Below are positions 1 to 64,000 of a stretch of 64,000 bases of DNA, piece by piece (the stretch's first letter is position 1; each line of letters begins with the position of its first letter). The translations under genes and the position numbers were made by a program. The stretch comes from Gammaproteobacteria bacterium (GTDB taxonomy: Bacteria; Pseudomonadota; Gammaproteobacteria; UBA4575). The DNA lies in contig JBGCFN010000036.1 of NCBI GenBank assembly GCA_045106935.1, forward strand, positions 2,678 to 66,677, written 5' to 3'. The notes beneath the pieces were generated by a model that was not told the DNA's origin, did not search any database, and saw only the letters and a list, made by a program, of their open reading frames with translations.

Positions 1-2290
1 CAACAACAGAATCATGAGCAATTGATGTAGTAGCGGCTGCTGATGTATTACTAGATGCATCAGTTGCAGTTGCGCTGATATTAATATTGCCTTGGTTCAA
101 TCCGCTAATATCAGCTTCACTTCCGATCAATGACCAATTACCCAAAACATCAGTCACAACAGATACTGATACGACTGGATTTACCCCATCATCAAACACA
201 ACCATTACCGTACTAAATGGCTCAGCTGTTCCACTCACCAAGACATCATTATCTTCAGCACCACTCGCAATATTATCCACCTCGATCGGTGAAGTAATCG
301 TAGGCTGAGCAGGCGCATTTGTATCATTAATGACGATAGTCGTGGTGGCAGCATTACTATTTGTGACACCGTCATTCAAAATGATGTCAATAGTTCTGTC
401 AGTGATAACAGTTGGAGAAGCTAAAGTATTATTAAATTGAATTTGCTGTAATGCTGCTTGCCAATTTGCTTCACTTTGGACTCCAATAGCCGCGATTGTG
501 ATACTACTCGTACCACTTCCGGTGACAGTAAAGTTTGCAGCATTAACACCAGCATTAATCAACTGATCGCCTAAGGCAGCATTGGTTAAATTAATGGTGG
601 CAGTTTGTATTGAGGTACTAACATCGTAGTTAGTTATATCGACATCGGTATCGACAATTGCAATGCCGCCACTTCCATCTGTAAAGGTCGCACTATAATC
701 AAAACCTGTTGTTCCACTACTATCATTTGCATCATTGTCTAATGTTAATGAGCCACCAAAGTGCCCAATAAATGCAGCACTATCCAATGCTGAGTCAGCT
801 TGGTCAGCAATGACAAATTTAACTGTATAATTTGAACCTGCCCCGAAACCAGACAAAGTATCGAGATCAAGCGTTGCTGTTAACACTGCCGTGTTCGCAG
901 TTGTTTCTACATTAGCACCGGAATCAGGGGTATTAACAAGAAAACCACCACTAGTGTATTCGGTTTGAATATCATGCGATGTTAACGTAGTGGTAATACC
1001 TGTCGTTTGATCAGTAATAAAGACGCCAAAAACATCAGTAAAGTTTGGCGCAAAACCTGTTGTCTCTTCAGTAGCAAAAATGTATTGCACTGAAATTTTT
1101 CGTACATCAGACGTAAAATCATACGTCAATGTGCCTACATCATTCTGATCTAAGTTTGGTGCTACCGTATCTAGATCGGTATCATCGACAATAGTACTCG
1201 CATTATTAGTGCTGAATCCAAAGTTACCCGCGCCATTTGCATCACCCGGCAACTGATTTATATTACCTGTAGATACAACCACACCTGAAGCCAATGTTCG
1301 TCCATTACTATCTTGAAAGTTAGTAAATGTCCCGATGGCTATTGCATCAGAATTTGGCGTCGCATCGGCCGGCAATGTGGTATTGATACCATTACCTGGT
1401 GCTGACACTGTATCCACAATGGTCGCATCAGTCGCTGTGTTGCCATCTGAGACAGTCAGCATTAATGTCTGCTGCCAATCAATTGCTGCCAAACTTTCTG
1501 CCAACTGACTACTTGCAATCTGACCTACTTCTACTTCTAAATCCCAATCACCACCTAAAGAAGCAGCACCGGTTAAATCGTCAGAAGCAGCAATATCTGC
1601 GCCGGTGGCTTGTGATAGTGCATTAGTGGCGGCTCGACCAATTTCACCTTCACTAAAATTACATCCATATACTAATATATCTGCATCTGCTGATAACGCT
1701 TGACCTATCGTGAGCAATTCATCTGCATACTCACCTTGTATTGATGCATGTGTTAACGAAGAATTTCCTAAATTTAAACGCCCCGCATCCCCATGCGAAA
1801 TAATATGAATCGCGTCTATATCACTACGCTCTTGCAATACGTCTGCAATGAATTCAACACCATCTTTATCGCTTTCAATTAATATCACTTCGGCAGAGGC
1901 ATCTATCCCCTGCAATAAATCTTCATAACCTTCGACTGATCTATCTATAAATACAATTTCGGTACGATCACTTGACGATGGACTCAAACTAAGCGCTTCT
2001 TTTAAAGCATCTTGCTGTTGTTGAACAATAGGAGGTGTTTTTACATCGTCGCTGAGAACCGCTTCATTTGCTTGTTCCGCAGCCACTTGATCAGCCAGCA
2101 CATCTGCAGTCGACGCAACACCCGCCGCATCTAGCATAATGCGTGGTTCCAGCGCTTCTAATGATTGACCAATAGAATCATAAGACAGAGACGAGCGAAT
2201 ATTATTGCCCGTGCCTTCTGATTCTTTAGAAGTATCAGATATTTTCTGCTGACGAAGATGTTTTGGTAACCAACCTAGTACTTTTTTCAT
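1..2290 (-). CDS. Giant secreted adhesin / repeat protein, N-terminal about 763 aa only. The ORF runs off the left edge, so it has no in-window stop and is absent from the ORF track.
   Basis: My own minus-strand translation from the ATG at 2290 gives MKKVLGWLPKHLRQQ...SLEALEPRIMLDAAGVAS. It continues IVFIDRSVEGYEDLL...DAIHIISHGDAGRLNLG...DILVYGCNFSEGEIGRAATNALSQATGADIAASDDLTGAASLGGDWDLEV, a DUF4347-type module of type-1-secreted giant adhesins. A choice-of-anchor-L-like segment follows (VQYIFATEETTGFAPNFTDVFGVFI...FVIADQADSALDSAAFIG), then T/S/D/N-rich Ig-like repeats. I checked the frame base by base at 2101-2290 and 1-60 and found it open. Confidence 0.8.
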   Translation of the reverse strand, partial: MKKVLGWLPKHLRQQKISDTSKESEGTGNNIRSSLSYDSIGQSLEALEPRIMLDAAGVASTADVLADQVAAEQANEAVLSDDVKTPPIVQQQQDALKEALSLSPSSSDRTEIVFIDRSVEGYEDLLQGIDASAEVILIESDKDGVEFIADVLQERSDIDAIHIISHGDAGRLNLGNSSLTHASIQGEYADELLTIGQALSADADILVYGCNFSEGEIGRAATNALSQATGADIAASDDLTGAASLGGDWDLEVEVGQIASSQLAESLAAIDWQQTLMLTVSDGNTATDATIVDTVSAPGNGINTTLPADATPNSDAIAIGTFTNFQDSNGRTLASGVVVSTGNINQLPGDANGAGNFGFSTNNASTIVDDTDLDTVAPNLDQNDVGTLTYDFTSDVRKISVQYIFATEETTGFAPNFTDVFGVFITDQTTGITTTLTSHDIQTEYTSGGFLVNTPDSGANVETTANTAVLTATLDLDTLSGFGAGSNYTVKFVIADQADSALDSAAFIGHFGGSLTLDNDANDSSGTTGFDYSATFTDGSGGIAIVDTDVDITNYDVSTSIQTATINLTNAALGDQLINAGVNAANFTVTGSGTSSITIAAIGVQSEANWQAALQQIQFNNTLASPTVITDRTIDIILNDGVTNSNAATTTIVINDTNAPAQPTITSPIEVDNIASGAEDNDVLVSGTAEPFSTVMVVFDDGVNPVVSVSVVTDVLGNWSLIGSEADISGLNQGNINISATATDASSNTSAAATTSIAHDSVV

Positions 2291-2372
2291 ACTCTTTCTT
2301 TTTCAATAAATTATTGTGCGTGCAAACTATACATACGGCCCCAGTAGCACATTAAGATGAAATCCACGAAAG

Positions 2373-2539
2373 ACACAGATTTATTGTGTAATTGGCGCCT
2401 AATGGTTAGTTTTTAGAGACGAAACACCCTAAAGTTTTTGAATTAGCCGCCACGGCGGTACGATTTATAGCCGCTTGAACACATAATTTATGTGATAAAG
2501 TTCACATTATATCTCTGATTTTACACAGATTTATGTGTA
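2373..2539. promoter_or_regulatory. Three CACA...TGTG inverted repeats upstream of the adhesin gene (candidate operators).
   Basis: ACACA-N7-TGTGT at 2373-2389, CACATA-ATT-TATGTG at 2480-2494, TACACA-GATTTA-TGTGTA at 2522-2539. Sites 1 and 3 share ACACAGATTTAT(T)GTGTA. Confidence 0.4.
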
Positions 2540-2633
2540 TTACTTGCAGATATTTGACTAGTTTAATACAGATAAGTTTTATGGAAATGTCACAAATTGT
2601 GAACATATGTGGGTGGCGGGAATTAGCAATTAT

Positions 2634-3227
2634 TTATTTTAACCATTGCTGTCGAATATTGTCACGATTTATAAGAAACCATTGCAACCCGATAATGGCA
2701 ATGGCGGATCTTATTTCACCCGTGGATAACATGTAAGGGATATCACTAGCAGGAACAACGATGATTTTAATATCTTCACCTTCAACTTCAAGCCCACCCG
2801 TTTTGGCGACGTTAGCCACTGAGATTTTGCCTATGTATAAGTCGACCCATTCAGAGTTCCCGCCAGGTGTTGTATAAAAGCCTGCAATCTTACTTAACTC
2901 ATCTGGCTTACAGCCAATCTCTTCTTGGGATTCTCTTTTAACTACCTGCTCAGGCGATTCATTTTCTTCAACCAAGCCTGCTACAATTTCAATTAACCAT
3001 GGCTGCTGTTCTTCAATTGCTCCGACACGAAATTGCTCAACAAATATCACTTCATCAGTGACAGGGTCATATGCAACCATTGCAACTGCATTGTTCCTGT
3101 TGACTAATTCACGATGTAATAATGGGGTAACACCACCATTATATTTTTCATGTGATAACTCATATTTTGTTACAGCAAAATGACCTTCATATGCAAGTTG
3201 TGATTTATGAATTTTCCAATCCATCAA
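2634..3227 (-). CDS. nudF: ADP-ribose pyrophosphatase (Nudix hydrolase).
   Basis: Nudix box GLVEENESPEQVVKRESQEEIGC. NudF-like length and layout. 4-nt overlap with the upstream gene. Confidence 0.8.
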   Translation of the reverse strand: MMDWKIHKSQLAYEGHFAVTKYELSHEKYNGGVTPLLHRELVNRNNAVAMVAYDPVTDEVIFVEQFRVGAIEEQQPWLIEIVAGLVEENESPEQVVKRESQEEIGCKPDELSKIAGFYTTPGGNSEWVDLYIGKISVANVAKTGGLEVEGEDIKIIVVPASDIPYMLSTGEIRSAIAIIGLQWFLINRDNIRQQWLK

Positions 3228-4783
3228 TCATCCAATTCTTCCAACACATGTTCTGCAAAACCATGTCCTGCTTCAGCATATAAATTAAATGCGATACAAC
3301 CCATTTTCTCTAACTCCAGTTGCTCATCAGGGAATCTTGATACAACAGCTAACACATTGTTATAACCCAATTGTCTTGCAATTTTTACAATATACATATT
3401 TTCACGATGACTAGATAAGCAGACAAATATCTTTTCGCTTGATACAAGATCGGTTGCTCGCCAAAATTCATAGTCACTTCCATCACCACGCAAACAACGC
3501 ACTCCTTGACTATTTAGCTTATCCACCGTTTTTGATTCTTCGTCAACACCTACGATATCACCCTCAAATTTCATTGAAAGAGATTCATAAGCACCTTGTC
3601 CGACACGGCCCATCCCCAGAATAACTATCTTGGAATTAGCAAGATTAGGTAACGCCTCTTGTTTAAGTTTTTGCTCACGCTCAAAACGACTCAATCTATC
3701 ACTATATTTCCCAAATATACTATGAACACGCGTATTGAAAGGAGTAGAAATAAAGAATGAGATTGACATAGCTAGCGCTAAGGTCGTCAACCATTCTGCA
3801 GAAAGTAATCCGTTACCAACCGCTATTGCCCCCACGATCAAACCGAATTCACTGTAGTTAAATAAAGCAATACCCGATAAAAATGCTGTTCTGGATCTTA
3901 ATTTAAATGCCACCAGTAAGAAATAATAGATAAGTGGACGCAAAAATATTAGTAACGCCAAACTTGCTGCAACAAACAACATTTCAACAGACGGTAATCC
4001 ATAGTAACCAATTTGAAGAAAGAAGCCGATCAAGAAAAGATCCTTTAAGTTTAATAAATTTTTATATAATTCATTTGATTTCTCAGTATTGCCAAGCAGC
4101 ACTCCAAAAAGAAGCGCTCCCAAACCGCCTTTCAAGTTAAATAATTCAAACAATTCTGCTGCACCCACTGCCGCAACAACACCAAACAACACAAGCAACT
4201 CGCCATGGCCGGTTAGGCGCATCAAATAAAGTAACGCTGGCCTTACAAGAGGTAATGCAAATAATATGATTGCAGCAGGCTCAATCGACTTATCCGAAGT
4301 AAAGACCAAATAACACACCGCAAATAAATCTTGAATAACCAGAATTCCAATAGCAATTGACGCATGCAATGATGCGCTCTCACCTCTTTCATCAAATATT
4401 TTTACAGCGAAAACAGTACTGGAAAATGACAATGCAAATGCAAGTGTCCATGCAGCGATGGAATCCTCAATTGCCAAGGCTGGCATCCAGAAGCCCGCTG
4501 CCATAATGACAGGGACAGTGAGCACAACTGCAATCACCATATGCAATGTTGCAACACCCCAAACATGAGGTGATGCCAATGATTTTAAATTTAACTTAAG
4601 ACCGATTGTAAATAATAAAAGCAGAATGCCGATATCGGCATAGGGAGCAATATGCTCTACATTACCTATCCCCAATTCATGCGCAACAAAGCCTGATAAC
4701 AGATAACCAAGAAGTGGCGGATAGTTAAACTTACGGAATATTAACCCTGCGATTAATGCAACGAGTATGACAACAGCATCCAT
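3224..4783 (-). CDS. CPA2-family monovalent cation:proton antiporter with a C-terminal TrkA-N domain (KefB/YbaL-like).
   Basis: Polytopic Na+/H+-exchanger-type N-terminal region followed by a Rossmann motif, ILGMGRVGQG. Confidence 0.8.
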   Translation of the reverse strand: MDAVVILVALIAGLIFRKFNYPPLLGYLLSGFVAHELGIGNVEHIAPYADIGILLLLFTIGLKLNLKSLASPHVWGVATLHMVIAVVLTVPVIMAAGFWMPALAIEDSIAAWTLAFALSFSSTVFAVKIFDERGESASLHASIAIGILVIQDLFAVCYLVFTSDKSIEPAAIILFALPLVRPALLYLMRLTGHGELLVLFGVVAAVGAAELFELFNLKGGLGALLFGVLLGNTEKSNELYKNLLNLKDLFLIGFFLQIGYYGLPSVEMLFVAASLALLIFLRPLIYYFLLVAFKLRSRTAFLSGIALFNYSEFGLIVGAIAVGNGLLSAEWLTTLALAMSISFFISTPFNTRVHSIFGKYSDRLSRFEREQKLKQEALPNLANSKIVILGMGRVGQGAYESLSMKFEGDIVGVDEESKTVDKLNSQGVRCLRGDGSDYEFWRATDLVSSEKIFVCLSSHRENMYIVKIARQLGYNNVLAVVSRFPDEQLELEKMGCIAFNLYAEAGHGFAEHVLEELDD

Positions 4784-4940
4784 ATTATTTTCCTAGATTA
4801 ACAGTCTTAAATGTCGATTTAATCAATCGAAATATTGTTAGTAAGTTTTACATCATTATTAAATTAATCGATTAGGAATATATCGGCCAATAAAGCAAAT
4901 TAATTATTCAAGCTGCCTCTCATCCAGGAGTTATACTTCC

Positions 4941-5393
4941 TTAGAAACCTTTAGTATTTTTCTCTACCCATCGTCCTTGTTCTTGTGCGTCTTGTCCTAA
5001 CTTTTCTTTCTTCCAAAAAGGCGCTTTTGACTTAAGCGCTTCCATTATCATTCTATTTGCTTCATAAGCTTCCTTACGATGCGAAGACCATACTGCGACA
5101 CAAACAATCGGGTCACCTGGGAAAATATCACCCACACGATGAGCAATACATACATCAATGAGTTCCCATTGATTTATGACCTGTTGAATAATTTTTTCTA
5201 AACTTTTTTCTGTCATCCCAGGATAATGCTCAAGAAACATTGAAGTCACGTCATCACCTTGATTAAAATCACGCATCGTTCCCACAAAAACAGAGGTTGC
5301 ACCAAAATTATGCTGTAAGTTCGCCTGCTCATTTTGGTAAGCTTGCACCCATTCCCAAGGATTATATGGTTGACTAAAAATTTCTACTTTCAT
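4941..5393 (-). CDS. moaE: Molybdopterin synthase catalytic subunit MoaE.
   Basis: MoaE-like VGTMRDFNQG...LEHYPGM...IAHRVGDIFPGDPIVCVAVWSSHRKEAYEA...APFWKKE. I prefer the ATG at 5393 (MKVEIF) over the TTG-extended track ORF. Confidence 0.85.
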   Translation of the reverse strand: MKVEIFSQPYNPWEWVQAYQNEQANLQHNFGATSVFVGTMRDFNQGDDVTSMFLEHYPGMTEKSLEKIIQQVINQWELIDVCIAHRVGDIFPGDPIVCVAVWSSHRKEAYEANRMIMEALKSKAPFWKKEKLGQDAQEQGRWVEKNTKGF

Positions 5394-5495
5394 TTGACTA
5401 TCATATATTTCATATTTAATCGCTGCTGACAGCAAATATTTGGCTTATAGTAGACAACATAATAATCGTTTTAGAAAAGAATCTATACACCACTC

Positions 5496-5717
5496 ATGAA
5501 AACTGTATTGCATGCTTTGAATTCATTAGAAGCACACATTATTAAAGGCTTGCTAGAAAGCGAAGGGATTGCCTCCAATGTGGTGGGCGAATATCTCCAG
5601 GGTGCAATGGGGGAATTGCCAGCAAATGGATTAATTAGAGTGATCGTCGATGAAAATGATTATGAACAAGCCTCAGCGGTCATTGATAATTGGCGCGAAG
5701 CAAAATTTAGCGCTTAA
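5496..5717 (+). CDS. Small DUF2007-like protein.
   Basis: 73 aa with a pattern typical of DUF2007 (HIIKGLLESEGI ... VDENDYEQA). No stronger evidence. Confidence 0.5.
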   Translation: MKTVLHALNSLEAHIIKGLLESEGIASNVVGEYLQGAMGELPANGLIRVIVDENDYEQASAVIDNWREAKFSA

Positions 5718-5730
5718 ATAGAGAAAATGT

Positions 5731-6255
5731 ATGATTGATAAAAACAGAGAACTCATCCCTTTATCCATTGCCGTGCTGACCATTTCAGACTCACGTACCG
5801 AAAAGGATGACAAGTCAGGAAATTTATTAGTCGCACGTCTAGAAGACGCGGGACATATTTTATGTGACAAAAAAATTGTTAAGGATGATATTTATCAAAT
5901 ACGTGCCACTGTTTCACGCTGGATTGCTGATGAAAAACCGCAAGTCATACTGACTACCGGAGGGACAGGTGTTACTGGTCGAGATGGCACACCAGAAGCA
6001 GTAAAACCTTTACTTGATAAAGAAATAGACGGTTTTGGTGAAATGTTTAGAGTGTTATCTTTCGAGTCGATTGCGACTTCAACTTTACAATCTCGCGCCA
6101 CAGCTGGTGTGGCTAACGGTACCTATATTTTCTGCTTACCCGGTTCTTGCGGTGCTTGCGCAGATGCCTGGGATAAATTAATCAATCAACAGTTAGATTA
6201 TCGCCATCGCCCGTGTAATTTAGTTGAATTAATTCCCCGCTTACTAGAGAAGTAA
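5731..6255 (+). CDS. moaB: Molybdenum cofactor biosynthesis protein B (MoaB/Mog fold).
   Basis: TTGGTGVTGRDGTPEA motif, 174 aa. Confidence 0.85.
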   Translation: MIDKNRELIPLSIAVLTISDSRTEKDDKSGNLLVARLEDAGHILCDKKIVKDDIYQIRATVSRWIADEKPQVILTTGGTGVTGRDGTPEAVKPLLDKEIDGFGEMFRVLSFESIATSTLQSRATAGVANGTYIFCLPGSCGACADAWDKLINQQLDYRHRPCNLVELIPRLLEK

Positions 6256-6257
6256 CA

Positions 6258-6644
6258 TCACACACGGTTACGAATATAACCTGCTAACTCGAAAAACGAT
6301 TTTGTCAGTTCTTTTTGTAACGGCTCATCGTAGTGAAGTTCACGCATAGCCGTTGTCATACAATGCATCCATTGATCTCGCGCATCAACCCCTATATCTA
6401 AATGTTGATGACGCCTTTTAATCCATTCAGGATTAACATATTGTTCACCGAATAATTTGGGCCCACCAAACCATTCACAAAGATAATTCGCTAATCGCTT
6501 GCGTGAACGCGTAAGGTCATCTGGATGCATAGTGAGAACATCGTTAGCAAATGCATCTCTTTGCATGACATCATAAAATTGATGCGCAAGTTTTGTTACG
6601 GCAGTTTGACCACCAATCCGCTCATATAAAGTAACTGCATCCAA
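6258..6644 (-). CDS. glbO: Group-II truncated haemoglobin.
   Basis: 128 aa with LYERIGG...FYDVM...RHQHLDIG, the layout of 2-on-2 haemoglobins. Sits directly downstream of moaA on the same strand. Confidence 0.7.
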   Translation of the reverse strand: MDAVTLYERIGGQTAVTKLAHQFYDVMQRDAFANDVLTMHPDDLTRSRKRLANYLCEWFGGPKLFGEQYVNPEWIKRRHQHLDIGVDARDQWMHCMTTAMRELHYDEPLQKELTKSFFELAGYIRNRV

Positions 6645-6650
6645 TGTGGA

Positions 6651-7664
6651 TTATCCGCCGATATAAGACATCTCAACCTTGTGAACTTCAGCGCTATGTT
6701 CACCCCTTAATTCAGAATAACGATCTGTTCGGCCTTTCCACGTATTTGCAATGACTTCATTAATAAATTCATCAGAAGCACCTTCTCGTAATAAGCGGCG
6801 TAAATCCACTCCTTGAGATGCAAATAAACAAGTGTAAATACTGCCTTCAGCAGATAATCGTAACCGATTACAGTCTCCACAAAACGCCTGTGTAACTGAA
6901 GTAATTATCCCAATTTCGCCACCTCCATCTTGATAGCGCCAACGCTTTGCAACCTCGCCCTTATAGTGTGGGTCAACAGGTTCTATGGGAAATTTCTTCT
7001 GAATGCTATCAATGATTTCTTGCCCTGAAACAACTTGATCCATATTCCAGCCATTAGTATTTCCCACATCCATGAATTCAATAAAGCGCAATATATTTCC
7101 AGTGCCTTTGAAGTATTCGGCCATTGATAAAATATCATGCTCGTTGACACCTTTTTGCACGACCATGTTTACTTTGACACTATCAAAGCCTGCCGCACGT
7201 GCATTATCAATCCCGTCTAATACTTTTTGCACAGACACATTCATATCATTCATGCGCACAAAAGTATCTTGATCGATAGCATCAAGACTAACCGTAATTC
7301 GATCGAGTCCTGCTTCTTTGAGTTGTTTTGCTCTTCTCAACGTTAACAATGAAGCATTTGTTGTCAACGCGATATCTTCAACACCTGAAATACTACTCAA
7401 CTCCGTGACTAAAACATCAAGGTTTTTGCGTAACATTGGCTCGCCACCGGTTAGACGTAGCTTACGCACGCCTTGTTGAACAAATAATTCTGCTAGACGT
7501 GTGATTTCTTCAAATGACAGCAAATCATCACGCACTAAGAATTGATAGTCTGAGTTAAAGACTTTTTTAGGCATGCAATAAGTACAGCGGAAATTACAAC
7601 GGTCCGTCACCGAAATTCGTAAATCTCGCATATTGCGATTAAATTGGTCGTTCAATTCAGTCAT
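6651..7664 (-). CDS. moaA: GTP 3',8-cyclase MoaA (radical SAM).
   Basis: CNFRCTYCMP radical-SAM cluster motif, C-terminal CGDCNRLRLSAEG second cluster, terminal GG. Confidence 0.95.
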   Translation of the reverse strand: MTELNDQFNRNMRDLRISVTDRCNFRCTYCMPKKVFNSDYQFLVRDDLLSFEEITRLAELFVQQGVRKLRLTGGEPMLRKNLDVLVTELSSISGVEDIALTTNASLLTLRRAKQLKEAGLDRITVSLDAIDQDTFVRMNDMNVSVQKVLDGIDNARAAGFDSVKVNMVVQKGVNEHDILSMAEYFKGTGNILRFIEFMDVGNTNGWNMDQVVSGQEIIDSIQKKFPIEPVDPHYKGEVAKRWRYQDGGGEIGIITSVTQAFCGDCNRLRLSAEGSIYTCLFASQGVDLRRLLREGASDEFINEVIANTWKGRTDRYSELRGEHSAEVHKVEMSYIGG

Positions 7665-7710
7665 GTGTACTATTCATTACAAATAAATTTGCAGGATTTT
7701 ACTTTAGCCT

Positions 7711-9219
7711 ATGCAATTCGCCGTTCAACGCATTGGATTCTTCGCCGGACCTCTGGTCGCGTTATGCCTATACTTTGCCTTACCTGACCAATATGTCGAT
7801 ACCCATAAAGCGTTAATTCCACTCACATTCTCCGCAAAAACAACACTTTGCATGACAGTGTGGATGGCGATCTGGTGGCTGTCGGAGGCGATTGACATCA
7901 GTGCAACCGCACTGCTTCCTATCGCCATGTTTCCCTTACTTGGCATCGCTGATATTAAAGCAACAACCGCCCCCTATGCCTCACATCTAATTTTCTTATT
8001 CATGGGTGGTTTTCTGATCGCTCTCGCCATGCAGCGATGGAAATTAGATCATAGATTAGCCAATACTGTCTTAGCAATGGTGGGAAAAAATCCATTTAAG
8101 ATTATCGCAGGATTCATGGCTTCAACAGCTGTGCTTAGCGCCTTTATTTCAAACACTGCCACGACCGCTGTGATGTTACCGATTGGCTTAAGCATCATCG
8201 CACTATATACAAGCCAAGAAAAAGACAGCTTTGCTAACATCAATCACCACAATTTTGCTCGCTGCATGATGCTTGGCATTGCCTATTCCGCATCCGTCGG
8301 TGGCACAATGACCTTGATTGGCACCGCGCCTAATCTTTTCTTAGCTAGTTTTCTTGAAGACGGTATTAGTAACGAATACCAGCTCGAGATTAGTTTTGTT
8401 AAATGGTTGTCATTTTCTGCACCACTAGCCTTAATTTTCTTACCCATTATTTGGTTAGTGCTGACTAAATTCGTTTTTCCATTCAAAGCTGACGCACTTA
8501 ATCAACAGTCAGAAAATCTTTCTGGCCAACAAAGCAAAATGGATCGTGGACAAAAAATAACGATCACTGTGTTTATCGCCACTGTCATCATTTGGATAAC
8601 TCGACCATTACTTCAAGACTTAACAATCACATTAAACCAACAAACCTTCCAGCCCTTGCACCAACTCAGCGATCCTGGCATTGCAATGCTAGCGGCTATG
8701 TTACTGTTTATTATTCCAGTCAACTTCAAGCAAAAGATTTTTGTTTTAGATTGGCCAACCGCTAAAAAACTTCCTTGGGGAATATTTATTTTATTTGGCG
8801 GTGGATTAACGCTAGCAAAAGCAATAAAAACAAACGGCGTAGCAGAATATATTGCCTCACAAGCACTTTTTCTTCAGAACGTTCCAGAAATACTATTTGT
8901 TTTGATCATCTGTGCCAGCGTCATCTTTCTAACTGAATTAACTTCAAACACAGCCACTACAGCCACTTTAGTGCCAATATTAGCGGGTATAGCGATTGGC
9001 GCAGGTATGCACCCATACTTATTGATATTCCCAGCAACAATAGCCGCTAGCTTCGCATTTATGATGCCTATAGCAACGCCACCAAACGCAATTATCTTTG
9101 GCTCAGGTCACATTACTATTCCAGAAATGTGTAAAGCTGGGTTATGGTTAAATATAATCGGCATACTATTAATAACTGCCTTTACTTATCTAGTGTTCAA
9201 ACCGGTGATTGGCTTTTAA
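7711..9219 (+). CDS. DASS/SLC13-family anion:Na+ symporter.
   Basis: Polytopic 502 aa with duplicated SNTATTA hairpin motifs (FISNTATTAVMLPI and LTSNTATTATLVPI). Confidence 0.8.
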   Translation: MQFAVQRIGFFAGPLVALCLYFALPDQYVDTHKALIPLTFSAKTTLCMTVWMAIWWLSEAIDISATALLPIAMFPLLGIADIKATTAPYASHLIFLFMGGFLIALAMQRWKLDHRLANTVLAMVGKNPFKIIAGFMASTAVLSAFISNTATTAVMLPIGLSIIALYTSQEKDSFANINHHNFARCMMLGIAYSASVGGTMTLIGTAPNLFLASFLEDGISNEYQLEISFVKWLSFSAPLALIFLPIIWLVLTKFVFPFKADALNQQSENLSGQQSKMDRGQKITITVFIATVIIWITRPLLQDLTITLNQQTFQPLHQLSDPGIAMLAAMLLFIIPVNFKQKIFVLDWPTAKKLPWGIFILFGGGLTLAKAIKTNGVAEYIASQALFLQNVPEILFVLIICASVIFLTELTSNTATTATLVPILAGIAIGAGMHPYLLIFPATIAASFAFMMPIATPPNAIIFGSGHITIPEMCKAGLWLNIIGILLITAFTYLVFKPVIGF

Positions 9220-9246
9220 TTCAAATCAATTACCCAACACTTTTAA

Positions 9247-9531
9247 TTATTCATCCCATCCGTAATCGTGAAACAGCTCCTCACTCTTCTTGATATTCCT
9301 GAGTGCAACCACTGTAAAATCATCATAATAAACAACGTTAGGTTGACTAGAGTGATTAATAAAACGTAAATCACATTTTACGTCGAAAGGTTTATCCTTG
9401 ACCCATAGAGTATAAAGATTCGTTTCTTTAGATTTTTTGACTTTGCATTTACCAATAACAGTATCTTTACGAATTTTTTTAGCACTAAACAATCCTTTCC
9501 CGTGGATCTCACTCTTCTTAACTTTTATCAT
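9247..9531 (-). CDS. Minimal SET-domain protein (putative lysine methyltransferase).
   Basis: HGKGLF (GxG), INHSSQPN (NHSxxPN) and ELFHDYG (ELxxDY) motifs in only 94 aa. Confidence 0.7.
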   Translation of the reverse strand: MIKVKKSEIHGKGLFSAKKIRKDTVIGKCKVKKSKETNLYTLWVKDKPFDVKCDLRFINHSSQPNVVYYDDFTVVALRNIKKSEELFHDYGWDE

Positions 9532-9654
9532 GAATAATTCCGTTTATTTCTTTCCGTTTTAATTCTGCAAATCTAAATTATCTGTCTAAACACAGACCCA
9601 AGCATACTAATATATTACATGACAAATTACGCAGTTCACAGTCACAACAAATTT

Positions 9655-10524
9655 TCAGAAATATAAAGTCAGCCAATAGCCACCCCAGACAACTAACCCT
9701 ACACCAGAAATAAATCGAATATAGCCAGCTGAGACTGGTGATATTTTTTCCGCTAATACAAAAAAGGCAATTATTATCATCCACATAACGTTCATCACAC
9801 CCACCGAAAACATCACGGCCATTAACGCCCAACAACATCCAATGCAGTATGCTCCATGATGTATACCCATACGGACAGCACCCCATTTCCCCTCATGCCA
9901 ACTAGTCATTAAAAATTGCAATGGGCTTCTACATTGTTGCAAACAGGCATTCTTCCAGGGTGTCCATTGATAAATACCAGCAAAGATTAATATTGTTCCA
10001 CTAAGCAAATAACTACGACTATCCATCATCGGATTTAATAAACCCGTAACGTGTAACGGATATTGAATAATTGAAATAACCACACTAAATAATATCCATG
10101 CGATTAGATAACCAATTAAAAATATAATTGTGGGTGTATATGCTTGGCCTTTAGCTTTTTTACTCTGGGTCACTGTCATATACATTGACACCATAGGCAA
10201 CACAGATGGCGTCATCATGGCAATCATCATGACTGACCACATGACAAACAGCATCCAAAAATCATGTAATTGCCATGGTCGCGTACCCGAACGTGGTGGC
10301 ATCCACATTTCCACCGTATCCATATGCTGCATCGCCCACCCCATGTAAGCCATATAACCCCAAGCAACAAAACATAGCGTCACCATCGCCATGTAGACAA
10401 TTAAATGGTCACGGCTAAAATAATTTAATCTAATGGATTTTGCTCTCATAAATAATAACGGGCTAAAGGCTAGCTCCGATAGTAATAATAACAATAACAA
10501 CCACTTAGCTAATTTGATATTCAC
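9655..10524 (-). CDS. DUF2182-family integral membrane protein (predicted metal-binding).
   Basis: Polytopic, with FVMWSVMMIAMMTPSVLPMV, typical of DUF2182. Paired with a DUF1326 gene. Confidence 0.7.
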   Translation of the reverse strand: MNIKLAKWLLLLLLLSELAFSPLLFMRAKSIRLNYFSRDHLIVYMAMVTLCFVAWGYMAYMGWAMQHMDTVEMWMPPRSGTRPWQLHDFWMLFVMWSVMMIAMMTPSVLPMVSMYMTVTQSKKAKGQAYTPTIIFLIGYLIAWILFSVVISIIQYPLHVTGLLNPMMDSRSYLLSGTILIFAGIYQWTPWKNACLQQCRSPLQFLMTSWHEGKWGAVRMGIHHGAYCIGCCWALMAVMFSVGVMNVMWMIIIAFFVLAEKISPVSAGYIRFISGVGLVVWGGYWLTLYF

Positions 10525-10580
10525 TAACGACTAAGTATACTAATCAACTACATTATAATATTTACCCAGAGGATGCATGC

Positions 10581-11183
10581 ATGGCTAACAACTGGAGTCT
10601 CGAAGGAAATTATTTTGAATCCTGTACTTGTGATTTAGTATGCCCATGTATTTTCCTCATGCCACCAACTAAAGGCTACTGCAATGCGCTCGTAGGCTGG
10701 AAGATAGAAAAAGGCAATTTAGGCGAAGTTAAGCTAGATGGAGTCAAAGTCGCCATCTACCTAGAAGCACCAGGCATGCTTACCGATGGTGGATGGAAAA
10801 TTAATTTATATATCGATGATGCTGCCACAGACATGCAAGTGATGGCCATCAGTGAATTATGGAGTGGTAAACATGGCGGGCATCTAGCAGTTATTGCTGG
10901 ATTAGTCAGTGAAATAAAAACGGTAGAACAAGCCCCTATTCAATTCACTATCAAAGGGAAGAAGCGCCATTTAAAAATTGGCAAAGTTGGCGAAAATGAA
11001 ATGTACACCATTGAAGGTGAAGATGGCGGCGATGTCGTAGTGAGCAACCATCCTCTCGCTATAGCGCCCGGCAATCCAATCACCGTCGCCAAATCGAAGA
11101 AAACTTGGTATCGCAGCAATGGCATTGATCATACACACTCAAATACCGTCGGCTTAGCTGCTGCATTTCAATACAGCGCTTAA
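10581..11183 (+). CDS. DUF1326-family protein.
   Basis: N-terminal WSLEGNYFESCTCDLVCPC motif characteristic of DUF1326. Confidence 0.75.
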   Translation: MANNWSLEGNYFESCTCDLVCPCIFLMPPTKGYCNALVGWKIEKGNLGEVKLDGVKVAIYLEAPGMLTDGGWKINLYIDDAATDMQVMAISELWSGKHGGHLAVIAGLVSEIKTVEQAPIQFTIKGKKRHLKIGKVGENEMYTIEGEDGGDVVVSNHPLAIAPGNPITVAKSKKTWYRSNGIDHTHSNTVGLAAAFQYSA

Positions 11184-11251
11184 AATAACACTGAATACCT
11201 CTCTATTGCCCTGCCAATTCTCAGTTTTGAATTAGCGTTAACGTTGAATTA

Positions 11252-11578
11252 TTGATGAAAAACTTACTACTAGTAATCATCATGTCACTAAATGTAATCA
11301 GTACCACGCACGCTGGTTGGTTCAGCCCTGACAACTACTGGGAATGCTTACTAGACGAAATGCGAGAAGTACAAAGCGATACCATTGCAGAAGAAATAGT
11401 GTCTGCCTGCAAAGATAAATTTGCATTTCATGATCGAGTCTTTGTAGAGAAAAAACGTCCCTGGTTTGGCATCAAAACTGCCAGCGCTTGCGTGATAAAA
11501 TATGGTAAGCGCGTACAAACAGAAATTGGCGCTCGATATATCCAATCTGCTTGCTATAAATTATACCCCAATCATTAA
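11252..11578 (+). CDS. Secreted hypothetical protein (4 Cys).
   Basis: Signal peptide MMKNLLLVIIMSLNVISTTHA. No family recognised. Confidence 0.5.
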   Translation: MMKNLLLVIIMSLNVISTTHAGWFSPDNYWECLLDEMREVQSDTIAEEIVSACKDKFAFHDRVFVEKKRPWFGIKTASACVIKYGKRVQTEIGARYIQSACYKLYPNH

Positions 11579-11589
11579 TAAACCCAGTT

Positions 11590-12165
11590 ATGAATAACAA
11601 ATTAAGCCTCAATTTATCGCTTATCATATTTACTTCACTATTCTTATGTGGATGTGGTGTTTCTGATTACATTAATACTAAAAAGATTGCCAATGCACCT
11701 GTTTACAAAGCAGCACCAAAAACTAGTGAATGTGAATTTAGTGAATTAAGGATTCGTCGCGTCGTCAACTATATAAATTCACTTCGCGCTCAAGCTCGCA
11801 GCTGCGGCAATAAATCTTATTCGGCGACAGGAAATATCAAATGGAACAATAAATTATCGGTCGCCGCACTTTCTCATTCAAACGATATGGCACAAAATAA
11901 TTTCTTCGGTCACAAAGGCTCATCTGGCTTAAATGCTAATGACCGTGTGTCTAATGAGGGTTATAACTGGAAAACGGTGGCAGAAAATATTGCCGGCGGC
12001 ACAGATACGCCAGAACAAACAATTGACCAATGGGTTATCAGCCCCGGTCATTGTCACAACCTTATGAATAATGCTCATACTGACATAGGATTAGCATGTA
12101 CGAGAAATAATATAGCGGATTACCGCATTTATTGGACACTCGTCCTTGCCTCGCCACAAGAGTAA
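11590..12165 (+). CDS. CAP/SCP/PR1-domain lipoprotein (YkwD-like).
   Basis: Lipobox LFLCGC. CAP motifs NDMAQNNFFGHKG ... AENIAGG ... W..SPGHCHNLMN. Confidence 0.8.
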   Translation: MNNKLSLNLSLIIFTSLFLCGCGVSDYINTKKIANAPVYKAAPKTSECEFSELRIRRVVNYINSLRAQARSCGNKSYSATGNIKWNNKLSVAALSHSNDMAQNNFFGHKGSSGLNANDRVSNEGYNWKTVAENIAGGTDTPEQTIDQWVISPGHCHNLMNNAHTDIGLACTRNNIADYRIYWTLVLASPQE

Positions 12166-12224
12166 CAACCCACGAATGTGTTTATCTCAATAATGCACAA
12201 TAAACATTCACTATAATTTTCAAA

Positions 12225-12243
12225 TGCGCTAGTTTGGCGCGCA
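12225..12243. promoter_or_regulatory. Inverted repeat TGCGC-N9-GCGCA, a candidate enhancer-binding-protein site.
   Basis: Lies about 60-75 nt upstream of the sigma54 -24/-12 element. Confidence 0.3.
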
Positions 12244-12300
12244 GATTATTTCAAACCTCTAAAACACCCCTCTCTATCGCCTTTTTTACATAAAAAAAGT

Positions 12301-12316
12301 TGGCACAACGGTTGCA
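12301..12316 (+). promoter_or_regulatory. Sigma54 (RpoN) -24/-12 promoter.
   Basis: TGGCACaacggTTGCA has GG-N10-GC spacing, a perfect match to TGGCAC-N5-TTGCW. It lies 54 nt upstream of the small-ORF ATG at 12370. Confidence 0.6.
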
Positions 12317-12369
12317 ATTAGAAAATCATAAAATTGAATTTTTAATTTCTTAAACTAGAGGAGAACATT

Positions 12370-12471
12370 ATGTTCAAACGATTTTATGAAAATTTCTGGA
12401 CCATCATCGACCCCACTTTATATACCGTCGGAACATGCAGCACATTCGGGTTGTGGTTAGCCGTTTTTTAA
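12370..12471 (+). CDS. Small hydrophobic-tailed protein, 33 aa (paralogue 1). Not in the ORF track.
   Basis: Sequence MFKRFYENFWTIIDPTLYTVGTCSTFGLWLAVF. GGAGA SD 7 nt upstream. Followed by a strong terminator. A paralogue lies 250 nt downstream. Confidence 0.5.
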   Translation: MFKRFYENFWTIIDPTLYTVGTCSTFGLWLAVF

Positions 12472-12482
12472 ACAATGAAAAA

Positions 12483-12515
12483 ATCACTCCCAATTGACCG
12501 TTGGGGGTGATTTTT
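12483..12515 (+). terminator. Rho-independent terminator.
   Basis: 11-bp stem ATCACTCCCAA / TTGGGGGTGAT (one G-U), 7-nt loop, T-run. Confidence 0.65.
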
Positions 12516-12560
12516 CTACCGCTCACCAATAATTATTTAATTCTGTGAACTATTAGTAAG

Positions 12561-12576
12561 AAGCACCCTCAAAGCT
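12561..12576 (+). promoter_or_regulatory. Degenerate copy of the sigma54 element ahead of the second small ORF.
   Basis: AAGCACcctcaAAGCT keeps GCAC and the -12 GC at the correct spacing but has lost one G of the -24 GG. Confidence 0.25.
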
Positions 12577-12619
12577 TAAACAATGAATTACATTATCTAA
12601 ATAAAATCAGGAAATATTA

Positions 12620-12718
12620 ATGAAAGATCTTTACGATGAATATTGGGAGTTAATCGATCCAACTACATACGCGCTTTATGCCACTGTTATTTTTTATCTG
12701 TGGACAACAATTTTATAG
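12620..12718 (+). CDS. Small hydrophobic-tailed protein, 32 aa (paralogue 2). Not in the ORF track.
   Basis: Sequence MKDLYDEYWELIDPTTYALYATVIFYLWTTIL. AGGAAA SD. Shares K..[FL]Y[ED].[FY]W..IDPT.Y...F.LW with paralogue 1. Confidence 0.45.
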   Translation: MKDLYDEYWELIDPTTYALYATVIFYLWTTIL

Positions 12719-12742
12719 TTTAAAGCTTCGTATAATTTAAAG

Positions 12743-13603
12743 TTATTCTCCGAATTTTTCTGACAATCGGTATTTTTCTTCTACACCGATCAAGTCGTTA
12801 AATTCGGCAAACTGCATCAACTCATTTTCTTTACCAATGGTTGTTCCATCATCACTAAGCTTTTGGTAAAAGTCTCGCATACTGGCTGCCGCTGCATACA
12901 ACCCTGTCAACGGATATAAAATTAGCTGAAAGCCCATCTCGGCCAATTCCTCTTTAGGCAAAACAGGGGTTTTACCTCCCTCAATCATATTCGCCACCAT
13001 CGGCTTAGGCACACGCTTGCCAATTTCTTTTAATTGTTCCAGAGACCCGGGAGCTTCAACAAAACTGGCATCCGCGCCTAATTCACGCGCACCTTCAACT
13101 CTAGCAATGGCTTCATCCAAGCCTAAAACAGCTTCTGCATCAGTCCGTGCAACAATAAAAAAATCTGCATCACCACGTGCTTCTACTGCTGCTGCAATTT
13201 TTTGCAAATACTGTTCGCGTTCAATCACTTTTTTGTTACGCATGTGACCACATTTTTTAGGCCACACCTGATCTTCTAAAAAACACCCCGCCGCCCCAGC
13301 AGCAATCAAATCTTTGACTGTGCGATAAACATTTAAAGGGTTTCCATAACCAGTATCAGCATCAACAATGACAGGAATATTCACACTGCCACAGATCTGT
13401 CGAGCACGTTCAACGACTTCAGTTTGAGTCAATAAGCCAAAATCAGGTTCACCAATCGTTGATGCGGCTAAAGAATAACCAGAGACAAAGGCCATCGGAA
13501 ATCCTACTTTTTCAGCAATCTTTGCGGAGAGTGTGTCGTATATGCCTGGAAATGCGAGTGATCCCACTTCATCTAGTACTGCCTGCACACGTGTCGTCGC
13601 CAT
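12743..13603 (-). CDS. Isocitrate lyase / PEP mutase superfamily enzyme (PrpB / oxaloacetate decarboxylase / carboxyPEP mutase-like).
   Basis: VDADTGYGN and EDQVWPKKCGHMRNKKV (K[KR]CGH) motifs, 286 aa. Confidence 0.8.
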   Translation of the reverse strand: MATTRVQAVLDEVGSLAFPGIYDTLSAKIAEKVGFPMAFVSGYSLAASTIGEPDFGLLTQTEVVERARQICGSVNIPVIVDADTGYGNPLNVYRTVKDLIAAGAAGCFLEDQVWPKKCGHMRNKKVIEREQYLQKIAAAVEARGDADFFIVARTDAEAVLGLDEAIARVEGARELGADASFVEAPGSLEQLKEIGKRVPKPMVANMIEGGKTPVLPKEELAEMGFQLILYPLTGLYAAAASMRDFYQKLSDDGTTIGKENELMQFAEFNDLIGVEEKYRLSEKFGE

Positions 13604-13729
13604 AATCGCTCCAAAATCTGTTATTGTTTATGCTCAAAGTATAACCCAATCACAAATAAAACAGTTGTTGTAATACTCACCACAAAATCATGGTCTAGTC
13701 TTTAGTTAATCACCACGACATTAATTATT

Positions 13730-14275
13730 ATGAAAAAAATCACTGTTATTTTATTTACCCTATTACTGATAGGACTCCAATCTTGTTCAGATCAAGAAAA
13801 CACCTCCACATCAAACGAGAATAAATCAGGATCCGCGATCGCTGCCAGTGCACCGACGAGTAAAATACTAGAACCCCAGGGCCCCCTCAAAAGTATTCTA
13901 TTAGATGAATTACAAGAAGGTCGTTGGGAACTTGTCATGTTTTGGGCGACTTATTGCCCTATCTGTAAAAAAGATTTTGAGAAATTAGCTGAGTTTATTG
14001 AAGATAATCCATCTATTAATTTAACCGTCATTGGCGTCGTTACCGATGGTATTGAATCAAAACAAAAAGCCCTTAACCAGATCGATACACGCGATTTAAA
14101 TTACACACATGTACTCACAAATTTTGATCGCAGCAATGAATTGTACCAAGACATCAGTCAGACACGACTGATAGGTGTGCCTTCTCAACTTTTATATAAC
14201 CCTAAAAATGAGCTTGCTGGTTTTAGCCGGAACGCGATAGATATAGATTCTTTAGAAATTACTGTGTACGAATAA
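13730..14275 (+). CDS. TlpA-like thioredoxin-fold lipoprotein.
   Basis: Lipobox IGLQSC. Active site WATYCPICKKD. Confidence 0.75.
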   Translation: MKKITVILFTLLLIGLQSCSDQENTSTSNENKSGSAIAASAPTSKILEPQGPLKSILLDELQEGRWELVMFWATYCPICKKDFEKLAEFIEDNPSINLTVIGVVTDGIESKQKALNQIDTRDLNYTHVLTNFDRSNELYQDISQTRLIGVPSQLLYNPKNELAGFSRNAIDIDSLEITVYE

Positions 14276-14287
14276 ATTTACTCAATA

Positions 14288-14971
14288 ATGACAGACCTCG
14301 ATGATATCAATGCCGATCTCAGTCAACATATTGTGGTTGATACTAAGCAAATGCAATGGGAGTCCAGCCCAAGTGGTACTGTCTGGCGAAAACCCTTATA
14401 TCGAGTAGGTGGTGAGTTTGGCCCTGTCACAAGTATCGTAAAATATGAAGCCGGCGGACAGTTTCGTACCCACCCTCACCCTCAAGGTGAAGAAATTTAT
14501 GTCTTAGATGGTGAATTTTGCGATGACCATGGCCGCTATCCTGCTGGCACCTATATATTAAACCCTGACGGAACTGAACATGCACCTTTTTCAGAAATTG
14601 GTTGCACGCTTTTTGTCAGGTTACGTCAGTACGATGGTGCTAAGCGTAAACAGTTAGCGGTGAATACGCATACTATGGAATGGCGACAAGGCATGGTAGA
14701 AGGCTTAACCGTGTTACCACTTTATTCACAACCAGACTACCCAGAGAATATGGCATTGGTTCGCTGGCAAGCCGATACTTATTTCCCCGAGCACACTCAC
14801 CCAGGTGGCGAAGAAATTTTTGTTCTAGAAGGAACATTTGAAGATGACTATGGTGAGTACCCAACAGGTTCTTGGATACGTAGCCCATACTTAAGCAAAC
14901 ACAAACCCTACTCCAAAGAAGGCTGCTTAATCTATGTGCGCGTAGGTGGGCTACCTAAGCATTTTGATTAA
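14288..14971 (+). CDS. Bicupin protein (ChrR-type cupin domains).
   Basis: Two cupin motifs, HPHPQGEEIYVLDGEF and HTHPGGEEIFVLEGTF. Confidence 0.65.
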   Translation: MTDLDDINADLSQHIVVDTKQMQWESSPSGTVWRKPLYRVGGEFGPVTSIVKYEAGGQFRTHPHPQGEEIYVLDGEFCDDHGRYPAGTYILNPDGTEHAPFSEIGCTLFVRLRQYDGAKRKQLAVNTHTMEWRQGMVEGLTVLPLYSQPDYPENMALVRWQADTYFPEHTHPGGEEIFVLEGTFEDDYGEYPTGSWIRSPYLSKHKPYSKEGCLIYVRVGGLPKHFD

Positions 14972-14973
14972 CA

Positions 14974-15888
14974 TTAATCATGATATGTTGTGTCGACATT
15001 TGTCGAGCGATTTTTCTGTGCGATGGCAATACCCACAAGTATTACGACCAAAGCAATCAGTGCATTAATAGTGAGTTTTTCTCCACCAAAGATCACCCCT
15101 AACAATACGGCCCACACTGGAATTAAATAATTAATTTGAGATAGAAATGCAGGCCCTGCATGACGAATCACACTAAAGTAGATAATTGTCGCCAAGCCAC
15201 TAGGAAAGATTCCTAGTAATAGCACTGACCACAGCGCGCTAGAGGAAGTATTCGCCACCCAGTCAAATCCTTGTAAAGTGGATAGCGGTATTATGACTAT
15301 CGATGCCGCTAACAATACACCTGCAGAAATTAACGGCAGACTGATCTTAGGCAATGAATGTGCAATCACAGAATTGGCCGCATAACTAATTGCGCCTAAC
15401 AATATTAAGAGCATTGCCGTCAAATACAGCCAGTCAAATTCGCTAGATAGTGTCAACTCAGGTTGCATGAGGATCACAACACCCGCGAACCCAAGCAAAA
15501 AACCAATGACTTTATTTTTTGTGATGCGCTCTCCAGCCACAAAGAAATGCGCCAATACCACAGTAGTTAATGGCATCATGGCCATTAATATACCTGCCAG
15601 GCTACTATCGACGTATTGCTGCCCCCAGGTAATAACAAAGAATGGAATGCAGTTTCCGGTTAAAGCCAAAGCAAACAAGATAAACCAATAGGGCTTTAAT
15701 GATGAAAGTCGCTCGCCTTGTGCATAGGCAATAATTAACAGTAATATTGCGCCAATCACAATTCGACCTGCAACCACCATCACAGGCGGCACTTCTTGCA
15801 CAGCAATTTTCGTTAATAAAAATGCTGAACCAAACATAGCAACTAAAGCCAGCAACGCCAGCCAATCAAATAATCGAGACGATGTCAT
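14974..15888 (-). CDS. DMT-superfamily (EamA) transporter.
   Basis: About 10 TM helices, duplicated EamA-type halves. Confidence 0.8.
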   Translation of the reverse strand: MTSSRLFDWLALLALVAMFGSAFLLTKIAVQEVPPVMVVAGRIVIGAILLLIIAYAQGERLSSLKPYWFILFALALTGNCIPFFVITWGQQYVDSSLAGILMAMMPLTTVVLAHFFVAGERITKNKVIGFLLGFAGVVILMQPELTLSSEFDWLYLTAMLLILLGAISYAANSVIAHSLPKISLPLISAGVLLAASIVIIPLSTLQGFDWVANTSSSALWSVLLLGIFPSGLATIIYFSVIRHAGPAFLSQINYLIPVWAVLLGVIFGGEKLTINALIALVVILVGIAIAQKNRSTNVDTTYHD

Positions 15889-15955
15889 TTAAAGAAACTT
15901 TTTATTAAAGAAAAGAAAGCTCGATTAAGATAGTAGCATTCTCAGGGAAAAGAAT

Positions 15956-15982
15956 GTCACCCTCAGGACACGCAAGGGTGAC
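15956..15982 (-). terminator. Hairpin downstream of the DUF4139 gene.
   Basis: GTCACCCT / AGGGTGAC 8-bp stem. On the minus strand it is followed by a T-rich run (attctttt). Confidence 0.4.
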
Positions 15983-16003
15983 ACCCAAATTTAAAACTTG
16001 GAC

Positions 16004-17470
16004 TTAGTATCTGACTAACACTTTATATTCTAGAGTAACGCGCTTCTCCGCAGGTACTTTAACTAGCCATTGAACAGTATGCGCATTCACTTTTTCATGC
16101 TCTAAACTGCTTTCGACCATTTTCCAATCACCTGGCACCGGCTCCAGTACCTTAACAACAACATCTTCTTCTTTTGCGTTATGTATTTCAATTTCATAAC
16201 TGGAACTAGCGGCATGCTTATATTTACCAAAAGCAGATTCTTTTTTATATGACGTTTGCTTCTTTTTCGCCGTCACATCAAATGCATCACCCAATTTCAA
16301 ACGAATCTTCTCATCTTTAGGCGTATGATCAATACGATCCTCGCCGATAAACTGTGAATTTCCAGATGAGTCATCTTTATAAACTCTGACAATACCTTTG
16401 GGTAGCGCAATACCCAAATCATTTTTCTTTTCGTTCTCAAATTCAACAAATACACCGACTTTTAACTTATCAGCAATCACACCGTATTTGTTGTAATAGT
16501 AATGTTGGTTACCTCGAAGCATAAATTCTTTTTTTACTGGCACTCGGCTTGCAGATAATAACGCTACTTGCTTAGTCTGATTTTGCAAGACATCAGTTTT
16601 ATGTCCTAAGGTATATAAATGGTATTCAAACAAACTTTCTTCCGCCATCTCTGCAACACTATCAGCAGCCATTGATTTCATCATTCTGACATCTCTATGC
16701 TGTGGCGTAGTCGGTTGATACACACGATTCACATCACCAGCGACTAACTGTAATTTTGCGTCATGGTAACTCGCACCGCTTTGATTGTTTAAAGTGACCC
16801 AACCATTTAGATCCAAAAATTTATCATCTTTATCTAACTTTGCGACGTAATCAGCTTTCCAACTCAAACCACCAGATAAATAACTCAATTCTAATGTTTG
16901 TTTTTTCCCTACATTGCTATTAGCAAGAATTGACAAGGTGGGACGATCACGTAAATTATCAGGCACTTGGTCATAGACAATACGTCCAGGCGCACCTGTC
17001 TCAATACGATCACCTATTTTCAACACCACGCCATTGTTTGCGCTTAATACTGTGGCAATCTCTTCTTTTTCTGCTCCCGTCGTTGGGTGTGTCTTAATTA
17101 CACGTACTTGTTTACCGACATATTTTTGTAACAATTGTTGAGGGGTTAGCAAATCATAGTCAAAGTTCTGTTCAAGTAAGATTAATGAGTTGGGATGAGA
17201 AGCACTTGTAATAATTGCAGTCTCAGGCCGTATCTGAGCACTCACCTCTCTCACCGCTATTCTATTTAAACCTTTTGTTAATTTGATATCTCGCACATCT
17301 CTAATTAACGCTAAATCTTGGTTGTACACTGTCAACGACAGTTCTTTCTGATCTTTAATCGTGGTTTTAATCTCTTCAGCATAAACTGGGCCAAAACTAA
17401 CCGCCATGAGCAGAGTTAACATACAAAATCTGACTAAAAGAGAGTGGTGATTGATCATCAACTGCTGCAT
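16004..17470 (-). CDS. Secreted DUF4139 (DUF4140 N-terminal) / MuiA-family protein.
   Basis: I prefer the ATG at 17470 (MQQLMINHHSLLVRFCMLTLLMAVSFGPVYA signal peptide, GGAG SD upstream). The 68-aa track extension would overlap the divergent gene. LSLTVYNQDLALIRDVRDIKL is DUF4140-like. Confidence 0.7.
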   Translation of the reverse strand: MQQLMINHHSLLVRFCMLTLLMAVSFGPVYAEEIKTTIKDQKELSLTVYNQDLALIRDVRDIKLTKGLNRIAVREVSAQIRPETAIITSASHPNSLILLEQNFDYDLLTPQQLLQKYVGKQVRVIKTHPTTGAEKEEIATVLSANNGVVLKIGDRIETGAPGRIVYDQVPDNLRDRPTLSILANSNVGKKQTLELSYLSGGLSWKADYVAKLDKDDKFLDLNGWVTLNNQSGASYHDAKLQLVAGDVNRVYQPTTPQHRDVRMMKSMAADSVAEMAEESLFEYHLYTLGHKTDVLQNQTKQVALLSASRVPVKKEFMLRGNQHYYYNKYGVIADKLKVGVFVEFENEKKNDLGIALPKGIVRVYKDDSSGNSQFIGEDRIDHTPKDEKIRLKLGDAFDVTAKKKQTSYKKESAFGKYKHAASSSYEIEIHNAKEEDVVVKVLEPVPGDWKMVESSLEHEKVNAHTVQWLVKVPAEKRVTLEYKVLVRY

Positions 17471-17555
17471 TCTTATGCTCCTTCTATAATAATAGGCATA
17501 CCAATAGACCAGTACATACGAAAAAGGTTTAGTCACCCAATTAAAATCACTTGTT

Positions 17556-18269
17556 ATGGCAAAACAGCAGCTTAACCGTTCTAATTCACTATCGGTACAA
17601 GATTTTCTCAAAAAATCTGATGAAATCGTGCCGCATACAGATAATAAAAACTCTGGACGGTTACTTTTCGCCATGGATGCGACTGCCAGTCGAGAACATG
17701 CTTGGGATATGGCCTGCCAGATTCAGGCTGATATGTTCATGAGCACTCAAGAAATAGGCAATCTTGAAATCTCGCTGTGTTACTACCGTGGATATAATGA
17801 ATTCAAATCATATGAATGGACTAACCATGCGAATAAATTACGTGACCAAATGCTGCAAGTGCGATGTCTTCCAGGTCACACACAAATTAAGCGCACGCTA
17901 GAACACGCCATTGGAAGTTGTGTCAAACAAAAAATTAAAGCTGTGGTGTTGGTGAGCGATAGTTTTGAAGAATCGATTGATCAAGTCGGCATGGTGGCAG
18001 GAAAACTAGGCATGCTAGGCGTGCCGGTGTTTGTCTTTCATGAAGGTCAGGACCCTACCGCAAAGAACGCGTTTAAACACATCGCGCAACTTAGTAATGG
18101 GGCTTATTGTGCTTTCGACCACAACAGTGTGGCACAATTAAAAGAATTATTATGTGCGGTGGCCGCCTTCGCTGTGGGTGGCTTTGATGCGCTAGAAAAA
18201 CATTCGCAACGAGGGAATGCAATCGCATGTTCGCTAATTAAACAACTGCCTAAACAATCATCTACGTAA
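17556..18269 (+). CDS. Small VWA-domain protein.
   Basis: MIDAS-like LLFAMDATASRE (D-x-T-x-S) and VVLVSDSFE within a Rossmann-like alternation, 237 aa. Confidence 0.65.
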   Translation: MAKQQLNRSNSLSVQDFLKKSDEIVPHTDNKNSGRLLFAMDATASREHAWDMACQIQADMFMSTQEIGNLEISLCYYRGYNEFKSYEWTNHANKLRDQMLQVRCLPGHTQIKRTLEHAIGSCVKQKIKAVVLVSDSFEESIDQVGMVAGKLGMLGVPVFVFHEGQDPTAKNAFKHIAQLSNGAYCAFDHNSVAQLKELLCAVAAFAVGGFDALEKHSQRGNAIACSLIKQLPKQSST

Positions 18270-18276
18270 TCCATAT

Positions 18277-19008
18277 ATGGCAAGAATTATACTCATCATT
18301 GCCGCCCTGGTGTTGGCATTATTAATATTCAAATGGATTAAACACCAACCAGCAAACAAACGATGGCAATACGCCATGATCATTGTTGGCGTGGTATTAC
18401 TTGCCTTAGTCGCGACAGGCAAATTACCTTTATTATTCGCTTTAGTCGGTGCACTCATTCCAGCGTTTCAACGAATTATCAGCTTGATTGCATATTTACC
18501 CATGCTAAAAAGAATGGCTAACACCTTTGGTGTCAATCAACCCAGCCAAGGCCAGACCTCTCAAGTAGAAACACAATATCTACAGATGTCTCTGGACCAT
18601 GATTCAGGCAAATTGTCTGGCATAGTCAAGTCAGGATTATTGTCTGGTCGTAATCTGGATGATCTATCTATGGATGAACTCTTACAATTGCGTGAGTACT
18701 ATAAATTAAATGACGAAGACTCAAAATTATTACTAGAAAACTATCTTGACCGTGCTCATGGCAACCACTGGCGAAGCGGACAAGACGACACATCAAACAC
18801 AAACAACAGTACAAACAGTAATACGGATCTTACTGAACAAGACGCCTATGCTATTCTTGGCTTAACACCAGGTGCAGATAAAAAAGAGATCATTACTGCC
18901 CATAAACGTTTAATGCAGAAGCTGCATCCTGATCGAGGAGGCTCCAGTTACCTGGCTACTAAGATTAACCAAGCTAAAGATTTATTAATAAATCAACTCA
19001 GCAACTAA
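18277..19008 (+). CDS. Membrane-anchored J-domain (DnaJ-like) protein.
   Basis: Three N-terminal TM helices. C-terminal J domain AYAILGLTPGADKKEIITAHKRLMQKLHPDRGGSSYLATKINQAKDLL with the HPD motif. Confidence 0.8.
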   Translation: MARIILIIAALVLALLIFKWIKHQPANKRWQYAMIIVGVVLLALVATGKLPLLFALVGALIPAFQRIISLIAYLPMLKRMANTFGVNQPSQGQTSQVETQYLQMSLDHDSGKLSGIVKSGLLSGRNLDDLSMDELLQLREYYKLNDEDSKLLLENYLDRAHGNHWRSGQDDTSNTNNSTNSNTDLTEQDAYAILGLTPGADKKEIITAHKRLMQKLHPDRGGSSYLATKINQAKDLLINQLSN

Positions 19009-19012
19009 TTTC

Positions 19013-21277
19013 ATGAACTTTAAATTCTGGCAGAAAAAAAATAAGCGTAGCAAACGCGCAGATAGCGATGAGCCCGAGTATGAAGTTAAATCTTATTCCA
19101 AAGATGGTGGGTATATCCGCTCACCAAGCCGTGCAGGAAAAAATCAAAATAGTTCAACCTTTGGCGGCATGGGTGAACGTGAACTTCAACTACGTATGGA
19201 GTTGTTAGTTGATGAAGTACTGTCTACTCAAAATAGTGTTTTTGAACCTGCGCAAGCATTAGTTAGCTCAAGCCTGGCAGATCAAGAGCGTTTTCTTAAA
19301 TCGGTCGATGCGCTGTCTATCACTAATGCCATGCTAGCATTTAACTTTTGTCACTTTGCCCCGCCGAGTTTAAGAGTCATTGACGAAGAAGACTGGGACA
19401 CTTGGGTCACTCACCTACTAAACATATATCAACGCAAAGGAATAAATGATTGCGTCAACACAATGAAAAATGTTGATGACTATCTAGATTCAATTACTGC
19501 AGCACCCACCTCAGTTAGCTTTGATGAAATTAGTCGTATCGTTGAAAGTGTCATTACTGGTTTAAATGGCCGCGCATTGAAATTAGAACCCAGCGACCAA
19601 TTATTCACAGACACAGAAGTGATCCACCTTCCCGAAAATATTTCTGTGTTTAACAATCGTGAAGACAACTTTGCGCTCTATAAGTCCATCGCTGTTCATC
19701 AGTGGGCGCAAACATGGTACGGCACCTGGCGAGTCGATATACAACAGCTAGTCGAAAACTTTCCAGACAAACAAAAAGCGATTAACTTATTTCATAAGCT
19801 TGAAACCGTACGGCTAGATGCAAACATTACGCGTGAACTCCCAGGCATTGGGCGTGCAATTGAAAAATTCAATTCATTACTCGTCTCTAGTGATCTCTCT
19901 CAACCGTGGCAAAGTGCAATTAACACTCTGTCTTCTAAAGACGCAAGCGCACATGATACTGCGCGAATTGTGTACGAACTCTACGACCATGACTTTATTC
20001 CTGAGGATACCCTCTATCAAGGGGTGCTCAATCCAGCGTTGGCCAAGCAAGCCATGGATGAGCGTATTGAACAAGACAAGGACAATTTAAAACTGGCCTT
20101 AGATGAATTACAAAAAGAAGCCAGCAGCAATAATCAAGACATGCCAGTCGATGATGAGCAAGAAGGTAACCGTTTTGAAGTACGTGAAATTGAAGACGAT
20201 GAAACTCCCGATGGTTATCGTTTTGAGTTAGATCTCGATGGCGAATCCATCACACCACCAGATAATGTTCAAGAATTATTAGATTCAATTCAACAAGACT
20301 TAGGCGAAATACCTGATTCTTATTTGTCTCCTGTCGATGACAATGCCTACAGCACGGGCGACGGTGAAGAACATCAAGATGATATTAATATCCGTCTCGG
20401 TGAAGGCGAAGTTTTTCTCTATGACGAATGGGATCACTCGCGACAGAAATACCGCAAAGAATGGTGCCAGCTTCGCGAGATAGAAGTTGAAGGCAAACCT
20501 TCTGATTTTGTCGAACAAACACTAAATAAACACCGCAGCCTATTAAAACATCTTCATAAAACATTTGAAGCGCTACGTGATGAAGATCGGAGAGTACGTA
20601 AACAACCTTATGGTGAAGACATAGACTTAGATGCAGTGATTTCATCCTATGCAGACATGGTTAACGGCGAAGAAGTTAGCCAAAACCTTTTCATTAAACA
20701 ACGCAAAGTCGACCGTAATATCGCCGTGATGTTTATGGTGGATATGAGTGGCTCAACGTCAGGTTGGATCAACGACATGGAACGCGAAGCCTTAGTTTTA
20801 TTATGCGAATCACTTGAAATCTTAGGAGACCGCTATGCTATTTATGGATTTTCTGGCTTAACGCATCGCCGCTGTGACCTGTATAAGATAAAAGATTTTG
20901 AAGAAAGCTATTCGAGCACAGTCAAAAATCGAATTGCCAGCATCAAACCGCAAGACTACACACGCATGGGGGCTGCTATTCGCCACTTATCTAAATTACT
21001 CTCAGAGGTTGAAGCAAAAACCAAAGTATTAATCACTCTATCGGATGGTCGCCCTGATGATCAAGATGGTTATCGTGGCGCCTACGGAATAGAAGATACT
21101 AGACGCGCACTAATAGAAGCCAAGTTTTTAGGCATTCATCCATTTTGCATTACCATCGATGACGAAGCCATGGATTACTTACAACATATGTATGGCCCAG
21201 TGAATTTTACGATTGTTGATCAAGTCGACAAACTGCCTTATAAAGTCTCCGATATCTATCGCCACATCACCATGTAA
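19013..21277 (+). CDS. NorD/CbbO-family protein with a C-terminal VWA domain.
   Basis: 754 aa. C-terminal VWA with MIDAS VMFMVDMSGSTSG and LITLSDGRPDD. Long acidic central linker. CbbO/NorD-like N-terminal region. Confidence 0.7.
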   Translation: MNFKFWQKKNKRSKRADSDEPEYEVKSYSKDGGYIRSPSRAGKNQNSSTFGGMGERELQLRMELLVDEVLSTQNSVFEPAQALVSSSLADQERFLKSVDALSITNAMLAFNFCHFAPPSLRVIDEEDWDTWVTHLLNIYQRKGINDCVNTMKNVDDYLDSITAAPTSVSFDEISRIVESVITGLNGRALKLEPSDQLFTDTEVIHLPENISVFNNREDNFALYKSIAVHQWAQTWYGTWRVDIQQLVENFPDKQKAINLFHKLETVRLDANITRELPGIGRAIEKFNSLLVSSDLSQPWQSAINTLSSKDASAHDTARIVYELYDHDFIPEDTLYQGVLNPALAKQAMDERIEQDKDNLKLALDELQKEASSNNQDMPVDDEQEGNRFEVREIEDDETPDGYRFELDLDGESITPPDNVQELLDSIQQDLGEIPDSYLSPVDDNAYSTGDGEEHQDDINIRLGEGEVFLYDEWDHSRQKYRKEWCQLREIEVEGKPSDFVEQTLNKHRSLLKHLHKTFEALRDEDRRVRKQPYGEDIDLDAVISSYADMVNGEEVSQNLFIKQRKVDRNIAVMFMVDMSGSTSGWINDMEREALVLLCESLEILGDRYAIYGFSGLTHRRCDLYKIKDFEESYSSTVKNRIASIKPQDYTRMGAAIRHLSKLLSEVEAKTKVLITLSDGRPDDQDGYRGAYGIEDTRRALIEAKFLGIHPFCITIDDEAMDYLQHMYGPVNFTIVDQVDKLPYKVSDIYRHITM

Positions 21278-21291
21278 CACCAAACAAACTC

Positions 21292-22473
21292 ATGGACGAC
21301 TCAATTAAAAAAACACATAGTCAGCGCGTAGAAGCTGTGCAGACACCCATTATTCCGACTATTACCCAACTGGCACGCGAACACCCAGGTACAATTTCAC
21401 TTGGCCAAGGCGTTGCCTATTATGGCCCACCTCAACAAGCTTATGACGAAATACAAAAACAACTCACTCAGCCAAAGTTAAATGCTTACGGACCGGTTGA
21501 AGGAATTCCCGAACTGACTGAAGTATTAGCAAATAAGTTACAGTCAAGAAATAGCATTGATATCAATCAATACAATAAAGTGTTTGTAACGGCTGGCTCC
21601 AATATGGCATTCAGTTCATTAATGATGGCAATTGCAGACCCAGGCGATGAAATCATTTTACTCACGCCTTATTATTTCAACCATGAAATGGCAATACGCT
21701 TAGCCGATGCCACTCCTGTATTAGTTCCCACACAAGAAAATTATCACCCAGATATAGAACACATTACTAAGGCGATCACTCATAAGACACGCGCCATTGT
21801 TACTGTCTCACCCAACAACCCAACCGGTGCAGTCTACACAGAAGAAGAACTCACGCTTATCAATCAATTATGCGCGCAGCATGGCATTTACCATATTTCA
21901 GACGAAGCTTACGAAGATTTCCTCTACGAAGATCGAACACATTTTTCACCGGCCTCATTAAACAATGCTGAAGCGCATACGATCAGCTTATATTCACTAT
22001 CTAAAGCCTATGGATTTGCCGGGTGGCGAGTAGGTTACATGGTCATTCCTAGTATTTTGTTTGCTTCGTTAAGAAAGGTACAAGACACTGTACTTATTTC
22101 ACCGACCATAATTTCCCAATACGCAGCAATCGGTGCGCATAGAGCGCCCTACTCTTATATTGAAAATAATTTAGACGAAATCAAACAATCCAGACAAGCG
22201 TGCTTAACCCTCATCAACCAAACCAATCTACTAGACAGACCAGCTATCTCTGAAGGTGCTTTTTATTTATTTATAAAATTAAACACAAGCAAAAACGATT
22301 TCAGTATTGCCAAACAACTCATAGAAAAATATAGAGTCGCCACCATTCCAGGCAGCGCATTTGCAGCCGAAAATGGCGCCTATTTAAGAATCTCTTATGG
22401 CGCACTCACCAGCGCTACAGTCTCACAAGGCATAGAAAAATTAATCACTGGCTTACAAACATTACTCAACTAA
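21292..22473 (+). CDS. Class I/II PLP-dependent aminotransferase.
   Basis: SPNNPTGAVY and SLSKAYGFAGWRVGY (PLP lysine) motifs. Confidence 0.85.
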   Translation: MDDSIKKTHSQRVEAVQTPIIPTITQLAREHPGTISLGQGVAYYGPPQQAYDEIQKQLTQPKLNAYGPVEGIPELTEVLANKLQSRNSIDINQYNKVFVTAGSNMAFSSLMMAIADPGDEIILLTPYYFNHEMAIRLADATPVLVPTQENYHPDIEHITKAITHKTRAIVTVSPNNPTGAVYTEEELTLINQLCAQHGIYHISDEAYEDFLYEDRTHFSPASLNNAEAHTISLYSLSKAYGFAGWRVGYMVIPSILFASLRKVQDTVLISPTIISQYAAIGAHRAPYSYIENNLDEIKQSRQACLTLINQTNLLDRPAISEGAFYLFIKLNTSKNDFSIAKQLIEKYRVATIPGSAFAAENGAYLRISYGALTSATVSQGIEKLITGLQTLLN

Positions 22474-22620
22474 CGGACTATTAACTCATCTCCCACCTGT
22501 TAGATTAACCGTGATGCGCCTAATAAATACTAATGGTGTTTCTTTAAAATATAGTTATTTAATGTATATTTAACCCATACATAGATCCATTCAAATAAAG
22601 TGATCAGCCAAAAAGAAACC

Positions 22621-22842
22621 ATGACCATAGTAGAAATAACTTCCGAACCTGTCGAACTGTATAAAATTTTAAAGTTTGAAGGCATTGTCGCGAGTGGCGC
22701 TGAAGCCAAGTCAATCATTGCTGATGGGCAAGTGCTTGTTAACAATGAAATTGAAACCAGAAAACGTAAAAAAATCATCTCTGGAGATATTATTGAATTT
22801 GACGATATGAAAATGCAGGTGCAACTTAGCCAGCACGCCTAG
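22621..22842 (+). CDS. ybcJ: S4-domain RNA-binding protein YbcJ.
   Basis: LYKILKFEG...SGAEAKSIIADGQVLVNNEIETRKRKKIISGD closely parallels E. coli YbcJ. The start may instead be the GTG at 22600. Confidence 0.7.
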   Translation: MTIVEITSEPVELYKILKFEGIVASGAEAKSIIADGQVLVNNEIETRKRKKIISGDIIEFDDMKMQVQLSQHA

Positions 22843-22954
22843 GCTAGATTAATTCCCTGATTAAATCCCTTTCAACCAATTTATGTGTGCATTCTTTTAC
22901 GCAGTATTTGTGAAAATACATTATCATGAGCGTACTCTTTAATAGGAAAAAATT

Positions 22955-23944
22955 ATGGATCTCTTCGCTGATTTACTTTCTAGCCCTTTATTGTGGATAG
23001 CGTTAGTCATTATTTATACCTTAAAGAAAGGTATTCATTTCGTTCCCCAGAACCGTGGTTATGTCATCTATACCTTTGGAAAATATGACAAAACGCTCTC
23101 TTCTGGCCTGAATTTCATTATTCCTTTTGTTCAACGAGTGGCAGCGGACAGAAACTTAAAAGAGCAGGCCTTAGATATCTCCTCACAGTCTGCTATTACC
23201 AAAGATAATATCACCTTAAATATAGATGGCATTCTGTTCATGAAAGTCACCGATGCAGCAGCGGCAACGAATAATGTGACTGATTACAAAATGGCGGTCA
23301 CGCAACTTGCGATGACCACTATGCGTAACGCAATCGGCTCAATGGAACTCGATGAATGTTTTCAAAGCCGAGATGCGATTAACGCAACAATTCTAAATGC
23401 CATGACCGAAGCTACCCAGCCATGGGGTGTGATGGTCACACGTTATGAAATTAGAGATATTTCACCGCCTCAGTCTATTCGCGAAGACATGGAAAAGCAG
23501 ATGACTGCAGAGCGAGAAAAACGCTCGGTCATTCTTACTGCTGAAGGTGTAAAGACTGCGGCTATTACTGAAGCAGAAGGCTTAAAAGCGGCACGCGTGT
23601 TGGATGCTGAAGCGGCTAAAGCAGAGCAAGTTCTCGCGGCCGAAGCCGATAAAGAATCACAAATCTTACAAGCGATGGGTAAAGCCACGGCAATTCGCTT
23701 AGTCGCCGAAGCCGATGCCAGTGCTTTGAAAACAGTGGGTGACGTTGCGAATACTGACTCAGGCGAGTCAGCCATGACGTTACAACTTGGGCGTGAGGCG
23801 ATTGCTGCCCATCGTGCCATTGCTGCAGAAAGCACCGTCGTATTAAGTGACGGCAAGACCAGTGAGAATGTTGTGAATACAGTGGCTCAAGCGATTGCTG
23901 TCTCCAGTAGTCTGAAAATACCTGGCCAATCTGAAGGAGCTTAA
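22955..23944 (+). CDS. SPFH/band-7 (stomatin-like) protein.
   Basis: N-terminal TM, SPFH core, Ala/Glu-rich coiled-coil tail. Confidence 0.85.
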   Translation: MDLFADLLSSPLLWIALVIIYTLKKGIHFVPQNRGYVIYTFGKYDKTLSSGLNFIIPFVQRVAADRNLKEQALDISSQSAITKDNITLNIDGILFMKVTDAAAATNNVTDYKMAVTQLAMTTMRNAIGSMELDECFQSRDAINATILNAMTEATQPWGVMVTRYEIRDISPPQSIREDMEKQMTAEREKRSVILTAEGVKTAAITEAEGLKAARVLDAEAAKAEQVLAAEADKESQILQAMGKATAIRLVAEADASALKTVGDVANTDSGESAMTLQLGREAIAAHRAIAAESTVVLSDGKTSENVVNTVAQAIAVSSSLKIPGQSEGA

Positions 23945-23946
23945 CC

Positions 23947-24423
23947 ATGGATATCATGCAATACATTGCTGATCATCATGATCACTTCTTTTATTTAATA
24001 GCTGGAATTAGCTTTATTGTCGAGCTCACTATTATTGGTTTTGGTGGCCCTTTACTATTTTTTGCCATTGCGAGTTTTATTACTGGTCTGCTAATTAGTA
24101 TAGGCGCCATTTCTGGTTGGGAAGCTGAAATTTTTGCGCTAGGCATACTTACCGCACTCACCACCCTACTACTTTGGAAGCCTTTGAAAAAATTTCAAAA
24201 TTCAGGTGGTGGCGCCGACACAAGTAGCGACATGATAGGTAGAGAAGTCCCCGCCAGTAGTGATATTGATGCCAACACTGGCACTATTCGTTACTCGGGC
24301 ATTGATTGGAATAGTCGTTTAGATAATCGTGCAGGTGTTGAGTCTATTGCCAATGGCGAGCAGTGTGTGATTACGTCGGTGGATGGGAACATCATGATTG
24401 TTAAACCAGTTACACAACATTAA
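23947..24423 (+). CDS. NfeD-family membrane protein.
   Basis: Three TM helices plus a C-terminal OB-like segment. Lies 2 nt after the SPFH gene, its classic partner. Confidence 0.75.
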   Translation: MDIMQYIADHHDHFFYLIAGISFIVELTIIGFGGPLLFFAIASFITGLLISIGAISGWEAEIFALGILTALTTLLLWKPLKKFQNSGGGADTSSDMIGREVPASSDIDANTGTIRYSGIDWNSRLDNRAGVESIANGEQCVITSVDGNIMIVKPVTQH

Positions 24424-24455
24424 CGTTCAATATATACATTACTTTAAGGGTTCAC

Positions 24456-24716
24456 TTGAAAATAGACATCTACAACAGCGCAGTCAAAGGCGACAAATTT
24501 CTCTCTGTCCCTAAGGGGACGAAAATAAGCGAGTTGGCATTACCAGAATCTGTGGATCAAGACCTACTGACACTGTCGCCGTTTAGGACGCGTTTGGAGA
24601 TTGACGCCAGCAAAAAACACCCCGCTCTAGACCATAAAGATGTACTTAGCCAAATCAAAAAAAACGGATATGCCATTCATGGCACAACATTATTACTAAA
24701 AGTAGGAGAATCTTAG
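24456..24716 (+). CDS. Hypothetical protein, possibly YcgL-like.
   Basis: TTG start. Loose YcgL pattern (IY.S..KGD.FL.V.K ... D..V...I...GY). Weak assignment. Confidence 0.4.
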   Translation: MKIDIYNSAVKGDKFLSVPKGTKISELALPESVDQDLLTLSPFRTRLEIDASKKHPALDHKDVLSQIKKNGYAIHGTTLLLKVGES

Positions 24717-24870
24717 CAACAATCCGCGATAAAACTGCATTTTAAGCCATATATGACCGATTAAAATGTGTATATGCCCTTACCTTCAGTTACACTCACG
24801 CTTGTCGATTTATTTACGCAACTTTTGCGTGACGACAAACAAAATTTAATCCATAAAGGAACGATAGAAA

Positions 24871-25077
24871 ATGAGTAAAGGTACAGTTAAGTGGTTCAAC
24901 GCAGACAAAGGTTTTGGCTTTATCACTCCAGAAGAAGGTGGCAAAGATCTTTTCGTACACCACTCTGAAATCAAAAACGGTGGCGGATACGCAACGTTAA
25001 ATGATGGACAAACAGTTGAGTTTGAAGTGGGCGAAGGCCAGAAAGGCCCATGTGCTAATAATGTCGTTCCTGTTTAA
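24871..25077 (+). CDS. cspA: Cold-shock protein (CspA family).
   Basis: [16 protein letters not shown] (RNP-1) and DLFVHHSEI (RNP-2). Long 5' leader. Confidence 0.95.
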
Positions 25078-25133
25078 GCATAATTAATGCGATGTGTGAG
25101 TAACTCGGCGCCAGCCCAGTTACTCACACTCAC

Positions 25134-25631
25134 TTAATCTATGTCGAGGCCTACGTGTAATTGAATATTCCTTTCTTGAATCTCTTTACGCATTTGACAA
25201 CGCATCTTCCCAGCCTGAAATAATTTTTCTTCTGTCTCTGAGGCCAGATTCAATCTTGGCACGCTCTGAGATTTCCCATTTTCATCCACTGAAATCATTG
25301 TGAAATAACACGATATTGCATGGTATTTTTGTTTCTCACGAATTCTCTCGCCTTCTACTTTTATACCAATTTCCATTGAACTACGGCCAACATAATTCAC
25401 ATTACATTTAAAAGTAACTAAATCGCCCACAGTAATTGGGTTCTTGAACACCACTTGATCAAGCGAGGCAGTCACCACGTAGGTCTGACAATAACGAGAT
25501 GCACAAGAAAAAGCCGCTTCGTCCAATAGCTTCAAAATTGAACCACCATGGACTTTTCCAGAAAAATTGGCCATTTCTGGGGTCATTAGGCGTGTCATAA
25601 ACAGCATTTTCTCTTGTTTCAGTGAATCCAC
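25134..25631 (-). CDS. Acyl-CoA thioesterase (hotdog fold, YciA-like).
   Basis: VHGGSILKLLDEAAFSCASRY ... typical YciA/4HBT layout. Confidence 0.8.
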   Translation of the reverse strand: MDSLKQEKMLFMTRLMTPEMANFSGKVHGGSILKLLDEAAFSCASRYCQTYVVTASLDQVVFKNPITVGDLVTFKCNVNYVGRSSMEIGIKVEGERIREKQKYHAISCYFTMISVDENGKSQSVPRLNLASETEEKLFQAGKMRCQMRKEIQERNIQLHVGLDID

Positions 25632-25864
25632 TTATATTCTCCTTAATATGTCCTCGTCATCCCTTATATACGAGAGTTTTGATCTTTAATATTCTTTTAT
25701 TTCAATAGGTTATAGCGCTATCCTATAATTATATGGCACAATTGCATGGTAATCCAAGCTCGCCAACAGTCCATTTTAATCACTTCTCATGGAACTCATT
25801 GAGAGTTTTTTATCAAAATAGAGACTTAAATACGCTATTTACATGAACATTTGTATACAATAAA

Positions 25865-28012
25865 TTGAAATATAATAATAAACCTTCTGAATTATTCACC
25901 TTATTCCAAGTCAAATATATCGTGCACAAAAAAATTATCAGCTTAATCTCTGCCTTTCTATTGCTTACTCTATCATTTAGCAGTGTTGGCATTGAAAACT
26001 CGACACTTTCACCTACTGTGGATCATTTGCGTGCAACGAAAATCATTACTGATTTTTTAGGCCGCTACCATTATAGAAAGGTTGATTTGAATGATGAATT
26101 TTCAGTCACTATTTACAATAATTTTTTAGACTCGCTAGATTCAAGCAAAAGCTATTTCTTAGCTACCGATATTGCACGTTTTGATAAATACAGATTTACC
26201 TTAGACGATGCCCTACGCGCAAATAATTTACTCCCCGCCTACTCAATTTTCTCTACTTACCAAAAAAGAGTCAATGAGCGCATCGAGTATGCATTACTAC
26301 TAATTGAAAAAGAATTTGATTTTTCTAAAGACGAAACTTTTGTCATTGAACGAGAAAATGCTAAATGGCCGATCACTATCGAACAACAAAATGATCTATG
26401 GCGTAAACGCATTAAAAATGATGTGTTGTCATTATTGCTCGCAGACAAAGAGAAAGATGAAATCAAAAAGACGTTAGTCAAACGCTACAGCAGTGTTTTA
26501 AAACGCACTCAACAATTAGACGAGAATGATATTTTCCAACTTTATATCAACTCTTACGCTACAGCGATTGACCCACATACGAGTTATTTATCACCTCGCA
26601 CATTTGATAATTTTGAGATTCGCATGAGCCTTTCGCTTGAAGGTATTGGCGCGTTACTTCGTTCAGATGGAGATAACACTGTGGTGGAACGCATTATCCC
26701 AGGCGGCCCAGCGGACTTAAGCGAGTTATTACACGCCAAAGATAAAATTATTGGTATATCGCAACAAAACGAAAAAGAATTTACCGATGTTGTTGGCTGG
26801 CGCTTAGAAGAAGTGGTTGAACTGATTCGTGGGCCCAAAGACACTATTGTCAAATTACAAATTCTACCCGGAAGCAAAGGTGATGGTGCTGCCGTTGAAG
26901 AAATTTCTATCACTCGTAATAAAATCAAACTAGAGGAACAAGCGGCGACTAAAGATATTCTAGAAATTCCTCATGATAATAAAACTGAAAAGATAGGCAT
27001 TGTGACCATCCCTACTTTTTACCTAGACTTCAATGCATTCCAGAACGGTGAAGAAGACTATCGTAGTACGACTCGAGACGTACACAAGCTACTTGGTGAG
27101 TTGCTCGATGATAATATAGATAGCTTAGTCTTAGACTTGCGCTCAAATGGTGGCGGGTCATTAATTGAAGCCACGCAATTAGCAGGTCTATTTATAGACA
27201 AAGGCCCGATTGTTCAAGTACGAGACTCTAGTGGCCATATTGAAATCCATAAAGACAAAGATGCTAGCATTTCTTACACAGGTCCAATGGTTGTCCTCGT
27301 TGATAGATTCAGCGCATCCGCCTCAGAGATTGTTGCGAGTGCTTTACAAGATTATGGCCGTGCTGTGATTGTGGGTGAAACTACTTTTGGGAAAGGCTCG
27401 GTACAACAGCTGGTCGACTTAAATCGTTTTGGGCGCAAGAATGATGCTAATTTAGGTCAATTAAAAGCCACCATTGCCCAGTATTACAGAATTAACGGTG
27501 AGAGTACTCAACACCGAGGTGTTGAACCTGATATTCCCTTTGAAGCTTCTTATGACAAATCTGAACAAGGCGAACGCAGTTTAGACAATGCATTACCGTG
27601 GACAAAAATTTCACCGACACAATTCGATAACCGTCATATCTCGAAAAAAATTGTTGAGAACCTTGAAAAACAACATGTCATTCGCACCAAGGATGACAAA
27701 AAATATCAATCATTAATCAAGCTATACGATTTAAATGAAAGCTTACAGAATCAGACCGAGCTATCACTTAATCAAAATAAACGAGAAAAAACATTTACCC
27801 AGTTCGAAAACGATCGAAAAGAATATGAACTGTTAATTGGCTTAAGAGATACAGACAGTGAAGACAGTGAAGAGGCAACAAGTGATGATAGCCAAACTGA
27901 AGACAGCGATGATATTGAAAATGATATCTTACTGATTGAAGCAGCACAGATATCGGCAGATCTAAATAGTTACTGGAACCGTGCTAAACAACGCATGGTT
28001 GTTCAGCAATAA
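25865..28012 (+). CDS. prc: Tail-specific (C-terminal processing) protease, S41 family.
   Basis: PDZ region, LDLRSNGGGSL, catalytic FSASASEIVASAL, TFGKGSVQ. The start is uncertain (TTG 25865 or GTG 25922). Confidence 0.9.
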   Translation: MKYNNKPSELFTLFQVKYIVHKKIISLISAFLLLTLSFSSVGIENSTLSPTVDHLRATKIITDFLGRYHYRKVDLNDEFSVTIYNNFLDSLDSSKSYFLATDIARFDKYRFTLDDALRANNLLPAYSIFSTYQKRVNERIEYALLLIEKEFDFSKDETFVIERENAKWPITIEQQNDLWRKRIKNDVLSLLLADKEKDEIKKTLVKRYSSVLKRTQQLDENDIFQLYINSYATAIDPHTSYLSPRTFDNFEIRMSLSLEGIGALLRSDGDNTVVERIIPGGPADLSELLHAKDKIIGISQQNEKEFTDVVGWRLEEVVELIRGPKDTIVKLQILPGSKGDGAAVEEISITRNKIKLEEQAATKDILEIPHDNKTEKIGIVTIPTFYLDFNAFQNGEEDYRSTTRDVHKLLGELLDDNIDSLVLDLRSNGGGSLIEATQLAGLFIDKGPIVQVRDSSGHIEIHKDKDASISYTGPMVVLVDRFSASASEIVASALQDYGRAVIVGETTFGKGSVQQLVDLNRFGRKNDANLGQLKATIAQYYRINGESTQHRGVEPDIPFEASYDKSEQGERSLDNALPWTKISPTQFDNRHISKKIVENLEKQHVIRTKDDKKYQSLIKLYDLNESLQNQTELSLNQNKREKTFTQFENDRKEYELLIGLRDTDSEDSEEATSDDSQTEDSDDIENDILLIEAAQISADLNSYWNRAKQRMVVQQ

Positions 28013-28016
28013 GCCA

Positions 28017-28820
28017 TCACACAATTGATAGCAACATCTTCACGCCTAGCACTAACAAAAAGACTGCAAACACTTTCTTAAGCACGGGTATTGGTAATTT
28101 ATGCGCCAAACGTGCGCCCAATGGGGCGGTAAAGTAACTTACTAATGAGATCAGTATCACGGCTGGCAAATAAATAAAGCCAAACAAATACGTTTGCTGA
28201 TAGTCACTTCCCCAGCCATTGATTAAGTAACCTAAAGTCCCAGCTATTGCGATAGGAAAACCGACTGCCGCAGACGTGCCAATTGCTTTTTTTAGCGAGA
28301 TATTATGCCAGGCTAAAAATGGCACAGTTAAACTACCACCGCCAATCGCTACCACAGCAGAAATCGCTCCAATCCCTCCACCTGCTGCCAACAATCCTAT
28401 TTTGCCTGGGATAGTACGAGATGCCTTTGGTTGACTATTCAAGAACATTTGAATGGACACATAGGTCATAAATATTGCAAAAAATATAGCTAGGTAGCGA
28501 GCACTAACGAGTGTCACAAAATACGTGGCTGCAAATGTTCCGATCAGCACGCCAGGCGCCATGGCTTTTACCACCTGCCACACAACCCCTTGATGTTTTT
28601 GGTGTGCATATAAACTAGATGCAGAAGTCATTATGATAGACGCCATTGATGTGCCTAACGCCAAATGCACAACAGATTCTATCGGGACGTTCTTATATAG
28701 AAAATACGATGTCAGTACCGGCACCATAATGCCACCACCACCTACACCTAGGAGACCTGCAAAAAAACCAACAACGGCTCCCAGCAACAAAAATATAACA
28801 ATGCTATCGAGCCCAATCAC
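28017..28820 (-). CDS. TauE/SafE (TSUP) family anion exporter.
   Basis: About 8 TM helices, Gly-rich LLGVGGGGIMVP repeats in both halves. Confidence 0.8.
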   Translation of the reverse strand: MIGLDSIVIFLLLGAVVGFFAGLLGVGGGGIMVPVLTSYFLYKNVPIESVVHLALGTSMASIIMTSASSLYAHQKHQGVVWQVVKAMAPGVLIGTFAATYFVTLVSARYLAIFFAIFMTYVSIQMFLNSQPKASRTIPGKIGLLAAGGGIGAISAVVAIGGGSLTVPFLAWHNISLKKAIGTSAAVGFPIAIAGTLGYLINGWGSDYQQTYLFGFIYLPAVILISLVSYFTAPLGARLAHKLPIPVLKKVFAVFLLVLGVKMLLSIV

Positions 28821-28823
28821 AGG

Positions 28824-30026
28824 TTAATTGACGAGCGCATCGAATATTTGAAAGCCAGCAATGTATGTTCCAAACACCGAACCCAAAGTGCTCAGCAGAA
28901 ACACGAGAATTAATCTAGCGACACGATTAGAACGCCAGCCAGATAACTTAGTTGTATCAACACGCACATTTTCAAAATCTTTTATCGTGGGTTTTCGTAG
29001 ATACAGTTCAACAGCAGACGTCACGATGCCTGCGCCAATGGTGGGATTTAACGAGGTGAGAGGTGCGGCAAGAAAAGCTGTCAACACCGTTAATATGTGT
29101 GCCCCTGCAATGGCTGCACCTAGCGCAGATAGTCCTCCGTTGATTAACACCCAGTCCAGAACAAGACTCCACCCTAATTCCGTACTCTTACTAAATCCAA
29201 ATGCAAATCCCGTTAATACTAAAGCAACAATTATCCACGGTATAAATTTGCCTATGTTTGAGCCTTTAGGTAAATGCGTCAAATCTCGAATCGTCTCTTG
29301 TGGATTTGCATTACCACTAGTCAACTCTTTTTTGATGCCGGCTAAATGCCCCGCACCGACAACCGCTAAGATATTGTTACCGTCGCGCTTTTCGACAACT
29401 TGTCGAAGTTTTGCCGACATAAATTGATCGCGCTCAGCAATTAGTGGACTAAAAAGGTCATAGGCAGATGTCGCAAATTGTGCGAACGTATTCTCAAGCA
29501 TATCACCCGTCTTGAGCTTCTCAATTTCTTCTTCAGTGACCTTCTCATTTGTCATGACACTGGCAATCAACCCTGAAATAACATACAGCTTTCTCCACCA
29601 AGGGATATTTCTGTATAAGCGTTTCAAAGTAATACCAATATCTCTATCTACCAATTCCAGTTGTAATTCATTTTCTTTGGCAAGATCAATCGCAACACGC
29701 ATTTCCTCACCTGGCTGCACATCGAACTGCTCAGCCAAGCGTTGCTGGTAAGCACCTAGCGCTAAACTCGCCGCGACCATACTGGCCTTCTTTGTTTTTA
29801 TTACTTCAAATAAATCCATGTCAGCTAATGAATTTGGATTGATAATCGATTTATAGCGACTCTCGCAAAGCTCAATCGCGATGACATCAAATTGATTGGT
29901 CTCAATCAATTTTCTCACTGCCTCTGCGCTGGCTTTGGACACATGCGCAGTTCCTATAATAGTAATATTTGTATTGTTTACCTGAATCTCTTCAATTGGC
30001 TGAGATTCAGCAGATAATTCACTCAT
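28824..30026 (-). CDS. TraB/GumN-family protein.
   Basis: IIGTAHVSKAS N-terminal motif, VVGAGHLAG, C-terminal TM bundle. Confidence 0.8.
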   Translation of the reverse strand: MSELSAESQPIEEIQVNNTNITIIGTAHVSKASAEAVRKLIETNQFDVIAIELCESRYKSIINPNSLADMDLFEVIKTKKASMVAASLALGAYQQRLAEQFDVQPGEEMRVAIDLAKENELQLELVDRDIGITLKRLYRNIPWWRKLYVISGLIASVMTNEKVTEEEIEKLKTGDMLENTFAQFATSAYDLFSPLIAERDQFMSAKLRQVVEKRDGNNILAVVGAGHLAGIKKELTSGNANPQETIRDLTHLPKGSNIGKFIPWIIVALVLTGFAFGFSKSTELGWSLVLDWVLINGGLSALGAAIAGAHILTVLTAFLAAPLTSLNPTIGAGIVTSAVELYLRKPTIKDFENVRVDTTKLSGWRSNRVARLILVFLLSTLGSVFGTYIAGFQIFDALVN

Positions 30027-30046
30027 TGGATTTAAAAAAGGTTAGA

Positions 30047-30400
30047 TTAATATTCGGTATATTTTTTTGAGCTGCCTTTCACTTTACTCACGGGATATCG
30101 CTCATCGTTAATTTTCATTTTTTCTTTCGTGACAGACATCAGATCAACATTTAGCTGATCACTTATACGCAGTAAATATATAAATATATCTGCTAACTCA
30201 TAACTCACAAGCTGTTGCTTAGCTTCACCCAAGGCATAACTCGACTGGTCCGGCATCCATTGGAAATGTTCAAGCAACTCAGATGCTTCGACAGATAACG
30301 CCATGGATAGATTTTTAGGACTATGAAATTGCTCCCAGTCACGATCTTGCGCAAACTTTCTTAGCAATAATTTTAGTTCTTCTACTTCACTTTTTTCCAT
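30047..30400 (-). CDS. MazG-like nucleotide pyrophosphohydrolase.
   Basis: FAQDRDWEQFHSPKNL...EASELLEHFQW...ELADIFIYLL, all-alpha NTP-PPase motifs. Confidence 0.8.
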   Translation of the reverse strand: MEKSEVEELKLLLRKFAQDRDWEQFHSPKNLSMALSVEASELLEHFQWMPDQSSYALGEAKQQLVSYELADIFIYLLRISDQLNVDLMSVTKEKMKINDERYPVSKVKGSSKKYTEY

Positions 30401-31758
30401 TATGATTCAGCCATGGCCATGTTTAAATTGTCGGCTTTATCCGCATTCATCTCTATCACCTCTTTAATCGTTAAGTCACCCAGCTCACGCTCTATCGAAC
30501 CCTCCACTCTATCGACAATGTGCAATGCCATATCCGTATCAGCATTATGCATGGCCACGGGAGAAAATATTGCGTAGCTACAACGTATTGCAGAATAGGC
30601 TTCAGACACTGTTAAATTTTCCAGAGGTGTTGCTGGCAAATACGATGAAGAAGACACACCGACACTGTGTAATATCCCGGCATCTTCATAACACTGCAAT
30701 ACTTCTTCGACTGACTGTTTAGGACAAGACAAATGATCCACAATAGCTTCTATGCTGACAGGAGATTGGCGATTATAGAAGCTCGCCCCAATCATTAATA
30801 ATACATTCAAAGCAATATGTTCACGATCGTGATTATTTAATGACACTGTTTGACTCTTTGCCATTAAGTACTCGGGATACTGCCGATAAAACGCAACACT
30901 TGAACCAACCAACAAGATTAACCAATTCAAATACAACCAAGTCATAAAGAAAAAGATAATCGCGAAACCTGCGTAGATAGCAGTCTGGGTAGACGATTGC
31001 GCAATCACTAATGCAAAAAGATATCCCACTGATTGCCATAATATGCCTGCTGCCACCCCACCAGTTAAGGCAGGAATAAATCTCACCTTAGTATTAGGCA
31101 CAAACGAATAAACAAAAGTAAAAGCAAAGATAATTAATACGTATGGAATCAGTTTAGTAATAAATTCCAACACCAAACCAAATGGTTCTACGCTGGCTAA
31201 ACTTTGAGTGACAGAATTATTCAATAATGTCGCCGTCGTCCCCATCGCCAGCAGTACCAAAATAGGTCCCACCATCAGCACACTCAAATAACTACTGAAG
31301 CGCTCTGTTAATGTTCTTGTTTTATGAATGCGCCAAGTATAGTTAAAGGCTTCTTCAACTTTCGTTAATAATGAAATAACCGAATAGAATAATAGTGCGA
31401 TTCCCAGCACCCCTAGCAGCCCCACTTTAACGTTATCTACAAAACCAATAATATTACTGGTCAGCTCTGGCGCTTTATCTCCTAAATGTGAAAATAAATT
31501 AAGTAACGCGGGTTCAATTTGATTATGCACACCAAAGGCTTTTAACACAGAAAAGCTGACGGCTATCAAAGGCACAAATGACAAAATTGTCGTAAACACT
31601 AATGACATTGCCCGCAAATTTAATTGCCCGTTTGCCAGATCATTGACAATCAAATAAGCAAAGCGACAGACATTCATCGTAAATCGCTTCCATAATGATT
31701 GCGACTTTATATCGGCCTGCCAAATAGCATCAGATATTTTTGTTAAAATAGCTTGCAT
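30400..31758 (-). CDS. YihY/BrkB-family membrane protein with a C-terminal soluble (wHTH-like) extension.
   Basis: Six-TM YihY core (LRAMSLVFTTILSFVPLIAV...) plus a tail of about 150 aa. Confidence 0.75.
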   Translation of the reverse strand: MQAILTKISDAIWQADIKSQSLWKRFTMNVCRFAYLIVNDLANGQLNLRAMSLVFTTILSFVPLIAVSFSVLKAFGVHNQIEPALLNLFSHLGDKAPELTSNIIGFVDNVKVGLLGVLGIALLFYSVISLLTKVEEAFNYTWRIHKTRTLTERFSSYLSVLMVGPILVLLAMGTTATLLNNSVTQSLASVEPFGLVLEFITKLIPYVLIIFAFTFVYSFVPNTKVRFIPALTGGVAAGILWQSVGYLFALVIAQSSTQTAIYAGFAIIFFFMTWLYLNWLILLVGSSVAFYRQYPEYLMAKSQTVSLNNHDREHIALNVLLMIGASFYNRQSPVSIEAIVDHLSCPKQSVEEVLQCYEDAGILHSVGVSSSSYLPATPLENLTVSEAYSAIRCSYAIFSPVAMHNADTDMALHIVDRVEGSIERELGDLTIKEVIEMNADKADNLNMAMAES

Positions 31759-31762
31759 TAAT

Positions 31763-32527
31763 TCACTCTTTAGAACACACGGTACAACTTAAATCTTGAC
31801 GCAATCTCACTGAACGCCATTCCATATGTAACGCATCTAGCAACATTAATTTACCGGATAACGATTCTCCAATACCTAACAAAAGTTTAATTGCTTCTGT
31901 CGCCATCATGGTGCCTACAATTCCCGCCACGGGACCTAATACCCCATTTTCTGAGCAATTTAACTGCTCATCTTGTGCGTTAGGATACAAGCAATGGTAG
32001 CACGGTGAGTCTTCGTTTCTGAGATCAAACGTCGTCAGCTGCCCTTCAAAGCGTATGACCGCACCCGACACCAAGGGTGTCTTAGCATTTAAACACGCTT
32101 TATTGTGTTTATATCTGGCTGCAAAATTATCTGTGCCATCAAGGACAATGTCAGCGTTGTCTACCAGTGTCTGCAATACGTCATCATCAGGTATTACTGT
32201 GACCGCTTTAATTTCAACTGACGTGCCAAACTGAGCTAACTTTTTCTTTGCCACTTCTGCTTTATAGTGACCAATATCTTCAACTGAATATAAAATTTGG
32301 CGTTGTATATTTGATTGTTCAACGACATCTGGATCGACAATCACAATGTCGCCTATCCCGGCGGTTGCCAGATATGACAACGCAGGACAACCCAAACCGC
32401 CGGCGCCTAAGACGAGCACACTTGCCGCCATTAATCTTTGCTGACCCTCAACATCAATTTGCGGCAACATAATCTGGCGACTAAATTGCAGCAATTGTGC
32501 GTCAGTTAATTCTCGAGAATTAGGCAT
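31763..32527 (-). CDS. moeB: Molybdopterin-synthase adenylyltransferase (MoeB/ThiF family).
   Basis: VLVLGAGGLGC nucleotide loop, SNIQRQILY, CYHC and CTVC zinc pairs. Confidence 0.8.
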   Translation of the reverse strand: MPNSRELTDAQLLQFSRQIMLPQIDVEGQQRLMAASVLVLGAGGLGCPALSYLATAGIGDIVIVDPDVVEQSNIQRQILYSVEDIGHYKAEVAKKKLAQFGTSVEIKAVTVIPDDDVLQTLVDNADIVLDGTDNFAARYKHNKACLNAKTPLVSGAVIRFEGQLTTFDLRNEDSPCYHCLYPNAQDEQLNCSENGVLGPVAGIVGTMMATEAIKLLLGIGESLSGKLMLLDALHMEWRSVRLRQDLSCTVCSKE

Positions 32528-32542
32528 TAATTTATGTGTTAA

Positions 32543-32848
32543 TTATTTTTTGTTTTTGTTGAATTCTGCGAGTTGTTCCGGTGTCGCTTCTTTTTGGTAT
32601 TTTTCTTTCCATTCAGAATATTGCATACCGTATACCTGCTCTCGCGCCTGATCATAATCCAATTCAAGCCCTTGCTCTTTAGCTGCCGCTACAAACCATT
32701 TTGACAAACAATTACGACAAAAATCAGCCAGGTTCATCAAGTCAATATTTTGCACATCTGGCTTTGATTGCAGGTGCTCAACTAAACGTCTATAAACAGC
32801 CGCTTCAATTTCCATTTGTTTATCACCCACTTTATGCTCATCACTCAT
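32543..32848 (-). CDS. DUF1244-family protein.
   Basis: EIEAAVYRRLVEHLQ...NLADFCRNCLSKW pattern. Confidence 0.65.
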   Translation of the reverse strand: MSDEHKVGDKQMEIEAAVYRRLVEHLQSKPDVQNIDLMNLADFCRNCLSKWFVAAAKEQGLELDYDQAREQVYGMQYSEWKEKYQKEATPEQLAEFNKNKK

Positions 32849-32927
32849 GTATTTATGCTCCTTGTTAGGTTTGAAACCTTTATAATCTGATTTCTATGTA
32901 TTTTACATTGAAGCGCTCCATTCCAAC

Positions 32928-33518
32928 ATGAAAACACACAACAATATTACTGGTTTAATACTTGCCGGCGGATTAGCTCGTCGCATGGGTGGGTCAGACA
33001 AAGGCCTGGTCGAATTAGGAGGACGGCCGATGATTGCCTACATCATTGATGCGTTAGCCCCTCAAGTAGGTTCTATTTTGATCAATGCTAATCGTAACAT
33101 TAGCTCTTATGAATCATACGGCTATGATGTGATTAGCGATGAACTTGAAAATTTTCAAGGCCCGTTGGCTGGCATGGCGAGCGGACTAAAGCACTGTCAT
33201 ACTGATTATATCGTGACCGTTCCTTGTGATGGGCCTGTATTGCCAGAAAATTATGTCGATATACTCCTGCAAGCCGCAACAGATGCGAATTGCCCGATCA
33301 GTGTTGGCTTCGACGGCGATCGATTACAACCGGTATATGCCCTGATTCACCGAGATTTATTAGACGATTTAAATGAATATCTTGCTTCTGGCGAACGTAA
33401 AATTGATCGTTGGTATGATAAACATAATTTTGTAAAAGCCAATTTTTCTTCATGCAAAGAAATGTTTACTAATATTAATACGCCTGAAGATGTGCAAGCA
33501 GCCAGTAAATTAATCTAG
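32928..33518 (+). CDS. mobA: Molybdenum cofactor guanylyltransferase.
   Basis: LILAGGLARRMGGSDKGL motif, VPCDGP. Confidence 0.85.
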   Translation: MKTHNNITGLILAGGLARRMGGSDKGLVELGGRPMIAYIIDALAPQVGSILINANRNISSYESYGYDVISDELENFQGPLAGMASGLKHCHTDYIVTVPCDGPVLPENYVDILLQAATDANCPISVGFDGDRLQPVYALIHRDLLDDLNEYLASGERKIDRWYDKHNFVKANFSSCKEMFTNINTPEDVQAASKLI

Positions 33519-33533
33519 CTAACACGACAATTA

Positions 33534-34067
33534 ATGATGAATTTAGACAACTGCCCCACACCTCTGATTGGATTTTGTGCTTTCAGTGGCACAGGCAAGA
33601 CAACGCTATTAACGAAACTGATCCCAATTCTCAGCCAGCGTGGCATTCGTCTCGCAGTCATTAAACATGCTCATCATAATTTTGATGTCGACCATGAAGG
33701 CAAAGATAGTTATCAGCTTCGCCATGCCGGTGCCGCACAGATGCTGATTTCATCCTCACGCCGCTGGGCATTAATGACCGAATTAAGTGAATCACAAACC
33801 GAATTATCATTACCAGACCTGGTGTCGAACATTGATCATGTAAACATCGACTTAATTTTAGTGGAAGGTTTCAAAAAGCTATCTTTCCCTAAAATTGAAT
33901 TACATCGACCAAGCTTGGGTCACCCTATTATGAGCCTAGACGATAAAAATATTATTGCCTTGGCCACAGATGAACCATGCGCCAATACTGAACAAGTAGT
34001 TTGCTTAGATATCAATGAACCTAAGGAGATAGCGACTTTTATCTGTAGTCACTTTAAGCTCGGCTAG
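33534..34067 (+). CDS. mobB: Molybdopterin-guanine dinucleotide biosynthesis adaptor MobB.
   Basis: P-loop GFCAFSGTGKTT, IKHAHH, LVEGFK. Confidence 0.85.
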   Translation: MMNLDNCPTPLIGFCAFSGTGKTTLLTKLIPILSQRGIRLAVIKHAHHNFDVDHEGKDSYQLRHAGAAQMLISSSRRWALMTELSESQTELSLPDLVSNIDHVNIDLILVEGFKKLSFPKIELHRPSLGHPIMSLDDKNIIALATDEPCANTEQVVCLDINEPKEIATFICSHFKLG

Positions 34068-34329
34068 ATAAGAAATGTGTGTTCTAACACCAATTATTGA
34101 TTTAGATATCCTCTATACTCCCGACTCATGTAAAATAGCTCGGCAATTGAAAGTAATACTACTTATTGTTAATCCGCGTAATATTTAACACACGAAGTAT
34201 CAATTAGTTACATCATTTTATTAATCAAATTTATAATGTATTGTCAATTATCCAAAAACACTGAACAGACCACTCATCAGTGCGCCCCCCAATCAACGGA
34301 CGCTGAACTAGAATCCAGGAGGACTAAAC

Positions 34330-35643
34330 ATGTCTAGTCAATCGAAGAAAACCGTCACTATCACTGACAACACTAGCGGTAAGCAAGTCGAGTTGCCTGT
34401 CCTTGAAGGCACTGACGGTCCAGGTACTATAGATATTAGATCACTCTATAAAGAACTTGGTTATTTCACATTTGACCCAGGATTCATGTCCACTGCGAGC
34501 TGTGACAGTAAAATTACCTTTATTGATGGCGCCGAAGGCCGCTTAGCCTATCGCGGCTATCCAATTGAACAACTTGCCGATAATAGCACCTATGATGAAG
34601 TTTGTTATTTGCTACTTTATGGAGAGCTGCCTGCCGAGAAGCAACTCACCAATTACACTAATTCAATCAAGGAGCACAAACTTCTTGATGAGAAAATGAG
34701 ACGATTTTTCTTAGGCTTCCGCCATGACGCACACCCTATGGCAATGATGGTCGCTTCAGTTGGAGCACTTGCGGCGTTTTATCATGAAGAAGTCGACGTA
34801 CACGATCCGATTTCTAGAGAATTGGCAGCACACCGTCTCATCGCAAAAATGCCGACCATTGCGAGTTGGTGTTACAAGTTTGCCCTTGGCCAACCGTTTA
34901 ACTATCCAAATATTGAATTAGATTACACTGCAGACTTTTTGCACATGCTATACAGCATGCCAGGCCGCTTATATAAGCCAACGCCAACAATGGTTCGTGC
35001 CATGGATTTGATTTTGATCTTACATGCAGATCATGAGCAAAATGCATCAACCTCTACTGTTCGACTCACCGGTAGTTCAGAGGCTAGCCCATTTGCTGCC
35101 TTATCTGCTGGTATTGGCTCACTTTGGGGACCAGCTCATGGTGGAGCAAATGAAGCTGTGATTCTCATGTTGAATGAGATTGTCGAATCAGGTAAAGACT
35201 TATCTCACTACATTGCTCGTGCAAAAGATAAAGATGATCGTTTCCGCTTAATGGGATTCGGCCACCGAGTTTATAAAAACTACGATCCACGCGCTAAAAT
35301 AATTCGTCAAATTTGTCATGATTTATTAGACGAACTTGACGACGACAATCCGAACAAACCGTTACTTAAGATAGCAATGGATCTTGAGAAGATTGCACTT
35401 GAGGATGACTACTTCATTAAACGTAAGTTATATCCGAATGTAGATTTCTACTCAGGAATCATTTTCCAAGCGATTGGTATTCCAGTAAGTATGTTCACTG
35501 TGATCTTTGCCTTATCACGTACCGTTGGATGGTTAACTCATTGGATGGAAATGATGAGCGACCCTGACGCTAGAATTGGCAGACCTCGCCAGCTCTACAC
35601 AGGCTATGCATCAAGAGATTATGCTGACATCAAGACACGTTAG
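34330..35643 (+). CDS. gltA: Citrate synthase (type II).
   Basis: GFGHRVYKNYDPR, HADHEQNASTS, AGGAGG SD. Confidence 0.95.
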   Translation: MSSQSKKTVTITDNTSGKQVELPVLEGTDGPGTIDIRSLYKELGYFTFDPGFMSTASCDSKITFIDGAEGRLAYRGYPIEQLADNSTYDEVCYLLLYGELPAEKQLTNYTNSIKEHKLLDEKMRRFFLGFRHDAHPMAMMVASVGALAAFYHEEVDVHDPISRELAAHRLIAKMPTIASWCYKFALGQPFNYPNIELDYTADFLHMLYSMPGRLYKPTPTMVRAMDLILILHADHEQNASTSTVRLTGSSEASPFAALSAGIGSLWGPAHGGANEAVILMLNEIVESGKDLSHYIARAKDKDDRFRLMGFGHRVYKNYDPRAKIIRQICHDLLDELDDDNPNKPLLKIAMDLEKIALEDDYFIKRKLYPNVDFYSGIIFQAIGIPVSMFTVIFALSRTVGWLTHWMEMMSDPDARIGRPRQLYTGYASRDYADIKTR

Positions 35644-35665
35644 TCTCTAAGCAAGTAAGTACACG

Positions 35666-35700
35666 AAAGCCCTGCTCGCTTAAACGATCAGGGCTTTTTT
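35666..35700. terminator. Bidirectional rho-independent terminator between gltA and metX.
   Basis: AAAGCCCTG / CAGGGCTTT stem followed by T7, with an A-rich 5' flank. Confidence 0.7.
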
Positions 35701-36884
35701 TATGCCGGGATATTTTGCTCAAAAAATTTGCGCATGACAGGGGCGAAATGTTCTTCGTCAACCAAGAATGAATCATGGCCATTAATTGAATTAAGTTGAA
35801 CAAATTCAACTGGACGGCCAGATTTACCAATACCATCAGCAATTTCTTGTTGTTGATGCACGGGAAATAAAATATCTGTTTCAACACCAATAATTAACGC
35901 ACTTTTGGTTTGGACTTTTGCAAGCCCAGCATTTACAGAACCTCCGTGATCAGCGACATCAAACAAATCCATCGCGCGAGACAAATATAAATAGCTATTT
36001 GCATCAAAGGTTTTAACAAATTTATGCGCGTTGTAATCTAAGTATGATTCAACTTCAAATTCAATCCCAAAACGATCATCTGATTTTCTATCCGCACTCA
36101 CACGTGCACGATTAAAACGTTGGTGCCACTCTTCAGCAGCACGATACGACATGAGACCTAATTTACGCGCCAACACCATTCCACTGGTTGGCTCTTGGCT
36201 TGGATCATATAAGCCATTTTTAAAGGCAGGATCACAACGTATGATTTCTCGTTGCAAAGATCGCACCGCGATTGTAAAAGGTAAGGCGCGAGTGGCCGCA
36301 GATATTGAAATTAAATGATCAACTTCTTGCGGATACATTAACGCATAGGCTAACGCAGACATACCTCCCATCGAACTACCTACTACGGTATGCAAATGGT
36401 CTATGCCTAAATCCAGTAAAGCATGATGAGCAGACTTAGCCACATCTTCAATACTAAGGTCTGGAAAGTCTAATCCGTAAATTTGGCCTGTTTCAGGATT
36501 AATTGATGACGGGCTCGTCGACCCAAAACAACTACCCAAGGTGTTAACGCACACTACATAATATTTATTAGTATCGATTGGCTTACCTGGTCCAATCATA
36601 TACTCCCACCAACCTTTACTTGGATCTTGTTCAGACGAACATGCATGCGCAGATGGTGATAAACCACCAAACACCAGGACAACATTGTCATGGTTATCTG
36701 ATAAATGCCCCCAAGATTCATAGGCAACAACGACTTCTTTAAGCACGCCACCACGGTGCATGACAAAGTCGCCCGTGCCATAATCTCCTCTCAAGGTCAC
36801 AAATTTTGTGGCTGCAGTCGTACGAGAATGAGTTTGTTTTACTTCCAATGTACTGGTACTCATAGTTAAATCAGTTCTGTCCAA
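35700..36884 (-). CDS. metX: Homoserine O-acyltransferase MetX.
   Basis: Alpha/beta-hydrolase nucleophile elbow GSSMGGM, MetX-type N-terminal region. The start may be the ATG at 36863 rather than the TTG at 36884. Confidence 0.9.
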   Translation of the reverse strand: MDRTDLTMSTSTLEVKQTHSRTTAATKFVTLRGDYGTGDFVMHRGGVLKEVVVAYESWGHLSDNHDNVVLVFGGLSPSAHACSSEQDPSKGWWEYMIGPGKPIDTNKYYVVCVNTLGSCFGSTSPSSINPETGQIYGLDFPDLSIEDVAKSAHHALLDLGIDHLHTVVGSSMGGMSALAYALMYPQEVDHLISISAATRALPFTIAVRSLQREIIRCDPAFKNGLYDPSQEPTSGMVLARKLGLMSYRAAEEWHQRFNRARVSADRKSDDRFGIEFEVESYLDYNAHKFVKTFDANSYLYLSRAMDLFDVADHGGSVNAGLAKVQTKSALIIGVETDILFPVHQQQEIADGIGKSGRPVEFVQLNSINGHDSFLVDEEHFAPVMRKFFEQNIPA

Positions 36885-36973
36885 TCAATTTTAAAAACAC
36901 GCTAAATATTAAGGTTAAATTATATCGATTATTAAAATTTTACGCTAAGTTTTATTCAACATTTAATCAAACA

Positions 36974-37471
36974 TTAACGTTTATCAGATTGCAAATGAGC
37001 CACAATGATGAGAATCATTAATACAACAAACAATAATAAGGTTTGCTGAGGAATTGTCATGCCAATGAAAGTCCAGCTAACTTCTGCACACTGACCTGAC
37101 CCGGTAAATATACGTTTTATTACATCGCCCAATGGAAATACATCGAGCATATAGCTCAAGTCTGGTCCACATTCTGGCACTTGATCTGGTGGTAACCCTT
37201 GTAACCATATATGTCGTGCTGCCACACCAATACCCACAAGCGCAAACAAGCTAGCCATACTGCTATATATCCAGCGCATTATTCCACCTGAATTATGCAA
37301 GAAAGCAATAAAACAGATGACAGCAATCGCGACTAAAATTCCTCTATCCACCATACACAAAGGACATGGTTCTAAAAATAAAACCGCCTCCAAGTAATAG
37401 AGTGCAAATAGCATTGAGGCAATGACAATCCCGACAATTGATAAATTTAATAGACGATACATAGTATTCAC
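36974..37471 (-). CDS. dsbB: Disulfide bond formation protein B.
   Basis: Four TM helices, CPLC pair, second periplasmic Cys pair (ECGPD...C). Confidence 0.85.
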   Translation of the reverse strand: MNTMYRLLNLSIVGIVIASMLFALYYLEAVLFLEPCPLCMVDRGILVAIAVICFIAFLHNSGGIMRWIYSSMASLFALVGIGVAARHIWLQGLPPDQVPECGPDLSYMLDVFPLGDVIKRIFTGSGQCAEVSWTFIGMTIPQQTLLLFVVLMILIIVAHLQSDKR

Positions 37472-37487
37472 TCTTAATTTCTTAACA

Positions 37488-37853
37488 TTATATTAGCTTT
37501 AAAAATTGATATGCTTTTAATTGTTTCAACACAGGTACTAGCGCTATAAATAACATTATTCCAACACCATTTGCCAACAGATCGGCTAATGAGGTCTCTC
37601 TTCCCGGAATGAAGCCTTGTGCATATTCAATCAAACCACTATAAATCAATATTAGCACTGCTTTAATTAATAGCTGCTTGCTCGCATTATATGAAAAATC
37701 TAACACCATCATCAGTAGAAAATAGCTAATGCAATGAATCAATTTATCATTCCACACCATCGGCACTGAGTGTGGCGCTGACGACAACGATAAAAATAAA
37801 GAACTAATGATCATACTGACTAATATGACACGGAAGAATATTTTCAAATGCAC
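37488..37853 (-). CDS. VanZ-family membrane protein.
   Basis: Four TM helices, DKLIHCISYFLL and GRETSLADLLAN motifs. Confidence 0.7.
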   Translation of the reverse strand: MHLKIFFRVILVSMIISSLFLSLSSAPHSVPMVWNDKLIHCISYFLLMMVLDFSYNASKQLLIKAVLILIYSGLIEYAQGFIPGRETSLADLLANGVGIMLFIALVPVLKQLKAYQFLKLI

Positions 37854-37900
37854 TTATCCTTTTAAGGAGTCTGGGTTCAGCATTAATATCAATAAAAAAC

Positions 37901-38443
37901 TCATGTTGATCTAAGCTCTCTATAATAATCAATTAATACATCAAGACTATAGGCAGCATTGGCAGGACTGGGATTTGGGCTAACAAACACTTTCGCATTT
38001 ATTCTATCAACAGCATTAAACCCCCACTGCCAATCGCGTTTATCGGCATAGGCATAGCGCATGAATTTCCCCATCGCCACCTTTCCATGGAACCATACAA
38101 TCGCTGGCGCATAACAATCTATTTTTTCTCGAAGCATCGGTGCGTCTTGTTTGAAATCAGCAGCACGTAACTCGTGGCCCATGGCGCTTGCTCGCTTCGC
38201 TACATCTGTAAATCCTATGCCATGTTGTTCTAGCAACTGCTTATGAATATTTTTATTTGGCGCGACGTGCTCATCGATAATATTCGCTTGATTGAATGCT
38301 TTCCAGAATCGATTGCGCGGATTAGCAAAATAAAAACCCAATTTTGCTGAAGGGATGGATGGATTCAAGCCCACCGATAAAATCCTCAACCCATGGTCAA
38401 GGTAATCTGGCAGAAAAATGTCTTTATTTTTGACAGCAACCAT
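37901..38443 (-). CDS. mug: G/U mismatch-specific uracil-DNA glycosylase (Mug/TDG).
   Basis: ILSVGLNPS...NPRNRFW ... VSPNPSPANA parallels E. coli Mug. Confidence 0.85.
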   Translation of the reverse strand: MVAVKNKDIFLPDYLDHGLRILSVGLNPSIPSAKLGFYFANPRNRFWKAFNQANIIDEHVAPNKNIHKQLLEQHGIGFTDVAKRASAMGHELRAADFKQDAPMLREKIDCYAPAIVWFHGKVAMGKFMRYAYADKRDWQWGFNAVDRINAKVFVSPNPSPANAAYSLDVLIDYYRELRST

Positions 38444-38531
38444 CTTATTTATCTTTCAAACTTCTCGCTTTTACATTATATACTTACTTGAGCTAGATAC
38501 ATTTCATCAACCGACATAATGGAGTTTTACA

Positions 38532-39233
38532 GTGAACAAGACATATGAAATTACCACGATGGAATTAGGCCCAATGGAAAATTTCATTTATCTAATTACT
38601 GATATCAAAACTAAGCAAGCTGCGGTTGTCGATCCAGCATGGGATGCCGCTAAGATTATTCAACATGCAGCATCAAAAGAAATATGCATTACAGATATTT
38701 TACTAACACATAGCCACCATGACCACATCAATGGTGTTGAAGAAATCCTCAATCATTCTGACCCACAACTTCACTTATTAAAGCCAGAAGCTGATTTTTG
38801 GGAAGCAAATTTAAATAAACCTTCTTTGCATTATGGGGGTGACACACTGCATATTGGAGAAACCGAACTAACCATTTTACATACGCCTGGGCATACACCA
38901 GGTTCAGCATGTTATTTACTTAACAATGACATTATCACGGGTGACACTATGTTCGTATTTGGATGTGGACGTTGTGACTTACAAGGCGGTGACCCAGAAC
39001 AAATGTTTTCCACACTAAAAAAGATGAAGAATGAACTCGACCCAGAAACAGTCATTCTCCCAGGACATAATTACGCCAGTAAAGCGACATCCCATTTAAG
39101 CGAGCAAATAGACGGTAATCCTTTCCTACATTTCCACAAATGTAGCGATTTCGTGGAATATCGCATGCACACACACGACAAAACACGTGACACTCCATAC
39201 AACCCTGTGACTGCTCAAGAATTACTAAAATAA
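38532..39233 (+). CDS. MBL-fold metallo-hydrolase (glyoxalase II-like).
   Basis: THSHHDHINGV, HTPGHTPG. GTG start with a GGAG SD. Confidence 0.8.
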   Translation: MNKTYEITTMELGPMENFIYLITDIKTKQAAVVDPAWDAAKIIQHAASKEICITDILLTHSHHDHINGVEEILNHSDPQLHLLKPEADFWEANLNKPSLHYGGDTLHIGETELTILHTPGHTPGSACYLLNNDIITGDTMFVFGCGRCDLQGGDPEQMFSTLKKMKNELDPETVILPGHNYASKATSHLSEQIDGNPFLHFHKCSDFVEYRMHTHDKTRDTPYNPVTAQELLK

Positions 39234-39369
39234 ATTTAAATTATTTGTAATTAACACCACACTTTTGAGGTCTTGTATTTAACAACTCACAGCTGCAGCC
39301 AAATTATGCTGTCTTTATTGAGTTGCTTTAGGTTCACTCTTTACATAGATTTAATACAAGGAATTAATC

Positions 39370-39840
39370 ATGGAAAACCCAAAATTTGCTCCAAAAATGA
39401 CCGGTGTGGCACTTGCATTAGCGGCGGCTGGTATCATTGGCGGTTGCCAAACAACGACTGAAACCACTGAAGCGGCGGCGGCATCAAGCAATACCACAGA
39501 TTTAGTCCATTGCTATGGCGTTAATGTTTGCAAAGGCCATAATGATTGTGGCACTGCAGATAATTCATGTGGCGGTCAAGCATCTTGCAAAGGAAGTGGA
39601 TTCGTCGCTATGCCTAGTAAAGCATGCGGAGATGTTGGCGGCACAATCAAAGATGATTTTGTTGGTGAAGTTGCTAAAACAGACCTAATTCATTGTTATG
39701 GCGTCAACACTTGCAAAGGTCACAATGATTGTGGCACGTCTGAGAATGCCTGTGCAGGCCAAGCAGCATGCAAAGGTCATGGATTTGTCGGGACAACTGA
39801 AAAATCATGTGCAGATATTGGCGGCGAAGTAGGCGCATAA
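39370..39840 (+). CDS. bufA: Secreted 12-Cys tandem-repeat protein, a candidate bufferin-type (6/12-Cys class) RiPP precursor.
   Basis: Signal peptide MENPKFAPKMTGVALALAAAGIIGGC. Two 48-aa modules follow the pattern DL[VI]HCYGVN.CKGHNDCGT..N.C.GQA.CKG.GFV.....C.D.GG. Sits directly upstream of DUF692 and DUF2063 genes. Confidence 0.75.
   Translation: MENPKFAPKMTGVALALAAAGIIGGCQTTTETTEAAAASSNTTDLVHCYGVNVCKGHNDCGTADNSCGGQASCKGSGFVAMPSKACGDVGGTIKDDFVGEVAKTDLIHCYGVNTCKGHNDCGTSENACAGQAACKGHGFVGTTEKSCADIGGEVGA
39499..39825 (+). repeat. Intragenic tandem duplication (two 6-Cys modules, 183-nt period).
   Basis: Module 1 is 39499-39642 and module 2 is 39682-39825. All 6 Cys positions are conserved. 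DNA identity is roughly 80% by eye. Confidence 0.8.
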
Positions 39841-39861
39841 TTAAGCATCGACCCTAAAAAA

Positions 39862-39888
39862 CACGGGAAGTGCTTTGCATTTCCCGTG
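39862..39888 (+). terminator. Intercistronic hairpin between the precursor and the MNIO gene (possible attenuator).
   Basis: CACGGGAA / TTCCCGTG stem, 11-nt loop, weak T tract (ATTT). Confidence 0.4.
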
Positions 39889-39903
39889 ATTTAAAGAAAT
39901 AAA

Positions 39904-40731
39904 ATGGATAATAATTTTCTAGGATTTGGCGTAGGCTTGCGCACCGATCATTATCAGCATGTGGTCGACAACCAACCCGATGTTGATTGGTTTGAAGTGA
40001 TCTCCGAAAACTTTATGGTCGCGGGTGGCAAACCTAAATATTTTCTTCACAAGGTAAGAGAGCACTACCCTGTTGTAATGCATGGCGTATCTATGTCTAT
40101 CGCTAGCACCGATCCATTAAACATGGATTATTTGAAAAAATTAAAAACGTTATCTTCTGAAGTACAACCAGAATGGGTATCTGATCACCTGTGCTGGACT
40201 GGCGCAGAAGGATTAAACAGTCATGACTTATTACCTGTTCCCTACAATGATGAAGTAATCACACACATTGTTGACCGTGTACAACAAGTACAAGAAATAT
40301 TAGGAAGGGCATTAGTCCTTGAAAATGTCTCTAGCTATCTCACTTATAATCAATCAGAGATGGAAGAATGGGAATTCATTAATGCTATCGCTGATCGTTC
40401 TGGCTGCAAAATACTCCTAGACATTAACAACATATATGTCAGCTCACGCAATCATGATTTTTGCGCGCAAACATTTTTACACGCTATCAAGCCAGAACAT
40501 ATTCAACAATTTCATTTAGCTGGACATAGTGATTATGGAGACTATGTAATTGATACTCATGATCATGATGTCCCGCCTGCTGTATGGGACTTGTATGCCG
40601 ATGCAATTAAGAAGTTTGGCTTAATCAGTACATTAATTGAAAGAGATGACAATATTCCACCTTTTGAAGATCTGCATTCTGAAATGCAACATGCTCGTGA
40701 TATTGCACAACAAACCTTAGCCACCGTTTAG
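39904..40731 (+). CDS. bufB: DUF692 / UPF0276 multinuclear non-heme iron oxidative (MNIO) enzyme, BufB/MbnB/HvfB-like.
   Basis: GFGVGLRTDHY, WFEVISENFM, HGVSMSI, SDHLCW, LLPVPY, LVLENVSSY, CKILLDINNIYVSSRNH, FHLAGH, IDTHDHDV, TLIERDDNIP. All are canonical DUF692 blocks. Confidence 0.9.
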   Translation: MDNNFLGFGVGLRTDHYQHVVDNQPDVDWFEVISENFMVAGGKPKYFLHKVREHYPVVMHGVSMSIASTDPLNMDYLKKLKTLSSEVQPEWVSDHLCWTGAEGLNSHDLLPVPYNDEVITHIVDRVQQVQEILGRALVLENVSSYLTYNQSEMEEWEFINAIADRSGCKILLDINNIYVSSRNHDFCAQTFLHAIKPEHIQQFHLAGHSDYGDYVIDTHDHDVPPAVWDLYADAIKKFGLISTLIERDDNIPPFEDLHSEMQHARDIAQQTLATV

Positions 40732-40736
40732 GCACT

Positions 40737-41519
40737 ATGATGCAAGACTTGCGTCTCTTACAGTCAGATTTAATTAATTTTCTTATTCGTAAGAAAGGCA
40801 GAGTTGATGGTTACATTACTGACGGTGGACCTATAGATAAACAAACTCGTCTCGATATTTATAGCAATGCTTACGCACTGCGCTTGAGAGGTGTGATTGA
40901 TACTGACCATGAGATCTTGAGTTATTATCTGGGTGATGAATTATTTGATCAATTAGTTGATGGCTATATTCAGACCTACCCCTCTAATCACACTTCTTTA
41001 AGAGATTATTGCAGTAATATCCCAAATTACTTAGAAACAAATGCTCCGTTTAAAGATCATCCAATCATTGCTGAACTAGCACGTTTTGAACAAACCTTAT
41101 TATTTGCTTTTGACGCCAATGATGCAGACACTTCAAATATGCTGGATCTAAATAAGCTATCGCTTGAAGATTGGCCTAATATTAAAATTCGTTTTCATCC
41201 AAGCATGCAACTGTTCGAATGCAGCTACAATTGCGTTGATACTTGGCAAGCACTTAAAAAACAGACAACGCCACCAGCCGCACAAAAAATTGAGTATGCC
41301 GCTTGGGCAGTGTGGCGGAATAAACAAAAAATAACTGAATTCAGATCTCTTGATATTAGTGAGCTAACATCAATCAAAACTTTTTTGAAAGGCGGGTCTT
41401 TAAGCGACGTGTGTGAGCAACTTCTCTTACATCATCCTGAAGACGAAGTGAGCAAAGTGGCTGTGACTTATTTATCAGACTGGCTAAACCGCCATCAAGT
41501 TTCTTTAATTATCACCTAA
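40737..41519 (+). CDS. bufC: DUF2063 protein (MNIO partner, BufC/MbnC/HvfC-like).
   Basis: RLDIYSNAYALRLRGVIDTDHEIL..YLGDELFDQLVDGYIQTYPS...SLRDY...ELARFEQTLLFAFDA, the DUF2063 pattern. Lies 5 nt after bufB. Confidence 0.8.
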   Translation: MMQDLRLLQSDLINFLIRKKGRVDGYITDGGPIDKQTRLDIYSNAYALRLRGVIDTDHEILSYYLGDELFDQLVDGYIQTYPSNHTSLRDYCSNIPNYLETNAPFKDHPIIAELARFEQTLLFAFDANDADTSNMLDLNKLSLEDWPNIKIRFHPSMQLFECSYNCVDTWQALKKQTTPPAAQKIEYAAWAVWRNKQKITEFRSLDISELTSIKTFLKGGSLSDVCEQLLLHHPEDEVSKVAVTYLSDWLNRHQVSLIIT

Positions 41520-41527
41520 CAAATAAA

Positions 41528-41899
41528 CTATTTATTTTCCTGCTCTGAAATTGCAACGAGCACGTCTATCATTTCTGCCGCTTCACCAATATATGGTGCG
41601 ATATGTATCTTCACGTTATCGTACTCTTTTTGCTTTAGGTTCACGATTTCTGGAACGTCTTCATGAACATGACGACCTGCAGACAAAAAATATGGTAGCA
41701 CTGTGACATCTGTTGCTCCATTTTGCACCAGGCTATCAATACCCTCGGGAATAGAAGGTTCTGCCAATTCTAAGAAGGCATGGGATATATGAGCATAATT
41801 TCCTTTTACTTTTTCGCCCAACGACTTCGCTACCACGGCAATTTCTGCATTGGACTCTGCTCGGCGACTACCATGTGCAACTAATAACAATGATTTCAT
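41528..41899 (-). CDS. cbiX: Short CbiX/SirB-type sirohydrochlorin chelatase.
   Basis: LLVAHGSRRAESN, LELAEPSI, PYFLSAGRHV, 123 aa. Confidence 0.8.
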   Translation of the reverse strand: MKSLLLVAHGSRRAESNAEIAVVAKSLGEKVKGNYAHISHAFLELAEPSIPEGIDSLVQNGATDVTVLPYFLSAGRHVHEDVPEIVNLKQKEYDNVKIHIAPYIGEAAEMIDVLVAISEQENK

Positions 41900-42013
41900 A
41901 AATTTATAGCCTGTAGATGTAGAAATGATTCAATGAAGACATTCAATCATCTGGACGCTTGTGGGACAAGCTTAAGATTAGTCTTAGTTATACAGAAGAT
42001 AAACAGTGGGCAT

Positions 42014-42044
42014 AAAAAAACCCGCAGTAATAAATTACTGCGGG
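42014..42044 (-). terminator. Rho-independent terminator of the PilZ gene.
   Basis: CCCGCAGTAA / TTACTGCGGG 10-bp stem. T7 run on the minus strand. Confidence 0.75.
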
Positions 42045-42152
42045 TCAGCTTCAGAAGGAGAGAAACTACGGTATTAATTATAGATTGAAGGAGAGAAATT
42101 ACTTTACCCATTATCGGTCGAAAACGACCGTTTATGAGGTTTCAGAGATATT

Positions 42153-42473
42153 TTATCTAATACTAGCGGAACTGGCGTTATTCGCCTCACCTCGACGTAA
42201 TTGATCGGCCTTATAAGTGACCATCGCCACACCCTCATTATCTATTCTGATGACAATGCCAGACATTCTTTGCATATCTCGAATAGTGCCGTTTTCACGC
42301 ACTATAATGACTTCTACGCGTCGTCCTTTCTGCAAATCATGCTCGGCAGGCAACTCTATAAATAAGCCACCATCGCTGAAATTCCCTTGTTTTGATTTCA
42401 ACGTGGGTTTTCCTGTACGCTTTATAATCACTTCACCGTCAATCGGTTCGCGTGGGCTACGTGGATAATGCAT
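42153..42473 (-). CDS. PilZ-domain protein (c-di-GMP binding).
   Basis: RSPRE (RxxxR) and NFSDGG (D/NxSxxG) motifs, 106 aa. Confidence 0.7.
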   Translation of the reverse strand: MHYPRSPREPIDGEVIIKRTGKPTLKSKQGNFSDGGLFIELPAEHDLQKGRRVEVIIVRENGTIRDMQRMSGIVIRIDNEGVAMVTYKADQLRRGEANNASSASIR

Positions 42474-42637
42474 ATAAAATTCCGGTTATTATGTCTATAT
42501 AAGCCAATTTCACCCTTTAGCAGGGTCTACTCACAGGCTACTATAATTACTCAATGAGACCGTTGATATTCCGATAATACTCCCAGAAACAAGCTTATTC
42601 GGTCAGCCACACACAGCCGGAATATTGAGGATAGTGT

Positions 42638-42970
42638 CTAAGCTTCCAACCACTGTCTAAAGGCTTTCCAGCCAGAATCTAGAATCTCGATGCCATGACG
42701 ATCAGCACTTGAAAAATGGCGCCGAGTAATCAAAAAACTCACATAGGGAATTTGATAAAACAGGACGGCCAGCAACATGAAAGCTGCACCAATCCAAAAT
42801 GAAGCGTTTTCTAGTGTGACTGTTTGGGTATACCAAAAATATGCTGACACAACGATTAGAATGACAACTAAACTAACCGTAATGGAACGATTAGTGGCTA
42901 AAAAATAGTTTTTTACGTCTGTGGCAGTGTTGGTCATAGTGTTTGCTGCAAGTGCACAAAGTTTGTTCAA
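42638..42970 (-). CDS. Two-TM hypothetical membrane protein.
   Basis: Hydrophobic segments VSLVVILIVVSAYFWY and WIGAAFMLLAVLFY. No family recognised. Confidence 0.45.
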   Translation of the reverse strand: MNKLCALAANTMTNTATDVKNYFLATNRSITVSLVVILIVVSAYFWYTQTVTLENASFWIGAAFMLLAVLFYQIPYVSFLITRRHFSSADRHGIEILDSGWKAFRQWLEA

Positions 42971-43051
42971 TATAGTATTCTAACGAACTTGTAAGATTAC
43001 ACTATATATCTTTGGTCTAATGTTTATTAACGTTGTTATATTTAGTGTCGT

Positions 43052-43558
43052 ATGAATTTATCTAAATCACGAAGAAATTTTTTGTTAGCTGTAGTGGGCT
43101 TTGCTGGTTTTGTATACTTACAAATACTGTCCGGTAAGAGCAAACAATTGTATACCGCAGCAAGCGACATAAAAGTATTAGAGCTTAGTGATAAAGAATG
43201 GCAACAAAAACTATCTGAAAACGCTTATTACGTTCTAAGAAAAGGTAAAACTGAAGTTCGTCGATCAAGCCCCTTAAACAAGGAATGGAGAACTGGTGTT
43301 TACTTATGTCAAGGCTGCGATTTGGACTTATTCAATTCAGAAATGAAGTATGAGAGCCACACAGGTTGGCCTAGTTTTAATGATCATATCCATGGCCACC
43401 TAGTGACCTATACGGACTTATCAGCTATACCTCCCCAAAGAGCTTATAAATGTGCACGCTGTGGTGGACATCATGGGCATTTATTTATGGATGGGCCTTT
43501 ACCTAAAGGAGAACGTTGGTGTAACAATGGGGTTGCGTTACGCTTTGTGGCTACTTGA
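43052..43558 (+). CDS. msrB: Peptide-methionine (R)-S-oxide reductase MsrB with a twin-arginine signal.
   Basis: Tat motif SRRNFLLAV. SelR motifs CQGC, GWPSF, CARCGGHHGHLF, RWCNNG. Confidence 0.9.
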   Translation: MNLSKSRRNFLLAVVGFAGFVYLQILSGKSKQLYTAASDIKVLELSDKEWQQKLSENAYYVLRKGKTEVRRSSPLNKEWRTGVYLCQGCDLDLFNSEMKYESHTGWPSFNDHIHGHLVTYTDLSAIPPQRAYKCARCGGHHGHLFMDGPLPKGERWCNNGVALRFVAT

Positions 43559-43604
43559 ATATGTGAGTGAACTTCAAGAAATGGAAGTTATTGGTTTGAT
43601 ACTA

Positions 43605-43799
43605 TTAACTAGTGACGAACATGACTAGTAAACCTAGACTGACCACTAGGTAAATGCTTAAGCCAAACGTTAGCTTGTTACGTTTTTGTTGATCAACTAT
43701 CAATGCACCAGACTTCAGCTCTTGAGAACGCTCGAAGCCACTAAACATGACGAGTAATCCGGCAAACCAAGCAACGATGACCGCACTTGTTAACAACAT
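43605..43799 (-). CDS. Small two-TM hypothetical protein.
   Basis: ORF plus hydrophobicity only. Confidence 0.3.
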   Translation of the reverse strand: MLLTSAVIVAWFAGLLVMFSGFERSQELKSGALIVDQQKRNKLTFGLSIYLVVSLGLLVMFVTS

Positions 43800-44448
43800 A
43801 AAATCCCCTGCTTTAACTACGTTAAATTACGCATTTAGATTATCATAGCGCCCCAAAAGGCAATGTGATCGGATTAACGTTTTCTACTTAGTTTTTAGAT
43901 AGATAGAAGAGTTCATAGCAACTAATTATAGGATAAAATACGCCAAAATTTTCGTATCTTATTAATAGATGGTGAGTTTTTCTTGGCAAACAATCAATGT
44001 AATATTTCAATCAAAAAATTAATTAATTTATGAAACATATAAATATGAAAATTGATTCAATCATTCACACATACGCGAGCACAATTAAATACACTTTAAA
44101 TCAGGCAAAATATTTCCGTCATAACTCACAATAGCGGAGTTCGCATCATAAAATATTCTGTTGTCACCGATGACTGAGAGATGAGTAACTTGGTCAATGC
44201 TTAGCCTCTGATTTTCATACAGTTCTTAGCAACCACTCGTATCTGTCATTAATCAAGTTCTAGTCACGGCAATATGAGCATCATTAGATCCATTGAAACA
44301 GCCAATCTAACGACAGAATGAGGTCAATTGGCTGACTAAGTTTGCCTATAATTGCGTTAGTGATACTATCCCCCACGTTATCGATTCATCTATAAATATA
44401 GATAAAAAATAATAATAACGACATAAATTAAACCAAAAGGAGTATGCG

Positions 44449-45633
44449 ATGATTAAACCGCATGGAGGTGACAAACTCACCCCACTATACGTGGAAAACG
44501 ATGAGCAACGCGCAGCATTACTAACAGAAGCAGAGACGCTACCCAAGTTACTTGTCAATTCTGCCACCGCTGCGAATGCAGTGATGCTTGGCGCCGGATA
44601 TTTCACTCCATTAGCGGGATACATGACTAAAGCAGATGCCATTTCAGTTGCCAATACTATGCATACTAGTAGCGGTCTTTTCTGGCCGACTCCTGTATTA
44701 AACTTATGTAAAGATGTATCTGAAATTAGCGGGCATAATCGAATTGCGTTACTCGATCCAAATGTCGATGGTAATCCAGTCGTTGCTATTCAAACGGTCG
44801 AAGCGATTGAAGAGCTTAGTCAAGACGAGTTAGATTTAATCACCGAAAAGGTCTACGCGACAAAAGATCCAGACCATCCAGGTGTTGCAACGTTTACTTC
44901 ACTCGGTAATAAAGTAGTGTCCGGGCCTATCGAAGTACTGAACTACAGTTATTTTGAAACAGAATTTCCTGGCACATTTAGAACGGCCGTGCAGATTCGT
45001 GCTGAAATTGAAGAGCGTGGTTGGAAAAAAACTGTTGCCTTCCAGACTCGAAACCCTATGCATCGTGCTCACGAAGAATTATGCAAGATGGCTCAAGAGT
45101 CTACCAATGCTGACGGTGTTCTCATCCATATGTTGTTAGGACAATTAAAACCTGGCGATATTCCTGCTCCAGTACGTGATGCCGCTATTCGTAAGATGGT
45201 CGAATTATATTTCCCACCTAACACGGTCATGATCACTGGCTATGGATTCGACATGCTTTACGCCGGCCCTAGAGAGGGAGTTCTGCATGCAGTATTCAGA
45301 CAAAATTGTGGCTGCACTCATTTCATTATTGGTCGCGATCATGCCGGCGTGGGTGATTACTATGGTGCGTTTGATGCACAAACAATTTTTGATGATCAAG
45401 TACCTGAAGGCGCTTTAGAGATTGAAATATTCAATGCTGATCATACTGCTTATTCTAAGAAATTAGATAAAGTTGTCATGATGCGAGATGCCCCTGATCA
45501 CAGCAAAGAAGATTTTGTATTGCTTTCTGGTACCAAGGTGCGTGAAATGTTAGCTGCAGGTGAAGATCTTCCAAAGGAGTTTGCAAGACCCGAGGTGGCT
45601 AAGATATTAATGGAGCATTATCAAAATAGTTAA
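44449..45633 (+). CDS. sat: Sulfate adenylyltransferase (homo-oligomeric ATP sulfurylase).
   Basis: FQTRNPMHRAHEEL, IIGRDHAGVG, AAGGAG SD. Confidence 0.92.
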   Translation: MIKPHGGDKLTPLYVENDEQRAALLTEAETLPKLLVNSATAANAVMLGAGYFTPLAGYMTKADAISVANTMHTSSGLFWPTPVLNLCKDVSEISGHNRIALLDPNVDGNPVVAIQTVEAIEELSQDELDLITEKVYATKDPDHPGVATFTSLGNKVVSGPIEVLNYSYFETEFPGTFRTAVQIRAEIEERGWKKTVAFQTRNPMHRAHEELCKMAQESTNADGVLIHMLLGQLKPGDIPAPVRDAAIRKMVELYFPPNTVMITGYGFDMLYAGPREGVLHAVFRQNCGCTHFIIGRDHAGVGDYYGAFDAQTIFDDQVPEGALEIEIFNADHTAYSKKLDKVVMMRDAPDHSKEDFVLLSGTKVREMLAAGEDLPKEFARPEVAKILMEHYQNS

Positions 45634-45639
45634 CCCATA

Positions 45640-45672
45640 AAAAAAGGCGCATCTGAAAAAGATGCGCCTTTT
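45640..45672. terminator. Bidirectional rho-independent terminator.
   Basis: AAAAAAGGCGCATC-tgaaaaa-GATGCGCCTTTT. Confidence 0.75.
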
Positions 45673-45688
45673 AATTTTTACTGCCTTT

Positions 45689-46396
45689 TTAAATAAAGGT
45701 CATCAAAGAAGAATTTAACTTTGCTTCAAATATCTTTAAGGATTCTTCATCTTCAGATAATAGCGCTAATGTCCCCTTATTAGTGCCCAATAAAACACCT
45801 TTGAAAAAATGATCGCTAAAGTGAATATTCTTTTCACCATCTAAAGCTTCAGGGAAAACTATCAAGGTAACTGGTGCATTCTCACCTGCAAAAACAATAT
45901 GCACACCGACTTTATCTTGAATCACACAATTTCCTGCATGCGTCGCATAACCGATATTTTCATCTGCTCGCACACCATGAGGTTTCAGCAACTGATTTAA
46001 GCTTTCTAAAGTGACATGGCCTTTGTCCTCCAACACCCACAACTCTTCATGTGCATGCTCCAAAATTACATCGGCAATAGCTGGAGATGTATTAAATGTG
46101 GATACAATCGACACTGCAAACACCAACATGACACTGGCTGCAATTGCACTCCAACGATATTTTTGGACGCCAGTTTTTTTCTTATGCAGATTATGCTCAA
46201 CCAAAATGCGAGACGCTAAGCCTTCTGGCACATCTACGTCGACAGCTTTCTTAAGTACTGAATTAAACTTAAGCTGTTTCTCATAAAAAGATTTACACGT
46301 TGAGCAATTTGAAAGGTGCTGAACAAACGCCGCATCCTTGTCTTTAATGTCAGTTGTTATTTTGCGTCTTGCCGCTAAACAGTTCATATCATCCAT
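45689..46396 (-). CDS. Anti-sigma factor (DUF3379-like, zf-HC2 N-terminus, single TM).
   Basis: HLSNCSTCKSF Cys cluster, TM WSAIAASVMLVFAVSIV. Lies 2 nt downstream of the ECF sigma gene. Confidence 0.7.
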   Translation of the reverse strand: MDDMNCLAARRKITTDIKDKDAAFVQHLSNCSTCKSFYEKQLKFNSVLKKAVDVDVPEGLASRILVEHNLHKKKTGVQKYRWSAIAASVMLVFAVSIVSTFNTSPAIADVILEHAHEELWVLEDKGHVTLESLNQLLKPHGVRADENIGYATHAGNCVIQDKVGVHIVFAGENAPVTLIVFPEALDGEKNIHFSDHFFKGVLLGTNKGTLALLSEDEESLKIFEAKLNSSLMTFI

Positions 46397-46398
46397 AA

Positions 46399-46956
46399 CT
46401 AAATTGAGACCTCTTGAGTCTCGTCCTCTTCCAATAACTTTCTTAATTTCTGTCTGGCTCTAAAGACTCGCGTCATGACGGCACCAGGTTTAGCATCAAT
46501 TATCGTGGCAATTTCATTACAAGAATAGCCCCCAATAACTTGTAGCACCAATGGTTCAGCATAAGAGGCTGGTAACTGGCGTAAGGCTGCACGAACAGCC
46601 ATGTTATCTACATTGGCAAAATCATCTTCGACTGTCGCAAATACTTCGACCATTTCATCATCAAGCGTCGTTAATTCTGCTTGAGCACTTTTTTTCTCAA
46701 AACGGCGAGCATTTTCACGCCGCAGTATCGTGAATAGCCAACTTTTTGCCGCTTTTGCATCGTTGAGAGAATCAATCGCTCGCCAAGCACGTAAAAATGT
46801 CTCTTGTACGAGGTCTTCAGCAATCGCCGCATCCTTACTCAACCAATATCCATAACGATAAAGATCTTTCGAATAGGCATGCACCATGGATTCAAATCCC
46901 TGCTCTTTTGTATTCATGTCTACTAGACCCAACTTTTCTGTACTTTCTTTCACCAT
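46399..46956 (-). CDS. ECF-type RNA polymerase sigma-70 factor.
   Basis: Region 2 DLVQETFLRAW. Region 4 EIATIIDAKPGAVMTRVFRARQKL. Confidence 0.9.
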   Translation of the reverse strand: MVKESTEKLGLVDMNTKEQGFESMVHAYSKDLYRYGYWLSKDAAIAEDLVQETFLRAWRAIDSLNDAKAAKSWLFTILRRENARRFEKKSAQAELTTLDDEMVEVFATVEDDFANVDNMAVRAALRQLPASYAEPLVLQVIGGYSCNEIATIIDAKPGAVMTRVFRARQKLRKLLEEDETQEVSI

Positions 46957-47172
46957 TTAAGCGATTTTATCGGTTAATTTCACATAAAATGACATAGTTA
47001 GCTTCCATTTGTAATAATTTTTACAGAATAAAGTCAATCGTACAGTGTTTATCTAGTACATCCAGACATTCTTGCTAGGTCCAGTTTCTTATACGTAGTA
47101 GAATTGCACAAGATAAAGTATGTGCTTAATATAGGCATAAATAATAACAGTATTTTAATTGAGGTATTTTTC

Positions 47173-47349
47173 ATGGTTTGCAATGTCGGTGATACAGAGA
47201 GAATGGCTAGAATTTTAGTTGGACTACTGATAATTGGGATAGGATTTGCACTCTCATCTTGGTGGGGAGTGATAGGAATCATACCCGTATTTACAGGAAT
47301 AACAGCTTGGTGTCCGGCCTATCTACCATTTAATATTTCTACCAAATAA
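47173..47349 (+). CDS. DUF2892 (YgaP-like) small membrane protein.
   Basis: MVCNVGDTERMARILVGLLIIGIG...GITAWCPAY. GAGG SD ahead of the ATG at 47173. The track ORF is over-extended. Confidence 0.7.
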   Translation: MVCNVGDTERMARILVGLLIIGIGFALSSWWGVIGIIPVFTGITAWCPAYLPFNISTK

Positions 47350-47466
47350 TTGGATAGTTAAACTACCAGCAGGTTTGATAAAACATATTCAAAACAAATA
47401 AATACACACCGCCCTGGTTAATCTTTAGGGCAATACATTGGAAGTAATAAAGCTTGGAGATTAGAC

Positions 47467-47781
47467 ATGTTTGGATTAGGTAAAAAGAAAGACTTCACTG
47501 CAACAATTGTTAACAGTGGACAAACTTTTGAAGTAAAGGGTGGCATTAATTTGTTGCAAGCTGCATTAAATGCTGGAATTGAATGGCCACATGATTGCCG
47601 TGTTGGCAGCTGTGGTTCATGCAGAGCAACGATCAAGAGCGGCAAAGTCAAAGCATTGAACGACTTTTCATATGTTCTTGATGGTGAGCAATTAAAAAGT
47701 GGAATGGTATTAGCTTGCCAATCCAGATTGCAAAGCGATATAGAAGTTGAAGTTGATTTCGAGCAAGGCTCAATAAACTAG
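47467..47781 (+). CDS. Plant-type [2Fe-2S] ferredoxin.
   Basis: CRVGSCGSCRATIKSG...LACQS cluster ligands. Confidence 0.85.
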   Translation: MFGLGKKKDFTATIVNSGQTFEVKGGINLLQAALNAGIEWPHDCRVGSCGSCRATIKSGKVKALNDFSYVLDGEQLKSGMVLACQSRLQSDIEVEVDFEQGSIN

Positions 47782-47792
47782 CACTAGATCAT

Positions 47793-47823
47793 ACAAGCAC
47801 GAGTTTTTATAACTCGTGCTTGT
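47793..47823. terminator. 13-bp perfect hairpin between convergent genes (no U-tract).
   Basis: ACAAGCACGAGTT-tttat-AACTCGTGCTTGT. Confidence 0.45.
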
Positions 47824-47839
47824 AAATCATGTTACACCC

Positions 47840-48628
47840 TTAACTATTTCTGTTTTTATTAATAAGTTTCGCTACGTGATAGTTAAGCAAGGTTTTATCG
47901 TTATCTGATAATACACTTCTTCGCTCTTCTAACACTTTCTTCATTTCACGTGGATTAATTACTTGGACAACAACGTGTTCGCTTGGCGATCTTACAAACC
48001 ATTCAGGAAACACCACTAAGCATTCAACATCAATCGGCTTACCTAAGCTTGCATAGAGCTTATTCTCAACCCATTGTTTTACATTTTTTAATGGTTCGAT
48101 AGGATTTGCGTCTGGCCTATAACCATTAAGCAAAATTTGCTCATCGTCATAATTAATAATAGCCTCATCATTTGATGGTGTTCGCCAGTCGCATAAATTT
48201 ACCAGTACAACACCTGATTGATTAGCAATCAGGTAATCAATCTTCTGTTTACCCATCACAACATTCTTATATACGGTACTGCCGGTTTCTTCACTATGAC
48301 TTTTGATTGCCTCATTTAATAATGGCTCACCTTTTTTACCTAAGCGCAAAAATCGAAAATGATCTTTATAATCTGCAAGCTGATAAGCAACAAAAACTAT
48401 TGATGCTATAAACAAACCAAATACAACAATCGGCATGGGCGGAACATTCATATACCAACGATAAATTTCCACCAACAGAAATGCGAATAAAAATCCGGTT
48501 ATCAAAAAATACGGACGTATTCTCTGATCCAATTTCTCACGCACAATATTATCTTGATGATTCACTTGAGTTCTCTCAAGCACATCATCATATTCAGCTG
48601 TATTTTCCGACTGCATATTACTCACCAT
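47840..48628 (-). CDS. Membrane-anchored NERD (nuclease-related domain) protein.
   Basis: Two N-terminal TM helices, then GKKGEPLLNEAI...VYKNVVMGKQKIDYLIANQSGVVLVNLCDW, the NERD pattern. Confidence 0.65.
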   Translation of the reverse strand: MVSNMQSENTAEYDDVLERTQVNHQDNIVREKLDQRIRPYFLITGFLFAFLLVEIYRWYMNVPPMPIVVFGLFIASIVFVAYQLADYKDHFRFLRLGKKGEPLLNEAIKSHSEETGSTVYKNVVMGKQKIDYLIANQSGVVLVNLCDWRTPSNDEAIINYDDEQILLNGYRPDANPIEPLKNVKQWVENKLYASLGKPIDVECLVVFPEWFVRSPSEHVVVQVINPREMKKVLEERRSVLSDNDKTLLNYHVAKLINKNRNS

Positions 48629-48968
48629 GTTATATATTTAATTATTTTATAATTTTTATCATCATTTCTTAGCAAAATGATGTACGACTCCATTGGCAAA
48701 CAACATATCAAGCAAGATATCAGCACTACTATGGAATCGGATGAGCGTATTTAGCTATAGGCTAAATGGGACGATGCGTAATTGAATAAAACAATGATGT
48801 ATTTCATGTGCATCAAAATACTAAATGGAACAAAATTACAGACGAAATCATGATACCTCAAACAATCAAATAGTTACTTTTATTGTATTTACTCAGACAA
48901 TCCAAACAAGTGATTGATAGATTCAACCACTTAAACAAACGCTACAATTCATCCGATCAAACAACTCG

Positions 48969-49982
48969 TTAAATTTGTATATTTTCATACTTAATCACAT
49001 GCGCTAATGCATCTTCAAGAATCGCACGTGATTGCGCAGAGGTTGCATGTAAAAAAGCATGCAATTCAGCATCCTGGTCATTCTTGTTTTCACATTCAGC
49101 ACTATAAATCTCAAACGCAACCAAACTTTTAATTAAGTCTGATAAATGTTTAGGGCACTCGCATTGAATTGAAGACGATATTCTCGCCAAACTACCTAAC
49201 TGCTTAGAGCTATACCGCCGCGTCGGCAGTGAATCTTCCAGATATACAGTTGAACTGTCTGTGGCAAGTAAATTTTTAGAATCACCACCCGAGCGGTCCA
49301 TGCATAAGCGAGCCAATTCATAAACATCAATTGATGACCTAATGGCACTGACTTGAGGGCTTTGTAATTGATTAATTTCGACTTGAGAACCAAATCCGTA
49401 TAGAACAATGACATGCCAAACACCCATATCTTTTAAGAGTTTTGATACATATTTTCTGGTTGCCTCATTAATAGTCGGCCGCTCGATGATGGCCACATGA
49501 ACTAATGATGCTGGTTCCTGCTGCTTCCAGCTTTCAATTGACTCAGCATGCCCAAGCAAATCTATTCCATCAAAATCGGACATTCCATCCATGACTCTCA
49601 GAGGAAAGTCTTCACCCAGCAATAGCACACGGCATAATTGATTATTTGACATCTGTCCTTCGTGAGCATTCATTTGATTGGAGCGTTGCTCACTAAGCTG
49701 CACACTATTTTCCCATTTACCTTTGAGCTCATGTACAGAGAGCCGTGCAATTGTGCCAATGGAATTACCGGCGTCAGATAAATTCTTCAACAAAAATAAC
49801 TTTGCTAGATCGTCACTACTATATACACGATCTCCAGATTCTGAACGACTCGGAACCACCGCTTGGTAACGTCTTTCCCAAGCACGAAGTGTCTCAGTCC
49901 CTATTCCGGTTATTTTTGATACCGCACCGATTTTATATTCGTCCTTACGTATTTGTGCTTCCATCTGTCCATCCTCGTACAT
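48969..49982 (-). CDS. MerR-family transcriptional regulator with an unrecognised C-terminal region of about 230 aa.
   Basis: HTH YKIGAVSKITGIGTETLRAWERRYQAV, with the effector half unlike metal- or drug-sensing MerRs. C-terminal CECPKHL...C motif. Confidence 0.7.
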   Translation of the reverse strand: MYEDGQMEAQIRKDEYKIGAVSKITGIGTETLRAWERRYQAVVPSRSESGDRVYSSDDLAKLFLLKNLSDAGNSIGTIARLSVHELKGKWENSVQLSEQRSNQMNAHEGQMSNNQLCRVLLLGEDFPLRVMDGMSDFDGIDLLGHAESIESWKQQEPASLVHVAIIERPTINEATRKYVSKLLKDMGVWHVIVLYGFGSQVEINQLQSPQVSAIRSSIDVYELARLCMDRSGGDSKNLLATDSSTVYLEDSLPTRRYSSKQLGSLARISSSIQCECPKHLSDLIKSLVAFEIYSAECENKNDQDAELHAFLHATSAQSRAILEDALAHVIKYENIQI

Positions 49983-50121
49983 TTAAGTTACATATACATT
50001 AACGTTAAATCGAACAAATAACAAGCATATACATCTATTGTTTATATAGAATTCAGTGTTCTGTACATTCTATTTTTATAAAAATTTATAATATCAGTAA
50101 GTTATATATCAAGTGATCGTG

Positions 50122-50137
50122 ATATTTGTACAGATAT
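50122..50137. promoter_or_regulatory. Imperfect 16-bp palindrome ATATtTGTACAgATAT (candidate operator).
   Basis: Seen in the MerR-like/urtA divergent intergenic region. Followed by a direct repeat ATTGCCGAT at 50136-50144 and 50152-50160. Confidence 0.3.
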
Positions 50138-50226
50138 TGCCGATTTGAAACATTGCCGATAGCGATTGAGGTTAGCCATTAAGGTTATTTCTTAAAACGA
50201 GCCATATTTGACAGATCGTCATAGCA

Positions 50227-50264
50227 CGCACCAAATTTGAACTTTCACTTTCATTATCGCACCA
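50227..50264. promoter_or_regulatory. Two CGCACCA half-sites, 31 nt apart (NtrC-like GCACCA half-sites).
   Basis: 50227-50233 and 50258-50264. They lie about 145-180 nt upstream of the sigma54-like element. Confidence 0.3.
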
Positions 50265-50405
50265 CGATAGCGCGTAAAGATGCTTCTATTTTGGGCCCAT
50301 TTATCCATGCACTCATTCCTCCACAGATTGTAAGAAATTAATTTTCTCTTTTAATTTAATGATTTAAATACACAACCCAAAATTTTTTTCATCTTAAAAA
50401 TTTTG

Positions 50406-50421
50406 TGGCACAAAACATGAA
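50406..50421 (+). promoter_or_regulatory. Sigma54-like -24/-12 element upstream of urtA (imperfect).
   Basis: TGGCACaaaacATGAA has a perfect -24 and correct spacing, but -12 reads TGA instead of TGC. Lies 107 nt before the urtA ATG. Confidence 0.3.
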
Positions 50422-50527
50422 GAGACCTAAGCAAGGGCATTACGCACAATCACAATGCAGTTACCTAAGCTGAACTTGATGCAAGCCCTCTTTTTGAACA
50501 CCCAAATTTTAATCACTGGAGAAAAAA

Positions 50528-51805
50528 ATGAAAAAGTTGAGTTTGTGGTCAGTGTTATGTGTTGAGATGATTACATGGTCATCAAGCGCATTCTCAGACA
50601 CTATTAAAGTAGGCGTACTTCACTCGCTATCAGGCACGATGGCAATTAGTGAAACCACACTAAAAGATACGGTGCTGATGATGGTTGAAGAGCAAAACAA
50701 AGCCGGCGGACTATTAGGCAAGCAATTAGAAGCAGTCGTGGTTGATCCAGCTTCAGACTGGCCATTGTTTGCGGAGAAAATGCGTGAATTAGTCGAAGTT
50801 CATAAAGTAGATGTGATCTTTGGCTGTTGGACTTCAGTATCAAGAAAATCAGTACTTCCTGTTGTTGAAGAACTTAATGGGTTACTTTTCTACCCTGTTC
50901 AATATGAAGGTGAAGAATCCTCTAAAAATGTTTTCTACACAGGTGCTTCGCCAAACCAACAAGCAATACCTGCAGTAGACTATTTGATGGATGGCGGTGT
51001 AGAGCGCTGGGTATTAGCAGGAACTGACTATGTATACCCTCGTACAACCAATAAAATTCTCGAATCATATTTAAAGCTTAAAGGTGTCGATGAAAAAGAT
51101 ATCATGATCAATTACACACCGTTTGGTCACTCTGACTGGCAAACAATTGTCTCTGATATTAAGGCGTTTGGCTCAGCAGGGAAAAAGACAGCCGTCGTCT
51201 CAACAATCAATGGTGATGCTAATGTTCCTTTCTACAAAGAATTAGGCAACCAAGGATTATCTGCTGAAGACATTCCTGTCGTGGCATTCTCAGTGGGTGA
51301 AGAAGAACTTTCAGGCATTGATACTGCACCACTAGTGGGTCATCTTGCCGCTTGGAATTATTTCCAAAGCGCAGAGAGTGAAGAAAATGATAACTTCATC
51401 GAAGCATGGCAAGCATTCATTGGTAACGAAGATCGCGTGACTAACGACCCAATGGAAGCAACTTACATTGGTTTCAAGATGTGGGCTGAAGCAGTCTCTA
51501 AAGCAGGCACAACTGAAGTCGATAAAGTACGCCCAGCAATGTACGGACTAGAAGTGCCCAACTTAACTGGCGGCACTGCAGTCATGAATACTAATCATCA
51601 CTTATCTAAGCCAGTACTCATTGGTGAAATCCAAGATGATGGGCAATTTGAGATCGTGTGGTCTACAGACAGTGAAGTGAAAGGTGATGCATGGACTGAT
51701 TACTTACCTGAAAGTGCAGTGATTGTCTCTGACTGGGCAGACCCAGCAATCAATTGTGGTAATTTCAATACTGAGACTAAGAAGTGCTCAGGACAGAATT
51801 ACTAA
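50528..51805 (+). CDS. urtA: Urea ABC transporter substrate-binding protein.
   Basis: Signal peptide, LIV-type periplasmic binding fold with the UrtA-typical start DTIKVGVLHSLSGTMAISE. First gene of urtABCDE. Confidence 0.9.
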   Translation: MKKLSLWSVLCVEMITWSSSAFSDTIKVGVLHSLSGTMAISETTLKDTVLMMVEEQNKAGGLLGKQLEAVVVDPASDWPLFAEKMRELVEVHKVDVIFGCWTSVSRKSVLPVVEELNGLLFYPVQYEGEESSKNVFYTGASPNQQAIPAVDYLMDGGVERWVLAGTDYVYPRTTNKILESYLKLKGVDEKDIMINYTPFGHSDWQTIVSDIKAFGSAGKKTAVVSTINGDANVPFYKELGNQGLSAEDIPVVAFSVGEEELSGIDTAPLVGHLAAWNYFQSAESEENDNFIEAWQAFIGNEDRVTNDPMEATYIGFKMWAEAVSKAGTTEVDKVRPAMYGLEVPNLTGGTAVMNTNHHLSKPVLIGEIQDDGQFEIVWSTDSEVKGDAWTDYLPESAVIVSDWADPAINCGNFNTETKKCSGQNY

Positions 51806-51845
51806 GTTATAGATAATCAAAATAATACGTAACCTAGTTACTAAT

Positions 51846-51874
51846 AGGGCGTTCAATAACTGGACGCCCTTTTT
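51846..51874 (+). terminator. Intra-operon hairpin after urtA (partial terminator / stabiliser).
   Basis: AGGGCGT-N11-ACGCCCT followed by TTTT. Confidence 0.55.
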
Positions 51875-51887
51875 AATAATAAAGATA

Positions 51888-53528
51888 ATGTTACTAAAAT
51901 TACCATCCATATTATTACTTTTATTCTTGCTTATCAGCACATCTTTTGCTGATGCGATTGATGAAGGCAATACTGTGCTTAGCTTCCCCGAATTAGTTGC
52001 TAATCTAACGACTAAAAAATTTGATGAAAAAGCCATCCTCATCAATAAAATTCAACAGTCAGAACATCCAAGATCACTAACTATTCTAGCCAAACTATTG
52101 GATGGAAGAATTTATTATAAAAAAGATGATAAAACAGTTGTTATTGCTGAAATTACAAAAAAAACAGCTAGCATAATAAATGCAAGTACCGGTGAACCAT
52201 TAGGTCAAACAACTAAAAAGAAACTCAAAAAAGTAGGTATTAATAACAAATTAAGGCGTGTATTAAATTCTTCTATTGCACAGCTAAGCCTGAACAATGA
52301 AGATCCTAAAATCAGAAAATCTGCCGCTGTAGAAATGTTTAAAAATATGGATGACGAGATGTCTTCTATATTACAAAAACAACTCGGCGTAGAAAAAAAT
52401 GAACATGTTATAGAAACTCTAAAAACAGCAATTTCAATTAATCAGCTTAAATCTTCTGTCTACGATGACAAGCTACAAGCAATTAAATCCTTATCTAATT
52501 CACTCTACCCTGAAGTACGTGCTGCTTTAAATCAATTAGAGAAAAATCTATCTAATGAGCCTCAAACATCACAGTCTCGAACGCTAATAGAAGCGATACA
52601 GAATTCCTTAAAAAAGATCGAATCAAGAGTAGGCATTTACAAACAAATAGAAAATATATTTTTTGGTATCAGCTTAGGCTCGGTTTTATTACTTATTGCT
52701 GTAGGATTAGCCATTACATTTGGTGTCATGGGTGTTATCAATATGGCACACGGTGAAATGCTCATGCTTGGCGCCTACACTACTTATATCATTCAGTTAT
52801 TACTACCAAACCATATTGAATACTCAATACTTATTTCAATTCCAACCGCATTTATTTTTACTGGACTAGTTGGCATTGGTATTGAACGAGGCGTGATTAG
52901 ATTTCTCTATGGTCGACCATTAGAAACTTTATTAGCCACCTTTGGCATTAGCTTAATTTTACAACAAGCGGTTAGGACACTTATCTCTCCACAAAACCGT
53001 GCAGTGTCAACACCAGAATGGATGAGCGGCTCACTTGATATCAATCCTGCATTATCTCTGACATATAACCGACTCTATATCATTATATTTGCTTTGTTAG
53101 TGCTAGCAGGATTAATGCTGTTATTAAATAAATCCAAATTTGGCTTACAAGTGAGGGCTGTGACACAAAACCGTTCCATGGCTAAAGCGATGGGTATTAA
53201 AACTGATTGGGTAGATGCATTCACCTTTGGTCTTGGTTCTGGCATTGCGGGCATAGCCGGTGTTGCACTAAGCCAGCTAACAAATGTTGGCCCCAATTTA
53301 GGTCAAGCCTACATTATCGATTCATTCATGGTGGTCGTCTTTGGTGGCGTTGGAAATCTATGGGGTACATTGTTTGGTGCAATGACTCTAGGCATCGCAA
53401 ACAAATTTCTAGAACCATCGATGGGTGCTGTGTTAGCGAAAATAATCGTATTGATATTCATTATATTGTTCATTCAAAAAAGACCTCGAGGCATGTTTGC
53501 TTTAAAGGGTCGCTCTGTAGACAACTAA
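51888..53528 (+). CDS. urtB: Urea ABC transporter permease UrtB with an N-terminal extension of about 250 aa.
   Basis: The C-terminal about 290 aa is a LivH-type permease (GVINMAHGEMLMLGAY...). The N-terminus has a signal-like MLLKLPSILLLLFLLISTSFADA and a Lys-rich helical repeat region. Confidence 0.88.
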   Translation: MLLKLPSILLLLFLLISTSFADAIDEGNTVLSFPELVANLTTKKFDEKAILINKIQQSEHPRSLTILAKLLDGRIYYKKDDKTVVIAEITKKTASIINASTGEPLGQTTKKKLKKVGINNKLRRVLNSSIAQLSLNNEDPKIRKSAAVEMFKNMDDEMSSILQKQLGVEKNEHVIETLKTAISINQLKSSVYDDKLQAIKSLSNSLYPEVRAALNQLEKNLSNEPQTSQSRTLIEAIQNSLKKIESRVGIYKQIENIFFGISLGSVLLLIAVGLAITFGVMGVINMAHGEMLMLGAYTTYIIQLLLPNHIEYSILISIPTAFIFTGLVGIGIERGVIRFLYGRPLETLLATFGISLILQQAVRTLISPQNRAVSTPEWMSGSLDINPALSLTYNRLYIIIFALLVLAGLMLLLNKSKFGLQVRAVTQNRSMAKAMGIKTDWVDAFTFGLGSGIAGIAGVALSQLTNVGPNLGQAYIIDSFMVVVFGGVGNLWGTLFGAMTLGIANKFLEPSMGAVLAKIIVLIFIILFIQKRPRGMFALKGRSVDN

Positions 53529-53532
53529 GCTT

Positions 53533-54678
53533 ATGGAAAAATCTCTCTTACAACGGTTACTTTTATCTGATACCGGCAGCAAGATACTCACGATAGTAAT
53601 AATATTTATCGCGATAGTTGTCCCTGCACTTAATTTACTTGCGCCAGTGGATTCACCACTGCATATCTCCACATATACAGTTACCTTATTAGGCAAGTAT
53701 CTTTGTTATGCCCTACTTGCTCTATCTGTAGATTTAGTATGGGGATACTTAGGCATATTAAGTTTAGGCCATGGTGCATTTTTTGCCTTAGGTGGCTACG
53801 CAATGGGCATGTATTTAATGCGTCAAATTGGTGATCGTGGCGTATATGGAAACCCATTACTTCCTGATTTCATGGTGTTCTTGAATTGGGAATCTCTACC
53901 ATGGTATTGGTTTGGCTTTGACCACTTTTCAATAGCACTATTAATGATGTTTGCTGCTCCAGGAATTCTTGCTTATGTATTTGGTTGGCTAGCATTTCGA
54001 TCACGCGTCACAGGCGTATACTTATCGATAATGACGCAGGCGATGACGTATGCCTTAATGCTCGCATTTTTTCAAAATGATTTTGGCTTTGGTGGGAATA
54101 ACGGACTCACCGATTTTAAAGAAATTTTAGGCTTCAATCTTCAAGACAACACGACACGATGTGCATTATTTGTCGCATCAGCAGTCGCCTTACTTAGTGG
54201 CTATGCTTTGTGTAAATATATTGCCCAGTCGCGTTTAGGTAGCTTAGTCATGGCGATTCGCGACTCTGAAAGTCGCGTAAGATTTATGGGTTATCGAGAT
54301 GAACATATCAAATTATTTATATTTGTTATTTCAGCCATGCTCGCAGGAATTGCGGGCGCACTATATGTCCCTCAAGTTGGCATCATTAACCCTAGTGAAT
54401 TTGCACCGATTCGTTCAATAGAGTTAGTCATATGGGTGGCCATTGGCGGGCGTGGCACATTATATGGCGCAGTATTAGGCGCATTTGTTGTCAATTATGC
54501 AAAAACTTTCTTTACAGCTTGGGCACCAGAAGCTTGGTTATTTATTTTAGGAGGTATTTTTGTATTTGTTACTGTTTTCATGCCTAAAGGTTTGGTGGGA
54601 ATTTACAATCAAGCTCGCACACGTAATACCAGAAAAAAATCTATGAAAGAATCACAAGCAAATATAAGGAATTCATGA
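53533..54678 (+). CDS. urtC: Urea ABC transporter permease.
   Basis: LivM-type permease (GILSLGHGAFFALGGY). Confidence 0.9.
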   Translation: MEKSLLQRLLLSDTGSKILTIVIIFIAIVVPALNLLAPVDSPLHISTYTVTLLGKYLCYALLALSVDLVWGYLGILSLGHGAFFALGGYAMGMYLMRQIGDRGVYGNPLLPDFMVFLNWESLPWYWFGFDHFSIALLMMFAAPGILAYVFGWLAFRSRVTGVYLSIMTQAMTYALMLAFFQNDFGFGGNNGLTDFKEILGFNLQDNTTRCALFVASAVALLSGYALCKYIAQSRLGSLVMAIRDSESRVRFMGYRDEHIKLFIFVISAMLAGIAGALYVPQVGIINPSEFAPIRSIELVIWVAIGGRGTLYGAVLGAFVVNYAKTFFTAWAPEAWLFILGGIFVFVTVFMPKGLVGIYNQARTRNTRKKSMKESQANIRNS

Positions 54679-55424
54679 TGGAAAAAAATGAATCCATATT
54701 ATATCTAAACAATGTATCAGTTAGCTTTGATGGTTTTAAAGCAATAAATGAGTTAAGTCTTTATATAGATAAGAATGAATTACGCTGCATTATTGGGGCA
54801 AATGGCGCCGGTAAAACAACAATGATGGATATTATCACTGGCAAGACCAAACCAGATGAAGGTGAAGTCTATTTCGGTGATCACATCGATCTAACCACAA
54901 AAGATGAAGCCGAAATCGCCAATTTAGGTATCGGTCGAAAATTTCAAAAACCTACTGTGTTTGAAAATCATAGTGTGTTTGAGAATTTACAACTCGCTCT
55001 TGAAGGCCATCGCAATATTTTAAGCAACCTTTTTTACAAACTTAATGAAGACCAACGCAATAAAATTGATTCATCATTAGAAACCATTGGCCTTGAAGCT
55101 GAAAAATACAGAATGGCTGGAGAGTTATCACATGGCCAAAAACAATGGTTAGAAATTGGTATGTTAATCACGCAAAATCCACAGGTGCTGTTAGTTGATG
55201 AGCCCGTTGCAGGAATGACACATCAAGAATCTGAACGTACCGCAGAGTTACTGACATCATTAGCAACACGCCATTCAGTCGTAGTAGTGGAACATGATAT
55301 GGAATTTGTCAGATCAATAGCTAGGCGAGTTACTGTCTTACATCAAGGTTCGGTACTCGCTGAAGGTACAATGGATAAAATTCAAAATGATCGTAAAGTA
55401 ATTGAAGTATATTTAGGAGATTAA
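54675..55424 (+). CDS. urtD: Urea ABC transporter ATP-binding protein.
   Basis: Walker A GANGAGKTT, signature LSHGQKQ, Walker B LLLVDEP. Confidence 0.9.
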   Translation: MMEKNESILYLNNVSVSFDGFKAINELSLYIDKNELRCIIGANGAGKTTMMDIITGKTKPDEGEVYFGDHIDLTTKDEAEIANLGIGRKFQKPTVFENHSVFENLQLALEGHRNILSNLFYKLNEDQRNKIDSSLETIGLEAEKYRMAGELSHGQKQWLEIGMLITQNPQVLLVDEPVAGMTHQESERTAELLTSLATRHSVVVVEHDMEFVRSIARRVTVLHQGSVLAEGTMDKIQNDRKVIEVYLGD

Positions 55425-55425
55425 T

Positions 55426-56115
55426 ATGTTAAGTGTTTCTTCAATTAATCAATACTATCGAGAAAGCCATACGCTTTGGGATCTTTCATTAGAGGTGCCT
55501 AAAGGCAGCGTCACATGTTTGATGGGACGAAATGGTGTTGGGAAAACAACGCTTTTGAAATGTATTATGGGATTAGAGTCAATCACAGATGGAACCATTC
55601 AATTTAAAGATACTGAAATTAGCAAATTAAATGCAGAGAAACGTGCAATCCATAAAATTGGCTATGTGCCTCAAGGCAGAGAAATATTTTCTCAGTTAAC
55701 CGTTGAAGATAATTTAAATACAGGTCTTGTAGCCAATAATTCAAGGCAATTACCTTCCATTATTTTTGAACTTTTCCCAGTCCTGAAAGAAATGTTACAT
55801 CGCCGCGGCGGTGATTTATCTGGCGGCCAACAACAGCAGCTGGCACTTGGGCGCGCATTGGCGATTGAACCTGAATTACTCATTCTCGACGAACCAACAG
55901 AGGGCATACAACCCAACATAGTGCGTGAAATTGGTGACATCATAAAAAAATTAAACGAAGAGCTCGGACTCACGGTATTATTAGTAGAACAAAAATTACC
56001 ATTTGCAAGACGTGTTGCTTCTAATTTTTGTATATTAGAAAAAGGTCGTGACGTTGCCAATGGCTCAATGAACGAATTAGACGACCAACTAATCAATAAA
56101 TACTTAAAAGTTTAA
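55426..56115 (+). CDS. urtE: Urea ABC transporter ATP-binding protein.
   Basis: Walker A GRNGVGKTT, signature LSGGQQQ, Walker B LLILDEP. Confidence 0.9.
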   Translation: MLSVSSINQYYRESHTLWDLSLEVPKGSVTCLMGRNGVGKTTLLKCIMGLESITDGTIQFKDTEISKLNAEKRAIHKIGYVPQGREIFSQLTVEDNLNTGLVANNSRQLPSIIFELFPVLKEMLHRRGGDLSGGQQQQLALGRALAIEPELLILDEPTEGIQPNIVREIGDIIKKLNEELGLTVLLVEQKLPFARRVASNFCILEKGRDVANGSMNELDDQLINKYLKV

Positions 56116-56137
56116 AAAAAGCATATAGGAGAATATT

Positions 56138-56308
56138 ATGCGCTTAAGATTTGCCAGCACTTGTCTATCTATCACACTAATGATTATTGCTGCGCCTGCA
56201 TCTGCCCATTCTGGACATACTAATATCATTCACAACCATTCTGGTATCGAATATTTATTAGTTTTATTTGTTATTGCGGGCATTATTTACCATCACTTTA
56301 AACACTAG
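56138..56308 (+). CDS. His-rich single-pass mini-protein, 56 aa. Not in the ORF track.
   Basis: Sequence MRLRFASTCLSITLMIIAAPASA/HSGHTNIIHNHSGIEYLLVLFVIAGIIYHHFKH. AGGAG SD 6 nt upstream. Fills the urtE-ureD gap. Confidence 0.5.
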   Translation: MRLRFASTCLSITLMIIAAPASAHSGHTNIIHNHSGIEYLLVLFVIAGIIYHHFKH

Positions 56309-56318
56309 TCACCTGACA

Positions 56319-57170
56319 ATGGCGGCAACGGCGATACCTTCTGAAAGCACAGTTAGCTGGAAAGCTACACTGGATTTATCATTTGCTAATAAGAAGAATA
56401 AAACAATACTGACCGGCAAGAAGCACTCAGGTCCACTTATGGTTCAAAAACCATTTTATCCTGAGACAAACGGCTGCTGTCATATTTATTTGATACATCC
56501 GCCTGGAGGTATTGTTGGTGGTGATTCACTCAATCTGAATGCTCATCTTGAAAAAGACACACACGCTTTAATCACTACACCAGCAGCTACCAAGTTCTAT
56601 CGTAGTACCGGGATACAAGCTAGCCAATGCCAAACAATAGATTTAGAGGAAAATGCCATATTAGAGTGGCTCCCTCAAGAAACAGTATATTTCAATGAGA
56701 CTAACGCATTTTCTTCAACGAGAATCAACACAAATAACAGCAATCAATTTTTCGCATGGGAAATTCAATGTTTAGGCTTGCCTGCACAAAAAGATTATTT
56801 TGTTGCAGGCAAATGCCGTCAAAAATTAGAAATATGGAGAAATAATAGACCCATCTTGCTAGAGACCAACCGACTTATTGGTGGGGACAAATTACTTGAT
56901 TCAAGTTGGGGACTTCAAGGACATAAAGCTATCGGTACGTTCGTCATTTCAGATATTAACTCAACAATAGATATTGATACCGTCAACAACATTTCACTTA
57001 GATTCAAAAATCTAAGCAATTCTCACACATCATTGAATGGGCTATTTATTATAAGAGCAATGAGCGCTTTCGCAGAAGTTGTAAAAGAATTTTTTGCAGA
57101 GCTTTGGCAAATACTAAGGCCACAGGTTCTTCAATTAGAATCAAGCACTCCTAGAATTTGGCATACTTAA
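56319..57170 (+). CDS. ureD: Urease accessory protein UreD.
   Basis: UreD-like LIHPPGGIVGGDSL. I prefer the ATG at 56319, because the TTG-extended track ORF overlaps the mini-ORF. Confidence 0.85.
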   Translation: MAATAIPSESTVSWKATLDLSFANKKNKTILTGKKHSGPLMVQKPFYPETNGCCHIYLIHPPGGIVGGDSLNLNAHLEKDTHALITTPAATKFYRSTGIQASQCQTIDLEENAILEWLPQETVYFNETNAFSSTRINTNNSNQFFAWEIQCLGLPAQKDYFVAGKCRQKLEIWRNNRPILLETNRLIGGDKLLDSSWGLQGHKAIGTFVISDINSTIDIDTVNNISLRFKNLSNSHTSLNGLFIIRAMSAFAEVVKEFFAELWQILRPQVLQLESSTPRIWHT

Positions 57171-57188
57171 TTTTACATAGGAACAAGC

Positions 57189-57491
57189 ATGGAATTATCA
57201 CCAAGAGAAAAAGACAAATTATTATTATTCACTGCTGGACTTTTAGCTGAACGACGTAAAAATAAAGGCATAAAATTAAATTATCCAGAAACAATTGCAT
57301 ATATCTCTTGCGCAATTTTAGAAGGAGCACGAGAAGGAAAAAGAGTAGCAGAGCTCATGGAAGAAGGCAGACACTTACTAACACAAAATGACGTGATGGA
57401 TGGTATTGCCGAAATGGTTCACGATGTTCAAGTCGAAGCAACCTTCCCTGATGGCACTAAACTAGTCACTGTGCATAATCCTATTACTTAA
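57189..57491 (+). CDS. ureA: Urease gamma subunit.
   Basis: [23 protein letters not shown]... Confidence 0.95.
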
Positions 57492-57507
57492 CCTTGGACA
57501 TAAAAAT

Positions 57508-57828
57508 ATGATACCTGGCGAATTAATTGCACAACCCGGCGAAATTGAATTGAATAAAGGTCGCAGAAAATTAACTATCACTGTCGCAAACACTGGAGAT
57601 AGACCAATTCAAGTTGGCTCTCACTATCATTTTTACGAGACTAACAGCGCACTAATTTACGATCGTGAAAGCACTTTAGGTATGCGCTTAGATATTGCAG
57701 CAGGCACTGCAGTACGTTTTGAGCCAGGTCAAGAAAGAACAATCGAACTCGTTGAAATTGATGGCAGCAAAATAATTTATGGATTTAATGCAAAAGTAAT
57801 GGGAAAGGTGACAAAAAACCATGGCTAA
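57508..57828 (+). CDS. ureB: Urease beta subunit.
   Basis: MIPGE...[23 protein letters not shown]. Confidence 0.95.
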
Positions 57829-59524
57829 GATAAGTAGACAAGCATATGCAGAAATGTTCGGACCCACTGTGGGTGACAAAATCCGTCTAGGTGATACTGA
57901 CTTATTTATTGAAGTTGAAAAAGATTACGCAACTTTTGGTGAAGAAGTAAAATTTGGAGGCGGCAAAGTTATTCGTGATGGTATGGGGCAAAGTCAATTA
58001 TGTTCAAAAGATGTGGTTGATACAGTCATTACCAATGCTCTAATTCTTGATCATTGGGGTATAGTGAAAGCAGATATTGGCATTAAAGAAGGGAGAATTG
58101 TTGGTATTGGTAAAGCAGGAAACCCAGATATTCAACCAGATGTCACCATCGCTATTGGACCTGGTACGGAAGCCATAGCAGGTGAAGGACAAATTATCAC
58201 CGCGGGCGGTATTGATGCACATATTCATTTTATTTGCCCACAACAGATCGAAGAAGCATTAATGTCAGGCGTCACCACTATGTTAGGTGGCGGGACAGGC
58301 CCTGCCACTGGGACAAATGCAACTACCTGCACTCCGGGACCATGGAACATTTATAAAATGCTAGAAGCCGCTGATGCGTTTCCCATGAACCTAGGTTTTC
58401 TTGGCAAAGGTAATGCCAGCCTCCCTGAGGCATTAGAAGAACAAGTGGCTGCAGGTGCGATGGGGCTGAAACTGCATGAAGACTGGGGAACTACACCAGC
58501 ATCTATTGATAATTGCTTAAGTGTCGCAGAAAAGTATGATATTCAAGTCGCTATTCATACAGATACACTAAATGAATCAGGCTTTGTAGAAGATACAATC
58601 GCAGCATTTAAAGGCCGCGCAATACATACTTATCATACAGAAGGCGCTGGCGGCGGACATGCTCCTGATATTATAAAAGCCTGTGGTGAAGCCAATGTAT
58701 TGCCTTCAAGTACCAATCCAACTCGTCCATACACGGTCAATACAATTGATGAACATTTAGATATGTTAATGGTTTGTCATCATCTAGATACAAAAATACC
58801 AGAGGATGTTGCTTTTGCTGAATCAAGAATTCGAAAAGAAACGATTGCTGCTGAAGATATATTTCATGACTTAGGTGCATTTAGCATGATCGCTTCAGAC
58901 TCACAAGCAATGGGCCGCGTCGGCGAAGTGATTTGTCGCACATGGCAAACAGCGGACAAAATGAAAAAACAACGTGGCGCACTTGAAGAAGATAGCGCTG
59001 ACAATGATAACAATCGCGCAAAACGCTATATTGCAAAATATACAATCAACCCAGCTATTACACATGGAATTTCCCACGAAGTTGGCTCTGTTGAAGTTGG
59101 CAAACTAGCAGACTTAGTATTATGGAAACCAGCATTTTTTGGAGCTAAACCTTCATTAATTATCAAAGGTGGATTCATTGCAGCCGCACCCATGGGAGAT
59201 CCAAATGCCTCAATTCCAACACCTCAACCTGTCCATTATCGTTACATGTTTGGCGCGCATGGGAGTGCAACTCATAAAACGAGTTATACATTTGTATCAC
59301 AAGCCGCTATCGAAAATGATATTGAAAAAACCTTATCATTACATAAGCGTTGTGTCGCCGTTAAAAATACACGCTCAATCAGAAAAAAAGATTTAATCAA
59401 CAATACATATCAACCAAAAATTGAAGTAGATCCACAAACCTATGAAGTTCGCGCTGATGGAAAGCTTCTTACATGTGAGCCTGCAGAAATAGTATCGCTC
59501 GCTCAACGATATTTTCTGTTCTAA
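57821..59524 (+). CDS. ureC: Urease alpha subunit.
   Basis: [45 protein letters not shown]. Confidence 0.97.
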
Positions 59525-59536
59525 TAAAATTTATAT

Positions 59537-60004
59537 GTGATGATTCAAATAACACAAAAAATTGACTTTAGTGTAGAAACACAATTGTCATTAACATTAC
59601 CATTTGATTCCAGACAGAAAGCCAGGTTACACACACAACTAGACAGTGGAGAGGAAGCAGGTTTATTTTTACCACGCGGTATAATTTTACGAGGTGGGGA
59701 TTTACTACAAGCAGAAACAGGCGAAATCATTAAAATCATTTCAGCCAACGAAGAAGTTAGCACTGTCACTTCAAATAGCTCTTTGCAATTAATGCGTGCA
59801 AGTTATCATTTAGGTAATCGTCATGTTCCACTAGAAGTGACACCAAACTATTTAAGATTCCATTATGATCATGTCCTAAATGAAATGCTAGAACATTTAA
59901 ATCTTACCGCGATTAAAGAACTTGCTCCATTTGAGCCGGAGTCAGGCGCCTACTCAAAAACCAATAATCATAATCATAGCCACACACATCATCACCATGA
60001 GTAA
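59537..60004 (+). CDS. ureE: Urease accessory protein UreE (His-rich tail).
   Basis: UreE fold motif LGNRHVP. C-terminal NNHNHSHTHHHHE. Confidence 0.9.
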   Translation: MMIQITQKIDFSVETQLSLTLPFDSRQKARLHTQLDSGEEAGLFLPRGIILRGGDLLQAETGEIIKIISANEEVSTVTSNSSLQLMRASYHLGNRHVPLEVTPNYLRFHYDHVLNEMLEHLNLTAIKELAPFEPESGAYSKTNNHNHSHTHHHHE

Positions 60005-60665
60005 CATTTCATTACTTCAGCTTCTACGAATATGTAGCCCCACTCTGCCAATTGGCAGCTACGCCTACTCACAAGGCTTAGAGACAGCTTGTCATAATGA
60101 ATATGTTGATGATCAAGAAAGTCTTAACGAATGGATAAAGGGGATGTTAGCAAACAGCTTTGAATATCTAGATATTCCAGTCTTTTCTCGACTATATGAG
60201 GCGCATAACACTCAAAACTTCGATGCTGTCTGCGAATGGAATGATTACATTTTAGCATCACGAGAAACAAGTGAATTATTATTAGAAGATACACAAATGG
60301 GCGGCGCACTAGCTCGATTACTTGTGGATTTAGGAATAACCGAATCACTGCATTGGAAAAAAAACCAATGTTCATTATTAACAACATTTAGCTTAGCATG
60401 CGTGAAGTGGGAAATTGACAAAACAACATCAACGCAAGGTTTAGTATGGAGTTGGTGTGAAAATCAAGTAGGAATTGGTGTTAAATTAATTCCTCTAGGC
60501 CAAACAAGCGGACAAATAATATTATCAAATCTTATGACAAGTATTCATGACAGTGTTACTAATGGATTACTCCTAGAAGACAACATGATTGGCGCAACAT
60601 GTCCAGGTGCAATTATGGCCAGCATGCAACATGAGCAACAGTATACTCGTCTTTTTCGTTCTTAA
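59997..60665 (+). CDS. ureF: Urease accessory protein UreF.
   Basis: LLQLLRICSPTLPIGSYAYSQGLE. The ATG at 59997 overlaps the ureE stop by 8 nt. The track ORF is over-extended. Confidence 0.9.
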   Translation: MSNISLLQLLRICSPTLPIGSYAYSQGLETACHNEYVDDQESLNEWIKGMLANSFEYLDIPVFSRLYEAHNTQNFDAVCEWNDYILASRETSELLLEDTQMGGALARLLVDLGITESLHWKKNQCSLLTTFSLACVKWEIDKTTSTQGLVWSWCENQVGIGVKLIPLGQTSGQIILSNLMTSIHDSVTNGLLLEDNMIGATCPGAIMASMQHEQQYTRLFRS

Positions 60666-60692
60666 TTTAAATATACATTCAAACAAATCAAT

Positions 60693-61304
60693 ATGACTAC
60701 AAATAAACAAGTACTTAGAATTGGCGTCGGCGGCCCAGTCGGCTCAGGTAAAACTGCATTACTACGACTATTATGCATGCATATGCGTGATGATTATCAA
60801 ATCGCCGCAGTTACTAACGATATATACACACGCGAAGATGCAGATTTTCTGATTCGCCATAAAGCGCTAGAAAAAGATCGAATTGTTGGAGTAGAAACTG
60901 GTGGTTGCCCTCATACCGCTATTCGCGAAGATGCCTCAATGAATCTTTCAGCTGTAGAGAGTTTATGTGAAACATTTGGAGAATTAGATTTTGTATTTAT
61001 TGAAAGTGGTGGAGATAATCTAAGCGCAACATTTAGTCCAGAATTATCAGATTTAACAATTTATGTTATCGATGTGGCAGCAGGAGAAAAAATTCCACGT
61101 AAAGGTGGCCCAGGAATTACTAAATCGGATTTATTAATTATAAATAAAATAGATTTAGCACCATTAGTAGGCGCTTCACTGGAAGTGATGGATCGTGATG
61201 CAAAAAAAATGAGAGGTGATAAGCCTTTCTTATTTACAAATCTAAAAGAAGAAACTGGACTTGATGAAGTAATAAACTTCATCAAGCAGCATGGAATGAT
61301 CTAA
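60693..61304 (+). CDS. ureG: Urease accessory GTPase UreG.
   Basis: [10 protein letters not shown]-loop, ETGGCPH, ESGGDNL, NKIDL. Confidence 0.95.
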
Positions 61305-61522
61305 CTATCTTCAGTATTAGGCACGACATCTTCGCGCATCATTTCTAAAGTACTAGGATATTCAGATTCGTCAAATTCATACATCAATGATTCTCTGTAA
61401 TACTCTACGACTTTATTTACTTTGCCGATTAATTCCTGAGTAGTGAGATTTCTATTTTCTTTTTGTCTGTCCAAAAAGTCTAGAATCATCTGCTCTAATG
61501 TGTTTTTGCCAAAATATTCCAT
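61301..61522 (-). CDS. Acidic hypothetical protein, 73 aa.
   Basis: ORF only. Its stop overlaps the ureG stop by 4 nt (convergent). Confidence 0.35.
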
Positions 61523-61621
61523 ACCGCAAATTCTACGTTGATAGATAACATATAGATAATACGCTCATTAAATCCACAATAATGACCAAATATCCTATAT
61601 TCTAAGACGTTTATACCGATA

Positions 61622-62032
61622 TCAATTAGCCAACATGCTGTTTTCAGCATGCCTATGAGCATTATTATGTAAAGTCAAAATCAGATCAGCTTCTGAATCC
61701 GTCAACCCACATGCTTCTTGAATTTCTTGTTTATCACATCCACGCTTTGCCAATACAATTGCAGTGGAGTATGGAACTTCGGGTTCAACAGCTTCTGGGC
61801 GTAAATCCATTGTAGCCGTCATGTTATCTAGCTTGCTTTCAAGGTCTTGAATATGCTGCTTCATCATTTGGCAATGATCCATCGCCATTGCGTAATCAGC
61901 ACGTAACCCATCAATTTGATTAATATAAGAAGGTTTTTTAGCAAAAAATGTGTTTATAAATGTAGATGATATTCTCTCAATGAAAGTAGGTTTAGTAGAA
62001 AATAATTCATCATCAGAAATTGAGTAATTCAT
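61622..62032 (-). CDS. DUF2802-family protein (associated with flagellar/chemotaxis clusters).
   Basis: C-terminal YSTAIVLAKRGCDKQEIQEACGLTDSEADLILTLH matches the DUF2802 HTH-like signature. Lies downstream of fliA. Confidence 0.6.
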   Translation of the reverse strand: MNYSISDDELFSTKPTFIERISSTFINTFFAKKPSYINQIDGLRADYAMAMDHCQMMKQHIQDLESKLDNMTATMDLRPEAVEPEVPYSTAIVLAKRGCDKQEIQEACGLTDSEADLILTLHNNAHRHAENSMLAN

Positions 62033-62042
62033 TTTTTATCCT

Positions 62043-62201
62043 TTATGCAAAGTCATCAAAGACATGTTCGTTGTTTGTTGTAGATTCATGATTATTGTTA
62101 GATTGTCTCTTTTTCTTTTTTTCACTATTATTTTTACGATTAGGCTCGTATTTCAATCTCGCAAGCGAAGGTGTCACAGGTTTAATTCGATTGTCGTCCA
62201 T
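62043..62201 (-). CDS. Small basic hydrophilic protein, 52 aa. Not in the ORF track.
   Basis: Sequence MDDNRIKPVTPSLARLKYEPNRKNNSEKKKKRQSNNNHESTTNNEHVFDDFA. GGAG SD 8 nt upstream. Fills the fliA-DUF2802 gap. Confidence 0.35.
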   Translation of the reverse strand: MDDNRIKPVTPSLARLKYEPNRKNNSEKKKKRQSNNNHESTTNNEHVFDDFA

Positions 62202-62265
62202 GAGTATGCTCCATTAAATTCACATACCTCACACAATGTTTTAATTACACGACTCACGATACTTA

Positions 62266-62997
62266 CTACTTAATATTATCGAAGCTATTTTGAACTTTAG
62301 ATCGAATAGTTATAAGCGCTTTACCGTGAATTTGTGATACTCGCGATTCACTAACGCCCAACACTTCACCGATCTCTCTCAAGTTCATTTGCTCTTCATA
62401 ATAGAAAGACATAACCAAACGTTCACGCTCAGGCAAATCGTCGATTATCCCTTCTAATGCAAAAGCAAGCTCTTCTCTTTTATAAATTGTTTCGGGTTGA
62501 ACTTTAGTAGACATACTACCGTTATAGTCATGCTCTACTTCACCGTCATCGATACTAAATATCTTAGATACCGATGCATTTCTTAAAATCTGATTAAATT
62601 CATCTAATGAAACTCCCATCTCTTTAGCAATTTCACTATCTGATGCATTTCCAAGCTTTCTATCTTCTATCTTTTTGATTGCTTGATTCATTTCACGTGC
62701 TTTACGATGAACTGATCTAGGTGTCCAATCACCCAGACGAATTTCATCTAACATAGCACCTCGTATTCTTATACCTGCATATGTTTCAAAACTTGCGCCC
62801 TGGGTAGAATCAAAATTCTTAGCTGCTTCCAGTAGACCAAGCATCCCTGATTGAATTAAATCATCAACTTGTACAGAGTCAGGTAACCTACCTTTCAAAT
62901 GATAAGCGACGCGTTTTACTAATGGTGCATGACGAGTGACTAATTCATCTGCAGATGTCTCTTGTTGTACATTCATGTACATTGTGTGAGCATTCAT
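62266..62997 (-). CDS. fliA: Flagellar sigma factor sigma28.
   Basis: Region 2 DDLIQSGMLGLLEAAKNFD, region 4.2 LREIGEVLGVSESRVSQIHGKAL. Synteny with flhG. Confidence 0.92.
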   Translation of the reverse strand: MNAHTMYMNVQQETSADELVTRHAPLVKRVAYHLKGRLPDSVQVDDLIQSGMLGLLEAAKNFDSTQGASFETYAGIRIRGAMLDEIRLGDWTPRSVHRKAREMNQAIKKIEDRKLGNASDSEIAKEMGVSLDEFNQILRNASVSKIFSIDDGEVEHDYNGSMSTKVQPETIYKREELAFALEGIIDDLPERERLVMSFYYEEQMNLREIGEVLGVSESRVSQIHGKALITIRSKVQNSFDNIK

Positions 62998-63025
62998 CCT
63001 TGACTTCCCTTTCCCAACTTTATAG

Positions 63026-63901
63026 TTAATTTATATTTACTAGTTGTTCTGCGAAAAATTCTAAATTCCCAGACGAAAATTCTTCGATCTTTCTACTATT
63101 CATTGTTTTAGCAATCTCTTTGAATGCCTCAGATGATCTTGATCTAGGATAAGCTGCTGTGACTGCTAATTGCCTTTTAACAGCTTTCTTTAAATACGCA
63201 TCATCTGGTACAGCTCCTAAATAAGTAACAGATACATCAAGATACTTATTTATGACTTTTAAAATTTGATTGAACAGCATCTCACCATGTGCTTTTGATT
63301 CAACCTGATTAGAAATAACACTAACCTTATTGACAGCATAATCTCGGCTTAAAACTTTTATCAATGCATAGGCATCAGCGATTGATGCAGGCTCATCACA
63401 CACAACAACAACGACTTCACCTGCCGCCCTTGCAAAATGAACTACACTGTCACTTATTCCTGCAGCGGTATCTACAATCATCACATCTACCAGGTCACCA
63501 ACCTCACTAAAGGCTGAAATCAAGCCACTTTGTTCAAAACTATTCAAGTTAGCCATCCTCTTTACACCAGACGAGGCCGGTACAATTTTTATATTTTCAG
63601 GGCCATCCAATAATATATCCTTTAAGGAGCATTGATTTTCTATGACATGTAAAAGATTTTTTTCTGGTGCCAAGCCTAAAACGACATCTACATTCGCTAA
63701 ACCAAAGTCAGCATCTAGCAACATGACACGTTTATTTAATTTCGAAAAACTAGTGGCAAGATTAATTGAAATATTTGTCTTTCCAACACCACCTTTACCA
63801 CCAGTCACAGCAATACAACGTACTTTGTGATCAACCATAGTTAATTGGGATGAATTCATAATATTTTTTCTAAATGTCGATATGTTAGTCTGTAATTCCA
63901 T
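63026..63901 (-). CDS. flhG: MinD/ParA-type flagellar number regulator FlhG (FleN/YlxH).
   Basis: Deviant Walker A VTGGKGGVGKT, LLDADFGLANV. Confidence 0.88.
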   Translation of the reverse strand: MELQTNISTFRKNIMNSSQLTMVDHKVRCIAVTGGKGGVGKTNISINLATSFSKLNKRVMLLDADFGLANVDVVLGLAPEKNLLHVIENQCSLKDILLDGPENIKIVPASSGVKRMANLNSFEQSGLISAFSEVGDLVDVMIVDTAAGISDSVVHFARAAGEVVVVVCDEPASIADAYALIKVLSRDYAVNKVSVISNQVESKAHGEMLFNQILKVINKYLDVSVTYLGAVPDDAYLKKAVKRQLAVTAAYPRSRSSEAFKEIAKTMNSRKIEEFSSGNLEFFAEQLVNIN

Positions 63902-64000
63902 GCTGATTTAAGCCCTCCAATAGCAGGCTATCATCGGATGAAAGCATTTCATGATCATTATTGTTATCAATTGCTCTCTGTATTAGAGATGATGATTCAA
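63885..64000 (-). CDS. flhF: 3' end of an upstream gene, probably flhF (partial, continues beyond the window).
   Basis: Open frame ...ESSSLIQRAIDNNNDHEMLSSDDSLLLEGLNQHGITD* overlaps the flhG start by 17 nt. The call rests on flhF-flhG-fliA synteny only. Confidence 0.45.
   Translation of the reverse strand, partial: ESSSLIQRAIDNNNDHEMLSSDDSLLLEGLNQHGITD

Follow-up and report, generated by a model that had tools for sequence, protein, structure and literature searches.

The bufABC locus consists of three intact genes that are closely packed on the same strand of the 64,000-nucleotide window (the whole stretch of DNA that was analyzed), and their coordinates and gaps match the ORF list, as described in the earlier note (Table 1). 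A good AAGGA Shine–Dalgarno sequence precedes the ATG of bufA. The genes bufA and bufB are separated by 63 nt (39841-39903), and bufB and bufC by 5 nt (40732-40736). Because of these tight gaps and a conserved hairpin in the bufA-bufB spacer, the three genes are regarded as a single transcription unit.

Table 1. Features of the bufABC locus, in positions of the window and residues of BufA (aa).
Feature	Position	Strand	Description	Basis
Promoter-like motif	39247-39273	+	GTAAT-N17-GGTCT, ECF-type look	motif counts, weight matrix
bufA	39370-39840	+	156 aa, Buf2-type bufferin precursor	NF050166 match
BufA signal peptide (predicted)	aa 1-26, 39370-39447	+	lipoprotein-type, lipobox IIGG/C	
BufA linker	aa 27-42	+	Thr/Ala/Ser-rich	
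BufA 6-Cys domain 1	aa 43-93, 39496-39648	+		
BufA 6-Cys domain 2	aa 104-156, 39679-39837	+		
RNA hairpin, bufA-bufB spacer	39862-39888	+	12-bp stem, weak U-tract after	folding
bufB	39904-40731	+	275 aa, multinuclear non-heme iron oxidase (MNIO, formerly DUF692), bufferin-maturase type	PF05114, NF050167
bufC	40737-41519	+	260 aa, PME1-type partner	PF09836, Foldseek

The three genes stay together in related genomes. In 80 genome loci, which were selected by precursor similarity only, bufB lies directly 3′ of the precursor gene in every case, and bufC is present in 79, with the single exception falling at a contig end. The question raised in the earlier note, whether homologs of the Cys-rich gene show linkage to MNIO genes, is thereby answered (80/80 for MNIO, 79/80 for the DUF2063 gene). 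Only the four closest genomes also have the genes that flank bufABC in the window. Since the linkage within bufABC is near-complete while these flanking genes are not conserved, bufABC appears to travel as a module. The upstream MBL-fold gene (38532-39233) and the downstream CbiX (41528-41899) or PilZ gene were considered as parts of the cluster and rejected, as each accompanies bufABC only in the four closest of the 80 genomes. No copper-sensing regulator or copper-efflux gene adjoins bufABC, and the window ORFs of at least 110 aa contain no copper-efflux or copper-sensor gene, no second MNIO, no DoxX, and no classical copper-resistance genes. A PpoB2-type membrane copper chaperone is encoded at 9655-10524 of the window.

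BufA matches the NCBIfam model NF050166 (Cu_RiPP_BufA2) in two stretches with 139 bits (cut-off 60, E = 4.3e-41). The protein thus carries two BufA2 domains, and its earlier assignment to the 12-Cys class is right. The description as a protein with 12 rigidly spaced cysteines holds for the core, which is composed of two equally spaced units (Cys48/54/60/67/73/86 and Cys109/115/121/128/134/147, spacing 6, 6, 7, 6, 13 in both), but the total is 13, with Cys26 as the extra residue. The two units align with each other across 51 residues (local score 224), each of the 12 core cysteines is invariant in 85 homologs, and the two-domain architecture is found in 79 of the 80 related loci. Cys26 closes a lipobox-type signal peptide (MENPKFAPKMTGVALALAAAGIIGG/C). 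Lys5 and Lys9, a subsequent hydrophobic stretch, and the IIGG/C site predict a Sec-type signal peptide of the lipoprotein class, in which the Gly at -2 is less usual. The lipobox was assigned by a PROSITE PS51257-type pattern. Of 81 precursors, 56 fit this pattern, with linkers of 17-28 residues, and the homologs otherwise show an Ala-X-Ala-type site.

The sequence of BufA finds no match among PDB chains and no Pfam family, including DUF2282 (PF10048), and it is devoid of EGKCG repeats. AlphaFold models the precursor poorly as a whole (pLDDT 66.9); the scaffold strands and helices exceed 90, and the Cys loops remain below 50. In each modeled domain, the first Cys is located within a β-strand and the last Cys within a short helix, a topology that is compatible with a disulfide between the outer cysteines of each domain. 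This topology, with the disulfide, has been reported for BufA1, and the predicted structure of BufA2 has been called very similar (PMC11626156). A fold search with the BufA model against the PDB gave no match; the Cys loops are of low confidence, and bufferin structures are apparently not deposited.

BufB had been recognized as a DUF692 protein from its motifs, all of which are present in the translation (WFEVISENFM, SDHLCW, LENVSSY, LLDINNIYVSSRNH, FHLAGH, IDTHDHDV, and LIERDD). The profile search agrees with this assignment (PF05114 in Pfam, 368.8 bits, cut-off 25, E = 1.8e-110), and the enzyme passes the NCBIfam equivalog NF050167 (MNIO_BufB) with 377.9 bits (cut-off 310, E = 2.2e-113). It stays under the cut-off of the HvfB, ApyH, MbnB, and ChrH models, with 266.3 bits versus a cut-off of 360 for HvfB and 70.6 bits versus 325 for MbnB (TIGR04159). 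Among structures, BufB matches PDB 3BWW at 2.5e-44, and TglH and MbnB are matched too. The iron ligands of MbnB are His54, His90, Glu133, Asp163, Asn166, His192, Asp208, His210, and Glu239 (PMC9060507). In a phmmer alignment to 7TCR_A (MbnB), all nine MNIO ligands are kept in BufB as H60, H95, E140, D173, N176, H204, D217, H219, and E246.

The DUF2063 pattern noted earlier in the third gene is borne out by a significant match of BufC residues 8-99 to PF09836 (54.9 bits, cut-off 27.2, E = 1.1e-14). BufC has no curated equivalog match in NCBIfam (36.8 bits versus a cut-off of 142 for the HvfC model) and no sequence match among PDB chains. Its AlphaFold model reaches a pLDDT of 93.8 and finds 3DEE (NGO1945/NgoC) as the first Foldseek match in the PDB (E = 9.4e-07, TMt 0.75), followed by TglI (8HI7_A, 8HCI_A). 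The C-terminal part matches the lasso-peptide RRE proteins 6JX3_B (probability 0.99) and 5V1U_B (0.92). BufC thus begins with a DUF2063 domain, to which the model adds an RRE-like (winged-helix) domain of the peptide-binding kind at the C-terminus.

Two noncoding elements accompany the genes. The hairpin in the bufA-bufB spacer has a folding energy of -20.1 kcal/mol (z = -4.64), and none of 200 shuffled sequences folds equally well. In 79 of the 80 related loci, the folding energy of the corresponding spacer is -10 kcal/mol or lower, with z ≤ -2 in 67, and the consensus helix of six close relatives contains 11 pairs, three of which are changed on both sides. Judged from these sequences, the hairpin is a probable partial terminator or 3′ stabilizer that raises the output of the precursor relative to the enzymes. 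A terminator scan of 38400-42000 gave one match versus 2.4 expected, and a sigma-70 promoter scan of the same region gave seven versus 11.7 expected, in both cases no excess over chance.

The second element is the motif TGTAAT-N17-GGTCT, which starts 123 nt and ends 97 nt before the bufA ATG when counted on its GTAAT core. The window contains exactly two matches to the motif, compared to 0.23 expected. It is found 5′ of bufA in 12 of 81 loci versus 1.7 ± 1.3 in shuffles, and a weight matrix built from non-window sites only scores the bufA site at 24.4, with a shuffle maximum of 18.9. The second copy in the window, 26 kb from bufA, precedes a gene for a secreted TlpA/DsbE-like thioredoxin-fold protein (13730-14275); relatives conserve the motif at both the bufA and the TlpA-like gene sites. 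A ChrR-type double cupin is also counted among the genes that share the motif upstream. On sequence grounds, the motif is probably the promoter of bufABC and is ECF-like. A pair of ECF sigma and DUF3379 anti-sigma genes in the window (45689-46956, minus strand) was considered as the regulator of bufABC and is not supported. The 883-nt region upstream of the sigma gene lacks the motif (best matrix score 7.4, below the shuffle maximum), and the pair is absent from the nonsyntenic loci, in which the flanks covered reach that distance only partly.

The locus is best read, with a probability of about 0.8, as a self-contained bufABC operon for a bufferin-2 (Buf2, BufA2, formerly BUF_6/12Cys) of an uncultured marine gammaproteobacterium, the predicted product of which buffers copper. 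The bufferin-like interpretation given in the earlier note is supported by the passing of the curated BufA2 and BufB models. We infer the modification, lipidation, copper binding, and regulation of this locus: transcription, presentation by BufC, oxidation by BufB, and copper chelation follow characterized homologs, and export with lipidation and the disulfides follow sequence rules.

In the proposed pathway, bufABC would be transcribed from a promoter of its own, for which the ECF-like element is the probable candidate, and the hairpin after bufA would favor the precursor. In the cytoplasm, the RRE-like domain of BufC would bind the precursor and present it to BufB. The multi-iron centre of BufB would then use O2 for the four-electron oxidation of the four central cysteines in each 6-Cys domain, which would yield eight 5-thiooxazoles in total. 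Subsequently, the signal peptide would direct BufA to Sec export, a diacylglycerol would be added to Cys26, signal peptidase II would cut before this residue, and N-acylation would follow. [quoted passage not shown] A disulfide is expected between the first and the last Cys of each domain. Mature BufA would thus be a membrane-tethered protein of 131 residues and two domains. The N and S donors of its thiooxazoles would chelate periplasmic Cu(I)/Cu(II), by which BufA would buffer copper stress. The predicted change in peptide mass is -36.3 Da, the sum of eight oxidations (-4.03 Da each) and two disulfides (-2.02 Da each).

The 6-Cys Buf2 of Caulobacter vibrioides matures with -18 Da, corresponding to four cysteines at -4.03 Da and one disulfide. 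Its absorbance lies near 305 nm, and copper induces this Buf2, which protects against the metal (PMC11626156). The modified residues have been confirmed as 5-thiooxazoles (bioRxiv 10.64898/2025.12.15.693703; PMC13097082). A loss of alkylatable thiols, as anticipated earlier for the modified product, is the wrong expectation: the modified cysteines of bufferins stay alkylatable and carry carbamidomethyl plus -4.03 Da (PMC11626156).

The shared upstream motif leads to a wider proposal. It is conceivable, but rather unlikely, that a tandem-domain, lipid-anchored Buf2 of marine Gammaproteobacteria is more than a copper sink and belongs to a small envelope regulon, in which a candidate ECF-type sigma factor acting on TGTAAT-N17-GGTCT would join bufABC with the TlpA-like oxidoreductase and the ChrR-type cupin in membrane-tethered copper/redox handling. 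If true, it would give the first clue to how a Buf2 cluster is regulated outside Caulobacter, and the supply or protection of periplasmic cuproenzymes would be an example of the role of such a bufferin.

The same biosynthesis could also serve a different job, with the product, in place of buffering copper stress, acting as a copper chaperone or store for periplasmic or membrane cuproenzymes, binding another thiophilic metal, or responding to envelope thiol/oxidative stress. In other bacteria, proteins of the TlpA type act in the maturation of cuproenzymes, and the upstream motif common to bufA, the secreted TlpA/DsbE-like gene, and the ChrR-type double cupin counts in favor of this explanation, as do the PpoB2-type chaperone gene and the lack of a copper-efflux or copper-sensor gene among the window ORFs of at least 110 aa. 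MerC-Buf2 fusions further suggest other metals for some bufferins (PMC12452194). The related marine MNIO/DUF2063 cluster mmr of Microbulbifer is neither expressed nor copper-responsive (PMC12538549), and a role in copper stress is therefore not guaranteed for this bufABC. The only functional data of the family, however, are copper induction and protection by Buf1 and Buf2 of C. vibrioides (PMC11626156), and the co-regulation with the TlpA-like gene is deduced from the motif; a different job is improbable. That BufA stays unmodified and binds metal as a disulfide-rich or thiolate lipoprotein, with bufB and bufC inactive or acting elsewhere, is highly improbable: a substantial fraction of the genes for Buf2 precursors do not adjoin MNIO genes (PMC12452194) and HvfA binds 2-3 copper ions even without modification (PMC11252979), but in this subfamily the linkage is 80/80 for BufB and 79/80 for BufC, the three ORFs are intact with every iron ligand of BufB in place, both equivalog models are passed, and the tight gaps and the conserved hairpin argue for one transcription unit.

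The locus is a true yet unremarkable representative of the described bufferin 2 family. The family, its chemistry, the 12-Cys and lipoprotein subsets, and the DoxX-less form of the operon were all already published in 2024-2026. As a discovery, the locus matters little, as the curated models already capture members of the published family. The earlier expectation that routine annotation would leave all three proteins hypothetical is accordingly out of date, with equivalog models of NCBIfam 20.0 covering two of the three. In NCBI and UniRef, homologs with 65-73% identity are titled “BufA2 family periplasmic bufferin-type metallophore,” and older records read hypothetical protein or Lipoprotein. 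The hairpin and the upstream motif are the small additions of this analysis to the knowledge of Buf2, and they offer testable entry points to how Buf2 operons are regulated and to their stoichiometry. The precursor search matched 1178 protein clusters at E = 1e-5 or better, and the subfamily was matched in 180 species-representative genomes. Because it is widespread in marine Gammaproteobacteria, it could bear on marine copper handling.

The closest characterized system is BufA2-BufB2-BufC2 of C. vibrioides (CCNA_02999-03001), which shares the precursor and MNIO families (equivalogs passed), the DUF2063 partner, and the three-gene operon without DoxX (PMC11626156). Both precursors are exported by a signal peptide (here predicted), lack a cleaved leader, and have six conserved cysteines per domain. 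They differ in the tandem duplication of the 6-Cys domain and the lipobox at the end of the signal peptide, which are found here, and in the distance between Cys I and Cys VI (26 residues in C. vibrioides, with core Cys24 and Cys50, compared to 38 here). Furthermore, a SigF/NrsF pair is not at hand in this locus, which has a different ECF-like motif. According to the accessible parts of the Buf2 surveys, ∼10% of the precursors are of the 12-Cys type with duplicated 6-Cys domains and ∼16% have a lipoprotein signal peptide, both as here; these subsets are described there bioinformatically only. The same parts describe Buf2 clusters as lacking sigma and anti-sigma genes and do not state the combination of duplication and lipobox, which is seen here in 56 of 81 precursors of the marine gammaproteobacterial subfamily. 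Buf1 (DUF2282) bufferins usually cluster with DoxX and sigma/anti-sigma genes, whereas neither DUF2282 nor DoxX is found here (ORFs of at least 110 aa).

Oxazolin (HvfABC), fontiphorin (FonABC), and gonophorin (NgoABC) resemble the locus in their close MNIO and their PME1 partner (DUF2063 + RRE) (PMC11252979, PMC13097082), and the best structural match of BufC is NgoC (3DEE), the partner of the gonophorin type. The structure assigned to oxazolin has since changed from oxazolone/thioamide to 5-thiooxazole (PMC13097082; bioRxiv 10.64898/2025.12.15.693703). The EGKCG captophorins have the 5-thiooxazole chemistry and the Cu(I) binding that are predicted here by analogy. Their precursors carry Lys-Cys (EGKCG) repeats, whereas BufA is of the folded Cys-Lys type; the Buf2-type motifs HNDCK and NACKG are not processed by FonBC (PMC13097082).

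Methanobactin MbnABC and 3-thiaglutamate TglHI share the MNIO superfamily, the nine iron ligands, and Cys substrates with the locus, and TglI is a structural neighbor of BufC. Their products differ, with an oxazolone/thioamide formed by MbnBC and a β-carbon excision catalyzed by TglHI, and their precursors have a leader peptide and no signal peptide. The DUF2063-type partner that the earlier note ascribed to MbnBC, TglHI, HvfBC, and BufABC alike holds for the oxazolin type but not for MbnC and TglI, which are not DUF2063 (PME1) proteins; MbnB is not encoded beside a PME1 protein (PMC13097082). RiPPs of the DybA/chryseobasin type likewise have a lipobox on an MNIO-modified precursor, which enters the lipoprotein pathway after its modification in the cytoplasm (PMC13056109). 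They are modified by a ChrH-type MNIO that forms a hydantoin macrocycle and not thiooxazoles, and their lipidation, which is predicted from the sequence for BufA, has been shown experimentally (PMC13056109).

The genes bufA, bufB and bufC form a bufferin-like operon whose three members are tightly packed on the same strand, and the gaps of 63 nt (bufA/bufB) and 5 nt (bufB/bufC) given in the earlier note match the ORF list exactly. The G+C content is flat over the region (0.39–0.41), and no pseudogene signs were seen at the locus. [quoted passage not shown] The encoded sequences assign the locus to the Buf2 type, and not to the Buf1 (DUF2282), oxazolin or methanobactin type.

The precursor BufA matches Cu_RiPP_BufA2 (NF050166, NCBIfam release 20) as two stretches, scoring 139 bits (cut-off 60); no match was found in Pfam. 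The 12 rigidly spaced cysteines described earlier are present, but the total is 13, as Cys26 at the end of the lipoprotein-type signal peptide (…AAAGIIGG↓C) comes in addition. The remaining 12 are arranged in two units of identical spacing (6, 6, 7, 6, 13) that can be aligned over 51 residues. An AlphaFold model from 85 homologues reaches a mean pLDDT of 66.9, with a scaffold above 90 (strands 42–49, 78–81, 92–102, 107–110 and 139–142; helices 83–88 and 144–149) and loops around the central cysteines below 50. In each domain of the model, a strand holds the first cysteine and a short helix the last. Such a disulfide-bearing topology has been described for BufA1, and the predicted BufA2 structure has been called very similar (PMC11626156). 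A fold search of the model against the PDB returned no match.

In the 6-Cys Buf2 product of C. vibrioides, four cysteines are each shifted by −4.03 Da and one disulfide is formed, which adds up to −18 Da; the product absorbs near 305 nm (PMC11626156). The modification has been settled as 5-thiooxazole (PMC13097082; bioRxiv 10.64898/2025.12.15.693703). By analogy, the mature precursor is predicted to contain eight thiooxazoles and two disulfides, so that its peptide part (residues 26–156, unmodified mass 12,993 Da) would be shifted by −36.3 Da. Loss of alkylatable thiols, which had been suggested as a read-out, is wrong for thiooxazoles.

BufB is the DUF692 protein that had been recognized from its motifs, all of which are present in the translation. 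It matches PF05114 (MbnB_TglH_ChrH) with 368.8 bits and MNIO_BufB (NF050167) with 377.9 bits (cut-off 310), while the HvfB, ApyH, MbnB and ChrH models all stay below their own cut-offs. Among solved structures, it matches the DUF692 structure 3BWW (E = 2.5e-44), TglH (8HCI) and MbnB (7DZ9, 7TCR, 7FC0). The nine iron ligands of MbnB (His54, His90, Glu133, Asp163, Asn166, His192, Asp208, His210 and Glu239; PMC9060507) are all kept in BufB as H60, H95, E140, D173, N176, H204, D217, H219 and E246 in an alignment to 7TCR_A. For BufC, the DUF2063 pattern noted earlier corresponds to a PF09836 match of 54.9 bits; no NCBIfam equivalog passed (HvfC reaches 36.8 bits, its cut-off being 142), and no PDB chain was matched by sequence. 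Its confident AlphaFold model (81 homologues, pLDDT 93.8) finds 3DEE first in a Foldseek search of the PDB (E = 9.4e-07, TMt 0.75), followed by TglI. 3DEE is NGO1945, the partner protein NgoC of the gonophorin system (PMC13097082). The C-terminal part of the model resembles the leader-binding RRE proteins of lasso-peptide systems (Foldseek probability 0.92–0.99). As modeled, BufC has the PME1 architecture of a DUF2063 and an RRE-like domain.

Coordinates of the operon, its associated elements and other genes in the window
Feature	Position	Strand	Remark
bufA ORF	39370–39840	+	156 aa
bufB ORF	39904–40731	+	275 aa
bufC ORF	40737–41519	+	260 aa
RNA hairpin, 12-bp	39862–39888		in the 63-nt bufA-bufB spacer, from folding
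Motif copy 1	39247–39273	+	upstream of bufA
Motif copy 2, GTAATACTCACCACAAAATCATGGTCT	13670–13696	+	34 nt upstream of TlpA/DsbE-like gene
TlpA/DsbE-like thioredoxin-fold protein	13730–14275		secreted or lipoprotein
ChrR-type double cupin (double Cupin_7)	14288–14971		next after TlpA-like gene
ECF sigma and DUF3379 anti-sigma pair	45689–46956	−	4.2 kb downstream of bufC
MerR-family regulator	48969–49982	−	337 aa
CbiX-type small chelatase	41528–41899	−	convergent with bufC
PpoB2-type membrane copper chaperone	9655–10524	−	PF09948, 220.5 bits
DUF1326 protein	10581–11183	+	divergent from PpoB2-type gene
Secreted CAP-family protein	11590–12165		adjoins PpoB2-type/DUF1326 pair
ATP sulfurylase (Sat type)	44449–45633	+	sulfur-related
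TauE/SafE sulfite exporter	28017–28820	−	sulfur-related
Na/sulfate-type symporter	7711–9219	+	sulfur-related
MoaE	4941–5435		molybdenum cofactor
MoCF_biosynth (MoaB/Mog-type)	5731–6255		molybdenum cofactor
MoaA	6651–7664		molybdenum cofactor
MobA	32928–33518		molybdenum cofactor
MobB	33534–34067		molybdenum cofactor
Truncated globin	6258–6644
Urea ABC transporter, then urease genes	50528–61304	+	UrtA-like Peripla_BP_5, two permeases, two ATPases; UreD, alpha subunit, UreE, UreF, UreG
FliA-type sigma and MinD/FlhG-like genes	62266–63901

Precursor relatives are encoded in 180 genomes of a scan with one genome per species, and the best 80 loci, picked by the precursor alone, were fetched. They derive from marine Gammaproteobacteria, including many MAGs and the genera Shewanella, Amphritea, Marinobacterium, Halioglobus, Marinicella, Colwellia and Endozoicomonas; identity is highest (78–86%) for loci from uncultured Gammaproteobacteria or “Thiotrichales” MAGs. 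The linkage of the Cys-rich gene to DUF692 that the earlier note had wanted surveyed is complete, with BufB directly downstream in 80/80 of these loci; BufC is found in 79/80, the exception being cut off by a contig end. The flanking genes of the window (MBL-fold hydrolase, CbiX, PilZ, UDG, VanZ, DsbB, MetX, MsrB and ATP sulfurylase) reappear only in the four closest MAGs. Because BufB/BufC linkage is near-universal and the flanks are kept only in these four, bufABC is a self-contained, mobile module to which its neighbours do not belong. The CbiX-type gene next to bufC, whose best NCBIfam match is a CfbA-like sirohydrochlorin nickelochelatase (below cut-off), is separated from it by 8 nt stop to stop (41520–41527), which leaves no space for a terminator. 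Taken with the fact that some of the closest MAGs are labelled “Thiotrichales”, the sulfur-related, molybdenum-cofactor and globin genes of the window hint at a sulfur-metabolising marine gammaproteobacterium as host.

The two-domain 12-Cys architecture is shared by 79/80 of the best loci. A lipobox pattern is present in 56/81 precursors, which have a linker of 17–28 residues up to the first core cysteine; in the remaining 25, most of them from Shewanella, an ordinary signal-peptidase-I site is present instead. One MAG locus (L073, 6001–6457) encodes a BufA homologue apparently devoid of a signal peptide and with a C-terminal extension (called ORF from MVQCHG… to …GAQSHCPC, 14 Cys), which may be a genuine variant or stem from a frameshift or assembly error.

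The spacer between bufA and bufB folds into a hairpin with a dG of −20.1 kcal/mol (z −4.64; equally good fold in 0/200 shuffles). In the best 80 loci the equivalent spacer reaches −10 kcal/mol or better in 79 and z ≤ −2 in 67. The sequences are mutually unrelated across loci, and a T-run follows many of them. Six close relatives retain the helix, in which both sides have changed at 3/11 pairs. The hairpin may serve as a leaky terminator or 3′ stabiliser that would raise the precursor:enzyme ratio.

Upstream of bufA, near relatives have the block TGTAAT-N17-GGTCT in common. It occurs in 12/81 loci (1.7 ± 1.3 in shuffles), Marinicella and Woeseia included, and exactly twice in the window, with 0.23 matches expected. 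A weight matrix trained on non-window sites only scores the two window sites at 34.5 and 24.4 (next best 8.4; shuffle maximum 18.9). Of 10 metagenomic relatives of the TlpA-like gene (identity as low as 52%), five have the motif upstream at −61 to −79, and near-variants were spotted by eye in three further ones. The motif is promoter-like and has the look of an ECF type, whose −35 and −10 elements would be of the AAT and GTCT type, respectively. Three loci (L025, L031, L036), all from MAGs of related Gammaproteobacteria or “Thiotrichales”, have two tandem copies (GTAAT-N17-GGTCT) at about −150 and −75 upstream of bufA. The cupin following the TlpA-like gene resembles the C-terminal part of ChrR and is devoid of the ChrR anti-sigma N-terminus; the PpoB2-type/DUF1326 pair lies about 2.5 kb upstream of the TlpA-like gene.

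The ECF sigma/DUF3379 pair was considered as regulator and is not supported, as it is without the motif and no other link was found. Its sigma factor belongs to the PRK12517 subfamily (219.8 bits) and is preceded by an unusually long intergenic region of 883 nt (46957–47839); the anti-sigma protein has a faint RsrA/ZAS-like match. In the MerR-family regulator the HTH covers the N-terminal 80 residues only, and Pfam gives no hit at E ≤ 1e-4 for the C-terminal ~250 residues.

Bufferins were defined in PMC11626156. All features highlighted in the earlier note are documented for the known Buf2 family and are not new, because published papers and public records already cover them; its expectation of poor annotation is outdated, as 65–73% identical homologues are public as “BufA2 family periplasmic bufferin-type metallophore”. 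Among Buf2 precursors, 90% contain six conserved cysteines and the remainder 12; the AlphaFold model of a 12-Cys member displays duplicated 6-Cys domains, about 16% of the precursors have lipoprotein signal peptides, and sigma/anti-sigma genes occur in Buf1 clusters and are absent from Buf2 ones (PMC12452194). Lipidated bufferins were predicted again in PMC13056109, where lipidation was demonstrated for DybA, a different MNIO RiPP. The whole MNIO-PME1 class has been named “captophorins”, with Buf2 inside their Cys-Lys precursor group (PMC13097082). No experimental work on two-domain or lipidated Buf2 was found in the literature searched, and the residual value of the locus is modest, consisting of the tandem lipidated subfamily and the motif common to bufA and the TlpA-like gene. 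The buf2 operon of C. vibrioides, which has no DoxX, is copper-induced via SigF and protective against copper (PMC11626156). It shares the bufA-bufB-bufC order with the present locus, whereas its precursor has 6 cysteines and the one described here has 12 core cysteines.
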